From assembly GCA_004431415.1 (NCBI GenBank), contig QPMI01000115.1:87309-151308 (forward strand): a stretch of 64,000 bases of DNA, in the 5' to 3' direction. This document shows positions 1 through 64,000 of this stretch, piece after piece. This DNA comes from Cyanophora paradoxa CCMP329. Its lineage: Eukaryota; Plantae; Glaucophyta. The notes under the pieces are model-generated. The model saw only the letters and a program-made list of their open reading frames with translations, ran no database searches and was not told where the DNA came from. The translations under genes were made by a program, and so were the position numbers. Numbering within the stretch: the first letter of the stretch is position 1; every line of letters begins with the position of its first letter.

Positions 1-3000
1 GCCGGCGTCTTCTTTGAAACTCTGGTGCGCGGGCGCGCGCTCGCGATCGGTACACGCACTTGTCTGCTGAAATCGAACTTTGGTGTCAGGTTGGCCGCCC
101 CGGGGACGCTGGAGCTGTCGCTGCCGTCCTCGAGCTCGTCGACAAGCACCTCCCGCTCCTCTTTGACGCCGACAGGCCGAATTTGGCCATCGTCGGCGGC
201 AGCGGCTTGTTATGCGATCGCGAGTGCACACAGCTTGCAAGCTCTACTGCTGGACTCCACAGCCCCCTTTGCACTCGGCGGCGGTGTCGCTCGGTCTGGC
301 AAAGCAGCGGTCGACTCCGGATCCCCTTGGAAGGCTCCGATTGGAGACAGCGCCAGAGGGTTGTCATGATTCTCGACTCGGCAATCAACATTGCAAAGAC
401 TGTCGAGGCTCTGCAGCAGCAGCTCGCAGCAGCGGGCGACCATCTCAGCGTGCTCTGGCTCAGCCTGGCGCTCATCACCCTCGGTCGCGATGAAATTCCT
501 GACATTTACCTCTCGAGTCCGAAGGAGGTCAATCTCGTCCAGCTCCTGATCCGTTCCGGCCTCGCCCTCCGTTCGACTTCGAGCTCGCCCACGTCGCCGC
601 CGCCGCCGTCCCCCGAGCGCGAGTCGGCGGAGGCGCTGCGGGTGGCGGGGCTCCCGCTGGCGGACGCGTTCGCCGCCTGCGCCCAGCGGCCCGACGTCGC
701 CCTCGAGGCGGCCCTCGTTCGCCTCGCCAGGACGGGATCGCTGCCGTACAAGTACTTTCATCAGGACTGCTATGTATTGCTTTCGGCAAGCCTCAGGATC
801 GATGGCAAGGCGGAATCCCCGGCGCCGCAATTCTGGTGCACGCCTCTGCAGGAGGCTGGCCTCGGTGCATTATCGACAAGGTGCTTTACTTTCGATTGCA
901 ATTGCACTTCACATGACACCTGCTTACCTTTGTCTTTTTTATATCATTGCGCCAGATTCTTCCTGCACAATGCCAACCTTGCCACTGCTTGCTCGATGTC
1001 CGGTCGCTACGACAGAGATGGCCCTGAACCACACGACAGCTACCTCAGCAGGATCGGCGATGCGCTTTTCGGCCCCTTCTCAGCCGAGCCGGCAGCTATG
1101 GCCAGCCCGGCCCACGTCCTCGATGTCGCCGTGTCGCTTCTTGCGGCGCGGCGGGGAGCAGCGCTCAGCGTGCTCGGCGAGTGTCAGCCGGCTCTGCCCC
1201 AGCAGTACGAGACGCTGTTGCTGTCGTGCGCGCTTCGCCTGGACGCCCTGGATCGATTCGACGACGCGCTGCGGCTCGTCTCTGCCCTGCTGGAGATGGC
1301 CTCGGAAAGCAGCGACGCAGGGGCCGACGCCCGCAGGAAGCTCTGCCTCGATCTTCTCGTCAAAACGGACATTTTTAACGGGCCCCCGTTTAAAAGACTG
1401 TTATCGATATTCGATGATTTCGACCGGCTTTCCGCTCGCGACAACAGACCAGCACTCGTGCGCTATTCACGTTCATGCTCACTTTCAGCTTTCGATCGTC
1501 ACTAACTATAACATCTCATGATCAACTATAACTGTTCATGATCATCGTCACAATCCAGGTCGGAGCTGTGGGGCTGGATGCCATCCGTGCATTTCTGGAC
1601 AGCAAAGCAGCCGCGTGGGCGTTCTCGAATGCGGACAACACATTCTCTCTTCAATTCGTGAATTGCGTTTTGCGGTCGCATCTTGCTGGGCACGGCGGCT
1701 CGACCCTGTGCGAAAATTCCACAGTTTTCGGAGATGCGAGCCAGGAGCGGCGGCTCACAACAGAGGCTGTAGAGGCCCTCTTAGACGTCAGCCGCCAACA
1801 GGAGGGCGAGAGCACCGATTCCGTGCCCGGATACCTTGCGCGTGTCGTCCTGCAGCAGATGTCAAAGGTCGGCCGCACGCTCAGCTTGCCGTGCGAGGAA
1901 GACCAAGTCGACCTCATCCTCCGATACTCCGTTCTGCTCGACCAGAACGGAGACGTGGAGGGCGCCGCCGGCCTGGCCTTCTCCGCCATAATACGCTGTA
2001 GCGAATGGCCGCACTTCACGTATGCAGTGCGTGGCCAAGTTGATGAACGGCGTCTTCTCTGCTTTTCCGCATTTCCTCGCAGCTAATTTTAACGCGTACG
2101 TGCGTTTCCGCGCAGCTTCGCCACCTCGACATCGCGGCCCCGCGCCTGGCAGAGCTCTGGGGCGTCTCCTCAGGCGGCGTGGGCTTCGCAACATTGCGGC
2201 GCCGTCTCTTCGGGCGCTTTCTGGATCGCTTCACGGATCTTCAGACGCCCTGCCAGCCCCGCGATCGCATCCCGGAGCCATGGGCTCTCAGCAAATCATT
2301 CGCGGAGAAGGTCGTCGGCATGGGGCGGGTGGACCCGCCCCTCGTCGACTACTTCCTCGCGGCGAAGATCGGCGTCGCTGCCTTCGCCAACTGCAGCGTT
2401 CGATTGCGAGCCCGCAACGAGCCCGAGTGGCACTCCTCCTTCGACCTCGGCTGCCCCCCCCTGTGGCGGCGGGTCCTCGGAGAGCTGGACGTCATCCTCC
2501 GTTCCGAAGATGCCGGTCCGTTCCCTTCGATCGCGCTTCCGTTTCTGACATCGATCTGCGGCGCGCGCAGTGGCGGAGGAGGACCGGGCCGACGCTCTGC
2601 GGCTGGCAGAGCTCGTGTGGGACGCCTGCCCCTGCGTCCAGGCCGTCTGGGTCATGCAGAGCGCCCTTGCTTCCGGCGACGACGACAGCGAAGATCGCTA
2701 CGAGAGCTGGCTGAAGGTGCTAACGAACGTTGCCTAATCTATCTTCGAGCCTTAAGTTGAGAGAATGTACCATGCAGTCGATTCTCAAGAAACTCAATCA
2801 GAACGTCCACTTGATCTTTGCCGGCGGTGCGCTCTTTAATCGTGATTCGCCGTCATTTAAATGCATTTTTTCGTGTCCTGCGCCTTTGTCTGACGGATCG
2901 GGGCCAGAGCTGCCCTCGGAATGCCAGCCGCGGTGCAACCTGCGCGTGTCAGGCGAGGCCGCTTTCACGGCCCGATTGGTCCTCGCCGCCGGAGCGCTTC

Positions 3001-4470
3001 TCTTCGCCACGTAACTCACATCCCGGCTCAAGAAACACATCGTTTTGCGATGATTTGAAGCTTATCACGAACACAGCGAGGTGACTGACTCGGAGGGGCG
3101 CGCCCGGGTCGAGGCTGCGCTCGGGTTGGACGCGTCCTCGAGCCCGGCCGGCGGTGTGTCCTCGTTGATGCTGCTTGCGCGCTGGTGCAAGCTTGCGCAC
3201 GCGGCCTACTTCGAATTTGCAGGCGACATGCCTCCCTTGTTGTATGCATTATTTGTTGGCAGCCATCGATATCGATGGGCTTCGAATTCGCCCGGCCCAC
3301 CTAAAATTCTCTCCAGCGACCCTGATCATGACGATCTGGCGGGGGATCTGGCGTTCGTCTGGCACGGCTCCGCGGACATGGACGGGCCCGTCAAAGTCCT
3401 TCAGCTCTACATGTTCTACATTACTGCCGTTGCCGGGCCTGAATCCGAATTCGAAGCTAGGCGCTTTGGACCGGGGCCCGGACCTGCCCCTGGCGACGGT
3501 GCACATGCGTCCGAGGACCGCTACACCGTCGAGCAGCTGGCGGCCCTCGGCAGGAGGATCCTCTCGCACCAGCGAGAGGCGATAGAGGGCGAGTACTGCG
3601 AGGACCCGGGCTGCCGCCTCTGCCGGGGCGCCGGCTGGTGGCCCTGGCGCTGCGCGCGGGGGAACCTGGTCCTCTTCTCCCCGGAGCTCCTCGGAGACCC
3701 GATGGCCCGCCTGACCACGGACATCGCGCTCCACTTCCCCTGGGTGCCTGGCCCTTGGCCCTAAGACCACCCCCGCTTTGACTGAGACCGCGAGATTATA
3801 AGCACCATCTAGAGCTAGAGCTTCTTGGATCTTTATATGTATGGCTATCGCTCACATCAGCTTTTTAACGTCTCACCTCGCGTTCTCTACGTGCAGGGGG
3901 AGGACGAGAGGGCCGAGATGGCCCACAGGATGGGTGTGGCCTACGCGATCGCGAAAGCTACGGCGGTCGCCGAAGCAGTGCGCGCCCGCGGCGCCGGCGG
4001 CATGCCCGAGAGCGAGCGGGAGGCGCTCGTGCAGTCGGCCCGCAAGGCGCGGTCGTTTTTCATAATTACATTTAACGTCCGACGGTCGGGAAACGCCGCA
4101 TATTTGAACCGCCCGCCCGCTCGCAGGCGTACATCGCCGCCCGGATCGTGACGCAGGAGCTTAAGCTGGTGTTTCCCGCCCTCACCCGACCCGAATTCCG
4201 CAGCGAGCACTCTTTCGAGGTCCGAGTCGTCCCTGCCCTCCGGTGCGCTTCCCCTTCCACTCGATACCTCGATTTAAATTCAAACTTGTGTCCGGATCCT
4301 TCATTGACCGACTTCTCACTTCTCCGTGCGAACGCGCGGCGGGGCGCAGGAGGCTCGAGATCTTCTCGTCGTTCCTCCCGGCGGATCCGGCCGCGCCGGC
4401 GCCCACCGTCGACATCGACGCACCCGCAGCTGCAGCGCCCGCTGCGCTTGGCTCTGGAGGAGCGCCCTAG
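1..4470 (+). CDS. Multi-exon gene of unknown function (copy A, 5'-truncated by window edge); paralogue of 16310-23282
   Basis: Exon peptides (VAAVLELVDKHLPLLFD, KLCLDLLVKTDIF, RLAELVWDACPCVQAVW, EYCEDPGCRLCRG..LFSPELLGD, AYAIAKATAVAEAVRARG, LEIFSSFLP..GGAP*) recur in the same order on the - strand at 20.6-16.3 kb. They are separated by short GT/GC..AG introns; stop TAG at 4468-4470. Confidence 0.75.
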
Positions 4471-6592
4471 GCCCCAGGCCGTAGTTATTATATATCACGT
4501 ATACGAGAACTGCAGACGTAAATGTAGAAAGAGCCGAACAAATACATATGCATAGCAGCTGTGCCATGCCTAGGGAGCTCGCGGCCAGCGCTCTTTTTCT
4601 CACGAGGGGCGGAGGGCGCGGAGGCTTTGAGGGAGCGGACCCGGAGCAGCTCCGATCGCGAGCCGGGGGTGTTGGGGGCGAACTGCTCGCTTTAATCCTG
4701 ATCGATAGATGTGGTTCCCTCAGATGCATATGTTGACGGTATCTCTAGCTCTAGCTCTTCTTCGTGTCGACGACTCGATGTCTGTCTAGATCTTGCATGC
4801 AAGCTTAAGCCTCCAGCTGTACATGAACATGTAAATCCATATGTCTAGTCTAGCCTTTACTACCAAGGGTACGGTAATGCAACCTGGCATGCGCAGCTGG
4901 TACATGCACATGCATACCGCGTAAGCGCTTCCGACAATTGCAAGACAATGCAAGTTCTAGTTCAAGGTTCATTGACAATTGCAAACCGGACCCGGGAGGC
5001 GGACCGGAGTCACCGACTCACCGGACGTCACCGGAGGCTCCGGAGCCCGAGCCTCGAGCTCCCTGGCCCCTGGCCATGGGCCGTGGGCCGTGGCCCTCCG
5101 AGTCGGGCTCCGACTCCCTCAGATCGCGATTCGCGATTCGCGAGTCCCGACTCCCGAGCCTCCGAGGCTCCGACTGTCGGACGTCGACTTGGGCCGTGGT
5201 CCGAGGAAATTCGGAAATTCCGGGGGAAATCGAAGATCCTGCAATTTGGCTGCAAAAAAAGGCGTTCGAACTTCGACTTCGACTTCATGCAATCACTCCG
5301 TCACGTTGACGTCAGACGTCGACATCGTCGCCAACTTACGTACGTCACGTACAGTACGCGTACGTATACACTGTGACTCAGTGACAGTATACGTAGTCTA
5401 GGCAGTACTAGTGTACAGTAACTTCAGGGTAAGCCTAGCGTAACAGCCACCTACTGGTACTACTTAGTACTTAGTAGCTTCCATAGCCTAATAAGCCTGT
5501 ATATACTATGCTAGGCCGTCGGGCAGCCCGGGCTAGCCTACTACCTACTACTAGTAGTAGGCTACTACCGGGCCTACTAGGCTACTTACCGGCCCGGCGG
5601 CTGCCAGGCTCAGCCTGGCAGCGGCTCAGTGTGCCAGGCACTGCCAGCAGGCGGCTCACTGAGTCAGCCGCGGGCCGCGGCCCGCGGCTGCGCATGCGCC
5701 GGCTGGCCGCGGCCGTTAGCGACCGTCGGACGCGCCGACTCGGCGTCGAGTCGGCGACGCCTATTTATTAGTATAGCTAGCTAGCGTGACGTCGCGGCGC
5801 TTCGCGCAGATTGCCAAGTTGCAAGATCGCGTCGTCATCGCGACTCTCGGCGAATTCGAGAGCTTGTCGAACTTCGGAACTGAGCGCTCGCCGAGTGGCG
5901 ATCGGCCGGCCCGGCGGTCTGCATGGTGGCCCGCGCGCGGATTACGTATCCTTCTCAACGCCGCGCGCGCGCGGCCCGGCGGCGGGCCGGCGGCTTCGAC
6001 TCGGCGATGCTCAGGCGCGCCGCGCAGCATTGCCGCTGAGCATTGCGCGCATGCGCGCATTGCAGATTGCAGCTTTATGGCTGCGCATGCAATTTGAGCT
6101 TCTGATCGCATCGCCGAGTCAATTTCGCGAGATCGAGAACTAGAGCTCATCAAGCGCCGCGGCAGAGAAGCTTGCCAAGCTGAAATTCGGAAGCTGGACG
6201 TCGACAGCCTGGCCTGGCAGCTGCAGGTAGCCTGCAGCTGGGCGCTGTGCAGGAAGCCTCAAGGCCTGTGCAAGTGACAGTAGGGCTATAGCTAGCTATA
6301 GCGTATACGTAAACTTCGTGCGCGCAACCTTCAGCTGCAGCGAGCTCGAATGGAGGATCTAGGGAAAGGCAGGGCAATAGACGAGGAAGCGCCGTCTCCG
6401 CAGAACCGCTCGCCTCAACCTGCTCCCAATTGCAAGTCCACGTTACGCGGCCGCCGGGCGTCTGGAGCCGGCTCGGGATCCGACTCCCGATCAGGTCCGT
6501 TACTTGCAATATTAATGCCGCGCGCGTGCCCGGGGCCGCGCATGCCTTGGCCTGTAGGCATCGCTAGCTGCGCCAGGTTCATCATCGCACTC

Positions 6593-9500
6593 ATGAGCAC
6601 GCATGTCCATCCACTTGCCCCTTCGTCGCCAGTGGTGGAATCGACGTCCGGCCAGCGCTTCCTCTCGCTCTTCGAGTCCCTTCGCTTCAGCCCGCGCGAA
6701 GAGGTGTGCACGCGTACGCGTCGCGTCTGCCTCTCGTCCGATCATTCACATTTGCGCAGGCTCTATTTGGGCTTCTTTACAGGTGCGAATAGAATAATCA
6801 TAATCTAAATCTCGCGTTCGCGCGCGCGCGCGATCTTGTTCTGAGAAAGGGTTTCGCGATGAATTAGCATGGTTGAAAAGACATGCAGGCGCTTCGGAGA
6901 GCTCGAGCCTGCAAGATATAGATCCGGACGACGCGGAGGAGTTGGAGGCGGCGAAGGTGCCGGCGTCCTATGTTCGATTTGATATCCCTAAAAGCTTACT
7001 GTCGCTGACGGCGGATCCGTGCACGTGGCCAGGCTCGAACCCGAAGAAACAAGCTCCTCCTATTTGCAAGCTTTTCCATAATCGGTATTTTATCCGTCCT
7101 TAAGCTTATTGGACGGCTGCAATATCGAATTACCTTGTAATTGATTCCGGTCCACCGATCGCGATGCGCAACAGAGGCAGCTCAGCTAATCGCCATCGTG
7201 ATTTCCCCCGCGACGTGGCCCGACGAGATCATGGGCTGGATCAGCCGCGTCACTGCTCTATCCAGGGTCAGCGAAACACTCTAGCTTCAATGCTCTCATT
7301 CCAGCTTGTTTGAACGACAATATCAAATTAATAGTGATGAAACTAAAATCCGCGCGCAGCTGGTGTTTAGGAACAGCCGGGCTTTCACTGCGCTTTACTG
7401 GGCCTCCGGCGCCTGCGTCGCCGCCATATTCTCCTTGATAGCATACGTTCTCTACACGCTCGCACAGGTATATAATTGTCTCTTAATTCTCCAAGCTTCA
7501 ATTTATCTTTCCCGCGGCCGCCTTCTTAATTTACCTGTGCTGCGCAGCGGAAGTACAGGGCGGGCCCCATGCGCCTGCTGCGCTTTCTTGTCAAGATTGT
7601 TCTCCTTCGCGTCTACATTTCGATCCTCCAGCTATTCTTTCGACCCTTTGACTGCGCTAGCCTCTCCGGCACCGACATCGCTTGCTGGACGCAAGCGTGG
7701 GTTCGTGACATTTAAGCGGGCCGAGCTCGCCAATCTATCTCCATAGTTGTTCAATGGCTGAATTCAAAAACAGATACCCTATTTTTCGGGCTCGGTTCTT
7801 TTCCTCGGCTTCACGATTCCATTCGTCTTAATTTTCTCTCTCTTGTTCCACGGTGCAAACTCTTCTGATTTCGAGCCTTGTTTTTAACGTAGTTGGATTC
7901 ACGCTTGAACGATCAGATGCCAATCCGAACTCCCCCGATTTTGACGGCAAGAGCTCTGGTACCGGCGACTTTCTTTCGACGCTAGTTCAGACCGTTCTCG
8001 CAATTTCAGCGACATTCCTCGGGTATAAATACATATATATGCGCTCGAATATGTGCGAAGGTCGAAGCTCGATACAAAGGCCTCCGCAGTTCGACGGAAT
8101 TAGAGCAGTCTGGGCTCTGCATGATGGTTTTTGTTTTTGTGGGCGGTCTCGCTGCCTATGTTTCAATTGTACAGGTGAGCCAGTCGATTTCGAGTCAGCA
8201 TTGTCACGATCGCCGATCGCGAGTCGAGTTTGCTGTCTGCTAACGTAGCCTTTTCGCATTTTCGACCCTTATCAGCCTTATTTCAAGCCCCAGAGGTGAG
8301 AATTCATTTTACTGCAGCCGGTCGTGATTCGGCTCTAAATCTGATCTAATACAAATGTGCACCCAGCAACGATCTCAGAGCAGGCCTTTATTCTCTCGTA
8401 TCCTGCTTTGCTCTTTGGACTTTTGTCCTTTCGTTCTTAGAAGGATTGGTGCGCTTGCCGTCCCACTCAGAACAATAATGTTGCCTATCGCTATTTCAAA
8501 GTTTCGACCTCACGATTACAGACTGCTATTATTTTTGGATGCATCGGGATCGCCCTTTGCCCCGCATTCTTTTACATCGGCTTCCTCGTCACCCGTGCGT
8601 CGCACTCACTCGAGATTTGGAATATGTGTATATTTGCAATTGGTTGAACTTGAACACACAAACCCTCGCGTGTGCAGGCAAGAGACGCCAATTGCTGATA
8701 GCGTTCCACGATCTCTGGTCGTCGCGAGAGATGGAGTACTTGGAGAATATAACTTCGCAAAACCCGGAGGCACTGCGGACTCCGTCGAGCTCGACGCACA
8801 TGAATCGGGATGCGCCTCCCACTCTGAAGTTCAAGAGCCCGTTCTACTTCAAGTGCGGTGCGTAAATACAGCTTGTTTTATATTCGCAATATACGCTGGA
8901 AGCACACGTCTGCGTTATAATCGAAACGATCGAGCCTTGCAACTGCAGACGTACAAATCGCGGCCGGGTGCTTTGCCTCCAACGCATCCGCCGCGTCACT
9001 GGATCGGGCGGAGCTCATCTTTCAGCGGGTGCGCGTTCTCAGCAGCTCCCTGGTATTTAAAGACATTTCCATTTTAGGGTTTAGAGATATCGATTGCGTC
9101 GTCTCGTCGAAGAAGAAGCTGAAGTCCGATTCGTTTTCGCAGGGGTGCGAGCAGTTCAAACACGCGGCCGACATCCACATTGTATTCGCTAGCTTCCTCC
9201 TCGCTCACTCGTGCGCTCCTTAAAGCTTGCAATTGCGCCTACCTGCTTATTTCTGAACTAAGACCAAATCTGCGATTCAAATATATTAGGAGGAAATCGA
9301 AAACGGCGGTGAAGCTGCTTAAGCGGGCCCTCCAGCTCAGCCCCAACATTCAGCTTCGGTTCCGGCTGGCATGCATTCGCCGGAACGCCGAGCAACGCTC
9401 GCACGGGAGCGACCTTGGCTCGTCGAATGGGAAAGTGGTGCGCGCGCACGGTAACGTGCAGAAATCCTGCAGCTGTGAGCAGATATCTTTTGATAACTAG

Positions 9501-12500
9501 TTGCAATTGCCCCGCTGTGCAGAACTTCATCAACATGCTCCAGTTCAAGGGCCTCCACAACGAGGCGCTGAAGTCGGCGAACGCCACGCTACGAATGCTG
9601 AGGCGGTTCTGGCGGCAGCTCGCGTCGGCTCGCAGCCTTAATTCGGCGCTCCTTGCGTGCGCATGCGCGCCTTCGAAGCAAGATTTCTGACCTTTTTTGA
9701 AAAGAGCTCATTTGATGATGTAATCTGCAGCGAGGTGCCCGCGAGGCTCGAAGAAATCATGAAATCAAAGGAGGTCCGCAGCGCTGAGCTATAAATGTTG
9801 TTTTCCTAGATTGATATGGCGCCTTCGAATTCTTGAAAGCTAATTATAAAGGGATTTCAATTCGCAGCGGGCGGAGGCGCTTTTTGCGCAGCTTGTACAG
9901 AGCTACCCCAACTCAAAACAGCTGTGCGCATGCGCTGTAGCGGACAATATTAATAGCACTTATATAATAATCACAGTATGATGTTCCGCAATCGAATTTT
10001 CCGCTGATGAATTCGTCAGGAGGATCGCTTATGCTCAGTTTCTGGAACAAGTCGCAAACCAGCCGGATCAAGCTGCCATACACATGCTGAAGGCAGAAGA
10101 AATAAGTGAGTGAGACGCTGAGCGGCTGGTCTTCGAACGTTTGCGCGTATTAGTTCAGCTGATGAGCCACGGCAGGCGAGAGGGAGCGGAGAGCAGCGCT
10201 AGGGGAAAACGGGACCGACGGCGATGACGCGCAGAGCGTGATCGATGACCAGAGTAGCTATTACGAAGGGGAGGAAGACCGCGACAATGCGATCGAGAAA
10301 TCCGAGGCACGCGTACGCGCGCAATCGCTTCAGCGCGCGCCCTGTTAAATTCAGAAGCTCAACTTCAATATGAATTGCAGGATCCGGAGCTTGATCGCGA
10401 GCAAATACAAGACTTGGAGGCTGCTGTTGACCTAGGCGCCGATGTGGGCCCGCGGGAAAGAGTGACCCGCAAGCATTCGAGCTCGCTGCTTGCGATCGGA
10501 TCCTCGAGTTCGACGCACGTCCACAGCCCCGAGCGCGCTGCGATACGCTCGTTCCCGGTCTCTCCTGGCCATGGTGCCGCGACTTCGAGCTCAGTCACAG
10601 CTCGGAGAACAGCAGGTCTGAAAATTCGAAGTGTACGTTCGACTTTTGCATGCCCCCTTTACTTGCAAATTGAAGCTTCGACGATACGTTCTTCAACGTT
10701 CACATAATTATAACCGCGTGCAATGCATTCGCAGAATGGAAAGGAGGCGCTTGTGCTGATGCGGCGCGGCGTGGTTTTCGGCCTTGCAACAATCGCCGTG
10801 CTCTGCATTGCCTCTTTCCTGGTTATGAAGGTGACTTTTTATTACCCATTTGGGTTTACATGGTTTGCGACATTAATCTGAATTTGAATCTTCCGCATTA
10901 TATAGTTTCTTCTTGAAGATTTTCGCGCGAATTTGGAGCTCAATCGCGGCGCCGCTCGCACCCGTCGAATGCTCATGGTAAGCCGTTGAGCGTTGCGACA
11001 TCACTGATTCTTGAAAACGCCTTGAATTTCCTCTGGGGACGCCACTGAGTCGACTGAAACGTCGCTCTGTTCGAATTCTACAGGACGCGATCTTCCACGC
11101 GCGGACGCTGCAGCTTGCCGGCGCGAAAAACGACACACAGTCGCTCGCGAGGGCAGTCCGCAGCCTCACGGGCTCGTGCACTCAATTTCTGCAGAACGTC
11201 CAGGGGCTCGTGCTCGGGTCGGGCGAGGCTGGCCTCCCCAAGGTCTAGATCTTCGTCTCATGTGGCATGCCAAATCTGTAAAAGAGATCGTCTAACTTTG
11301 GTTTTACACAGAAAGCGCCGAGGTTGCTGGAGCTCTGGACGCAGACGGGGCTCGTGCAGCTGGAGGTGTACCTCGCTGGACAGACGATCAAGCGGCCCAG
11401 TAACATATTCGACGGCAGCCGCGAGCTCGCGACCGCTTGCGCGTGCGTCAGTCTGGCAGGCTAGGGCTAGCGCTCTGTCAACTGTGACTCTGTTCGAGAG
11501 ACACACTATGATATGACCATCAGATTTAATTCAGGCTTTCGAGAGAAATCTGACGCGTGATTCTCAGTCAGGTGGCGGCGTTGCCTGCAAAAGAACTTTC
11601 CATTGCGGACGACTCCCCCCCTTTCCGGTTCCTGATGCGCAATCCCTTCAAATTCATCGAAGCTCTCGCGTACGTCACCCCTCGCTGGACATAGAACCTC
11701 GAATTAACTTGGAATTCTGCTCTGAATTTTCGAAGGCCTGTGGCGCTGGAGTTCCAGACCGAGGTCGTTCGCCTTGTCTTCAACAGCACGCTCATACTCA
11801 GCGGGCTCCTCGGAGCCCTCCTTCTCGTCATCCTGCTACTCATTGTCTTCGTTTTGCGTCCGGTAATTATATGTGTACATACAAGCTCAAGCTTCATGTA
11901 GTTTGTTAACATGGGTTGCCACTGGCACAGACGTTCCGCAAAGTAGCTGACAGTCAGCAGGGTGTGGTGAACATTCTCTCAGGTGCCCATGGGCATGGAT
12001 AGCCACGCTGATTGTCGAATCGCCATCGCTAACGTTCAGCCTTCTACCCTCTTTCACGATCAGGCATTCCTAGACACGGTGAGCGAATTCGAACGCATGT
12101 AATTTATTCGAACCAGCTGCTGTAGTATTATTTATAATGTCGTCCACTGCCACAGTTCTGCGGGCTGTCGCCCGGCACTACGCAATGGCGTCAAAGCTGC
12201 AAGACAAGATCGGCAGCACGGTGCGCATGCGCCCCGCATCCGGACCCCTTATATTGTTGGGCGTCGACGCGAACAAATACATTTATCCCTTCGTAACATT
12301 ATTGATATTGATTTTCCTCCAGGGAGCGGATACCGACATGGAGGCGTTCGATGAATCGGATGACGAACGGGACTACAGCAACGACGGAAACGGCGGGCAG
12401 AGCCGCTTGCAGCTGCTATCGGCCACGGGCGATCCAGCATCGGCAGGAGCTGGGGTTGGCATAGGCGATGGTAGCGGCTCCACCGTGGATCGAGTAGAAT

Positions 12501-15500
12501 TCCCAGCTGCAGCCGATCAGGAAATACTGGAAGACTACGCAGAGTGCTGGGTTCCGCTGCCTGGGCAAGCTGGCCATGGAGACTCCCAGCTGCAGGCGGC
12601 AGATCCGGAGCAATCCGAGGATGTGGAGCCGGCGCCGCCTGTACAGATGCAGGGGCGGTCGGCTGCAATCGCCTCTAGATCTACAGCTAGCGCTTCCAAG
12701 CCCGCAGAATCCGTGGCTGGTGAGATGGACGTTCGGCGGGCTCAAGGGCATGATGCACATGTCGAATTGCCCGATTTGAAACCTCTCCAGAGCGCCCAGT
12801 CCACGTTGCATTTGCAGCTTCCGCGTCAGCGCATCAGAACACGGACTAGTAATTCATCCGCGACCAAAATCAGCACACAGAACCAGAATCTGAAGTTCAC
12901 TCTTCCCGGTAGCAAGACGACGACAAGCCCAAACCCGGTCACTCTCCAACACAACGGGCGCCCGAATCTCCGTACCCACTCTCTAGACGCGCGCCAAGCC
13001 GTCCAACTTGGCTCTGATTACAAGGCCTCGCGGTCGGTCAGCCTTGACGCGCTCCAGTCTACCTCGCCAGCGCTAGCACTAGCAGGTTCGATGCCCGAAA
13101 TATATCGTTCAAATTTAAATTCGTTCGAGATTGCGCGCTGCGTTCTTAATCAAGCCTTTGATTTGCAGAGGACCGAGATGGCGACCGCGACATCGTCATC
13201 GCCATTTCGTCCTCTTCGAATTGCTTGCTACGAGAATCGGAGGCAAAGACGGCTAGCGCTGCAGATTCTAGTTCTGCGCCCGGATCGTTTCCGTTCTTTC
13301 TAACGTTGCAAGAACCGCAAGACGCCGGCCTGGCGGCTCTGCCGGGTAAAAGCAGTCGACTTTGTCACGCGGCGGGGCCCAGCCCGTACGTGTGGCGACC
13401 CTCGCTGGTTTTTCCACGGAACGGCGTTGATCGTGAGAGCGATGCCAGCGGGCTTGAGCTCGCCGCCGCTGAAGACCAGCTCAATTCTAAGGACGGCGAT
13501 CTCGAGACGGGCTCTTCGGGAGGGAGCGGCCTTTGTCTGCAGCCGGCGCCGCATGCGCAGCCACGATATCGATTTGCCGCTCAAGACGACGCGGAGGCGC
13601 AGGCCCCCCCGAGCCGCGGCATTCTTCGGCGCTCATACGAGCGCGTTCCCGCACATGCGAGACACGGAAGCAATGGCGAGGACTCAGAGCCCAGGTGGGC
13701 TTACTCCAAGACCGCCCCCTTGAACGTCCGGCAGAGTGCGTCCACCGAAACTCGAATTTCGCGAGCCTGCAGCTGATATATGTGGTCTTCAGCAGGTGAT
13801 AAACCGGCAACCGGAAACGTTAAGCTGCAAGACCAGCAGAAGGTCGGCAATAGCAAAGCCGGTGCAAGGCCCGGGCGGCCACAGGCGCACGACGGGGTGC
13901 TTGCCCGCCTTACCCGCAAGTACCTCTTGAGGTATATCCATATGCTCGTTCGCGTCATGTAATATTATTCCGCTTACACCTTTTGAATGTTCGAATTCTC
14001 GCCAGCTTCTCCCTTGTGGCAGTCTTCGTCGCGGGATCCTTTTCCACCGCTTTGATCGTTCTCAACCTGTGCAAGAGCTTCCCCGCTGAGTCGAACTGGG
14101 GATCCATCCGGCGAATGCGGTCCCGCGAGCTGGCCTTCCTCGTAAGAATATTAATCGCCTTCTTCTATTCTGGAAAAGCATATCTAAGCTTAAGTACAAC
14201 ATTACCGCAATGCAATGCAAATTGTAAACAAAAGAACCCGTTTCAGCGCCTCTGATGCTACATTACTTTGGTTTCAGGCGCGCGAGCTTTACATCGTCCC
14301 TTCGTCCGTCGTTTTGCCGCGCGACGACCTCTTCCGCCTCCTCAGCGATGTTCTCGTGCGCCCCTTGTAATCTAGTTTCATAAATTCGCACGCTTCTCTT
14401 TCACAAGCCTCATAATCACGATCAAAGCTTCCCATATATGTGCTGGCTCGATCCGCTTCCCTGAGGCTTAATCATTCATTCATTGATCATCGCTGCAGGG
14501 CGAGGTTCAATGGATCCACAACTCGATCCGTTTTGGGAACGGCTCTCTGAACCTTCCTGGGTCCGTCTGGTTCTTTTATAGATCTCGAATTTATAAAACT
14601 CGTGCTAAAGGCTACTCATACTCGATCAGGAACGACCGCCGGTACCCCGCTGCCAACAGCCTCATGTGTGAGTCCTTTTGCGTCGTTCAGGGGGACAGAT
14701 CATCTTTCGGATGTATCAACCGATCGATTTGAATTAATATTGCCACCGACGCCGAGCAGACTACCCCACGTGCCTGCGGGACGACGGCGCTTGCGACAAG
14801 TACACCGCGGGGGAGAAAGCCATTATGTACTCTGGACTGGCGAGCATGTTTGCGCACTTCATTGAGCGCGTGATGGCCGTGTCTTTGGTGCGTCGTCAAA
14901 TTAAAGAGCGTTCACGTTTCTCTTATTTCAAATGCATTTCGCGGACATGTACAGGAGCAGCAGTGCACGTACGCCGGCGGCTGCGCGACGGCCTCCTCGC
15001 CCGTCGACTTCTCTGCGTCGAAGGAGATCGCGGCGGTCCTGAACATAATGCCCACCCTCGACACCGGAATGAAGGTATGCGCGGGCCCGCCAGCTCTTAC
15101 ACAAATGATTTATTATAATTATATAAATACATACACAAACTGCGCCCCGTCGACGTCTTGACAATCGATATATCGTTAATCTATATACATATATTGCAGA
15201 ACGATCACGCCAGTACTAGCGCTGTACCGTAGCACACGCATATATGTCCGCCTCGATCATGACGGTTGTCCCGGCCCGCGAGCAGCTCGCCAACGACTAC
15301 ACGGTGGAGGAGGCGGACTCGCTGGTCAGCCTGGGCGTCCTCGTCCAGGGCGTCCTCCTCGCCGCCGACATCCTCGTCCTCTTCGGCCTCTACTGTGCGT
15401 TCTATATATTACCGTTAGAATTCAATTCGTTTTCTTTGCATAATCTCGCTTAAGCTTATATAAGGAGAATCGCAGTCGCGGTCTTCAGTCCCCTCATCAA

Positions 15501-15687
15501 ACGACTCCAAATCGAGAGCAACCGAGCGACACAGGTGCTACTAGAATATGCGTTTCGTGTAAACGCAATTGCGGTAACATAAAGGCTGGCTGCTGCGCAG
15601 ATTCTTTCCATGCTGCCCGTGAAGCAAGTGTCTGAGCTGCCGTTCCTTCGCTCCTACTTCGTCTCGCAGACATTCTCTGCAAGCTGA
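6593..15687 (+). CDS. TmcB/TmcC-like (tiny macrocysts family) multi-pass membrane protein, many exons
   Basis: N-terminal TM block (ALYWASGACVAAIFSLIAYVLY; DANPNSPDF), then a TPR-like helical region (DVQIAARCF..AELIFQ; ATLRMLRRFWRQL; LVQSYPNSK; YAQFLEQVANQPDQA), further TM pairs, and the family-typical C-terminus VFSPLIKRLQIESNRATQ/ILSMLPVKQV. Family call is from motif recall, not a search; no PAS domain recognised. Confidence 0.7.
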
Positions 15688-16309
15688 AAATGTAAATATG
15701 AAACATGTACAGAATAATTCTTGACCCGAGCCCTTAATTCAGCGTGATCGTTAGCATTGCATTTCTGGTGGCACGTGCACATTGCGTACGCCGGCGCCTT
15801 GGACTCCGGGAGCTCGAGCTCGAGGGGGCCGGGCAAATATATGTAGTTGCCGGATCCGCGCCTTCCCCGTCGACGTCGTGCCTCTCCGGATCCCAGTCCA
15901 AGTCAAGGGCACGGTCTGGCTGCCTGCTGCCTCCCTGCGTATTTCAAGTACTAGTCTTCCTATGTCGACGTCTTTCCCCAGGGTCTCCCTCCTTTAATTT
16001 CTCCCGGGTCCCGGATTCCTCGACCGTCGACGTCGACGTCGGACTGACGGCGTGGGGCTGGCCCTCGGAATCCGAAAGCTGAACTATATAGAAGGGCGCC
16101 CCCGCCCGCGAGGGCGCCCGGCGCGGCCCTCGGGCTCTCGCCCCAGCTCTGACCTGACCAGGGTGCTAAACGTGAAATGAATATATAACTTTGTAGCTAC
16201 AAAAGGATTCAGGGCTAGGCTCCGGAACCAGGCACAGGGGGCTCTGCACAGGAGTAAATTCAAATTGAGTGCTGAGCGGATGGCGTTATCGTCCTAAGCG
16301 GATTCCGGT

Positions 16310-19300
16310 CTAGGGCGCTCCTCCGGGGCCAGGCGTTGCAGCTGCAGGTGCGTCGACCTCGGCCGCGGGCGCCGGCGCCGGAGACCCGCCAGCCTCGCGA
16401 TCTGCCGGATGCTCTGGAAGGAACGACGAGAAGATCTCGAGGTTCCTGCACCGGCGCCGCGCCAATTTGAATGCAAATCCAGGCATCCAGTGGGCGCGTG
16501 AGCGTACCGAAAAGCAGGAATGACGTGGATCTCGAAGGAGTTCAGATTTTGAAAGACATGCGTGGCGAGGACGGGAAACGCGTTTTCGAGCTCCTGCATC
16601 GCGGTCCGGGTGGCGATGTATGTCTGCGGGCGAATTTGGTTCGGTTCGACAGAACACTGTGCGCACGCGTGCGGTATATATACGACTTCTTTGATTTGTG
16701 ATTGCTTTGTCGATTTTTAATTTTACTACCTACGGGGGGTTCGCCCTTCCGTATTCTCTCAAAAAACAATATCGATATCGAAAATAGTTTTGCAATCAAA
16801 GAAACGCACTTTGCGGGCCGACTGCACGAGCGCCTCCCGCTCGCTCTCGGGCATGCCGCCGGCGCCGCGGGCGCGCACTGCCTCGGCGACCGCCGTCGCT
16901 TTCGCGATCGCGTACGCCGCGCTCGTCATGTGAAGGAGAACGGCCCGCTGGATTACCCCCTGCGCGCCTATCGTGAGTTGCTGCTAGGCCTTGGCCTAGG
17001 CCCAGATGGGCCGAGCCCAGCAAATTGCGGTCACCCAGGGGAAGCAGAGCGCGACGCCGATCGTCAGACGAGCGATGGAGTCGCCGAAGAGTGCCGGCGA
17101 GAAGAGGGTCCGGTCCCCGCAGCGACACGCGCCCCGGCAAAGGTGGCATTCGAGCTCGAGCTCCGAGCAGTACTCTTCGTCGTGCGAGGGGATCGCTTCG
17201 GCAAGTGCCTCCAGCTGCTCGACGCTGTACCCGTCCTCCAGCGCCCCCCGGCCAGGGTCGGGGCCGATCTCGAACCGCTGGCGCATCGCGAGCTGGACGT
17301 AGTGCACGAGACAGCTAACGGGTCCTTCCATGTCCGCAGAACCGTGCCAAATCCGCGATTCAGGATCGTCCTCGTCGCTGGAGAGAAATACGTTCCGTCA
17401 GCTGCCGCCGAAGCCCCAAAACAAAAGTATGCATGATTCAATATAAATTAACGCGGACAATGGAGGGGGCACGTCGTCGTCAAACTTGGCGAAGGCGGCG
17501 AGCTCGCACCAGCGCGCGAGCAGCATCAGCACGGAGGCGAGGCCGGCCGGGTTCGAGGACGTGTCCAGCCCCAGCGCCGCCTCAACCCGGGCGCGCCCCT
17601 CCCAGCCGTCCTCGCCTTCGCTGCGCTCGAAGCTGACAAAAGAGTAGATTTTTGATACAGGTATACATCTGAACTGCGACGTACCTGGACAGGAGGAGAG
17701 CACCGGCAGCGAGGAGCAAGCGGGGGGTGAGCCGGATCTCGTCGGATCCTCGGAAATCCGGCTGGGGCGAACTTCCATCGAGCTTCGGCAACTCTGGTCT
17801 CCAACGCGCCGTCAGACAAATTGAAGTCCAAAACACGAATAGTCGATCGTAATTTGAGTTCTAGGTCTAGGTCTAGAAGCCTAGTGCAGCGGACCTCCAG
17901 CAAAGATCAAGTGGATATTTTGCTTGAAAGCAACCAGATTCGTCTGAATGGCATGCATATGGTTTGCATTAATGTCACACTGGGGATCCAATCATAAGAT
18001 CACGTAGGCATCAGCCACAGCACCTTCAGCCAGCTCTCGTAGCGATCTTCGCTGTCGTCGTCGCCGGAAGCGAGGGCGCTCTGCATGACCCAGACGGCCT
18101 GGACGCAGGGGCAGGCGTCCCACACGAGCTCTGCCAGCCGCAGCGCGTCCGCCCGCTCCTCCTCCGCCACTGCGCGCGCCGCACATCGGACACGGGAGCT
18201 GCAGGAGTGATCGAAGGGAACGGACCGGCATCTTCGGAACGAAGGATGACGTCCAACTCTCCGAGGACCCGCCGCCACAGGGGCGGGCAGCCGAGGTCGA
18301 GGTTGCATTCGCTGGAGGAGTAAAATCGCGACAGGCTGCGGGCTTGGGACCGAACGCTGGCGAAGGCGGCGACGCCGATCTTTGCTGCCAGAAAATAGTC
18401 GACGAGGGGCGGGTCCACCCGCCCCATGCCAACGACCTTCTCCGCAAATGATTTGCTGAGAGCCCACGGGTCCGGGAAGAGATTGTGAGGCCGGCGGGGC
18501 GTTTGGAGATCGTTCAAGCGATCCAGAAAGCGCCCGAAGAGGCGGCGCCGCAATGTTGCGAAACCTACACCGTCCGAGGGGACGCCCCAGAGCTCCGCCA
18601 GACGCGGGGCCGCGTGGTCCAGGTGGCGAAGCTGCGCGCCAAGAAGGCAAAATTGTAAAGGTAGCGGCCACGGAGAAATGACGTCGTTCATTGGACATAA
18701 TCACGTGCACGCACCGCATACGTGAAGTGCGGCCATTCTCTACAGCATAAAATGGCGGAGAAGGCGAGGCCGGCGGCGCTCTCCACGTCCCCGTTCTGGT
18801 CGAGCAGAACGGAGTATCGGAGGATGAGGTCGACTTGGTATTTGTCGCACGGAGTGTTGAGCGTGCGGCCGACCTTTGACAGCTGCTGCAGGACGACGCG
18901 CGCAAGCGATCCGGGCACGGCGTGTGCGCTCTCGCCCTCAGGCTGGCGGCTGACGTCTAAGAGGGCCTCCACGGCCTCTGTGAGCCGCCGCTCCTTGCTC
19001 GCATCTCCAAAAACTGTGCAATTTTCGCACAGGGTCGAGCCGCCGTGCCCAGCAAGATGTGACCGCAAAATGCAATTCACGAATTGAAGCGAGAATGTGT
19101 TGTCCGCATTCGAGAATGCCCACGCGGCTGCTTTGCTGTTCAGAAATGTACGGATGGCATCCAGCCCCACAGCTCCGATCTGGATTCGAGAAGTTATAAT
19201 TTGTGAAGATTGCGATCGAAAGCTGAAGCTGAGAGTGAGCGTGAACGGAATAGCGCGCACGATTGCTGGTCTGTTGTCGCGTGCGAACCGCTCGCCAAAG

Positions 19301-22300
19301 CATCTCAGTCTTCTGAACGAGGGCCCGGAGAATATGTCCGTTTTGACGAGAAGATCGAGGCAGAGCTTTCTGCGGGCGTCGGCCCCTGCGTCGCTGCTTT
19401 CCGAGGCCATTTCCAGCAGGGCAGTGACGAGCCGCAGCGCGTCGTCGAAACGATCCAGGGCGTCCAGGCGAAGAGCGCACGACAGCAACAGCGTCTCGTA
19501 CTGCTGGGGTAACGCGGGCTGACACTCGCCGAGAACGCTGAGCGCTGTTCCCCGCCGAGCCGCAAGAAGCGACGTGGCGACATCGAGGACGTGGGCCGGG
19601 CTGGCCATAGCTGCTGGCTCGGCTGAGAGGGGGCCGAAAAGCGCATCGCCGATCCTGCTGAGGTAGCTGTCGTGTGGCTCAGGGTCATCGCTTTCGTAGT
19701 GCCCCGACATAGAAAAAGCAGTGTCAAGGTTGACATTGCGGAGGAAGAATCTGGCGCAATGATATAAAAAAGACAAAGGTAAGCAGGTATCATGTGAAGT
19801 GCAATTGCAATCGAAAGTAAAGCACCTTGTCGATAATGCACCAAGGCCAGCTTCCTGGAGAGGCGAACACCAGAGTTGCGGAGTTCGAGGTTCCGCCTTG
19901 CCATCGACCCTAGCCGAAATCGACTTGTAGCGGTCCATATCAAAGTACGGCAGCGATCCCGTCCTGGCGAGGCGAACGAGGGCCGCCTCGAGGGCGACGT
20001 CGGGCCGCTGGGCGCAGGCGGCGAAGGCCTCCGCCAGCGGGAGCCCCGCCACCCGCAGCGCCTCCGCCGACTCGCGCTCGGCCGGGGATGGCGGCGGCGG
20101 CGGCGAACTCGAAGTCGAACGGAGGGCGAGGCCGGAACGGATCACCAGCTGGACCAGCTCGACCTCCTCCGGACCCGAGAGTCGGATGCGAGAGATTTCA
20201 TCGCGATCGAGGGTGATGAGCGCCAGGCTGAGCCAGAGCACGCTGAGATGGTCGCCCGCTGCTGCAAGCTGCTGCTGCAGTGCCTCGACGGTCTTTGCCA
20301 CGTCAATTACCGAGTCGTGAAGGACGACAACCCACTGACGCTGTTTCCAATCCTCGCCTCTGAAGAGGAGTCGACCGCTGCTCTGCCAGACCGAACGACA
20401 CCGCCGCCGAGTGCAAAGGGGGCTGTGGAGACGAGCAGTCGAGCTTGAAAGCTGAGTGCACTCGCACGCCCAGTCGCTGCTGCTGACGACGACGGCCGAT
20501 CTCGGCGCAAAGCACGTGGCGTCGGCATCAAAGAGGAGCGGGAGGTGCTTGTCCACGAGCTCGAGGACGGCAGCAACAGCTTCGGCGTCCCTGCGGCGGC
20601 TAGCCTGACACCACCGTTCGATTTCAGCAGACAAATGCGTGTACCGATCGCGAGCGCGCGCCAGCGCACCAGCTCTTGCACTGAAGCCACGAGAGTGCTG
20701 GCGACGCCTCCGGCCCGAGACAGGTTCAGGCGCTCTTGAGCTCGACCTGATTTCCAAGAGAGGTTATAATGAATACTGTACTTTAATGCCCAGAAAGAAC
20801 TCTCCAGCTCACCACGCTCGAGCAGGTAGCGGCAGCGCATCTCGAGATCAAGGGGAAGCTCCAGGCGAAGCAGCTCGAGGCTGGCGGAGGGAGAGGGCTC
20901 GGCGAGCGCGGCGCGGAGGGCCGGGTGGTCCCAGGTGGTGCGAGTCTGCTCAGGCCGGATTTTAGACGAAATAACGTGACGAGATTAAGAAAAGCGTTCC
21001 AAAGCACAGACCATGCGCGCTGCGCGGACGAGGGTGCGGGCCGCTTGGCGCAGGACGACGTGGACGCCGTCGCTCCAGTGAGAGCTACCATTTAGATCGC
21101 ACAGGTAAGGATCGTCCGCGAAACGGGACTCGGAATCGACCGCATCGACGATGTCCCGCCGAAGCCCGAAGCTGTCCACGATCTCCAGCGCTGCCGCGGC
21201 CAGGAGGGTTCGCTGCTGGGCGCTCACGCGCTCGTCGATGGCGATAAGCTGATCAACGTACGCGTGTGAGCTGAAGGTGCGGACACGCGTACATAGCTTA
21301 GCAGAAACGGAAGGCGCGCACACAGAGGCTGGACAGGCACTCGGCAGCGTGGTCCGCGCAAGCGTTCGCCTGAGGCCGGCGCTGCTGAAATTCCCTGCTG
21401 TCGACGAGCTTCTTGTCGGCGCTGTTGAGCTCGTACCGCCAGAGGAGCGTCTCGTCTCCCTTGAACTCTGCCAGCGATGCTGCCAGCCGCAGGAGGACGC
21501 CCGCCGCTGGCAAGAGCTGGCCCGCCGCGCGCAGCTGCTCAGAGAACGCGCGGAGTCGGTTGAAGAGCCTGCAGAGGGGTGAGAAGCTTATGAAGAGCAG
21601 ACTCACGATCGAAATCAGACGCAAGAACGCACGCGTTGAAGCAGGCGGGGTCGCCGCCGTCGGCGGTCTTATCTTTAGGGAACAGCTGGTGTCCGCAAGT
21701 GCGCGAGTAGAAAAGAGGCTCCTGGGACTGGGGCGCCCCCTTAATCGGGTACAGGCGGATCTCGTATCCGTCATCACCAAACCCCGAAGCGTGCGGACGA
21801 GTCGTCCTCATCACCTTACGGAAGTCGCCTGGGAAGCGCTTGTCGTCGTCGTCGGCGCAGTCCGCTTGAGCGCAGCGCCACATCGGCGCGCGCGAGCGGC
21901 GGAAGGCTTCGAGGCCCGCCGCAATGGCACGCGACGCCAGCCCCTCGCCGAGCTGGTTCGCCCTCTCCGGATCCGCCGGCGGTGGCGGAGAAGCGCTTGG
22001 CTGCGCAAGGGGGGAAGAGATTGAAGAAGCGTTGATTAAAGTAGAAACTGAGGGCTGGATGCTAGCGCGAGGGAACTGGGGATAACTCTACTCTTATATG
22101 AATACAACGGCAAGCTCTGCGATGGCAAGTATAAATCTGTGTACATGTGTACATGTGCGCCTATGTGCGTCTGCGTGTGGTCGCGGCGGGGGGGGGGGGC
22201 GAAGGTGGGGACTCTCATAAGGCCTATATCGCTGGATGGTGGGGACATTCAGAAGTATAGAGGAGGGTTTGCGGGGGGGGCGCGGAGGGAAGGCCATTCA

Positions 22301-22384
22301 TGGGCGGAGGGTTCGCAGCGGCGATGATTAGAAAGCGGGTGAATGCATGATGAGCCGTGGGGGTACGTATGGTGAGCGAGGGAG

Positions 22385-22417
<33 letters not shown>

Positions 22418-23282
22418 CCAAGCAGCCTATATACATAGCTAGAGCGACGCCTTAACGAGGACTAGCCAAGAGCGTGCTTTGGGAAGGGGAAAACGCGAGA
22501 AGAGTGGTGTACCTGATCATCGAGCCCTCGGAGGTCGGGGAGGGAGGGCGAGGCGGCGAGGCGGAGGAGGCAGGCGGCGGCGTGCGGGCAGAGGCCGAGC
22601 GACTCCCGACACGCCGCGCCCGTGCACGTGACCGCGGTGCACGCGCGGCTCCCGCCCGCCTCGCTCTCCTGCTCCGGCGCGGGCGGCGCTGGCTGTGAGT
22701 ACATCGAACGCAGCCGCCGCGTTACGTATACCGCGGGCAAAGCTCGAGGCGCACCGTCAGAGACGCCTGAACGAGTGCTTCGTCGCTCTGAGCTTCTTCT
22801 GCGCCGCCTCCGAAGTGCGCCGCGATCCGCAGCGTCCGCTCACAACTGACGGCCGCGGCCGCCGCGGCCGGCGTCGACGCGGACTCGCGCTGGATCGTGA
22901 GCCGCAGAGCGCCCGATGCGCTGCCGGCTTCGCTCGACGCTTCTGCTGCGGCTGCGAGCAGTTCTTCGCCGCGGGCGAGGGCTGCGGGCTCCGTGAACGC
23001 GCGAACGCCCTCGGCGCTGATATCGATCATGACGTCGACGGGGACGACCGCCGACGCCGCGAAGACCGCGCGCCAGTCAACTGTCGGGAAGCGATGTCAG
23101 CGGTCGATCACTATCGCTCGCTCGTTTGAAGCACGCCGCCCCCGTGCACCGCTCTCGCGCGCCCACCGATCGATCCCCGACCCGGCCCGCGCTGCATCGC
23201 GCGCACCTGGAGGCGGCTCGGGGTCGTCCTCGAGTCGCGCCCGCTTCGCGGATCGCTCGCCCGCTGAAGCTAAGGGCTGCAT
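16310..23282 (-). CDS. Multi-exon gene (copy A') with N-terminal SWIM-like Zn finger; inverted paralogue of 1-4470
   Basis: 16310-20700 is colinear with copy A. Upstream exons appear to splice in frame (LDDQ|gtacac...cag|PSASPPP..MWRCAQAD). ISAEGVRAFTEPAALARGEELL and CTGAACRESLGLCPHAAACLL resemble SWIM-family N-termini. The start codon and single-gene model are inferred. Confidence 0.65.
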
Positions 23283-23308
23283 CGCTCGAAGACCGCCCTG
23301 ACGGCGTA

Positions 23309-23341
<33 letters not shown>

Positions 23342-23829
23342 ATATCGATATCGACATCCGCCGTCCCCGCCCTCCCATCGATATCGCAGCCGCAGGCGCC
23401 GGCCGCGGCCGGCCGGCCCCGGGCCGCGCCTCCGAGCTCGAATTCGGACTACGGAGAGCGCCGGGTCGCGCCGGACTACTCGGACTACTCGCGGCCGGAG
23501 CCCCTGATCATGACGGCAGCCCCCGCGGCCGTGGTCTCGAGCTCTACGCACAGCTACGAATGCGCACAGCTACGAATCGAATGACAAAAGAGTCGCCGAA
23601 GTTCTACTAGGACACACAGCCTTCACTGAACTAGAAGAAAGACACAAATGCACGCAATATACTAACAACACCATCAAAACTCGGCAGGGCGCCCTAGGCC
23701 TGCCCATGCTGGCCTCGAGACTCCAATAGGAAACTAAACTAATCAACGCAACACGCATACAGTACAAAGGGCACCGAGCGGGCCTGGGGCCGGAGCCGAG
23801 CGCGCTGGGGCGGGGCGTGGCGGCCCCGG

Positions 23830-26800
23830 TCAGCGCCAGCAGCAGCGGATGACGTCGGCCATGTCGCCGAGCACAGTGCCGCCGGCGAGGGGCCCGCGCC
23901 CGGAGCCTGCGCGAGGCGCGCCGGCGTCAGCGGGGCGGTCGCGGGGGGAGAGCGGCGCAGCCAGCCGGGCGGGCGGGCGGCCGCGCCCTCGGCTAGACGA
24001 AGGGGCAGAGGACGCCTCCGAACTTGCCATCGGCGAGGCCCGAGAGCGCCGTCCGCTCGACCTCCTCGGTGCACAGGTTCGCCGTCCGCCTGTCCACCGG
24101 TACCCCGCCGTCAGCCACGGATGGACGGGATGGATCGCAGGCGGGGCGGCTAGATGCGCCGAGGCGCTTTCGGATTGAGGGGTCAGAGGGGCGCACCGCG
24201 CGTCGGCGCAGTCGAAGACGACGCGCGCGGTGCACTCGACGAGAGGCGCGCTGACGGCCAGCCGCCCCGCGCCCTCCGCGCCCGCCCGCCATCCCTCCTC
24301 CGACGCCAGCGCCTCCCGCAGAAGCCGCGAGTCCACTGGGCGAGAAGGAAGTAAGAAGAGCGACGAGAGATCGGACGAGGAGAACGAAGGGATCGCTGTA
24401 CCCATGACGGTCGCCAGGATGGCGTTCGATTTGTCCACGGCGGAGCGAAGGGAGGAGGCGCCTCGCATCTGGGTACTGCGTCGGCGGCATGCGAGGGGGG
24501 GGGGATCAGGGGTACGCGTGCACCCCCTCCTGGATGCTTCCGAGGCGCGCCTCCTGCGGGAAACGGACGCCGGCTCGGCGGGGGTACGCGGGCTTCGGGC
24601 GTGTTCAGGGGGGTACGCACGTCGAGGCGGGATACGATGTCTCCGAGGAGAGCTGCGAGGCGGCCCTCCTGCTCCCTAACCGCCCGGAGATCCTCCTGCG
24701 GGGGGTACAGGCGTCAGGGGCGGGGTACGCGTGGATTGGGCGCGGGAAGCAGGGGACTCGCCTCGTGGGAGCAGCAGGGGCGGTCAAGGGCGGGGGCGGG
24801 GCCGGCCGATGCGCCGGAGCCCCGGGGCGCGGCGGGGGACGGAGCGCCCTCGCTCCCGGCGTCCGACGCCGGAGGCGGGGAGCGGACACGGGCGGGGTCC
24901 GGCGTGCGCGCCGGGGCCGCCGAGGCGAGGGCCAGCTGCAGGGCCGGCGGGTCCTCGCCCCCTCCCAGCGCCGTCACAGTGAGCATCGGGCTCGGCGGCG
25001 CGGGGCTGCGGCCCCCCGGCGAGCGCAGGGATCCCGAGGAGCCGCCGTGTACCCCCAGGGTCTCCATGGAGGCGGGGCGGGCGGCGGCCGGCCGCAGGGG
25101 CGGACTGGCGGGATCCAGGTTCCCGGACGACGAGATCCGCCGGGGGACGGCGGGGGTACTGGTCCCCGATGCCTCCGAGGGGGTACGCATCCCCGCGATG
25201 CTCATGTCCGAGGGCGGGCCCGGCGCCGAGGGCGACGGCAGGACCGCCAGGCTCTGCGGGCGGGGGAAGCGGCGGGTCTGGGTACAGAACTCGGAGGGGA
25301 AGGGGGTTGATGGGTGGGGGGTACGCGCACGTGGGCGCGGAAGTCGCGCGGTCCTTCTCCGTCGATGATGTTCGCGAGGCTCTGCGGGGTACGAGTTCGG
25401 CGCCGGGCAGCGGAACCGAAAAGGGCCTCGCGCGGGTTCGAACCCGGGAGCGCATGGCGACGGTGGCGTCCAGCGCGCTGATGGGGCGGATGACGTTGCG
25501 GGGGTGTACCCCCCCGAAGGTGCACGAGGAGAGGCGCCGCTGGAGGACGACGAAGGGGGGAGGGGCGCCGCGCTGCGTGGGGGGCGCGGGGCCCGAGCTG
25601 CCGCCGGTGCTCCCGTCGTCCGAGGTGGAGGGGATGGAGGGCAGGGGGGGTAGGGGCGACGCGGATAGGTCGCCGGCGAGGCGGCGCCCGAGCGACAGGG
25701 CCGCCTCCTCGGCCGACGCCAGCTCCGACTGGGGGGTACGGGATCGGATCGCGCGTGGGAGACGACGGTGGGAGTGGGCAGATGGCAGGGGTACGCACGT
25801 CTTCGGAGGCGATGGGGGAGAGGTTGACGGGGAGGGGATCGGATCGGAGGCTGTGGGGTACGGGAGTGTTAAAAGGGGTAGGGCGCAATGAAAGACTGTG
25901 GGGGATTGTTGGTTGCACCGCTCGAGTCGCGGGGAGGGGGGGACGTCGGGCTTCAGTGGGGGCTTGGAGGCCCGGGGGGGTACCGCTTCCCCTGTTGTGC
26001 ACGGTCTCAGTGGCCTGGTACGGGATGGGGAGGGCGGAGGGCGGGTGACCTGTCAGCTGCTCGATCTTCCCCCGCAGCGCGGTGTTCTCGGCCTGGGGTG
26101 GATGGTCAGCAGCCAGTCGGCCGGTTCCAGGCGTGTTTCGAACAAGATCCAGGGCGGCTCCGCGAGGCGGGGCGAACCTTCAGGACGGCGATGTCTCGCG
26201 AGGCGGCGGCGAGCAGCGCCCGCAGCTCCGCCGGGCTCATCTGAGGGCTCATATGAGCCGGGCGGGCGAGAGCGGCGGAGGCGGCGGGCGGGCGGGCGGA
26301 AGAGCGCACCTCCAGGTTGACGCGCGGCGAGTTGCGCATCTTCTTGGCGCGCTGCGGGGCCGGTGAGAGGAGCGGCCGGCGCGCGCCGCTCGGGGCGGGG
26401 CGGGGCGGGGCGGGCCTGGCCGAAGCGGAGCGTGGAGACCGTCTCGGCCTGGTAGGCGGCGGCCGGCGTGGCCGTCAGCACCAGCGCCGTCCGCGCGTTC
26501 CCCCCCAGCGACTCCTGCAGCAGCCTGCCGCCCCGGCGCGCGTCGGCGGCCGGCGGCGCGAGGGCGGCGCGGGGGCGCACCGCGTGAGCTTCGAGTCGCG
26601 GTACGGCACGTGCGTGCTCCGCCCGTCCGTCAGCGCGTTGATCACCATCCCCTGCGCCGCCCGCCGCCTCGGCCGCCGGCGGGGGCGGGGGCGGGGCGGG
26701 GGGGCGGGGCGGACGAGGGCGGAGAGGGACTTGTTGTTGATCTTGAGCTCCTCGAGCTGCTGGCCCTCGACGTCCGAGTCGCGGATCTTCTCGGAGCCGG

Positions 26801-28257
26801 CGAGGTCCACCAGGCACAGCTTCCCCGTCGTCGCCCGCCCGTCCCCCGCCGACTGCCGCTTCACCGTCACGATGAACACCGCGTGCGACCGGCTGCTCTC
26901 CGCGTTCGCCCGTGTCGCCGCCACCGCCCGCTGCGCGTTCCCCGCCTGCGCGCGCCCCTCAGCCCCGCCCCGCGCCCCGCCGCCCGCGCCGGGCGCCGCG
27001 GACCGCCAGCAGGTCCAGCATCTCGTCCGGGCTCGCCACGTACTGCGCCGTTGCGCCCCGACCCTGCCCCGCCCCGTCGGCCCCCGCCCCCCGCCCCGGA
27101 CCCCGCCCCGCGCACCAGATCCCGTGCTCCTTGCTCTCGTGGATCGGCTGCGCCGGCGTCAGACGCAGCGGCGGCGGGGCGGGGCGGGCGGGGCGGGCGG
27201 GGCGCACGAGGTTCTCGCGCGAGCCGCTCGGGTCGAGCAGGTCGCGCACCTGCGCGCCCCGTCAGGCCCGCCGCCCGCCGCCCGTCCCGCCGGCCCCGCC
27301 CGCGCGCCCGCTCGAGGTAGATCTCCAGGTACGAGCACCGGATCGTGAACTCCGCGTCCGCCGCCGCCGCCGCGATCCCCACGAACAGGCTCTGCCCCCG
27401 CCCCTCAGCCGCCGCGCCGCCCGCGCCGCCCCGCCGGCCCCGCGCACCTCCGCCACCCGCGGGATCACGCCCCGCAGCCGCTCGTCGTCGATCTCCCCCA
27501 CCATCGTGTACGTCTTCCCCTGCCCCGCCCGTCAGGCGCGCCCGCCCGCCCCGGCCCAGGTATCTCCCGCGGGCCCGCACCGTGCCCGTCTGGCCGTACG
27601 AGAAGATCGTCCCTGCGCGCCGCCCGCGTCGGCCAGGCTCGCCGGCATTCGGACGGGGCGCGCGCGCGGGCCGCACCGTTGTAGCCCTGGAGCACCGCCT
27701 GCACGATCGGCTCCGCCGCGACTGTGTAGACCCGCTCCTACGCGGCGGCTCAGCGGCTGCGGCGCGGGCGGCCCGCGGGCGGCGCGCGCCTGCGTCGCGT
27801 CCATCGGGAGCACGGCGTCGAAGCCGAAGGACGGCGCCCCCGTCACGTGCACCGACCTCCCATCCGCGTCGTGCTCAAGACAGCTGGTGTATCTGCGGTT
27901 GGGCGCTCAGCGACACGTGGATCGATTCAAATCCCACAGGCCCTGGATCGGTGCGCACCCGTTCTGTGTCTCGACCTGGGAGAAGGGCCTTATTCGGAGC
28001 ACAACCTTCACAGCGTCGTTTTGCTTGTGGCCGTGGTGGCTTGAATCGCCCACAGAGGCGCGGCTACCGCTATGCCTCGGCGAGCTGGCCCCGCTGTCGC
28101 TGTTCACAGGGGACGCGATGGACCTAGCGGAGTTGCCGCTTCCGGAATTTAAGGAGCTCACGCTCCCCGAGCGGCCCACCGCGGCGCTGTTCTGGGTGCG
28201 CGTAACGGGATTCGCCGGCTGCCTCCCGCGGCCGCGCGCCGCTCCCGTTGGCGGCAT
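23830..28257 (-). CDS. Kinesin-1 heavy chain-like motor protein (copy K')
   Basis: [77 protein letters not shown]; then a Pro/Ser-rich linker and a C-terminal block shared with copy K. Confidence 0.9.
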
Positions 28258-28540
28258 CCTGCTGACAAGGCGAGGGGTGCTGCTGCGGCTGAGCTGGCCT
28301 CGATCAAGAGGGATTGATTGTTGGACGGGTACAGAAGCATTGAGGCTTCAGCAGCCAGCTCCGAGCGCAGCGGCTCATGATCAGAGGCTAACCAAGGCGC
28401 CAGCGTTCGGCGCCCTTCCTGCTGCTACGCCAGGGCGATCGCCCGCGCAAGCGTTCCGAGGCTCCAATCGGCGCCTCGGCCATCCTGGTGATCCTAGGAG
28501 TTCCCAGCGCCGCGCGAGCGCGTACGCAATCCCATCGAGC

Positions 28541-31500
28541 ATGCCGACTCCGGGGGAACGTAAAGCCGCGCTGGGCGCCCGCTCAGCCAGCTCGAAGAGC
28601 AACGCGTCGATCGACAGCACCTCCCGCAGCCAGCGGGCCCTCTCTCTGCCTACGAGCGCATCGATAGCAGACAATCCGAATGTGCGGGTGCTTTTGCGCG
28701 TTCGGCCCTTCTCGCCCGCCGAGGTTCAGAGCGGGTGAGCCGAAAAGCACAACCGCTCGTGCGAACTGCGCGGCCGGCCCTCCGAGCTCACCAATCCGAT
28801 CGCGCGAAGGAGCTCCTCGTGCTTCGACTGCGACGCGGACGGGAGGACGGTGCACGTGACGGGGGCGCCGTCCTTCGGCTTCGACGCCGTGCTCCCGATG
28901 GACGCGACGCAGGCGCGCGCCGCCCGCGGGCCGCCCGCGCCGCAGCCGCTGAGCCGCCGCGTAGGAGCGGGTCTACACAGTCGCGGCGGAGCCGATCGTG
29001 CAGGCGGTGCTCCAGGGCTACAACGGTGCGGCCCGCGCGCGCGCGCCGGGTCCGAATGCCAGCGAGCCTGGCCGACGCGGGCGGCGCGCAGGGACGATCT
29101 TCTCGTACGGGCAGACGGGCACGGTGCGGGCAGGCCGGGGATACCTGCGCCGCGGCGGGCGGGCGCGTTTGACGGGCGGGGCAGGGGAAGACGTACACGA
29201 TGGTGGGGGAGATCGACGACGAGCGGCTGCGGGGCGTGATCCCGCGGGTGGCGGAGGTGCGCGGGGCCGGCGGGGCGGCGCGGGCGGCGCGGCGGCTGAG
29301 GGGCGGGGGCAGAGCCTGTTCGTGGGGATCGCGGCGGCGGCGGCGGACGCGGAGTTCACGATCCGGTGCTCGTACCTGGAGATCTACCTCGAGCGGGCGC
29401 GCGGGGCGGGGCCGGCGGGGCGGGCGGCGGGCGGCGGGCGGCGGGGCCTGACGGGGCGCGCAGGTGCGCGACCTGCTCGACCCGAGCGGCTCGCGCGAGA
29501 ACCTCGTGCGCCCCGCCCCGCCCGCCCCGCCCCGCGCCGCCGCCGCGTCCAACGCCGGCGCAGCCGATCCACGAGAGCAAGGAGCACGGGATCTGGTGCG
29601 CGGGGGGCGGGACACGGGACCGGGGTGGGGGCGGGGGCCGACGGGGCGGGGCAGGGTCGGGGGCGCGACGGCGCAGTACGTGGCGAGCCCGGACGAGATG
29701 CTGGACCTGCTGGCGGTCCGCGGCGCCCGGCCCGCGAGGCGGGGCGCGGGGCGGTGCTGAGGGGCGCGCGCAGGCGGGGAACGCGCAGCGGGCGGTGGCG
29801 GCGACGCGGGCGAACGCGGAGAGCAGCCGGTCGCACGCGGTGTTCATCGTGACGGTGAAGCGGCAGTCGGCGGGGGACGGGCGGGCGACGACGGGGAAGC
29901 TGTGCCTGGTGGACCTCGCCGGCTCCGAGAAGATCCGCGACTCGGACGTCGAGGGCCAGCAGCTCGAGGAGCTCAAGATCAACAACAAGTCCCTCTCCGC
30001 CCTCGTCCGCCCCCCCCGGCCCCGCCCGCGGCCCCTGCTGGGGGCCGAGGCGGCTGGCGGCGCAGGGTATGGTGATCAACGCGCTGACGGACGGGCGGAG
30101 CACGCACGTGCCGTACCGCGACTCGAAGCTCACGCGGTGCGCCCGCGCGCCGCCCCCGCGCCGCCGGCACTGAAGCGCGCCGCGGCCGCAGGCTGCTGCA
30201 AGAGTCGCTGGGGGGGAACGCGCGGACGGCGCTGGTGCTGACGGCCACGCCGGCCGCCGCCTACCAGGCCGAGACGGTCTCCACGCTCCGCTTCGGCCAG
30301 GCCCGCCCCGCCCCGCCCCGAGCGGCGCGCGCCGGCCGCTCCTCTCACCCGCCCCGCAGCGCGCGAAGAAGATGCGCAACTCGCCGCGCGTCAACGCCGA
30401 GCAGAGCGCCGCCGAACTTCGGGTCCTCCTCGCAGGCGCCCGCAGCGACGTCGCGACTCTGAAGGTATATATCTCTTCCGCTGAAGTTTCACTGAAAGAT
30501 TTTCGAGTTGCGCACCCTGACGCGTCTCGCCCAGGCCGAGAATGCCGCCCTTCGAGCTAGGATCGAGCAGCTGACGGGTACGCCGATCCTCCCTTCCCGG
30601 ACCTTCTGGTTCCCCTCTGATCGGGCCCCGTCGCAGGCGAGGCGCCCCCTCCGCCGCCGGCGGCGCCTTCCCTCCACCCCTCCGAGGACCTCGACGACGT
30701 ACCCCCGCTCCGCTCCTCCCTCCCCTCCAGCTACTCGACCCTCTCCGAGGTCCGTGCCCTTGAGATGAATCTTCGGCTTTCGGATTCGAACCCGGAACCG
30801 CAGGCGCCAAGCGACGGGGACGCGCCCCGGGCTGACGACGAGGCGACGGCGCGGGCGCTCGCTGTGGGGCGGAGCCTCGCTGCGGATCTGTCCCCCGTAC
30901 CCCCGCCCGTAGAGACCGGTACCCCCGCCGCCTCCCCGGGGCCCGAGGCCCCCCCCTCCCCCGAGGCCCCGTCGCCCTACCCCCCGGAGACTCCGACCCC
31001 GGCCCCAGCGGCCCCCCACCGGATCGTTTCCTTCAGGGGGGACGCCCCCCGCTCCTTCGCGGGCGTAGCCCCCCGCAACGTCGTACGCCCCATCAGCGCC
31101 CTCGACGCGAGCGTCCGGCTCGCGAGCATCGCGTCCATCGCGCGGGTTCGAATCCCCGCGGGGTCCCTTATCCGCGTCCCCTGAATCTCGTACCCCCCAG
31201 GGCGATTGCGTCGTGTGCGCCTGCGGGCGTAAGCTCGCCCTACCCCCCGGCACGCCCGCCGCGCCGGCGCCGGCGGCCCCGCCTTCCACCCCCGCCTCCG
31301 CCTCCGCCTCCGCCTCCGCTCTTAGCCGCCCGGCCTCCCTCGTGATCGACCCCGCCCCCTCCCCCCCCTCCTCCCTCTCCTCCCGCCGGCGCTCCCTCTC
31401 GCCCCCCCGCTCCCCCTGTATCGCCCGGGGCCCCTCCCCGGTCCACAAGCCCCTCCAGGGCGGCTCCACCCTACCCCCGCCCCGCTTCGTGCTGGGGGGT

Positions 31501-33041
31501 ACCGACGGCGACGCCCTCGAGCGGGTCGGCGACTCGGTACTCGTCCCCGAGTCTCCCACCCATTGCCGGAGGGCCTTCCTCTCGAGCGCCGCCCGCGTCG
31601 CGTCCCCTTCCCCTACCCGCGCCCCCAAGGTAGCTCGTACCCCCATCACCTCGAGGTCCAGCTCATATGAGCGCGTCCCTTCCCCCTCCCCGGGTTCAAG
31701 GGCGACCTGCGGGCCGTCATGGAGCAGGAGCGGAAGCTCGCGGCGCTGCTCGACGGCTTCGTCGCGCGGTTGGACGTGCGCGTACCCCCCTCGTCCTCCT
31801 TCCCCCCCGCGCCCCGTGACCCGTACCCCCGGCGCGGCAGAGCGCGAGCATACGGAGGCTGCAGGCGACGGTCCGCGCTGCCGTTTGGCCTCCTTTGGTC
31901 TTAGGTTCTAGATCTTACAAGGAAATACTTCACGAGCGCTTTTATCATCTTAAAGGAAAAATCACTCGAATCTAATTCAAACTAATTCGAACTTACAGGA
32001 TTCCCACATCAGATGTCTAAATTAACTACTTGAACTAAAGCCCATTCCTCCGCCATCAGATGCGCGATGCGCCATTCCGGAGCATCGTCGACAGGTCCAA
32101 CGCCCTCCTCTCCGCCGTCATGGGTCCGCGCACCCCCCTTTTCCCCCTCTACCCCCTTTCACCCTCCAGCGCTCCGGATCCGCGAATCTACCCCCCATCT
32201 CCCCCCCCCCCCCCCTCCCCCCCCCTTCGACCCCATCCCGCCCCCCCGGCGGCGGCCTGCTGACGGGCGGGGCGGGGGCAGCGGAGTCGCGGGACATCGG
32301 GGAGCGGATGCGGGCCGAGGCCCGAGCCGCCGAGCCGCCAGCTGCAGCTCCAGGCGACCGCTCCCCCGGCCCGGGTACGGGTACTCCATCGCGATCGCCA
32401 TCGCGGGTCCCGCCCCCTCTGCAGCAGCTGACCGCGGGACGCCCGCGGGCGGCCGGGGCGCAGGGGCGGCCTCGGCGGCCCGGCGGCCCCGGCGGCGGCC
32501 TCGGCGGCGCCGGCCCCGGCGCCGCTGCTGGTGTCGGAGCGGCTGATGGACGTCGCTGCCCGCCTTCTCTTCGACTGCGCCGACGCCCGGTGCGGCCCTC
32601 TAGATCTAGATCTATATCTCCGATCCAAGTCCTCAGTCCTAAGCTGCCCTACAATTCTGGCGGAGGCCTAAGCCTAATCTTAAGCTTACGTGTCCCGAAT
32701 TCGAAGCACTGTTCTCAAGCCAATCTAATCTGCATCCAATTGCCACGCCTTTCCGTGCCGATTCATTCCGAAGCTTAGGAGGGCTCGATTTCGCATCTCT
32801 TCGAGTTCCAAAACAGTACTTAGATCCTCTCGAGCGTCTAAATTTGCATTCAACGCCACGCTATGGCCACGCCTTGCTTTTGTACATGTGTGTAGCCAGC
32901 TTGTAGCCTTAAGCTTGCTGCTGACATGCCGGCGGGGCCTCGCCGGGGCGCAGGCGGACGGTGAACGCGCACACGGAGGATGCGGTGCGGCGGACGGCCG
33001 AGAAGCTGGAGGCGTGGGAGGCCCAGCACAGGGCCCCCTGA
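28541..33041 (+). CDS. Kinesin-1 heavy chain-like motor protein (copy K)
   Basis: NVRVLLRVRPF; the same motor motifs across about 12 short introns ([40 protein letters not shown] is a kinesin-1 signature). C-terminal block EQERKLAALLDGFVARLD / RSIVDRSNALLSAVM / LLFDCADAR; stop TGA at 33039-33041. Confidence 0.9.
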
Positions 33042-33843
33042 GGGGAGCCTCGGAGGGCCGGGTGGGGTCATCGCTAGAGGCTAGCTCTAGCCTGTGAGAT
33101 TCCTTTAGCTATACATGTGCATGCACCCTTCGATCATGATCATGATCATCATCTGATAATCATTACTAAATAAGCTTATCGGAGGGCCGGAAGGGGGGGG
33201 AGGAGGAGGGAGGGGGGGGGGGGGGGCGGGGAGGATCGCGCTCCGCGCACAGCGGCGCCCCGGCGGCCGATGCAACGCTAGCGGCCCATGGGCCAGCCTG
33301 GCCATATGGCGGCGGCGCGGTAGCTTCCCAGCAGGCCCTGAGGCCCAGGGGTGGCGGCTGCGCATGCAGCTCGACTGCAGTTCGCGATCGACAAGTCTTG
33401 AAGCAGGAGAGGCTGCGGCCGAATCACTGAGTATGCGTACCGTAGTACTGCAGTCTGCAGCTGATGAGCACGACCGCCGCAGTGCACGCGCAGTCGACTG
33501 CAACTTAACTTGGGAATTCGAAGCTGCCGACGAAGGTGAAATTAGACTAGCTAGCAGCTGCAGCTGCAGCTCCCGAGCCCGTGCTTGCCCAGTTCGAATT
33601 CGGATGTGTGGTCTCAGAGTGTCCGATATAATTATCTCTGATCTCTGAATCTCTCTAGACTCTGAGATCTAGAAGGATTGTGAATTCGAAGTAATTATAT
33701 AAACTTGAATTCGCAACGCAGGCGGCCACTACTAGGCTACCTCGACGAGCACATCAGCAGCTAGGAAGTAGCTAGCACTGCGGCGTGGCGTGTGACGGCG
33801 GTCGGACCAAGAGGGGACCAGATCGATATCACGGAACTCGGGC

Positions 33844-35224
33844 CTAGAAGCGGGTGGGGTAGCCGTAGGGGTTGGCGGCGGCGGCCGGGGCGGAGGAGCC
33901 GGCGACGGGGCCGCCGAGGAAGGCGTAGAGGGCGAACACGTCGGCGAGGATCTCGAGGACGAAGGAGGAGAGGAGGAAGCCCGGGGCGGAGAGGAGCGTT
34001 CCTCCGGCCTCGTGGCGGCGAACGTAGTCCCCGAAGACCCACGCCACCGCGACCTGGCGAGGGCGTGGGCGGGGAGGGGAGGGGAGGGGAGGGAGGGGGG
34101 TACGGGCGCACGACGGCGGCGATGAGGGTGACGAAGATGCGGCGGAGGGTCGCCTGGTCGGCGCGCCAGCACCCGGCGGCGAAGGCCGCGTTGAAGGCGA
34201 GGAAGACGGCGGCCGACAGGCGCTTGAACAGCACCGTGGGCTGCACCGAATTAGATCCCAGCGCAGATCTAATCTAAATCCAATCGCGGACGGACCGCGA
34301 ACGTGTAGAGAGGCTCGGAGGGGGTACCGACGAAGGCGGGGGCGGCCCAGCGCATGAACTCGACCGGCCAGAGGATGCCGGCCACCATGACGAGCATCCA
34401 CATGCCCGGCTTCACCATCAGGAACACGACCTGAGCCCCCGGCTCAGACTCACGTGATATCCAGAGAGACGGGAGGGGGGTACGGCGCACGGTGAAGAAG
34501 TCCCAGGGGCGCGGGGCGGGGGCCTGGGGCTGCACGGGGGCCTGCCCCGCCCAGTAGCGCCACCCGAAGAAGCCGGAGAGGAGCGAAGTGACGACGTGGG
34601 CAGCGAGGAACAGAGCCGGCCCTGCGGGTTGCGGGCCGCGGGGTCAGGGGCGCCGGCGCCGGCGATCCGATGATCGCGGGTCGGAGAGTTCAAGCGCAGG
34701 CACCGAAGGCGAACGGCGGGTTGTACTTGGAGTGGAATGAGCCGAAGAAGATGATGATCATGAGGCCCGTTCCGGTGCAGACGCCGCCCAGAAGAATGCC
34801 CGCCGTCTGCAGCATGCGCAGCCGGGGGGCGCCGGCGCCGGCGCGGCGCCGCGACATCGGTCAGTACAAGTGCTGTCTCTGGGCAGGCTTAAGCGGCGGG
34901 CGGGACGGGCAAGCGGCTGGAGCGCACGCGGCCGTCGCCGGCGCTGACGGCGCGGCGAAGAGCGAAGTCGAAGAGGGCGGCGATGGCCACAACTGCGCGC
35001 GCGGGAGGCGGCGTACGTGTCGATCGGCGGCCGGCGCCGGCGCCGGCGCGGCCGTGGGGGAGATCTAGAGGCCTAGGCGCAGCTATAGCTATAGGCCTGG
35101 GCCTGGGCCTATGCGCCAGGGGGCCGATCGATATCGCGAACGCACGCCCGAGACCGTAGAGCTGGACGTGGAGCTCGTTCACTGCTCGGCCGCGCCCGGC
35201 AGTCAGTGGGAGGCCCGCGGCCAT
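33844..35224 (-). CDS. Small multi-pass membrane protein, unknown function
   Basis: Several hydrophobic exons (GILLGGVCTGTGLMIIIFFG; MWMLVMVAGILWP; AAVFLAFNAAFAAG; FLLSSFVLEILADVFALYAFL) separated by short introns; ends YGYPTRF*. Confidence 0.6.
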
Positions 35225-35895
35225 GAGGTCTCGAAAGCTTTAATACAAGCGGCGCCGGCTGCGGCTGCCGGGCGGTTGCAAGGGGCACGTATACGCCGCC
35301 GGGCCGCTCAGCGAGCTGTTTCGTGCTAAAGGCGAGGATCGGACGTCGACGCACGGGGATCGCCAAGGTAGGTCTTCTCATCGAAGCCACTCAAAAGGAA
35401 ATTCTCGGCCCAGTAGGGCGCCAGGACGAACCACGCTCCCAGAGCATAGAACCTGCGATTTCGAAGTCGTACAGGTCAGCGGCGACCCGGCCCGGTCGGC
35501 GCTAGACTCTGAGAGACTGATCGGACTCGCGGCCGCGGAGGTTCCAGATAACCGTCGCGCCCGGCGGCCGATCCGGCTGCCTCGAAAGCGGCCCTAACGA
35601 ACCCGATCGGGGCAAGAAACAGGAAGTAGACGTCGAAGAGAGCCATCGCTGAGGCCGATCAAAATTCTGATCAGGCTGTGGGGGTACAGCACCGCTTTCA
35701 AAGTGGGTACAACGTGCGGCGTCACAACTTCCGAAAAGCTTGCGATTGCAGCACATCAAGCCACCGACGACGCCAGAAGAGCATATCGATATCTAATCCG
35801 ACTCATCGGGCGTCCCAACTGGCCCGCGCTCGGCCGCGGCCTCCCCGTGCAGGCGGGCAAATGCACGCGTAGCTTCTTGAAGCACATCCACAAGA

Positions 35896-38268
35896 ATGCA
35901 GCGACCCCGCGTACCGGTTCTCCTGGTGCTAGCGCTGGCGGTGGCGTCATGGCCAGCAGCGTTGGGGCAGATCATCCCGTTCAGCCCAGCGCCGAACGTC
36001 ACCCGTGTGCTGGGCTCCGCGGACGGCTCCTTGCCGGTCGACCAGCCAGGCGTCGGTGCGTCGCAGAGGCGCAAGCCCTGAGCTCCATCCAAGTTGCCCT
36101 GTCCCGCCCGGATCCGCGACGCGCGCGCCAGCCCGTGACGCCGGCGCTGTTGCGTGCGCAGGGACGGCCACGCGCTCAACCAACGTCTACGTGCGGCCCG
36201 AGCCTCTCCCTGAAGCTTTGGAAGCTCGAGCTTGCGCTCACTCTTAACTTGGGCCCCTCTCGCCCCGCCCGGCCCCGCGTGCGCAGGCGGCGCGCTTCTG
36301 CTGGCTCGATCGCTCGCTCTACTACGTCAACGTGCGTCCCGCCGCCGCGCCGCGCGCCCGCGCGCCCCGCGACCCGCTCCGACCCTTCCGCAGCACTGGG
36401 AGAGCGCCCTGCGGAAGCTGACGACGCACCCGGAGCACAGGATGAGCCTGCTCGCCGACCTCAGGCCGGTCTACAGTCTGCACCAGGCCGAGGCCATCGA
36501 CCTCGACGACCAGTGCACCGCGTGCGCGCCCGCCGGCGCCGGCCCTATTCCGCCCCCCCGCCCCGCCCCGCCCCGTCCCGTCCCGCCCCGCCCTGTCCCG
36601 TGCGGATAGAGTTGCCCTGCCCCGCCCCGGCACGCCTCGCCCCGTCCCGCCCCGCCCCGCCCCGCCCCGCCCCGCCCCGCCCCGCCCGCACCGCGAGCTC
36701 GCGCTCACTTTCGGACGGGGGCGCTGCGCAGGTACATCCTAATGGCGGGGGGACACGTCCTGAAGGTCCCCCGGGGGGGCTCCCCGCAGGTTCTGGCGGC
36801 CCCGGCCCCCCCGCCCGCCCCGCCCCGCCCCCCGCCCTTTCGAAGGCAACGAGCCGCCGCCCGCCGGCCCGCCCCGGCAGGTCCTTGTGGACCTCACCGG
36901 CGTATGCACGTCCTTCGGCGGCGGCATCGCACTCGACACGAGGCGGCAGCAGCTGTGCGCCCCGCCCCGCACGCCCGCACGCCCACCCGCCGGGCCGGCT
37001 CCCTGCCCTGCAGCTGACGCGACGGGGCGAGCGAGCGCAGCTGGGTGCTGTGCAGCTCCGGCATCCTTCGCGTGACGATCTCCACGGGGGCCAACCAGGT
37101 GCTCTCCCCCTTCTCCTTCCCCCCTCCCCCCTCCCCCTCCCCCCCCCCCCCCCCCGGTTCGAGCTCGAGGGGCGCAGCTCGTGTACTCGGGCTCGACGAT
37201 GACCTCCAGCGGCATCTTCTACGACCGCGCCGCCGACCGCATGTGGCTCGCCGTGCGCCCGCCCCGCTGTACCCCCCTCCCTCCCCCCCCCCACAACGTT
37301 TCGATCCATTGATGACGCTTTCGGCTCGTTAGAACGGGTGGGCCATGTACATACAGTACTTCGAGGATCTGGGGGCCCCGAGCCCGGTCTTATCTCCTTT
37401 TGTCTGCGGGCGCGCTTTTCCCCTTCGTTCTCCCCGGCCCCTGGCTCAGCCGCTCCTCTTAAGTCGTTCCCCCCCCTGCGCGCAGGCCGGGTGCCAAGGG
37501 CTGGGCCGACGGGCCCTGCCTCACGGCGATGGTCAACACCCCCCGTGTGCGTCCCCTGCCGTACCCCTCCAGAGCTTAGTCCCTCTAGATCTCAAGCCCC
37601 GGCTAACGAGCTGTTCCGGATCCTGTGCAGTCGGGTCAGATCGTGCGGTGGCCCGGGGGCGGCTGGTACTTCTGGGCCGAGTACTCTAACCACGTCGTCC
37701 GGGGCATGAACCTCGCGGTGAAAAAAAGAATTAAGCCACGAAACAGCCTTCGCATCTGTTCTTATTTCCGCTGTCTGCGCAGACGAACGAAGTCGTCACC
37801 GTCGCCGGCTGCGGCACGGCCACCGACAGCGAGGGCGGTGCGCACAGCAGCCTCTCCCGCTCGCGGGACAGCAGGCCGCAACCCTCTGAATCACTGACGT
37901 GTACCCCCAGTCGGCACGTCGGCGTGCATCTCGTACCCCCTCGGCGTCGCCTGGGACTCCTCGAAAGGCGAGCGGCCCGCCCTCTTTCCTTACGCCAGCC
38001 ACTTCTGACTACTCCGCCCCGCGCCGCCTCCCCTCCAGGCCACCTCTACGTCACTACCGAGAGCGGGCGAGCCCTGCGCACCCTCCCCCTCCTCCTGCGA
38101 GTCCCGGTCCTCCTCACCGCTGAGGCTGACGCGGGCGGGGGTACGCCTTGTTTTCGGCGCAGGATCTACCGGATCGGGACGGGCAGGGCGCTCCGGCCCT
38201 ACTCCGCGGTGGAGATGAAGGGCGGCGCCCTCTCCGTCACCGGCGGCGGCGCCTTCGTCGTCGCCTGA
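35896..38268 (+). CDS. Secreted NHL-repeat / beta-propeller-like protein
   Basis: Signal peptide MQRPRVPVLLVLALAVASWPAALG; propeller-blade-like exons (GGIALDTRRQQL, SGIFYDRAADRMW, YFWAEYSNHVVRGMNL, VVTVAGCG, GHLYVTT, RIYRI). Confidence 0.6.
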
Positions 38269-38711
38269 GCCTTCGGGCCGGCTTCGACTTCGGGTTTTCT
38301 GGTGTACGTGTACAGATGCGAGCACGTGTGCTGTATTCGGCCTTCGCAGCGTCGCCTAAGCCAGCCCCGAGGCCCCGAGGCCCCTCCGGACCTGCTGCTC
38401 CGCCCCATCTGCCTCTTGCCGCAGTGCTTCGCTCTCGCCCGATCCGGATCTGTCGCCCACACAGCTATGATAGTTCCATGTACAGCTGCGATTAATGTAC
38501 CTAGCTAACGTCACTGTTTACATTTAAATAGGCTTCCGGGACGCACGCGAGCGCGCATGGCCGACGCACTGACCGCAGCCACCGTCGCCAAGGGTGCCGG
38601 CCCTGCGCCCGCGCCTGCGAACCTCGGCCCCGCTCGGCCCGGCTGCGCCTCTTCTAAGCGGGGAGCCCGGGCTTCGAATTCGGGCCCCCGCAGGAGCCGA
38701 GCCGGCGTTCA

Positions 38712-41536
38712 TCATCTCCGCCGGAGGTCGTACACCTGCGAACGAAGCTCAGCTCAGCTGAGCTCAGCAGAGGCTCAGCTGAGCTCAGCAGAGGCGCTCG
38801 CTCGCCTGGAGGAGGGAGGGGTCGGCGGGGCCGGCGAGGAGCTCGACGCCGGCCGCCCGCCGGTAGATCGCCCGGTGCTCCAGCTGCCGGGGGGGATCAG
38901 CTGAGAGTGCTCAGGAGAACAGAGGGGCAGATCCGGAGCCCTGTAGTGCTCATAGCGGCGGGGCGGCCGGCTGTGCGAAGAGAGGGGCGGAGGAGCGCTA
39001 TCTAAGCTGGTCTTAGCTCCGAGGCCTAGGCTCCCCTTCCGCCTCGTCCCGACCGGGCCGGGCCGGCCCCCCTTCCGCCGTCGCTTAATGTAGAGCGGCG
39101 CGGCCCCGAGGCCTAGGCTCCCCTTCCCTTCGCCTCGTCCCGACCGGGCCGGCCCCCCTTCAGCCGGCTGGTCCAGCGCTAGAACTAGAGCGGCCTAGTC
39201 CCGGACGGGCCGGCCCCGCCCCCCTTCCGCCAGCAAATTAGAGCGGCGCACGTCGTGCTCATGGAAGCCGCCGTAGTCGCAGCGGCGCAGGTACGCCACG
39301 CCCCGCGCCGTCAGCCGGAACACACCGAGCCTGCCGGGAGGTGAGGGGGGGGAGGGGAGGAGGAGAGGGGGTGGGGGGAGGGGGGAGGCGCGCTTCTCCT
39401 GGGGGTACAGGGGCGCCACGACGATGGAGATGGCCTCGGGAAGCTGGAGCTGGTACCCCAGCAGGTTGTGCTGGTCGATGGACGAGAGGAAGCACTCCTG
39501 CGACGGGTGCGTCTGCGCGCGGGGGATCCACGTCGGCGCGGGTCCGTGGGGGTACGCTGGAGCTTGAATCAAGCGGAAACGGACGTGTATGCAGCCGAGG
39601 ACGGTGAGTTGGTGCTCGAGCGTCACAGCGATCGATCCCTGTGCAATGAGTGAGCGATAGGCGAGAGGGGAAGCGGGCGAGCGGGGTACCATTTCGTCCT
39701 CCTCCGTCTCGCAGCTGTCCGGGGTACCGCTCTGGGGCGGCAGAATGAGGGCCGTGACCTGGTACCCCTCTCCGACCTGCGCGGGTTGCTTCAGAGCGAC
39801 AACCAAGAAAGGACGGAAGGGGGATACCGGCCGGCCCGCGAGGACGGCGCACGTCTCCCGGTTCGCTTCGGTGTTTGGCCGCGCGATCTCTTCGAACAAG
39901 TCCACGAGCTGCGGGGGTACTCAATTTAGAGCGCGAGCGGTGCACCCCAGCTGACGCCGAGCAGGGGGGTACGCTTCGCGCCTCGGCGGCGATGCGGACG
40001 GGTCGAAGGGGCGGGCCGCCCGGCTCGGGATCGAAGTCGGACGACTGGGGTACGGGATGAGGAGGTTCGGGGGAGAACATCCTAGGGGGTACAGGCGCGC
40101 ACCGAGACACGTCCGCGGGCGGAGGGCGTTCGGTAGATTGGAGGGTGGGCGGGGGGGTAGAGGGGGGCGCTGTTTTGTGGCGCGGGCGCGGCAGCGGGAG
40201 CAGGGGCGGGAGCGGGGGCGGGGGGAGGGGGTAGCGAGAAGGACGAGGAGGGGGAGACGACGGGGTAGGGAGGTGCCACCGGGGCCGAGGGGGTAGAGGC
40301 TCGGGGTGCCGGGGGCGGGGCGGGGGCGTACGGGGCCGGTTGAGGGGGGGTAGCGAGGGGCGCGGGGGGCCTGGCCCCAAAGGGGTTGTAGGGGGCCGGG
40401 GCGGGGCGGGGGCCCGAGGCCGGGAGGTACGGGGCCGGCACCCGCCTCGGAGTCTGCTCGGGAACCGCCCCGCAGCGCTTTAGGGCCAGATCTGCGGGGT
40501 ACAGTCTCGCGAAAGCGCGCGGGGGGGGAGGAGGGGGGGGTACGTGGACGGACCGAGTTCGGGACAGGAGACGCTGCTCCTTTGCAGGATGCGCTGCGCC
40601 TGCGGAAAGGTTCGAAGGGGTACAAGAAACAAGGCGGGAAGAAGGGGGTACCGCGACGAGGTCCTGAGGCGGCCCGCCGCGGCTCGCCAGGACCCGAGCG
40701 ATGGCCCTGTCGACACATGAGACGTCAACGGGGAAAGTTGGGAAGAGAATGACGAAAACGCGCGTACCCCGCAGTGGCGAGCTGCTGAAGGCGAATGGCC
40801 TCGACTTCGGATCGCGGGAGGTCCGCAAGAGCGTCCCTGTCGCCCCTGTACGTCGGCGCGCGGAGTGAGAAGCCGGCGGGTGGGTCCTGCGCTGGGATCG
40901 GAGCGCGTGCTCTCGCACAGGAGGCGGTTCTTCTGCTCGTTCAGAGCTGCTGTGCGACGCAGCGCCTCCTCCGCACGCGCGCGCATCTCCTGCGCCGGGC
41001 AGGCGGGAGGGATCGGAGGGAGCGCCTCGCGCGCCGCAGAGAATCGGCACGCGCCTCTCGTGCGGCCTTCCCCTCCGCCGTTCGGGCGGCGCGCTCCTGC
41101 GCCTCCTTCCTCCGCTGCTCGGCGGCCGGGACCTGCTGCTCGAGGGACCGCAGCTGCGAGGCGCTTTAGAGACGTACGCGAAGAGCCGTACGCGTAATCG
41201 CACCTCCGCATCGCGAAAGCGGATCACATCTTGGAGCACGTCGGCCCCCAATGCGGCCCACTCGTCGTCGTCCGGCTCCGGCGGGCGGCGCTCCGCTGGA
41301 TTATCGCCCGCTTCGCGGAGGAGCTGCCGCTGCTTCTCGAGGCGCCTCCGAACGTCGGAAAGTTCGACACGGATCGCTCGCAAGCGGGCCTCGAGCGCTG
41401 ACCGGTCCTGCAATGCACCGCGGCCTTGACCTCGGGGCGCGGGCTTCCGAAGCGGCGCATCGTCCGCTGCCCGTACAGAGACCGGACGAGACGGTCCCGG
41501 TGGCCCCGCCTTGGCCCCGCGAGCCGCCGGCTTCAT
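38712..41536 (-). CDS. AMSH/STAMBP-like JAMM (MPN+) deubiquitinase
   Basis: ETCAVLAG, ALILPPQSGTPDSCET, GCIH|THPSQECFLSSIDQH (intact E..HxH-x7-S-x2-D after splicing), YQLQLPEAISIVVAP, GVFRLT, GFHEH, terminal VYDLRRR*. A Pro/Tyr-rich linker and coiled N-terminus lie upstream. Confidence 0.88.
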
Positions 41537-41607
41537 TTTGATCGGCCCGGGTACAGCGACGAAGAACGTCGAACTTGTACCAGCCGAGGCAGGCTGGCGC
41601 GGGCTAG

Positions 41608-44600
41608 ATGAGCGACCCGAGGCTGACTTGTAGGGGCACACTGGAGCTCCTAGGTAGGCGGCTGCGATCCGCATGGGCCAACCTCGCGCCCGAGCGCCGC
41701 CCGACTCGCCCCGCGCAGACTATCTGCGAGATGTCGTCTGGAACGACTCTCGGAGCAGCGGTGCGGCCCGCGGCTTGCCCCGTCAATGCGCCCGACTCGC
41801 CGCGCTCATCTCCGCTGCGCACGCGCCCGCAGACATCGTCGTCGAGTGTTTCGGCGTTCAATACCACCTCCACAAGGTTTCCCGCCCTCCCCGCACCGCC
41901 CCTGGGCGCCAGCTGAGCAGTCGTGCCGCGGACAGCTGGTGCTCTCTCGATGCCCCTACTTCCGCAGCATGTTCTCTTCTGTGTGGGAGGAGTCTCGGAA
42001 CCGCAAGGCGCGCCTCATTTGAATGCGGCGGCCCTCGCAACCGCCTTCCGAGCCCGCTGAGCCGCCGCGTCGCAGGTGCTGCTAGACATCGACGATCCGG
42101 ACATCGACGGGGCCTCCGTGCAGCTGGCGCTCCAGTTCCTCTACGGCTTCACGCTCGAATTCGTGCGCCCCGCGAGGCGGAGCGCCGAGGATCGCGCGCC
42201 TCTGACGCGCCGCCGCCGCGCCGCGCGAACCGCAGCGGGACGTTGGGGACGTTCTGAGCCTGTACGCCTGCGCCAGCTTCCTCGCAATGGACAGGTTTCC
42301 CCCTTGCCGTCCTCGCGCTCCAATTCCGCACCGCCCGAGAGCCGCCGCCGCAGCCTTCGCGAGCAGTGCCGCGCGTTCCTCATCGAGCGTCTGGACTTCT
42401 CCTGCGTGGACCGATACTACAGGCGAGCACGAAGATAATCCGTTCCGCGAGATTCGATCCCTGATCATCGCCCCCGCAGGTTCTTCCGTCGGAAGTGCTA
42501 CGTGGACGGCGAGCCGATCCTCAAGGCCTGCAGGCGCGCCCGGTTCGAATCCTGGCGGGTCCAATTCCCTCTAACGGCTCCGCGCAGGACGCTCCTCATC
42601 GCCCACGCGAAGGACCGGCCCCCAGTGCTCCTTCGCCTACCCCCCGACCTGCTCGTCGAGGTGCGGGGGTACGGGGGTACGGGACTCGCGGGCGGCACTT
42701 TCTCTTGACGCACCCCCCCATCAGGTCCTCTCGTCGGACGCGCTGTGCGTGCGCTCCGAGTACGATCGCTTCCTCCTCGTCCAGTGGCTCCTCGGAGCCC
42801 TCGACGCCGTGCGCCCGTACCCGGCCTCGAGAAATGACGTACCCCCGACCGATCTGCCCCCTCCTCTCTCTCGCGCCTCTCCTGCAGACCGTTCGGGGCG
42901 AGGCGCAGCCGACTGCGGGCGAGGAGGAGTGTACCCCCGGCGAGGGCGAGGGGCCGGCCTCCTGCTCCGCCCGCGGCCGGTGCGCATCGACGCGCCCCGT
43001 TCGACGCGCCCCCGGCCGACGCGCGCGCAGGAGCACCAGCCCCCTCTCGGGCTCCCTTCGGATCCTCTCCCCGGATCCCCTCGAAGCGCTGGCCGCCGGC
43101 GCCGCCGCCCGCGCCCGCGCCGCGACCCCCGCCGCCCCCTCCTCCTCCTCATCCTCCGCCTCCGCATCCACGGCGCCCTCCGCGGCGCTGCCCTCCGCCC
43201 CGCCGGCCTCGCCGGCGACCCCGTCGGCGACCGGGGACGGGGAGAGCGCGGACCCGTCGGACGCGGCCGCCGCGTGCGACCGGGAGGAAGGGCCCGCGTC
43301 GGCGTCCTCCTCGGCGGCCCTGGTCGGCGGCGACGGCGGGGCCTCGCTCCTCGACGCGGACGGCCTCCAGCAGCTCCGAGACGTGCGCAAGCGAGCTCTG
43401 CAGCTCTGCAGCTCTGCAGCTTGCTCGATCGGGCGCCGTCTCCGCCTCTAGCCAACTAATCAACCACCCTTCCTCCCTCTAGTCGCTCCTGCCTCAGCGC
43501 CGTCCGCCCGGCTCCGACTAACCGACCGCCCCTCCTCCCTCCAGACGCTGCTGCGGCAGATCCGGTACTCGGCCTTCACGTACAAGCAGCTCTTCGAGGC
43601 CCGCGCCCACGGCCCCGTGCGCCCCGCCCGCCCGCCCGCCCGCCCGCGCCCCCCGCCAAGAGCGGCTAGGGGGGGGGCTAGAGGCCCCCCCGCCTGGACC
43701 CCCCCCCCCCCCCCCGTCAGACTCGAGATACTGGAGGGGCGCGGGAGCCCGCCCCGGCCCGCCCCGGCCGCGGAGACTAGATCGCCGAGAATAGATCAAC
43801 AAGAGGCTAGGCCCGCCCCCGCCCCGTTCGACTCCACTCCGGCCTTGGAAAGACTAAAGACTTCGCCCCCTCTGGCCTTGGAAGAGATCAAAGACTCCGC
43901 CCCCCTCTGAGAGAGACTCCGCCCCGCCCCGCCCAACCCCGCCCGTCTAACCCCCGCCCCCGCCCCCGCCCCGCCCCGCCCCTGGCGCAGGTGGAGGGCT
44001 CGCTGCTGGAGCGGGGGATGTGGCGGAAGGAGTACGCGCGCACCGTCCTCACCCGCTGCGTCGAGCCCGTCCCCTCCGAGCGCTTCGAGGAGCTCCGCTG
44101 GTGCGCCCGAACTCCCCGCCGGGGGCGCGGGCGGGGGCCGGGGGCGGGGCGGCGGGCGGGCGGGCGCGGGCGGGGAGAGGGCACTGGGCTCGATGCCTGC
44201 CGGGCCGCCGCCGCGTGCTTCTCCCCTACCGGGCCTGGCGGCCCTCCCGCCCCGCAGCCCAGCCCAGCCCGCTTTCAGCCGGGCCGCGCGCCTCTCCTCT
44301 CCCCGCCTCACCGCGCCTCACCGCGCCGGGCAGGTGGTCCGAGTTCCCCAAGGCGAAGATCTCCATGCACTCCACCTTCTCCGTGCGCCCCCGGCCCCCC
44401 CTCCCCTCCCCTCCCCTCCGGGCCAGGCCCGCCCGCCCGCCCTCCCGCGTGACGCCGGGGCCAGGACGTGACGTTCGCGTTCGGGTCCCTCTGGAAGCTC
44501 TCCGTCCGCGTCGACGTCAAGGTCCGCGCTTCCGGGGGGGGGGGGGGGGGGGGGGTAGGGGAGGGGGAGATCTGGAGCGCCCCGCCTGCCTTCCGGGACG

Positions 44601-45425
44601 TGGGGGCTAGAGGCGGCCCCGCCCGCCGCCCCGCGCCCCCCGCCCCCCCTTCCGCCCGCCCCCCCTCCCCCCTCACTTCTGCCTCTTCCTACCCAGGAGG
44701 GCAAGAGCGCGCTGGCGTGCTTCCTCTACCGCGAGAGCGTACCCGGGCCCGCCCCCTCCTCCTCCTCCGGCGGCCCCCAGGTCCGCCCCGCCCCGCCCGC
44801 CGCGATCCCAGGCCGCCCCGCCCCCCCCGCCTCTCACGGATCTCACGGCAGCACCACGGCTCGGGGTACGAGTACGTCTCCATGCACCGCAAGTTCCGGT
44901 ACCCCCCCTTTCCGCCCATCAACCCCGCCGTCTCACCCCCCTCACCCCCCCGCCTCCCCTCCTCCCAGCTACTCGTTCTGCCTGCCCGACGTGGACTGCG
45001 AGAAGAAGTACTCCGGCACGCAGGAGTTCCTCCGCGAGAAGGGCGACAACTGGGTACCCCCCTCCGCCCCCGCCCCCGCCCCCGCCCCCGCCCCGCGCAG
45101 CGCGCGCCCTCCCCGTCGTCCCTGCATCGAGATCTAGGCTCCTCCTCCTCCCTCTCCCCGGTCTTTCTATTCTAGAATTAGAGGGCTCGGAGTCGGATCC
45201 ACGCTCATCTATCTCCCCGGGCGCCCGCTGACGGGACCCCCGCCGGGCACAGGGCTTCCCTTAGAATGATTGCTTGGATCTGGATCTAGATACAACTATC
45301 TCTCCGGCCGTTTCTTGACGCTCCCCGGGCAGGGCTTCCCGCGCATGTACGAGTACGGGACACTGGACGAGATCGTGCGGGGGCCCGCCCTCAACATCGC
45401 CGTCTGCCTCCTCCCCGTCCTCTGA
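41608..45425 (+). CDS. BTB/POZ-BACK domain protein with MATH-like C-terminus (putative Cullin-3 adaptor)
   Basis: DIVVECFGVQYHLHK/LVLSRCPYFRSMFS..WEES, LALQFLYG, LREQCRAFL, VLSSDALCVRSEYDRF, LLRQIRYS; C-terminal FGSLWKLSV, LACFLY, NW|GFPRM. Confidence 0.8.
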
Positions 45426-45583
45426 GAGGGAGAGGGGAGAGGCGGCGGGCCGGCGGGCCGCGGCCGCAGCCGGACCCTTACGTTCGAGCGTGAGCCTTTA
45501 ATCTAGGGTGCATTAGGAGTCAACAAGTTTAAACTAGGCGATCGTGGATATGCTCTGTGTATCAGCGGCACTGCCGCGGCAGC

Positions 45584-45916
45584 TAGGGGTGCACCGAGTC
45601 CGAGTCCGACTCGAGTCGACTCGAGCAAACCCGCCGGGTAGCGAGTCCGAGCAATTCGGGCACCCGACTCGAGTGGGGTTCGATTCCCCAGGACTCGAGT
45701 CTTGGACTCGAGTTCGGGGGGGCGAATCCGCGAACTGGGGGGGCCAAGGAAACCAGGAGTGCGAGTACCCCAAAACGCCCCTTCTAGCCCCCCCCGGACT
45801 CGACCCCGGGACTCGAGTCCTCCGACTCTACCCGGACTCGAGCCGAGTCCGAGCAATTCGACCGGGTACCGAGTCGAGTCGAGCAATACGACCAGTGGAC
45901 TCGATACTCACCCCTA
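45584..45916. mobile_element. hAT-type MITE (333 bp)
   Basis: TIRs TAGGGGTG...CACCCCTA; perfect 8-bp TSD GCGGCAGC at 45576-45583 and 45917-45924; many internal ACTCG/CGAGT subterminal repeats. Confidence 0.9.
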
Positions 45917-46040
45917 GCGGCAGCCCCCAAATGACTTCATTGGATTCCAAAGTTCATGATCAAGGCTGCGCCGCTGCGACTCCTGCGAGCCCAGGCTACG
46001 TTTTTGCTAGACCCCTTCTCAGCGCTAGCTCATAGTCAGC

Positions 46041-46651
46041 TAGGGCTGTCACGGTAGACCCCCCCCCTCTACCCGGTCGGTAGACCTCTCTGACCCGTAC
46101 CGACCGGGTACGCCCGGTAGGTCACGGCTGGCACGCATAGTACGCGAAAACTGACGCAAAATCAAGCTAAAATTCGTCAAGCTCCAAGGCGCCACGCGCC
46201 TAAACTGTTTACACGCTACTTTGCGCATCTACAGCTTGCATTCGATTGCACATGTACAGCTGCAGGAGCAGCGTATTAACGGAGCACCTCGTCAGTGAGC
46301 TCGAGCTCCGCCCACGCTTTCTCCTCCATCTCTAGATCTGGGCTCAGTCCAAGGTCGTCGAGGAACTTGTAGCGTGGGTCCAGCAGCGTGGCGATGCGCA
46401 CGCGGCGTGCCACGCGCGCCGCGCGCGCGCGCGCTAGCGCTAGCGCTACCGCGTAGACTGGCGGCGTAGTACGGCGCGTACTACGGTACCGGTAACGTGC
46501 CGGGTGCCCGGGGCGCGCCCGGCTACCCCCCAACGGGCGAATTTGTATGGCTACCGGGCTTGTATGACGGTAGACCGGGCAAGTCTACCGGGCCGGTCGG
46601 TAGGACCAGTCTACCGCTACCGCGCCGTACCGCGAGTCCGCGACAGCCCTA
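46041..46651 (-). mobile_element. Non-autonomous hAT transposon (611 bp) with transposase remnant
   Basis: TIRs TAGGGCTGTC(A/G)CGG; perfect 8-bp TSD TAGTCAGC at 46033-46040 and 46652-46659; CGGTA/TACCG subterminal repeats; internal - strand peptide IATLLDPRYKFL matches the hAT A..LDPR.K motif. Confidence 0.92.
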
Positions 46652-47330
46652 TAGTCAGCTGCAGGCTGCAGCCTGCAGTACGTGAAGCCGCTGAAGCAGT
46701 ACTATAGCTAGTGTGAACGGATTCGGAGCTCTCAATCGCGATGTCGCGGCATTGTCGCCAAAAATTAAATTATTAAACTCGCCATGGCCATGAAGTGGCG
46801 CATGAAAGCGCCGAATCCGAAAGCCCGGCGGCCATCGATCGAGCGCTAGCTCACCGGTACCGTTGAACATGAAGCGTTAGGGCGTCGCGCCCCTTCGTTC
46901 TGGGGGGGAGTACAGGTGCATCGTCGAAAAGCTGCGGTACCGGGGGTTCGTCAGTGCTGCGCATGCATATGCGGCAGTGCAGCGGCACGCCGCCGATCGC
47001 AAGTTGCAATTGTAACTCAGTGCATGACTAGCGCGCTCCGTAGCGGTAAGGTTGCTGGACTCGCGCGGCATATGCATGCTTGCAGCTGATATCGGGTCGT
47101 TTATTGCATCAATCAGGCGGAGCCGGGGCAGCGAGTCGACAGATATGCAGGCGCCGGCTAATGCAGCTTGCGCGGCCGCGGCCGCGCAGCTGATCATGAC
47201 CGCGTCGACAGCGATCGCATGACCTAGGCCTCGGCGAGCAGCCGCTGAGCCGCCAGCCGCGGCCGCGACCGCCGCAACAGCGACTGCAGCCGCGCATTTC
47301 CCGCTCGGCCGGCCGCGCGCGGCCAATCCG

Positions 47331-50300
47331 ATGGGGGACGTGACCGCTCTTGCCGTCGCGCTCGCCGCCAGCATGTCAGCGGCGCGCGACCGGCGGCGTC
47401 TGCATCTGCACGACGGCGGAGGCGGCGGCGGCAGCGCCCGCCCAAGCCTTCGGTCGCATTCCTTTCTCGGCGGGGCGCCGGCCGGCACCCGCTCGGGTCG
47501 CCCTTCGCGGCTCTCGCTGCAGGCATGGCGCCTGCCCATCGGCGAGGAGCCGGAGTTGGAGGCCGCCGACCCGGGCCAGCTAGCCGCGGGGCGCCGCGGC
47601 GACACCTCGTTCCGCTTTTCCATCCGTGATGTCATGCGTCAGGCCTCCATGCTCCAGTTTCAGCCGCGGCCCAGCAGGGAGGCAGCGGCGGCCGCGGCCG
47701 TGCACTCGCGGCTGGGGCCCGCCCCGGCCAGCGCCCGTTCAGCAGCCGCCGGCAGCAGCGCGCGGCGGCGCCTCTACCTGCAGAGCGGCGCCGGCGCCGG
47801 CGCGGACGCCTCAGGCGAAGACGAGACCGAACTGGCCGCCCGCGCCGCTCCGGCCGGCGCCGGCGACAGCGACGCGGAGGAGGCCGTCCTTCCGATCGCG
47901 ACGTGCGCCATTGATATCCGCCCCCGCCCCTTGCGACAGCGGCGCCCCCGCCTCCTCCTCCAGCTCCCTCCTGACTCCGAGCAGGCCGCGGTTCCAGGGG
48001 AAGCTGCCCTCCGGGACGGGCTGGGACGAGGAGCTTTCCGTCCGGGGCGGCCGCCTCCGCATCTCCTCCCGCCGCCGCCGCCTCTACCTCCTCTTCGCCG
48101 CCGTCCGACTCGTCCTTACCCTCGCCCTCATCGTTACTGGCGCCTTGGTGCGGGGCTACCCCCCTCCCTCCCCCCCCCCCTCCCCCCTCCCCGCCCGCCC
48201 GCCGGGACTTCTCTCTTAATTTCCGAGGGGGCAGAACATGTCGGGCGAGTTCAGGAACCTGGAGCGGGCGCGCGACATCGAGGGCTTCGTCGGCAACGTC
48301 GAGGCGCGTGCGGGCGCCGGCGCCGCAGCTTTTCGCGGGCCGCCGCCAACGCGCGCCCCGCGCAGGCGACTCTGTCGCTGGTGGACGGCCTGCAGCGCGA
48401 GCGCGGCTGGTCCGGCGTCGTCCTCGTGCGCGCTCCCCGAACGCACCGCAGTCGCCCCGCGCGCAATCGCCAGACCTAGAGATGGGTTAGAGAAGCCTGA
48501 GAAGGACTTCTTAGTGCTTCAGTGCTCTGCATCTAGCTCCGGATTCCTCGCGCTGACGGCACGGCCGCTCGGGCAGGGGACGCGGGCGCTGGACGAGGCG
48601 CAGCTGGGCCAGCGGACGGAACGGCTGGCCGAGCTGCGGCGCGACTCGGACCGCCGCGCCGCAGAGTGGCTGGCCCTCGGCCTCGACCCCCAGGTCCGCA
48701 CCGCGGCGCGGGCGGGCCTAAAAACAGCTAAGAGGTAGCTTAGACGCGTCGCATCGCAAGCCTCGACCCGCGCGCCCCGGCAAGCTGAGTGATAGAAGCC
48801 GAGAGCGCAAGTCTTAAAGCGTTCTTAGAGTCAAGCCTTGGGCCCGCTCACAAAGACAGACCTTCAAAAGGCTCTAGCCTCGGCTCGCGGCTCACGTCGA
48901 GCGCGCGCGCGGCAGTCGTTCCCCGGGTCGGCGGCCGAGATCCTCTCCCGCGTCAGCCCCATCCTCAGGCGCGCCCTTGGCTTGTTCCTTTCAAGCTTAA
49001 GTTTACTTAGCTAGCTTGTTCGACCCGAGCTCGCGCGTGTCTGTCGACGTCGCTCACGGGACGGCTGCGGCGGCGGGGCGCGGGCGCGGGGGTACAGGTC
49101 GGCGCTGCCGGGGCACAGGGGGGCCGTGGACCGGCGCTCCGTCACGACGCTCGACAACCTCCTCTTCTACAACCTCATCATCGACGGTGCCCGAGCAAAC
49201 CCGCAGCGATCTAGCTATAGGCGCCGGTCGACATCTGCTTCTAGATCTAGATCTAGATCTGCTTCTAGATTTTGCGGGGTCGAAGTCGACTCATGATCAC
49301 GCCACGCCTCCCCCGCCCGCGCCCGCCGCGACCGGGGCCGCAGACATCCTGCGCGGCAGGAACTTGGAAGGAAACCCTGACCTCCGCCCCGGCGCGGCCG
49401 CACGCGCAGAGATCCTGCGGGTGGTGTCGCTGCTGGTCGAGCGCTGCCCCGACCGCAACGTCCTCCGCGGCGTCGTCTCCCTCTCCTCCCTCGCCTACGT
49501 GCGCCTATCTCTATATATCTCAGAAAGCGATTGCAAGCGAAGGCCGGTGTCGATAAAGGATCAAAATTAGCTAAAATTTAGACCTCGATGCTTTAGGAAA
49601 TCGTCTCCCTCTCCTCCCTCGCCTACGTGCGCCCTCTAATCTTATATGTGTCTGAAATTTGATTTCAGAAAGTAAGCAAAGGTGTCCCTAAAGGATTGAA
49701 ATTTAATTTAGACCCAGTGATCGATCGCGATCGTGCGCGACCCAGATTTAGACAAAGGATCAAAATTTAGACCTCGATGCTTTAGGAAATCGTCTCCCTC
49801 TCCTCCCTCGCTTACGTACGCGTGCGCATGCGCCCCCTCTGATTTAAATTCTTCTAAAATTCCATCCTACGTTCGCCTCCTCTATATTCCATCCGAGGCC
49901 GACTCGTACACTAATTCGGGTCTAAATTTTGATCCTTTGCCTCGCACACATGCGCAGATGCAGGGTGCGCGGCCCCGGACGACGCGCTGCGCCCGTCTTA
50001 CTCGGCCGTCAACGTTTCTGATGCGGCTTCGGGGCGCGGGGCAGAGCACATGGGGCGGCAGCGGGCGGCCATCTCCTCGGCCCTCTCCCGCGGCTGCTTC
50101 TGCGGCATCGAGCGCGGTGCGCCAGCGCCCTCGCCCTCGCCAGCGCCCTCGCCACGCGTCCGCCACGCCAACGCGCCCCGCCCCGCCCCGCTCCACCCCT
50201 GCGCGGCCGCCGGCAGAGCTGTACGACCACGCCGTCGTGAGCAGGGGCGTCGAGGAGGCGCACCGCGACCAGTTCAGGCTCTTCGCCACCCCCGAGGAGC

Positions 50301-51573
50301 TCCAGACGTGCGTGCGATTCTGATTGGAGCCGGCGCGCTCCTCGAGAGTAGTGTCGCAGTCCGCGGAGCCCGCTGTACATGTGCTCGGTTGCCGCAGTGC
50401 TTGACCCAACAACTGACGCGCGCGGCTTTGCGTCGCGATCGCGGCAGGTACGCGTCGGCGGTCCGGGGGCCCGATGTCGACCTGGCGCTGCGGCTGCGCG
50501 CCGAGGTCCTCGCCGTCGGGCCGGTGCGCCCGCCCGCGCCGCCCGCCCGGCTGGGGCTGGCCGCGACGCCGACCGACTCGAGTCTACGCAGGGGGCGCCC
50601 CTCCCGTCTGCAGACACGCCCGAGCTCTGGTTCGACTCCCAGACTGGCTACATGGACCGCGTTGCGGTATGCCCCCGCAGCTGATCCCCCCCCCCCCCCC
50701 CCCCCCCCGCTGCCCGCCCCGCCGCCCGCCCCGAATCTTGCATCAACTCCACGCCCGCCCGCGGCCGCAGTCGGTCACGCGGACGATGCTCGTGCACGTG
50801 GTCGGCGCCGCGAACGAGGCGACGCGGAAGAGCTGGCAGCAGTGCGCGCGGCGCCCCATTTGACGACATAGAACAGCGTTAACGGCCCAGCGCATCGGGC
50901 GCTTGATCACGATCATATGACGCGCCTCGGACGCCCCTCCGCGCGCAGGTTCGCCTTCGCCCTGATCGGGGGGACGGCGAGCCTCCTGGGCGCGCTCTAC
51001 ATCCTCTACCACGCGCGCCGCGCCTGGAAGCAGGCCACGGACGAGGGGGTCGGCATCTGGCCCTGGGCGGCGCCGGTCCCGACGTCGACGACGCCGTGCA
51101 GCCCGGCCGCCACCGCCGCCGCCGCCGGCGCCGCCGGCGCCGCCGAGTCGCCCGCGGCCGCCCGCCAGCGCTCCAACTCGCTGCCGACGCCGACGCCGAG
51201 GCCGACCGCCCCGCCGCTAGCGCCCTCCACGACCGCGAATCCCGTCGGAATCCGATCCGCGTGCACGTGCAACGCGTGCGGCTGCGCGTGCGGGTCCTCG
51301 CGCGGCACGGATCTTGACCCGGACGACGGCTCCGGATCCGGCCGCGGGGCGCGCGGGCCCGGGCGCGACGCGGTGCGCGCCGTGGGCTTGGATCGCATTC
51401 GCGAGGCGGCCGAGCACAGCGCCCGTGACGACATTCTGGTTGTCGACTTCGATCGCGCCGACGCCGATCCCCCGGCGGCCGCGCCCGACGCGGGCGCCGC
51501 GGCCGCGCCCGCGGCCAGCGAGTGCACTCCGACGCCAGCTCCGGGTCGGGCCGCTCTAGATCTGTCTACTTAA
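47331..51573 (+). CDS. NIT (nitrate/nitrite-sensing) domain membrane receptor, two TM helices, no recognisable output domain
   Basis: TM1 (LYLLFAAVRLVLTLALIVTG); NIT motifs LVDGLQRERGWSGVVL, LAY|MQ|EHMGRQRA, QFRLFATPEE, PELWFDSQTGYMDRV; TM2 FAFALIGGTASLLGALYILY; low-complexity tail. Confidence 0.75.
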
Positions 51574-52736
51574 GCTTCTTGAACATCGCGGGGCCTATAT
51601 ATAGCACATCTCTAGGGGCCCCGCCCCGCGTCTCCTCCGCTTTGTAATTCCGCATCGTTTTCGTCTATAGCTCTGTATACGTAGTACTTTAGTATATATA
51701 ATGCTTTTTGTAGTCTTTAGCTTTTCTTGCAGTTTGTTTCTTTCTTTAACGTCGGCTCTGCTTTAATTTGTACATCATGGCATCTGCCATCTGCAGAGAG
51801 CGTTTCACTTGCAATGGCCGATTGCAAGCTGCACAGTATGTCAGTCGACGTCAATCGCGGTTTACTCGTGCATTATACATATATATTTACGTACACGTAT
51901 GGGCTCGCACTAGTACTAGGCGCGATCGCTATTTCATGATCAGCGCTAGCCGGCGCCGCGATTTATATACAGCTACGTATACAACTTTGCTGCAAAGCCA
52001 TGGCCATTCCTGTCATTTTCGGATTTAAATGTCGGCGGTTCAATTTCCTGTCAACTTGCAATTTCGGATTCAAATACCAGACCTGTACATGTGTATACAT
52101 ACGCGTACATGTACATTTTCACTGCTGAGTCATGATAAGTTCATCGGTTGATCCCATTAACGATTTAATTTATAATTATATGTATAATTTACAGAGCTGC
52201 GGGATGCATATCATCGTGCGCAATAACATGTACCGTATACTTATATAGCGCGTAGTACACCGTGGCACAGTCGTGGCCAAGATCTAGAGCGACGTCCGAC
52301 GGTCGACTTCACTGTTTCAAATTCGAATTCCGGCGCGGCATTCTTTTTGTACATATATATATATATGTATATAGGAGGGCCATCAATGGGCCAAACGCGA
52401 AAAGGCAACTCCGAGAGCTCGAGACTCGGAAGTGACGCTTGGATTGCGGAGGTTCTTATAACCGCCGCAACAGCTGTGGGGGTACCCCCTCCGAGGCTGG
52501 CGATCGCGGCGATCGCGACCCGATCGCGACCCTGGTGATCGCGACTTTCTCCCGATCGCGACCCTTTTCGATCGCGATTTCGAGATCGGGGGCATTTCTG
52601 CGATCGCGAGAAAGGAAAAATCGGAAAAGGCCGAAAAGTGCGTTTTTCACGCGTGAAATCGACCGAAAACGAGGGTTCGAATCCCGGGCCCGGATTTGGA
52701 CTTGGGCAAAATCTCGGACTGAAATGGGAGAAAAAT

Positions 52737-52795
52737 GGGACCTGGGACTTGGGACTTGGGACTTGGGACTTGGGACTTGGGACTTGGGAAGAGTT
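52737..52795 (+). repeat. Telomere-like array 1: GGGACCT(GGGACTT)6GGGAAGAGTT
   Basis: Six perfect 7-mers at 52744-52785, read directly. Confidence 0.97.
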
Positions 52796-52826
52796 GGAAT
52801 CAGAGTCTGGACTCAAAACGGGGAAA

Positions 52827-52848
52827 TTTTCGGAGGGGGAGAAAAATG
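52827..52848 (+). promoter_or_regulatory. Putative viral promoter/leader motif TTTTCGGA-N11-ATG
   Basis: The same motif occurs with N12 spacing at 55412-55434 (+), 57321-57343 (+) and 60546-60568 (-). Confidence 0.6.
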
Positions 52849-53316
52849 TCAGGCAATCTCTATTACGATTTCCCCTTTGAGTTGCATATGGCATTCGAGA
52901 GGCTGCGCGAGTTCTGGCGTTGGCACCTCACAGGACATGACATTCCCGACATAACACCAGAGCCCAACACACAGGGCGTGCTTGAAGTCATCCGTCAATA
53001 TCCGCGTCGATTCAATGAATGGATCGAGTTCCACGCAACGAACCGTTTCCAGAGTCTCCCCGAGGCCATACGCGAAAATTTCGTGAGGCTGGTGGGACCA
53101 GGCTACGACAACCCTAACAATCATAGACCACGCCCAGCTGGCGTGACGCGCGAAGCTCGAGAAGACCGTAGACTTTTCCGCAGGGAATTGAGAGAGGATA
53201 GACGGAGGCTTTCAATGGGGCTCCCGCAGATTGTGAGGGGGTACAGCCCGGATTACGAGACTTACCAAGAATTGTACGGCTTCGAAAATCCCTTTGAGAG
53301 GGTACTACCAGGGTGA
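52846..53316 (+). CDS. Hypothetical viral protein (~156 aa)
   Basis: Intronless ORF MSGNLYYDFPF...; AAAAATG start preceded by the shared motif; followed by a GC-rich hairpin. Confidence 0.6.
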   Translation: MSGNLYYDFPFELHMAFERLREFWRWHLTGHDIPDITPEPNTQGVLEVIRQYPRRFNEWIEFHATNRFQSLPEAIRENFVRLVGPGYDNPNNHRPRPAGVTREAREDRRLFRRELREDRRRLSMGLPQIVRGYSPDYETYQELYGFENPFERVLPG

Positions 53317-53654
53317 GGGGCCAGGGGGGGCCCCTGAGGGTGTACCCCCCATCCGAGACTCGACCTTCGGCGGACGCACTCGGGCAATTTCCGTCAGGCC
53401 GGCTCCTTTTTCTGTCTTCGGTCCAACGCTAAATTTGGCTTTTTCAGGCCAGTTGGCAACGTTTTCCGTTGCGAACTAGCCCAGGAAAAAATTCGCCCAC
53501 AAAACCGCGGTCCGCCGCCATTTTGCCTCACTCTTGAAACGGGTTCGCCGCCTTCTCTCAGCCCAAGGAAACCCTGCCTCTCCGAATTTTCACAAGTCCG
53601 CCCTCACAGTCACCTCACGTTTTGCCTTTGCTGATTTCTTTTCCCTTTGCGCAG

Positions 53655-54725
53655 ATGTCGATTCCCGCTGAGCTTGCCGAGGACTTCGCCTTTGTCCAAG
53701 CAACGTGGGCTAACTCCGGTGGCACTCAAGGGGCTACCCCTGAGATGGAGCAGCGCGCCGACGCTCTGGGGTACATCTACAATTATGCCATCTTACGCGC
53801 CACTGGCCCCGAAGTGCAACTTCTCCCCAAGTCCGCCTTCACGTCCAAGGCCAAGAAATCCAAGTCCAAGCAACCCAAGCCCGAGCCCCCCGTCGACGTG
53901 CCCCCCGTCCCCGGCTGGGTCAAGACCGCCAACGGCTGGGGCGACCCCAAGCTTTTCGCCGAGTCTGCTGCCGAGACGCTCGCCTGGGCCTACCCCCCTC
54001 AAGTCTTCACGAATTACCCCCCTCCGTCATCGTCGTCATCTGCCCCTCAGCCCGTCGCCGAGCCCGCCCCCGAGCCCGCCGATGACGCCAAGTCCGAGGC
54101 CTCTGACGTCGAGTCTGACATCAACGACTTCATCGACTTTGACGTGCCGATTCCATACGACTCTGAGTCGTCTTCTGACTCTGAAGGCGACAACGAAAAC
54201 CCGACTCGCAAGCGCCGCATTATCAAGACCAAGTCAATCGTCAAGAAGAAGTTCATGGAGACTACGTCATTCACCGACAACTCCGAGCGCGTCAAGGACC
54301 CCGCCAAGGCACACGAGAAGGACTTGAAGCTCGGCGCCGGCATTGCCCGTTCTCGCGTGACGTCACACTACAGCGAGCGCCTGACTCAGCACGTCAAGAC
54401 CATTGAGAAGCGCGTCCTCTGCAACGAGCTCCGCAAGGAGTTGGAGCGCAAGCGGCGCCACGAGCGCCTTGTCCAGTACCAGATCAACAAGGCGCGGATC
54501 GCCGAGCGCAAGCAGAAGGAGGCGGCCGAGCTCAAGGCGCGCATCGAGGCTCAGCAGCAGCGTGAGGCAGAGGCGGCAGCGGCCTTGGCGGCGCAGCGCG
54601 AGCGCGAGCGGCAGGACTTGGTGCAGGCAGCGCAGTCCCTTCCCCGCATTCCCCTTAAGTCGGCGCCCGAGGGCCTCATTGAGTTGGTTTCCGATGACGA
54701 TGACTCTGACTTTGAGATGCTGTAA
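53655..54725 (+). CDS. Putative nuclear regulatory protein (acidic tract, NLS-like PTRKRR, coiled coil, C-terminal SIM-like LIELVSDDDDSD)
   Basis: 356-aa intronless ORF with C/G-ending codon bias; the ATG is immediately preceded by CTGAT-polypyrimidine-CAG (likely 5'UTR intron acceptor). Confidence 0.7.
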   Translation: MSIPAELAEDFAFVQATWANSGGTQGATPEMEQRADALGYIYNYAILRATGPEVQLLPKSAFTSKAKKSKSKQPKPEPPVDVPPVPGWVKTANGWGDPKLFAESAAETLAWAYPPQVFTNYPPPSSSSSAPQPVAEPAPEPADDAKSEASDVESDINDFIDFDVPIPYDSESSSDSEGDNENPTRKRRIIKTKSIVKKKFMETTSFTDNSERVKDPAKAHEKDLKLGAGIARSRVTSHYSERLTQHVKTIEKRVLCNELRKELERKRRHERLVQYQINKARIAERKQKEAAELKARIEAQQQREAEAAAALAAQRERERQDLVQAAQSLPRIPLKSAPEGLIELVSDDDDSDFEML

Positions 54726-54796
54726 ATAGTATTGCGTCATTCCATTGTACATACTTGTAAAAATTGGCCGACTATTCAGTTACGACTTGGCGCGAT

Positions 54797-54858
54797 CCTG
54801 GGACTTGGGACTTGGGACTTGGGACTTGGGACTTGGGACTTGGGACTTGGGAAGAGTT
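54797..54858 (+). repeat. Telomere-like array 2: CCT(GGGACTT)7GGGAAGAGTT
   Basis: Seven perfect 7-mers at 54800-54848. Confidence 0.97.
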
Positions 54859-54955
54859 AGACTCAGGGTCTGGGCCCAGAATCTCTCTGGATCTGAGAGT
54901 TTGCCGCGCCAAGTCCCTAACCACCGGGCAGACATGTAGAGGGGTACGGAAATCT

Positions 54956-55147
54956 GCATATGACGTTTCTGGTGACATTCCAGGTGAGATTTCAAGCGAG
55001 GTAGAGTCTGAACTGGTGTACGACTTGTAGCATGATACTGGACATGAAAGCTCACGAGAGTATGCAACCGAAAACGGATGTGAAGAGGGGTAGGAGTTTT
55101 CGTGTGAGATGTCGAGAGAAGGAGGGTACGAGATGGGATACGAGTAA
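54956..55147. repeat. Cryptic 12-bp-period array (invariant GA every 12 nt, 16 periods)
   Basis: GA at 54962, 54974 ... 55142 without exception; the other positions vary. Confidence 0.9.
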
Positions 55148-55214
55148 AAAAGACTACGAGTAAAAAAGACTACGAGTAAAAAAGAGTATGAGGAGTGGTA
55201 GGAGTAAAAAAGTC
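55139..55214. repeat. 16-bp tandem repeat TACGAGTAAAAAAGAC x3 plus one degenerate copy
   Basis: Read directly at 55139-55185 and ~55199-55214. Confidence 0.9.
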
Positions 55215-55287
55215 GGTAGAAAAACTCACCTGACTTGTCTGACAAATTTCTGATCCTGGAGAAAGTCTGGGCCGGGACCTGGGTTTC

Positions 55288-55410
55288 AACTCTTCCCAAG
55301 TCCAAGTCCCAAGTCCCAAGTCCCAAGTCCAAGTCCCAAGTCCCAAGTCCCAAGTCCCAAGTCCCAAGTCCCAAGTCCCAAGTCCCAAGTCCCAAGTCCC
55401 AAGTCCCAGG
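55288..55410 (-). repeat. Telomere-like array 3 (inverted): CCT(GGGACTT)~16GGGAAGAGTT
   Basis: AAGTCCC x14 plus two AAGTCC units at 55298-55407, bounded by AACTCTTCCC and AGG. Confidence 0.97.
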
Positions 55411-55431
55411 TTTTTCTGAACCTAGGGCAAA

Positions 55432-55797
55432 ATGGCCCTGCTCCGGTGCACCGACTCGCAAGACGTCGCCTACAACGTCCTGGTCAACTCGGACGTACCC
55501 CCGAGTGCCTTGGAGTTTCCCTGGAGAGTGGACAGGGACAGGGTGAGCAAGACGTTTGGAGGGCGCAAGCACTACCTCTCCCAGCTGATCCTCGGGAAGT
55601 CGCCACGTGGACGCTACGTGGAACACATCAACGGCAACCCGCTGGACTACAGGAGGGAGAACCTGCGCTGGGCATCAATGTCGGAGATTCGCAAGAAGAG
55701 GAGGGGGTACGCCAATTTACAGGAGAAGAGCGAGGAGATTCGGGAGATGATGGAGGCGACACAGGTGCTAATGCAGCTTAGCCAGTCTAGACGCTAG
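55432..55797 (+). CDS. HNH endonuclease-like protein (HNH_3 type)
   Basis: YVEHINGNPLDYRRENLRWAS matches the V(D/E)HINGN.lDNR..NLR motif of phage/viral HNH proteins. The usual DN is DY here, so it may be inactive. Confidence 0.8.
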   Translation: MALLRCTDSQDVAYNVLVNSDVPPSALEFPWRVDRDRVSKTFGGRKHYLSQLILGKSPRGRYVEHINGNPLDYRRENLRWASMSEIRKKRRGYANLQEKSEEIREMMEATQVLMQLSQSRR

Positions 55798-56599
55798 TGG
55801 TGTGAATCTTGGTGTCGTACTCGCGACCGACCGTTTCCCAGGCCACGTAAACTTCGGCTCCGGCGCCTGGCGCTGTCGAGTTGGTAGTCGCAGTCGTGTA
55901 GTCCGCCTCTGCCTCAATTAGTTCGGCCATGAGGGTAGAGCCCACGACCATTCCAGAGGTAGGCATTCCGGCGATGTTGTTGTACAATTTGAAAGTGAAT
56001 TTCGTGAAGAGGAGCCGGGGCCAGACCTGGGTACGGGGATTCGAGGCGCCGTATGAATAATCGGTACCCGAGGCGCCGCCCGTGGTGGCATTCGTCATCA
56101 TCTCCTTTGCGGTCATCTTCCAGAGGTTGTACATCTCAAAGGGAACGGCCTGCGTGGTCTTGTGTGTGGCATCGATGAGGGCGCCATCTAAATGCGTTTT
56201 GATGTTCGGATTCGCACCATTCCCGAATTTGCGAGTGAGGGCGGTGTTAGCGGTGAACTTGAGTTCGAGCACGCGAATGGCGGGCCGATCAGGCACAGAG
56301 GGCTCTATCTTTTTCAGGAGGCCCGAGAGCCAGAGCGCCTCCGCCTCATCCGCGCTCACGCCCGAGTCGATGTCAAAGTACACGTACACGGAGCAGGAGG
56401 CGGGATTCTCGAAATCGTTGGAGGTGACGCGCAACATGACGGGATTCTGGACCCTCACGGTGAGCGGGGTGGCGTAGTTTCCGTCCCACTCCACCTTGTC
56501 CGTCCCTGCGTTGGCCACGTTCCCAGCGTTGCCGTAGAAATCGGGGACGATCGAGCCGGCAGACACGGTCTTCACGATGGTGGCCGAGGTGGTCGGCAT
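55787..56599 (-). CDS. Putative virion structural protein, paralogue 1 (270 aa)
   Basis: Beta-rich ORF; aligns by eye with the upstream gene (VQNPVMLRV/LQNPVVIQV; SGLLKKIEP/SGLVKKVAP; LELKF/LEVKF; NPR..PRLLFTKFTF/NPR..PRFPFTFFRF). The structural role is inferred from context. Confidence 0.55.
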   Translation of the reverse strand: MPTTSATIVKTVSAGSIVPDFYGNAGNVANAGTDKVEWDGNYATPLTVRVQNPVMLRVTSNDFENPASCSVYVYFDIDSGVSADEAEALWLSGLLKKIEPSVPDRPAIRVLELKFTANTALTRKFGNGANPNIKTHLDGALIDATHKTTQAVPFEMYNLWKMTAKEMMTNATTGGASGTDYSYGASNPRTQVWPRLLFTKFTFKLYNNIAGMPTSGMVVGSTLMAELIEAEADYTTATTNSTAPGAGAEVYVAWETVGREYDTKIHTTSV

Positions 56600-56622
56600 T
56601 TTGCGACCTCAAATGAGAAAGA

Positions 56623-57302
56623 TTATCCGTGAAAGAGGGTGATGTCGCCACCGATGTTCATGACGCGGGCCCCAGGCACAGAGTCAGCGTCGGTGCCGTA
56701 CGCGTAGGAAATCGAGCACTCACGCAGCTCCGCGCAGAGGCTGGCGCCCGTGCTGAAGTGGGGCTGGTCGGCGGCGTAGGAGAGGGGGAAGACCTGGAAC
56801 CTGAAAAAGGTGAAGGGGAAGCGGGGTAGAGTCGAGCCGCGTGGGTTGCCGCCCGTGTAGAGGGCCCCCAGGGTCGCGGGACTTGGATTGAATTTCGTGA
56901 AGAGCACGTCGCCCTTGAGCGTACCCTCATCTGGTAAGTTCCCGTACCCGGAAGATTCGAAGAACTGGGGTACCGGTTCACGGTGGGGCCGTACCCCGTC
57001 TCCCTGAACTTGACCTCGAGACAGCGCAAGACGTTGGCAGTGGCCGTGGCAGGTGCCACCTTTTTCACGAGTCCTGATTCGTGCAGCAGCTCGATAACCT
57101 CTGCGCTGAGGCTCAGAGGGTCGAAGAAGAGCTGGTAGGAATAAATCTTGGGCGTGGCGTAGGCGTTCTGAACGACCTGAATCACGACGGGATTCTGCAG
57201 AAAGACGTCGACGTAACTGCCGGAGGGTATGCGTGCGAAATCCTTGGTGTTGTTGCCAACGTCAAGTGAGCCGCTGAGGGTCTGGTACCAGTTGGAAGTC
57301 AT
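56623..57302 (-). CDS. Putative virion structural protein, paralogue 2 (one frameshift near 56.93-56.99 kb)
   Basis: ORFs 56658-57302 and 56623-56907 together are colinear with 55787-56599. Confidence 0.55.
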
Positions 57303-57340
57303 TTACCCGGGGCAGATATTTTTTCGGATCGTAGAGGAAA

Positions 57341-57739
57341 ATGCCCCGCTTCGTATTCGTGAAAAAGCAGGTGGTGCAGGCTCCGCAGTATGGCGTGGAG
57401 CCGATCTCGCTGACTGTGGGCAGGCCCCAGGTGCGATCGGGCTCCGTGCTCAACAACGGGAACAGTACGTACGGCTTTCAGCTGAACTGGGTCGCGGTCA
57501 CCAACGCCGTCAAGTACAAGGTGTACAGGGCGACCAGCATCAACGGCCCCTGGGATCTCGTGGCCACGGTGAATGCGCCAACCGTCACCTACACGGACTC
57601 TCCCTTTAGTTTGGGGGCCCAGCGACTCTACCGCGTGGCGGCGGTTCGCGAACAGGGCAGCAGCAGCACGGGCTCTGATGGCAAAGCCCGCCCACAACCT
57701 ACGCACAGTCGCTTCTCTACACCCACGAGGGTGCCATGA
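57341..57739 (+). CDS. Fibronectin type III-like domain protein
   Basis: LNWVAVTNAVKYKVYRATS..TYTD..YRVAAV FN3 pattern; its stop overlaps the next start (ATGA). Confidence 0.7.
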   Translation: MPRFVFVKKQVVQAPQYGVEPISLTVGRPQVRSGSVLNNGNSTYGFQLNWVAVTNAVKYKVYRATSINGPWDLVATVNAPTVTYTDSPFSLGAQRLYRVAAVREQGSSSTGSDGKARPQPTHSRFSTPTRVP

Positions 57740-59472
57740 GCAATTACATTCTCTTCCAAGGCATAGGCGGCTTCAGCCCGCAGATCGAAGCCTACACCAC
57801 GCTCACGACCGCCACGGCCCAGACCTACGGCGATTTTATTGCCGGGGCGCCCCGCGTCTTCGGGCTTCCCGAAACCCGCCATAGTCGTCACAATCAACTG
57901 GGTGGCCATGGAGGGCGCGGACTCGATTCGAATTTACAGGAACGGTACGCCAATCGGATTTGCGAGCAGTGCCCTGTCTACCTCGTACATTGACGATAGC
58001 ACTGCTCTTACGTGGGGCACGGAATACTCTTACCAGGTGGCCGGCATCGTGGGCGGTGTCGAATACGACAAGTCCGATCCGCTCCTGGTCTGGACTATGC
58101 CAAACGCCCCACGAACGTGACGGCATCAGCACCCAACGACCAGCAGCAGCCTGTCAGCCTCAGCTGGACTGCGTCCACGGGAGCGACGGGATACAAGATT
58201 TACAGAGACGGGGCCTACCTCACAGACTCCGCGACCAACTCCTACAGCGACACGACCACCGTCTGGGGTACAGGGTACGAGTACCAGATCTCCGCGACGA
58301 ACACGGGAGGGGAGGGCCGAAGAGTATTGCGGCGTACGTCACACGGACCCGGGGCGCCCACTGGGCTCACTGCAACCCCCGCGGCGGGGGCAGCACAGCC
58401 TGTTGTGCTCGAGTGGTCGGTGCCGGTGACGGGCGTCACCGTCTCCTACAACATCTACAGGGGTGGCGTGTTCCTTGCCAGCGACACGAGCAGCCCCTTT
58501 TCGGACACAACGACCGTTTACGGAACCACTTACACTTACACCATCAAGGGCGTCAACCAGATCGGCGAGGAAGGCCCTCAGTCCTCGTCTGCCAGTGCAA
58601 CAACTGCAAACGCTCCTGTTTTGGGTACATTCTCCTACACCGGGGCCGACCAGACTTTCGTAGTACCAACGGGGACTGTGGCTGTGCGTGTCATCGTATG
58701 GGCGGCCGGGGGTGGAGGCGGAGAACGCGCAGGTACGGGGGTCCGTGGAGGCGCGGGTGCTTGCGTAGTTGGTACATTGGCTGTGTCCTCGGGGGAGACG
58801 CTCATCCTTGTTGTTGGATGCGGCGGCCCAAAGGGTGTATCGGGGACTGCCACTGCTACCGTCTACGGAGGTGGTGGAAGGGGCTGGAGCCATAGCGTCG
58901 ATCCGGAGTACAAAAACGGCGCCGGTGGTGGTCGTTCTGCAATTCAGCGCGTTGCAGGGACCGACTTGGTTGTTGCAGGGGCCGGAGGTGGGGTACATGT
59001 GATTCGAATGGCGGCGGGGAGTAGGCGGGGGTTGACCGGTGGTGCGGCTGGGTTGGTTGGAGTAACCGGAGAGATACCGGCTCAAGGAGGCACCCAAACC
59101 GCTGGCGGAGCCGGTGTTGTGGCCTCAGGGGCCAGGCCCAGCAACCCGGGAACTTTGCGCCAAGGTGGAGAGACTGGGCCTGATTCAAGCGGCTACAGGT
59201 TCGGTGGTGGTGGTGGTGGTGGTTACTTCGGTGGAGGCTCTGGGTCCAGCAGGAGCGGAGTGTCAGAGAACCCAATAGCAAGAATGTTTGGAGGTGGCGG
59301 TGGCTCGAGCTACATAGGAAACTTGACGGATGCTACGGTGTATCCTGGGTCCGGCCAGGTGGCAGGAAATAGCGGAGACGCTCACTACGCAGCAGGCATT
59401 GGTAGGGGCGGCAACGGTGGCTCGTCTTTCAGCGACGGTGGCAACGGTCGAATTGTGATACTCGCGGTGTAG
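57736..59472 (+). CDS. FN3-repeat + glycine-rich (ALK/LTK-type GRD-like) surface/fibre protein, with several 1-nt frameshifts
   Basis: Three FN3-like units (W..IRIYRNG..YIDD; LSWTASTGATGYKIYRDG..YSD; LEWSVP..YNIYRGG..FSD), then TFSYTGADQTFVVPTG..VWAAGGGGG..GGAG..VSSGETL..VVG.GG and GGGGGGYFGGG, GGGGSSY, GGNGRIVI. Frames join near 57860 and 58110. Confidence 0.75.
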
Positions 59473-59492
59473 TTATTCCTAGTTGTTCCAGA

Positions 59493-60548
59493 TCAGCTCG
59501 CCAGTGCCGCTACCTGGTCTTTGAGAGTTTGAACTTCTTGTGAAAGTTCCTGAATTGCCTTCAACGACAGGAAATGAGCCTGTCGTAGTTTACCCGAGAA
59601 ATCCATCCGCGTTCTCGAAAACGAGACTCGGGAAGACGCCTTGGACTTCCTGTGCGATGAGACCGTAATCCGTTTTCGAACCCCCGAGGATGTGTTCTTC
59701 CAGGTGAACGACACGGGATTCAGCTGCAGCAGAAGAGGGAGAATGCCCGACATGCTCGCGACATTTTCTTTCAGGCGGCTATCGCTCGACGAGTTTGTCA
59801 GGTATCCTTGAGCATCCGAATAAACGGCTCGGTTTCCATCGCCCGTGAGCGTCGAGACGATGAGCCGACCCGTGATGCCAACGCCGACGGTTCCGCACAG
59901 CAGTCGTTCGGTGCCGTTGTTTCTCAAGGATAGACCAGAGCTGACGCTTCCGCTATCAACGATTGAAGTGTTTGCTATGCTTAGGCCATTAGTAGGGCCT
60001 TCGATTGCCGAGGTAAATAGAGTACCTGTAACACCAACGCCAAGAGTCCCACAGAGGAGTCTATCGTTTTCGTTGTACTTTATAGCTACGCCTGAACCAC
60101 CGCCATTTATGTACGGTGACGTTCCGGTAATTTGCAGCTTATCGTCCAATGTAACGATGCCCGCCAAGTTTGAAGCCCCGCTCACCCTAAGCCCCCCACC
60201 ACGTTTGCTCCGCCTCCTTGCACATACAGAGCCGCATTCCCCTCCCCGTTCACAGTCCCATTAAAGGTCACCTGATTCGTGGTGTACCCGCTCCCGTCCC
60301 AGGCCCGTTCGTGACGGTGAGCCTCTGCGTCCTCACGCGCCCCGGCACGGCCGACCCGCCTCCCGCGTGCGCATCTTGTCGCAGCGCAGCTCGCCGACGC
60401 GGACGAGGTCGGCCTCGGAAAAGGGGACGGCCGTGGCGTTGTAGGGGGCCTCGGTGGCCTGGTTTCCGAGGGTGGTCTCCTTAATCGTGTGATCGCCCTT
60501 GTGATTCACGCTGGCAGCATAGGTAAATAGAGGGACAGCGACCGACAT
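59493..60548 (-). CDS. Fibre protein with C-terminal Peptidase S74 intramolecular chaperone (frameshifted)
   Basis: SSDSRLKENV..LLQLNPVSFTWK, shifted-frame DYGLIAQEVQGVFPSLV, terminal KAIQELSQEVQTLK coiled coil; internal repeat (D/E)RLLCGT.GVG.TG.L x2. The start at 60548 carries the shared upstream motif. Confidence 0.8.
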
Positions 60549-60569
60549 TTTTGGATTGCATCAGAAAAT

Positions 60570-61500
60570 CGATTACATAAGCAGCTTGCCGATCGGGTCC
60601 AATGAATAAAAAGCTGGACAATTTGGGTGGGCGTGACCGTCATTCTGGGTTGGAATCTCACTTTAACTGTAAAGCCAGTGTGACTCACCGCCGTGACGTT
60701 GGCCCCGTAGAAATCGACATCCGTGCTGCCGCGGGATTGATGTCGAACGAGGGGGTTACGTTAATAACCGGCGTTGGGTTTGCTGGGTCCCCAGTCCGCC
60801 TCCAGTGTCGTACGCTGTCCGAATGTAATGTTGAACGTCACCGTGTATGTTGAATTGATGTTAAACTCCGTGTACGCAGCGTAGGAGTGGAAGGACGTGC
60901 CGTGCGTTATGTACGCATCCATGTTCACGTTTCTGTGCCCGTGCTGGTGAGCGATACTCTGTGTGACTGTGCGTAGAGGGTGGGAAGGAAGTGGGTCGGT
61001 CGATGACATTATCCCAGTACACATTGTGATGTGTGTAGAGGGGGGGAAGGTAAGTGGCTTGCCCGTTACGTTGTCCAATCCACGGAGATGTTCGTCAAGT
61101 CCGGGGCCGTCCAGTCGCTGATCTGAGAGATGGTGTGCTGGTGGTCTGCGTGGGGATACGTACTCGGCTTCCCGTGATGCTATCCCACGCCCACGTTGTT
61201 GGTATCACGGTATCGTCGGCCTCCCGCTGAGATCTGCATACGCCCCGTGTGTGCCACCGTCGCCAGCTGCGGCACGGCAACGCCCACGGTGCTCACGGCC
61301 TGGCTCGCCCCCGGCGCCATGTGCCACTCGTAGTTCTGCGATGCAAACACGGGCTGGCCTGGCTCGGGCGCCAGTACTCGATGCTTTGGCGATCTTCTTG
61401 GTGTATGGTGCTGCAGGCCTGTCAACCAATTTATCGACGTAGGCTTGGGTACCAGCCAGTTTTGCCTTGGGGCTCTGCGAATTGATCCGTTGTCTATGAA
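60570..61500 (-). CDS. Fibre-like protein with W..ITGKP..FPP repeats and lectin/gp53-like C-terminus (frameshifted; limits uncertain)
   Basis: Fragments in alternating frames: GTQAYVD, AWDSITG(KP), LDNVTGKPLTFPPSTH, YTVTFNITF, VSHTGFTVKV..IHW; these patterns are typical of phage/viral fibres. Confidence 0.5.
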
Positions 61501-61799
61501 GGCCCGTAATTCCTGAAGGCCTCGGCCTCCCACCAATCCTGCATGCGAAGGTCCCGGGAATCTCGAGGCGCGAGTTGGCGTCGCCAGGCGGGCACCTGCG
61601 CCCCCGTTCGACGAGACGCCGAGGTGACGGATGGCCGAGCCGAATTCGCGCCTTAGGGCTTCGATGTGATTGATCCTGTTGAGGCCCTCCTGGTAGACGG
61701 CAATTAAGACGCGCTTCCGCCCCTTGGCTCCTCTTTATCATCGCTTCAGGTCGCGCATAAGTCGACTCAGGGCGAGCGAAGTCGACCCGAAGCCTCCTG

Positions 61800-64000
61800 C
61801 ATTTAACGGTGAGCTGGGAGAGGAAGAGCACGGGCGCGCGATCGATTTCGAGCAGGGTCTTCTGGTCCTTGGGGTACGGTAATCGTTGATGCTGTTGTCG
61901 AGCGCGCGAATGAAGGCTGCAGCTCTTCGGCTCCTTGATTTCGTTTAACCGCAGGCTCCTGGGCCAAGAGCGAGGCCATTTCGCGCGCCTCCGAGGGTCG
62001 TACACACCCAAAAATCCGGAGCCCAGCTGCCTCCAGCCGATTAATTCGGTTGCGCAGCTGGCTCGCCTCGTCGCCACGTCTCGACGCCCCAGTCGTAGAT
62101 CTGTTGCGAGAGCTCCGCGATGAACTGTATGGTGTCGGTCGCCAGTCGACGGGGACTTGAAAAAGTTCTTCACGATTTCTTCGCGCTGCGCCCGTGATGA
62201 TATCCACGATCACCTGCGCGATGGCGCCCGCGAGGATGGACAGGCCAAGTCGCCCACCGTGCCGATCCTCATTTTCGTGAGGGCGCTCAGGGCGGACGAC
62301 ATGCCCGTCTGAAGGCCAAAAGAGCCGACCGTCATGATCATCTGATCGCGGAACGTATCGAAGACTGGCTCCCCTATCTTGCCCTGCGAGAGCGCCTGGT
62401 AGGCCGAGAGCAGGCCGCCGGCCGTCGCCAGCCCAAGGCCCGCCGCCGCCGCGCCCGCCCGCCGCATGGCCCGCGAGCCCGTACCCCCGAGCCCGGCGCC
62501 CACCAAGTCGATGCCCGCCCCCTGAAATAAATCGGCTGCCCCGAAAGACATGCCGTCGTTGTTCGCCGTACCCGCCGCCGAGAAGAGCGTCTCGGCGCTG
62601 AGGCCTCCTTGGCCACCCCGGGCCGCCTTGCCCTCGGCGCCCCAGGTACGCGTCGCGCTGCTCTTTGGTGGTGAATCGCTCGAGGTCGAAATCGGCGAGG
62701 GCGTCGGCGGTGGCGCGGTTCCAGTCGCCGTAGGGCATGAGGGCGTTGCGCAAATAACGTCCGAGTCGCCCATCACGCGCCTGTCGAGCGTCTGAAACAC
62801 GCCCTCGGAGGGCAGGCGGCGGTGCCCGGGCGCATCTCCTCCACGGAAACGTCGTCCCTCTCCGCGAGTGTGATGTCGTCTGGGCTGGCCAAGCCGACGC
62901 CCGCGCCCTCATCGGCGTACGCCCTTCCCCTCGTTTTAATATTTGATTGGCCTCCCGTTTCAATGCTTGGTACTCTGTCTCTACCTTGGTCTTTCTTGCC
63001 TCTTCCTCTGCCGCCTTGCGCTCTGCGATCTTCCGCCTCTGCTCTTCTATCTCGGCGTTGCGTCTCGCCGCGTTCTCCTTGGCTTGCTGCTTCCGCTCTT
63101 CGATCACCCTGTTTGCGTACTCCTTGTCCGCTTGGGCCTTTCTGTAGCGCTCCTCGATCTGACTCTTGGCCTCGTCTCCTCTCTTCCTTAGATCGCCCAT
63201 GAATGCCGTCGTATCTATGTGAATCTTGTATTTGGCGGGTGGGTGCTCACGTTTGAAGGCCTCCAGATCGCGCACCATGGCATCGTACTGCGCGAGCCCC
63301 TCCGCTGGAATGATGGCTCTTCGCATTTCCCAAAATTTGCTCAGCTTGCCACGTAATCGACCATGGAGAGGTACGCGCTCTGTGCGCCCGCGCTCACCGT
63401 TTTCGGATTGGCTCGCAGCTCTGCCAAAACTCCCCCTTTTGTATCCGGTACAGTGACCATTCGAGGGCTCCCCGCCACAGGCTCGCTTCCGTCCGCAGTT
63501 CTCTGTGCATCTCCTCCACGTCGCCGTATGCTATCCAGATGGCATCGCTGATGGGCCTCTGAACAGCCTGACGCTCAAAGTTTTTCCACTTCTCATCGGC
63601 CATCTTTCTCCTCAGTTCTTCGGCGTCTTTCTGACCCCTTCCCGTCAGCTGATCCATAACGTAGCTAAAGTCGCGCATGTTCTCTTCCATGGCGCGGAGC
63701 CTGTCCCCGATGCATTTCCTTCTTTCAGTCTTTTGAGCTCGAGCGGTAAAAATCCATCTGCGCCCCCCTGAACGTCTCCAGTCGTCGCTTACGCTCCGCT
63801 ACCTTCGGCTCCTCCAGCCGTGCAAATTCCTCGTCTGATGCAGTTTGCATTGCCTTCAGTCGTTCCTCTTCTGTCTGGCAGCTGCCTCCTCGTCCGCCCT
63901 GCGCCGCTGCTCTAACGCGTCGAAGAGGGCCCTCTGATCCTCGAGCGTGAGGCCAATGAGCTCTTCCACCTGGTCGCTCCTACCAGCCGCGCGAAGGGCA
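61800..64000 (-). CDS. Large coiled-coil protein with Gly/Ala-rich hydrophobic segment (frameshifted, 5' end outside window)
   Basis: E/K/R-rich helical fragments (63394-63690, 62950-63326) followed by GAAAAGLGLATAGGLLSA..LSILAGAIAQVIVDII; resembles tape-measure or membrane-penetration virion proteins (inference). Confidence 0.5.

Follow-up and report, generated by a model that had tools for sequence, protein, structure and literature searches.

The 64,000-nt stretch of Cyanophora paradoxa CCMP329 DNA analyzed here (the window) raises the question of what begins near position 52374, from which point an initial annotation had read the left part of an integrated eukaryotic DNA virus, possibly of an undescribed lineage.

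Host junction and copy number

Reads supported a left end at ~52374, with the (TA)n tract followed by the element. Read depth jumped at 52375, rising ~30- to 56-fold into the element in all four sequencing runs. The junction contig was at host-level depth in each (43.8, 4.69, 19.9, and 54.1), and terminal contigs of the element were deeper than it by 55.9, 33.0, 30.4, and 53.6 times. The single-copy host contig led to 52368–52375 in 4/4 runs, and single-copy contigs terminated at 52397 in every run, 30 nt past 52367; the junction contig carries only 24 to 30 element letters, fewer than the 31-letter bridging rule of the read tool demands. Six runs presumed to be RNA contained 34 to 41% of the words of the stretch. 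As the initial annotation had stated, the element follows an AT-rich spacer (51551–52373, GC 43% versus 70.6% in host DNA at 24000–51550) ending in a (TA)n tract (52354–52373), the sole (TA)5+ tract of the whole window and a putative integration target. The final 6 nt of the tract, TATATA (52368–52373), are common to at least one other copy and possibly represent a target preference, perhaps with a 6-bp target-site duplication, or else the first bases of the terminus. Among 110 host-flank frames scanned (260 frames were at least 70 aa long), one had a Pfam match, a kinesin motor exon.

Dozens of near-identical copies share a sharp common end, and subfamilies were found at 60 to 85% identity. 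In EukProt, paralogue A (see below) was represented by 41 sequences (gene models) in 12 clusters and the long right-hand protein by 25 members in 14 clusters. Gene order was conserved, with A and B carrying neighboring gene numbers on the same contig (three contigs) and A or B neighboring the long protein by gene number on four contigs. The EukProt names follow the contig-name series given for C. paradoxa in Table S2 of PMC10120064. GC content of the element (58.7%) was lower than that of the host, and its many-copy integration in a protist nuclear genome with such a GC contrast agrees with a criterion for Polinton-like viruses (PLVs). No related locus was found in IMG/VR, scanned with element proteins and a short repeat motif, or in JGI metagenomes, scanned with proteins.

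Genes, repeat arrays, and upstream motif

The left terminal noncoding region (52374–52735) is a candidate terminal inverted repeat, delimited by the depth jump and distinguished by six TCGCGA palindromes (52513–52604) and a DNA fold (z −3.3) equaled by 1 of 100 shuffles. The sequence following ORF1 weakly resembles this region, a likeness matched by 3/300 shuffles. The telomere-like arrays of the initial annotation proved to be three 7-nt arrays; of the 71 rows that Tandem Repeats Finder gave across the window, only theirs had the (TGGGACT)n unit. Array 1, (TGGGACT)7.7 on the forward strand (52736–52789), matches the canonical G-quadruplex pattern and is followed by a ~35-nt tail common to arrays 2 and 3. 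The latter (54799–54852 and 55294–55408) form an inverted pair (54797–55410) recognized by Tandem Repeats Finder, complementarity, and fold, their G-rich strands pointing inward, each with the ~35-nt tail, across an A-rich spacer that holds a 16-nt repeat (×2.9, 55139–55185). Their 56-nt arms are 100% complementary and 502 nt apart, and the single-strand fold of the region (z −12) was equaled in 0/20 shuffles, making it a candidate replication origin or regulatory hub. Canonical G-quadruplex patterns numbered 86 in the GC-rich host flank and nine in the element, hence the pattern by itself is not special. Common telomere units formed no arrays within the window, Rfam returned no match, and TGGGACT was not stated to be the host telomere unit in the literature consulted, "telomer" being absent from the main text of PMC6704402.

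A shared upstream motif, TTTC[TG][GC]A-N-AAAATG, was present as claimed, at five of seven gene starts inside the window. It occurred 0 times in 52 kb of host DNA and at a mean of 0.012 in 500 shuffles, a figure that overstates significance since the pattern was derived from the same sites. ORF1 (52846–53316, forward strand, 156 aa) carries the motif and has no recognizable family and no match in the Atlas. ORF2 (53655–54725, forward, 356 aa; acidic at first and coiled-coil after that, with GC3 0.80) is without the motif, its ATG sits immediately after an intron-like acceptor, and it is likely an early regulatory gene transcribed in the nucleus. A free-standing HNH_3 protein (55432–55797, forward, 121 aa) matched PF13392 (E 1.9e-7; 31.1 bits versus a cut-off of 24.8) and PHROG HNH families, with no sequence match among solved structures.

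Pfam likewise bore out the FN3/Gly-rich and S74 genes of the initial annotation. Three forward frames at 57341–59472 encode FN3 repeats (fn3, E 1e-6) and then a Gly-rich domain (ALK/LTK Gly-rich, E 2.5e-8), and probably make up one ~700-aa virion attachment protein. On the reverse strand, several frames at 59493–60548 encode a fibre with a C-terminal S74 intramolecular chaperone (Peptidase_S74, PF13884, E 5.8e-6; PHROG tail fibre matches); 60509–60185 aligns to coding parts of P0035 and P0041, and the frames probably belong to one gene. A fibre- or tape-measure-like protein of ~1,600 aa starts beyond the window, and its C-terminal ~1,100 aa take up the remainder (60573–64000, reverse); counting the ~1.5 kb still needed to complete this gene, the element extends at least that far past its visible 11.6 kb. 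The protein sequence is an E/K/R-rich long coiled coil with two hydrophobic segments (by hydropathy) and phage-tail-type repeats; phrog_14 (minor tail protein) matched at E 1.4e-9, the C terminus resembled H_lectin weakly (E 0.068, below the Pfam cut-off), and the Pfam PTR model did not match. Against P0032, 1034 residues were identical and 28 different (97% identity), with 40 frameshifts and 0 stops. Of these frameshifts, 39 were deletions, and they were not enriched at homopolymers (17/40 versus a background of 0.37). Such false fragmentation in multicopy insertions has been reported (PMC10120064), and the frameshifts are likely long-read assembly errors, in which case the actual copy would be intact. 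With this 3.4 kb merged into a single gene, and the S74 and FN3/Gly-rich regions probably single genes each, the ~11 genes first counted reduce to ~8. The initial annotation had recognized no hallmark capsid, ATPase, or integrase gene, and searches of the visible 11.6 kb agreed: neither capsid, penton, A32/FtsK-type ATPase, polymerase/primase, and integrase nor HUH endonuclease, VLTF2/VLTF3, and a nucleocytoviricot-type capsid were found there.

A tandem pair of predicted OB-fold proteins

Between the HNH and FN3 genes lie two reverse-strand paralogues, A (55787–56599, 270 aa, intact) and B (56623–57302, 226 aa, with a frameshift near 56926). The pair (55787–57302) is absent from the initial annotation. 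A and B share 40% identity over 68 aa and 27% overall and are alignable together; B was identical to the intact copy P0016 at 216/225 aligned residues. More distant relatives, whose genomic context is lacking, were P0018 and P0019 (~40% to B) and P0008 and P0012 (~60% to A). The AlphaFold model of B (pLDDT 75.8, pTM 0.81) had Foldseek matches in BFVD at a best E of 3e-4, among them rows for phage domains of proteins that bind single-stranded DNA (SSBs) and, at E 6e-3 to 9e-2, for pandoravirus, mimivirus R506, and EsV-1-76 proteins; none was obtained against PDB at E 1e-3, and neither A nor B had a sequence match among solved structures. In two VIA-align runs, B scored Z 4.5/4.2 with the Enc34 SSB and 4.3/4.2 with gp2.5, which is weak (Z < 5); OB-folds occupied nearly all 50 rows, and Cdc13 (3.8) was tied within 1 Z. 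From the model of B, and for A through homology to B, the two are predicted to be tandem paralogous OB-fold, T7 gp2.5/Enc34-like ssDNA-binding proteins. A jelly-roll capsid or cement identity for the same interval (Atlas lead PF21190, 0.84) was rejected on the basis of the predicted OB-fold. We found no report of T7-type SSBs in PLVs in the literature searched.

Identity of the element and comparison with known systems

PLVs are recognized by a double-jelly-roll capsid protein and penton, an A32/FtsK-type ATPase, and an rve integrase or tyrosine recombinase with a target-site duplication, carried on 15- to 40-kb genomes with terminal inverted repeats. The element is probably an endogenous PLV of an already catalogued family, with undescribed cis-elements; the window is without capsid, ATPase, and integrase. 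C. paradoxa carries 366 PLV capsid genes in two clusters (PMC10120064, Tables S1/S4). By hand count of the columns in Table S6 of PMC12220804, 156 glaucophyte PLVs include 139 with A32 ATPase, 85 with rve integrase, 0 with tyrosine recombinase, 40 with HNH_3, 37 with S74, and 40 with D5_N; these are marginal counts, so that the agreement of HNH_3, S74, and paralogue A (40/37/41) may be chance. According to section 13 of the same paper, one C. paradoxa PLV has a PTR-PTR-H_lectin protein, and most PLVs encode fibre-like proteins of >1000 aa. The element has phage-like fibres (S74 and tail repeats), a typical though nondefining PLV trait. None of the six capsid-bearing contigs in Table S2 of PMC10120064 was among the named EukProt matches, which give cluster representatives only.

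An integrated eukaryotic DNA virus, as first proposed, is supported by a junction at single-copy depth, copies in the dozens, fibre genes of viral type, a eukaryotic flank, and absence of phage-record matches. Its undescribed lineage is the less likely part, though still conceivable, given the hundreds of PLVs in this host and the fit of the HNH_3 and S74 counts and the PTR-PTR-H_lectin fibre. We regard as unlikely its fullest form, a distinct integrating algal virus lineage, perhaps between PLVs and small nucleocytoviricots, that would target (TA)n microsatellites and start replication at an internal origin. This origin would consist of telomere-like G-quadruplex arrays in inverted arrangement, and the lineage's own heteromeric pair of OB-fold proteins would read them, in the manner of a viral equivalent to telomere end-binding proteins.

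Similarly improbable is a small integrating nucleocytoviricot relative of mriyavirus/gamadvirus-like type, or the margin of an inserted giant virus. Either would explain the T7-type SSBs, for which conservation has been described in gamadviruses and in several families of nucleocytoviricots (PMC11253617; Ariadnavirales preprint, 10.64898/2026.07.28.741278 or 10.64898/2026.08.29.747986), as well as the giant-virus rows for B, and giant-virus insertions are reported in C. paradoxa (PMC12344493, section 9). However, the near-identical copies with their common end and subfamilies fit a PLV-type expansion, the top fold matches of B were phage rather than giant-virus SSBs, no nucleocytoviricot core gene occurs in the 11.6 kb, and "integrat" is absent from the main text of the mriyavirus paper (PMC11253617). 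Still less probable is a capsid-less or nonautonomous derivative, transposon- or transpoviron-like, spreading via a helper virus: the visible part is without a hallmark gene and many glaucophyte PLVs are without an integrase (85/156 have one; PMC12220804), but three intact-looking fibre genes (~6.5 kb) would make little sense if a capsid were absent, and the window covers only part of the element. A chimeric contig or contaminant phage DNA, suggested by the phage-type domains (HNH, S74, tail repeats) and the very high error density near the window end, is largely refuted and very improbable, given the single-copy junction depth in 4/4 runs, presence of the stretch in 20/24 listed runs under a single organism label, the kinesin exon, 50,697 phage records searched without a match (tblastn, two proteins; blastn, 8 kb), and a Shine-Dalgarno-like word at just 2 of the 11 candidate starts.

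In the preferred PLV reading, the visible 11.6 kb is the left part of a multicopy element joined to single-copy algal nuclear DNA at the (TA)n tract, and capsid, packaging, and integrase genes would lie beyond the window. In the life cycle we propose, the genome may have been linear, with terminal inverted repeats, and may have entered TA-rich DNA through an rve-type integrase; the copy would stay silent in the chromosome until reactivated, perhaps via a giant virus. ORF2 would be transcribed early by host Pol II, and the TTTC..A-N-AAAATG motif could serve as a late or viral promoter-start signal. A and B may cover the strand that replication displaces and also melt the G-quadruplex- and hairpin-prone arrays at 54.8–55.4 kb, and the three fibre genes would form attachment structures permitting independent cell entry.

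The predicted tandem SSB gene pair beside telomere-like arrays is new here and the main unusual trait of the element. No characterized glaucophyte virus was found in the literature examined, yet this alga, which can be cultured, seems to have copies of a single family by the dozen, young and probably intact, making reactivation and replication testable. Cooperation of the OB-fold pair and inverted G-rich arrays would provide a group of PLVs with a concrete replication mechanism, and without such cooperation the element would be an ordinary member of the catalogued set.

Among known systems, T7 gp2.5, Enc34 ORF6, and DUF2815 SSBs share the predicted OB-fold and took the first three places in each VIA-align run, at Z 4.0 to 4.5, rmsd > 4 Å, and 8 to 12% identity. 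Unlike these, A and B have larger insertions, neither ends in an acidic C-terminal tail, and they form a tandem pair. Tectivirus PRD1 has a linear genome, belongs to the same broad lineage, and codes for P12 and P19, both SSBs; the fold matches did not include P12, whose OB-like fold is its own, and the comparison is one of analogy only (PMC11886824). A T7-like SSB also occurs in gamadviruses and mriyaviruses, small dsDNA viruses of eukaryotes, but their core genes (HUH, VLTF2/3, capsid) were not seen in the window and, in the main text of PMC11253617, they are not described as multicopy integrated elements. Cryptophyte and Gezel-14T-type PLVs (PMC12220804) resemble the element in S74-terminated fibres, HNH genes, and large modular attachment proteins, although their HNH domains are mostly fused to other domains and that of the element is free-standing. 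In the available text on C. paradoxa PLVs (PMC10120064 and PMC12220804), tandem OB-fold paralogues, (TGGGACT)n arrays, the upstream motif, and a TA target are undescribed; those PLVs share with the element multicopy integration, GC below that of the host, apparent false frameshifts, HNH_3, the S74 chaperone, a phage-tail-repeat/H-lectin fibre, and a >1000-aa fibre-like protein.

Left boundary and copies of the element

The element at 52374..64000, which runs beyond the window, is a real, young and multicopy endogenous virus-like element. GC content is 70.6% over 24000-51550, 43% in the spacer (51551-52373) and 58.7% from 52374 onward, and the window's only (TA)5+ tract (52354..52373) ends that spacer, directly before the element. 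Contigs from four sequencing runs were placed on 49000-52725 with 31-letter words. In 4/4 runs, a single-copy contig stopped at 52397 with depths (43.8, 4.69, 19.9 and 54.1) similar to adjoining host pieces, and pieces from 52375 on had depths of 2449, 155, 605 and 2900, i.e., 55.9, 33.0, 30.4 and 53.6 times the junction contig, depth being a rough guide to copy number that terminal repeats would double and free copies would raise. The integrated element with a left end near 52374, proposed in the initial annotation, is upheld by this step from single-copy host contig to 30.4-55.9x depth. Given 31-letter words, a contig end at 52397 means that sequence from 52368 is common to other loci, which places the element end within 52368-52375 and TATATA before at least one other copy. 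The junction contig holds 24-30 element letters only, under the tool's 31-letter bridge rule, as is unavoidable at a repeat edge. Among the matches listed, no loose end or joint pointed to an empty site, and such contigs drop rare variants. The stretch was present in 20 of 24 listed runs, all with one organism label.

Within the host flank, several short motifs common to many loci occur at 49240-51500, with loose ends or short joints at 49240-49334, 50120-50550 and 51183-51497. Only one of the 110 host frames scanned had a Pfam match, a kinesin motor domain exon (26478-27158, minus strand; PF00225, E 1.4e-30). Two diverged inverted copies of one uncharacterised host-side gene, with near-identical peptides, lie in a 50-60% GC part of the window (18-2760, plus; 18000-20763, minus).

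For paralogue A (55787..56599, minus, 270 aa), homologues fell into 14 clusters, of which 12 were EukProt gene models (41 member sequences); paralogue B (56623..57302, minus, 226 aa) added nine further clusters (32 members), and the long fibre-like protein (60573..64000, minus) had 14 (25 members). Gene numbers of A and B were adjacent on three contigs, and the long protein was numbered 1-4 away from A or B on four. Copies, among them a subfamily with about 60-66% identity, therefore keep the same gene order. EukProt homologue names match the contig series listed for Cyanophora paradoxa in the accessible part of PMC10120064 (Table S2), and from these names, rather than a host gene, we infer that C. 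paradoxa hosts the copies. Long-protein copies P0028-P0041 exchange alternative segments (first coiled coil, hydrophobic middle and C-terminal tip, two versions each, e.g., P0033), a pattern suggestive of recombination between subfamilies.

Gene content of the visible part

Gene-level analysis covered the left 11.6 kb of the element, inside the window, where about eight genes replace the initial count of about 11, as 64000-60573 matches a single protein, P0032 (residues 489-1591), across 40 frameshifts. This alignment had 1034 identities, 28 differences and no stops; deletions occurred in 39/40 frameshifts, and frameshift sites were not clearly enriched at homopolymers (17/40 against a background of 0.37). 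With indels outnumbering substitutions and no stops, the frameshifts look more like consensus errors than decay, and false fragmentation by such errors is described for multicopy insertions in the accessible text of PMC10120064. In the long protein, an extended charged coiled coil and two hydrophobic segments accompany repeats of the phage minor-tail type (phrog_14, E 1.4e-9) and, at its C-terminal end, a weak H-lectin match (E 0.068).

Family searches found no family for ORF1 (52846..53316, plus, 156 aa) or ORF2 (53655-54725, plus, 356 aa). The ORF2 ATG directly follows a pyrimidine tract and GCAG, resembling a 5' UTR intron, and its end, LIELVSDDDD, is a hydrophobic-acidic motif that resembles a SUMO-interaction motif. 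ORF2 also has a basic NLS-like stretch and TGTAA at its stop. The HNH_3 gene (55432-55797, plus), encoding EHINGNPLDYRRENLRW, exceeds the Pfam cut-off, and no solved-structure relative was found. What we take to be the conserved Asn of HNH motifs seems replaced by Tyr, so the protein may bind DNA without cutting it. FN3 repeats with a Gly-rich domain (57341-59472, plus) and an S74-ended fibre (60548-59493, minus) each span several frames. B and the FN3 gene point away from each other; only 38 nt separate their ATGs (57302-57341), and the upstream motif region is common to both.

A and B share 27% identity overall. A model of B, built on an 11-sequence alignment (pLDDT 75.8, pTM 0.81), had no Foldseek match in the PDB at E 1e-3 and one in BFVD at 3e-4; phage ssDNA-binding domains accounted for several of the top named rows there. 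VIA-align among Foldseek candidates ranked Enc34 SSB (Z 4.5, rmsd 4.5, 132 aligned), T7 gp2.5 (Z 4.3, rmsd 4.1, 117 aligned) and DUF2815 highest, and against 48,161 chains these were again first (Z 4.2, 4.2 and 4.0), with Cdc13 at Z 3.8; almost every one of the 50 rows was an OB-fold. As these Z values are lower than unrelated models often reach, an OB-fold is likely for B (and A), and from the model we infer a gp2.5 subfamily, ssDNA-binding assignment. A capsid identity for A/B was rejected, the B model matching OB-folds.

Repeat arrays and upstream motif

Three TGGGACT arrays (52736-52789, 54799-54852 and 55294-55408, the last inverted) were absent elsewhere in the window. All three open with CC and close with related tails of ~35 nt, and are thus copies of one unit. 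The second and third supply perfectly inverted arms of 56 nt, with 502 nt between them, on either side of an A-rich spacer (fold z -12). The arrays fit a G-quadruplex pattern that also matches 86 sites of the GC-rich host flank. TTTC[TG][GC]A-N-AAAATG, a pattern picked after the sites were seen, lies upstream of 5/7 starts in the window and nowhere in 52 kb of host DNA. Several of these motifs overlap the preceding gene's stop (56620, 60567).

Relationship to known viruses

As far as can be seen from 11.6 kb, where no capsid, packaging ATPase or integrase gene was found, the element works like a Polinton-like virus (PLV), and it is probably one of the PLV families already catalogued in C. paradoxa. 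The accessible text of PMC10120064 gives 366 capsid genes in two clusters, about 7% of the genome, for this alga. For 156 glaucophyte PLVs, Table S6 of PMC12220804, whose columns we counted by hand as marginal counts, lists A32 ATPase in 139, rve integrase in 85, tyrosine recombinase in 0, pPolB in 49, HNH_3 in 40, S74 in 37, D5_N in 40 and COG3378 in 38. The HNH_3 and S74 figures match the roughly 41 copies found here and would suggest an element family with a D5 primase-helicase, but they are marginal rather than same-locus counts. That source also describes a PTR-PTR-H_lectin protein in a C. paradoxa PLV. Parts of the element that may be undescribed are the two tandem OB-fold paralogues, the inverted pair of G-rich arrays and the TA target; that these mark a distinct integrating lineage, (TA)n-targeting and with an internal origin of inverted G-quadruplex arrays read by its own OB-fold pair, seems unlikely. 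A phage origin was not supported, as 50,697 phage records had no match (tblastn, two proteins; blastn, 8 kb).

Alongside the catalogued PLVs, adintovirus-like sequences and giant-virus insertions (PMC12344493, accessible text) are reported for C. paradoxa. The portions available of PMC11253617 and the Ariadnavirales preprint report T7-type SSBs from nucleocytoviricots and gamadviruses; our literature search found no report of them, or of internal telomere-like arrays, in PLVs. Insertion close to host telomeres, and palindromes at the termini, are described in the available part of the Halocafeteria preprint.
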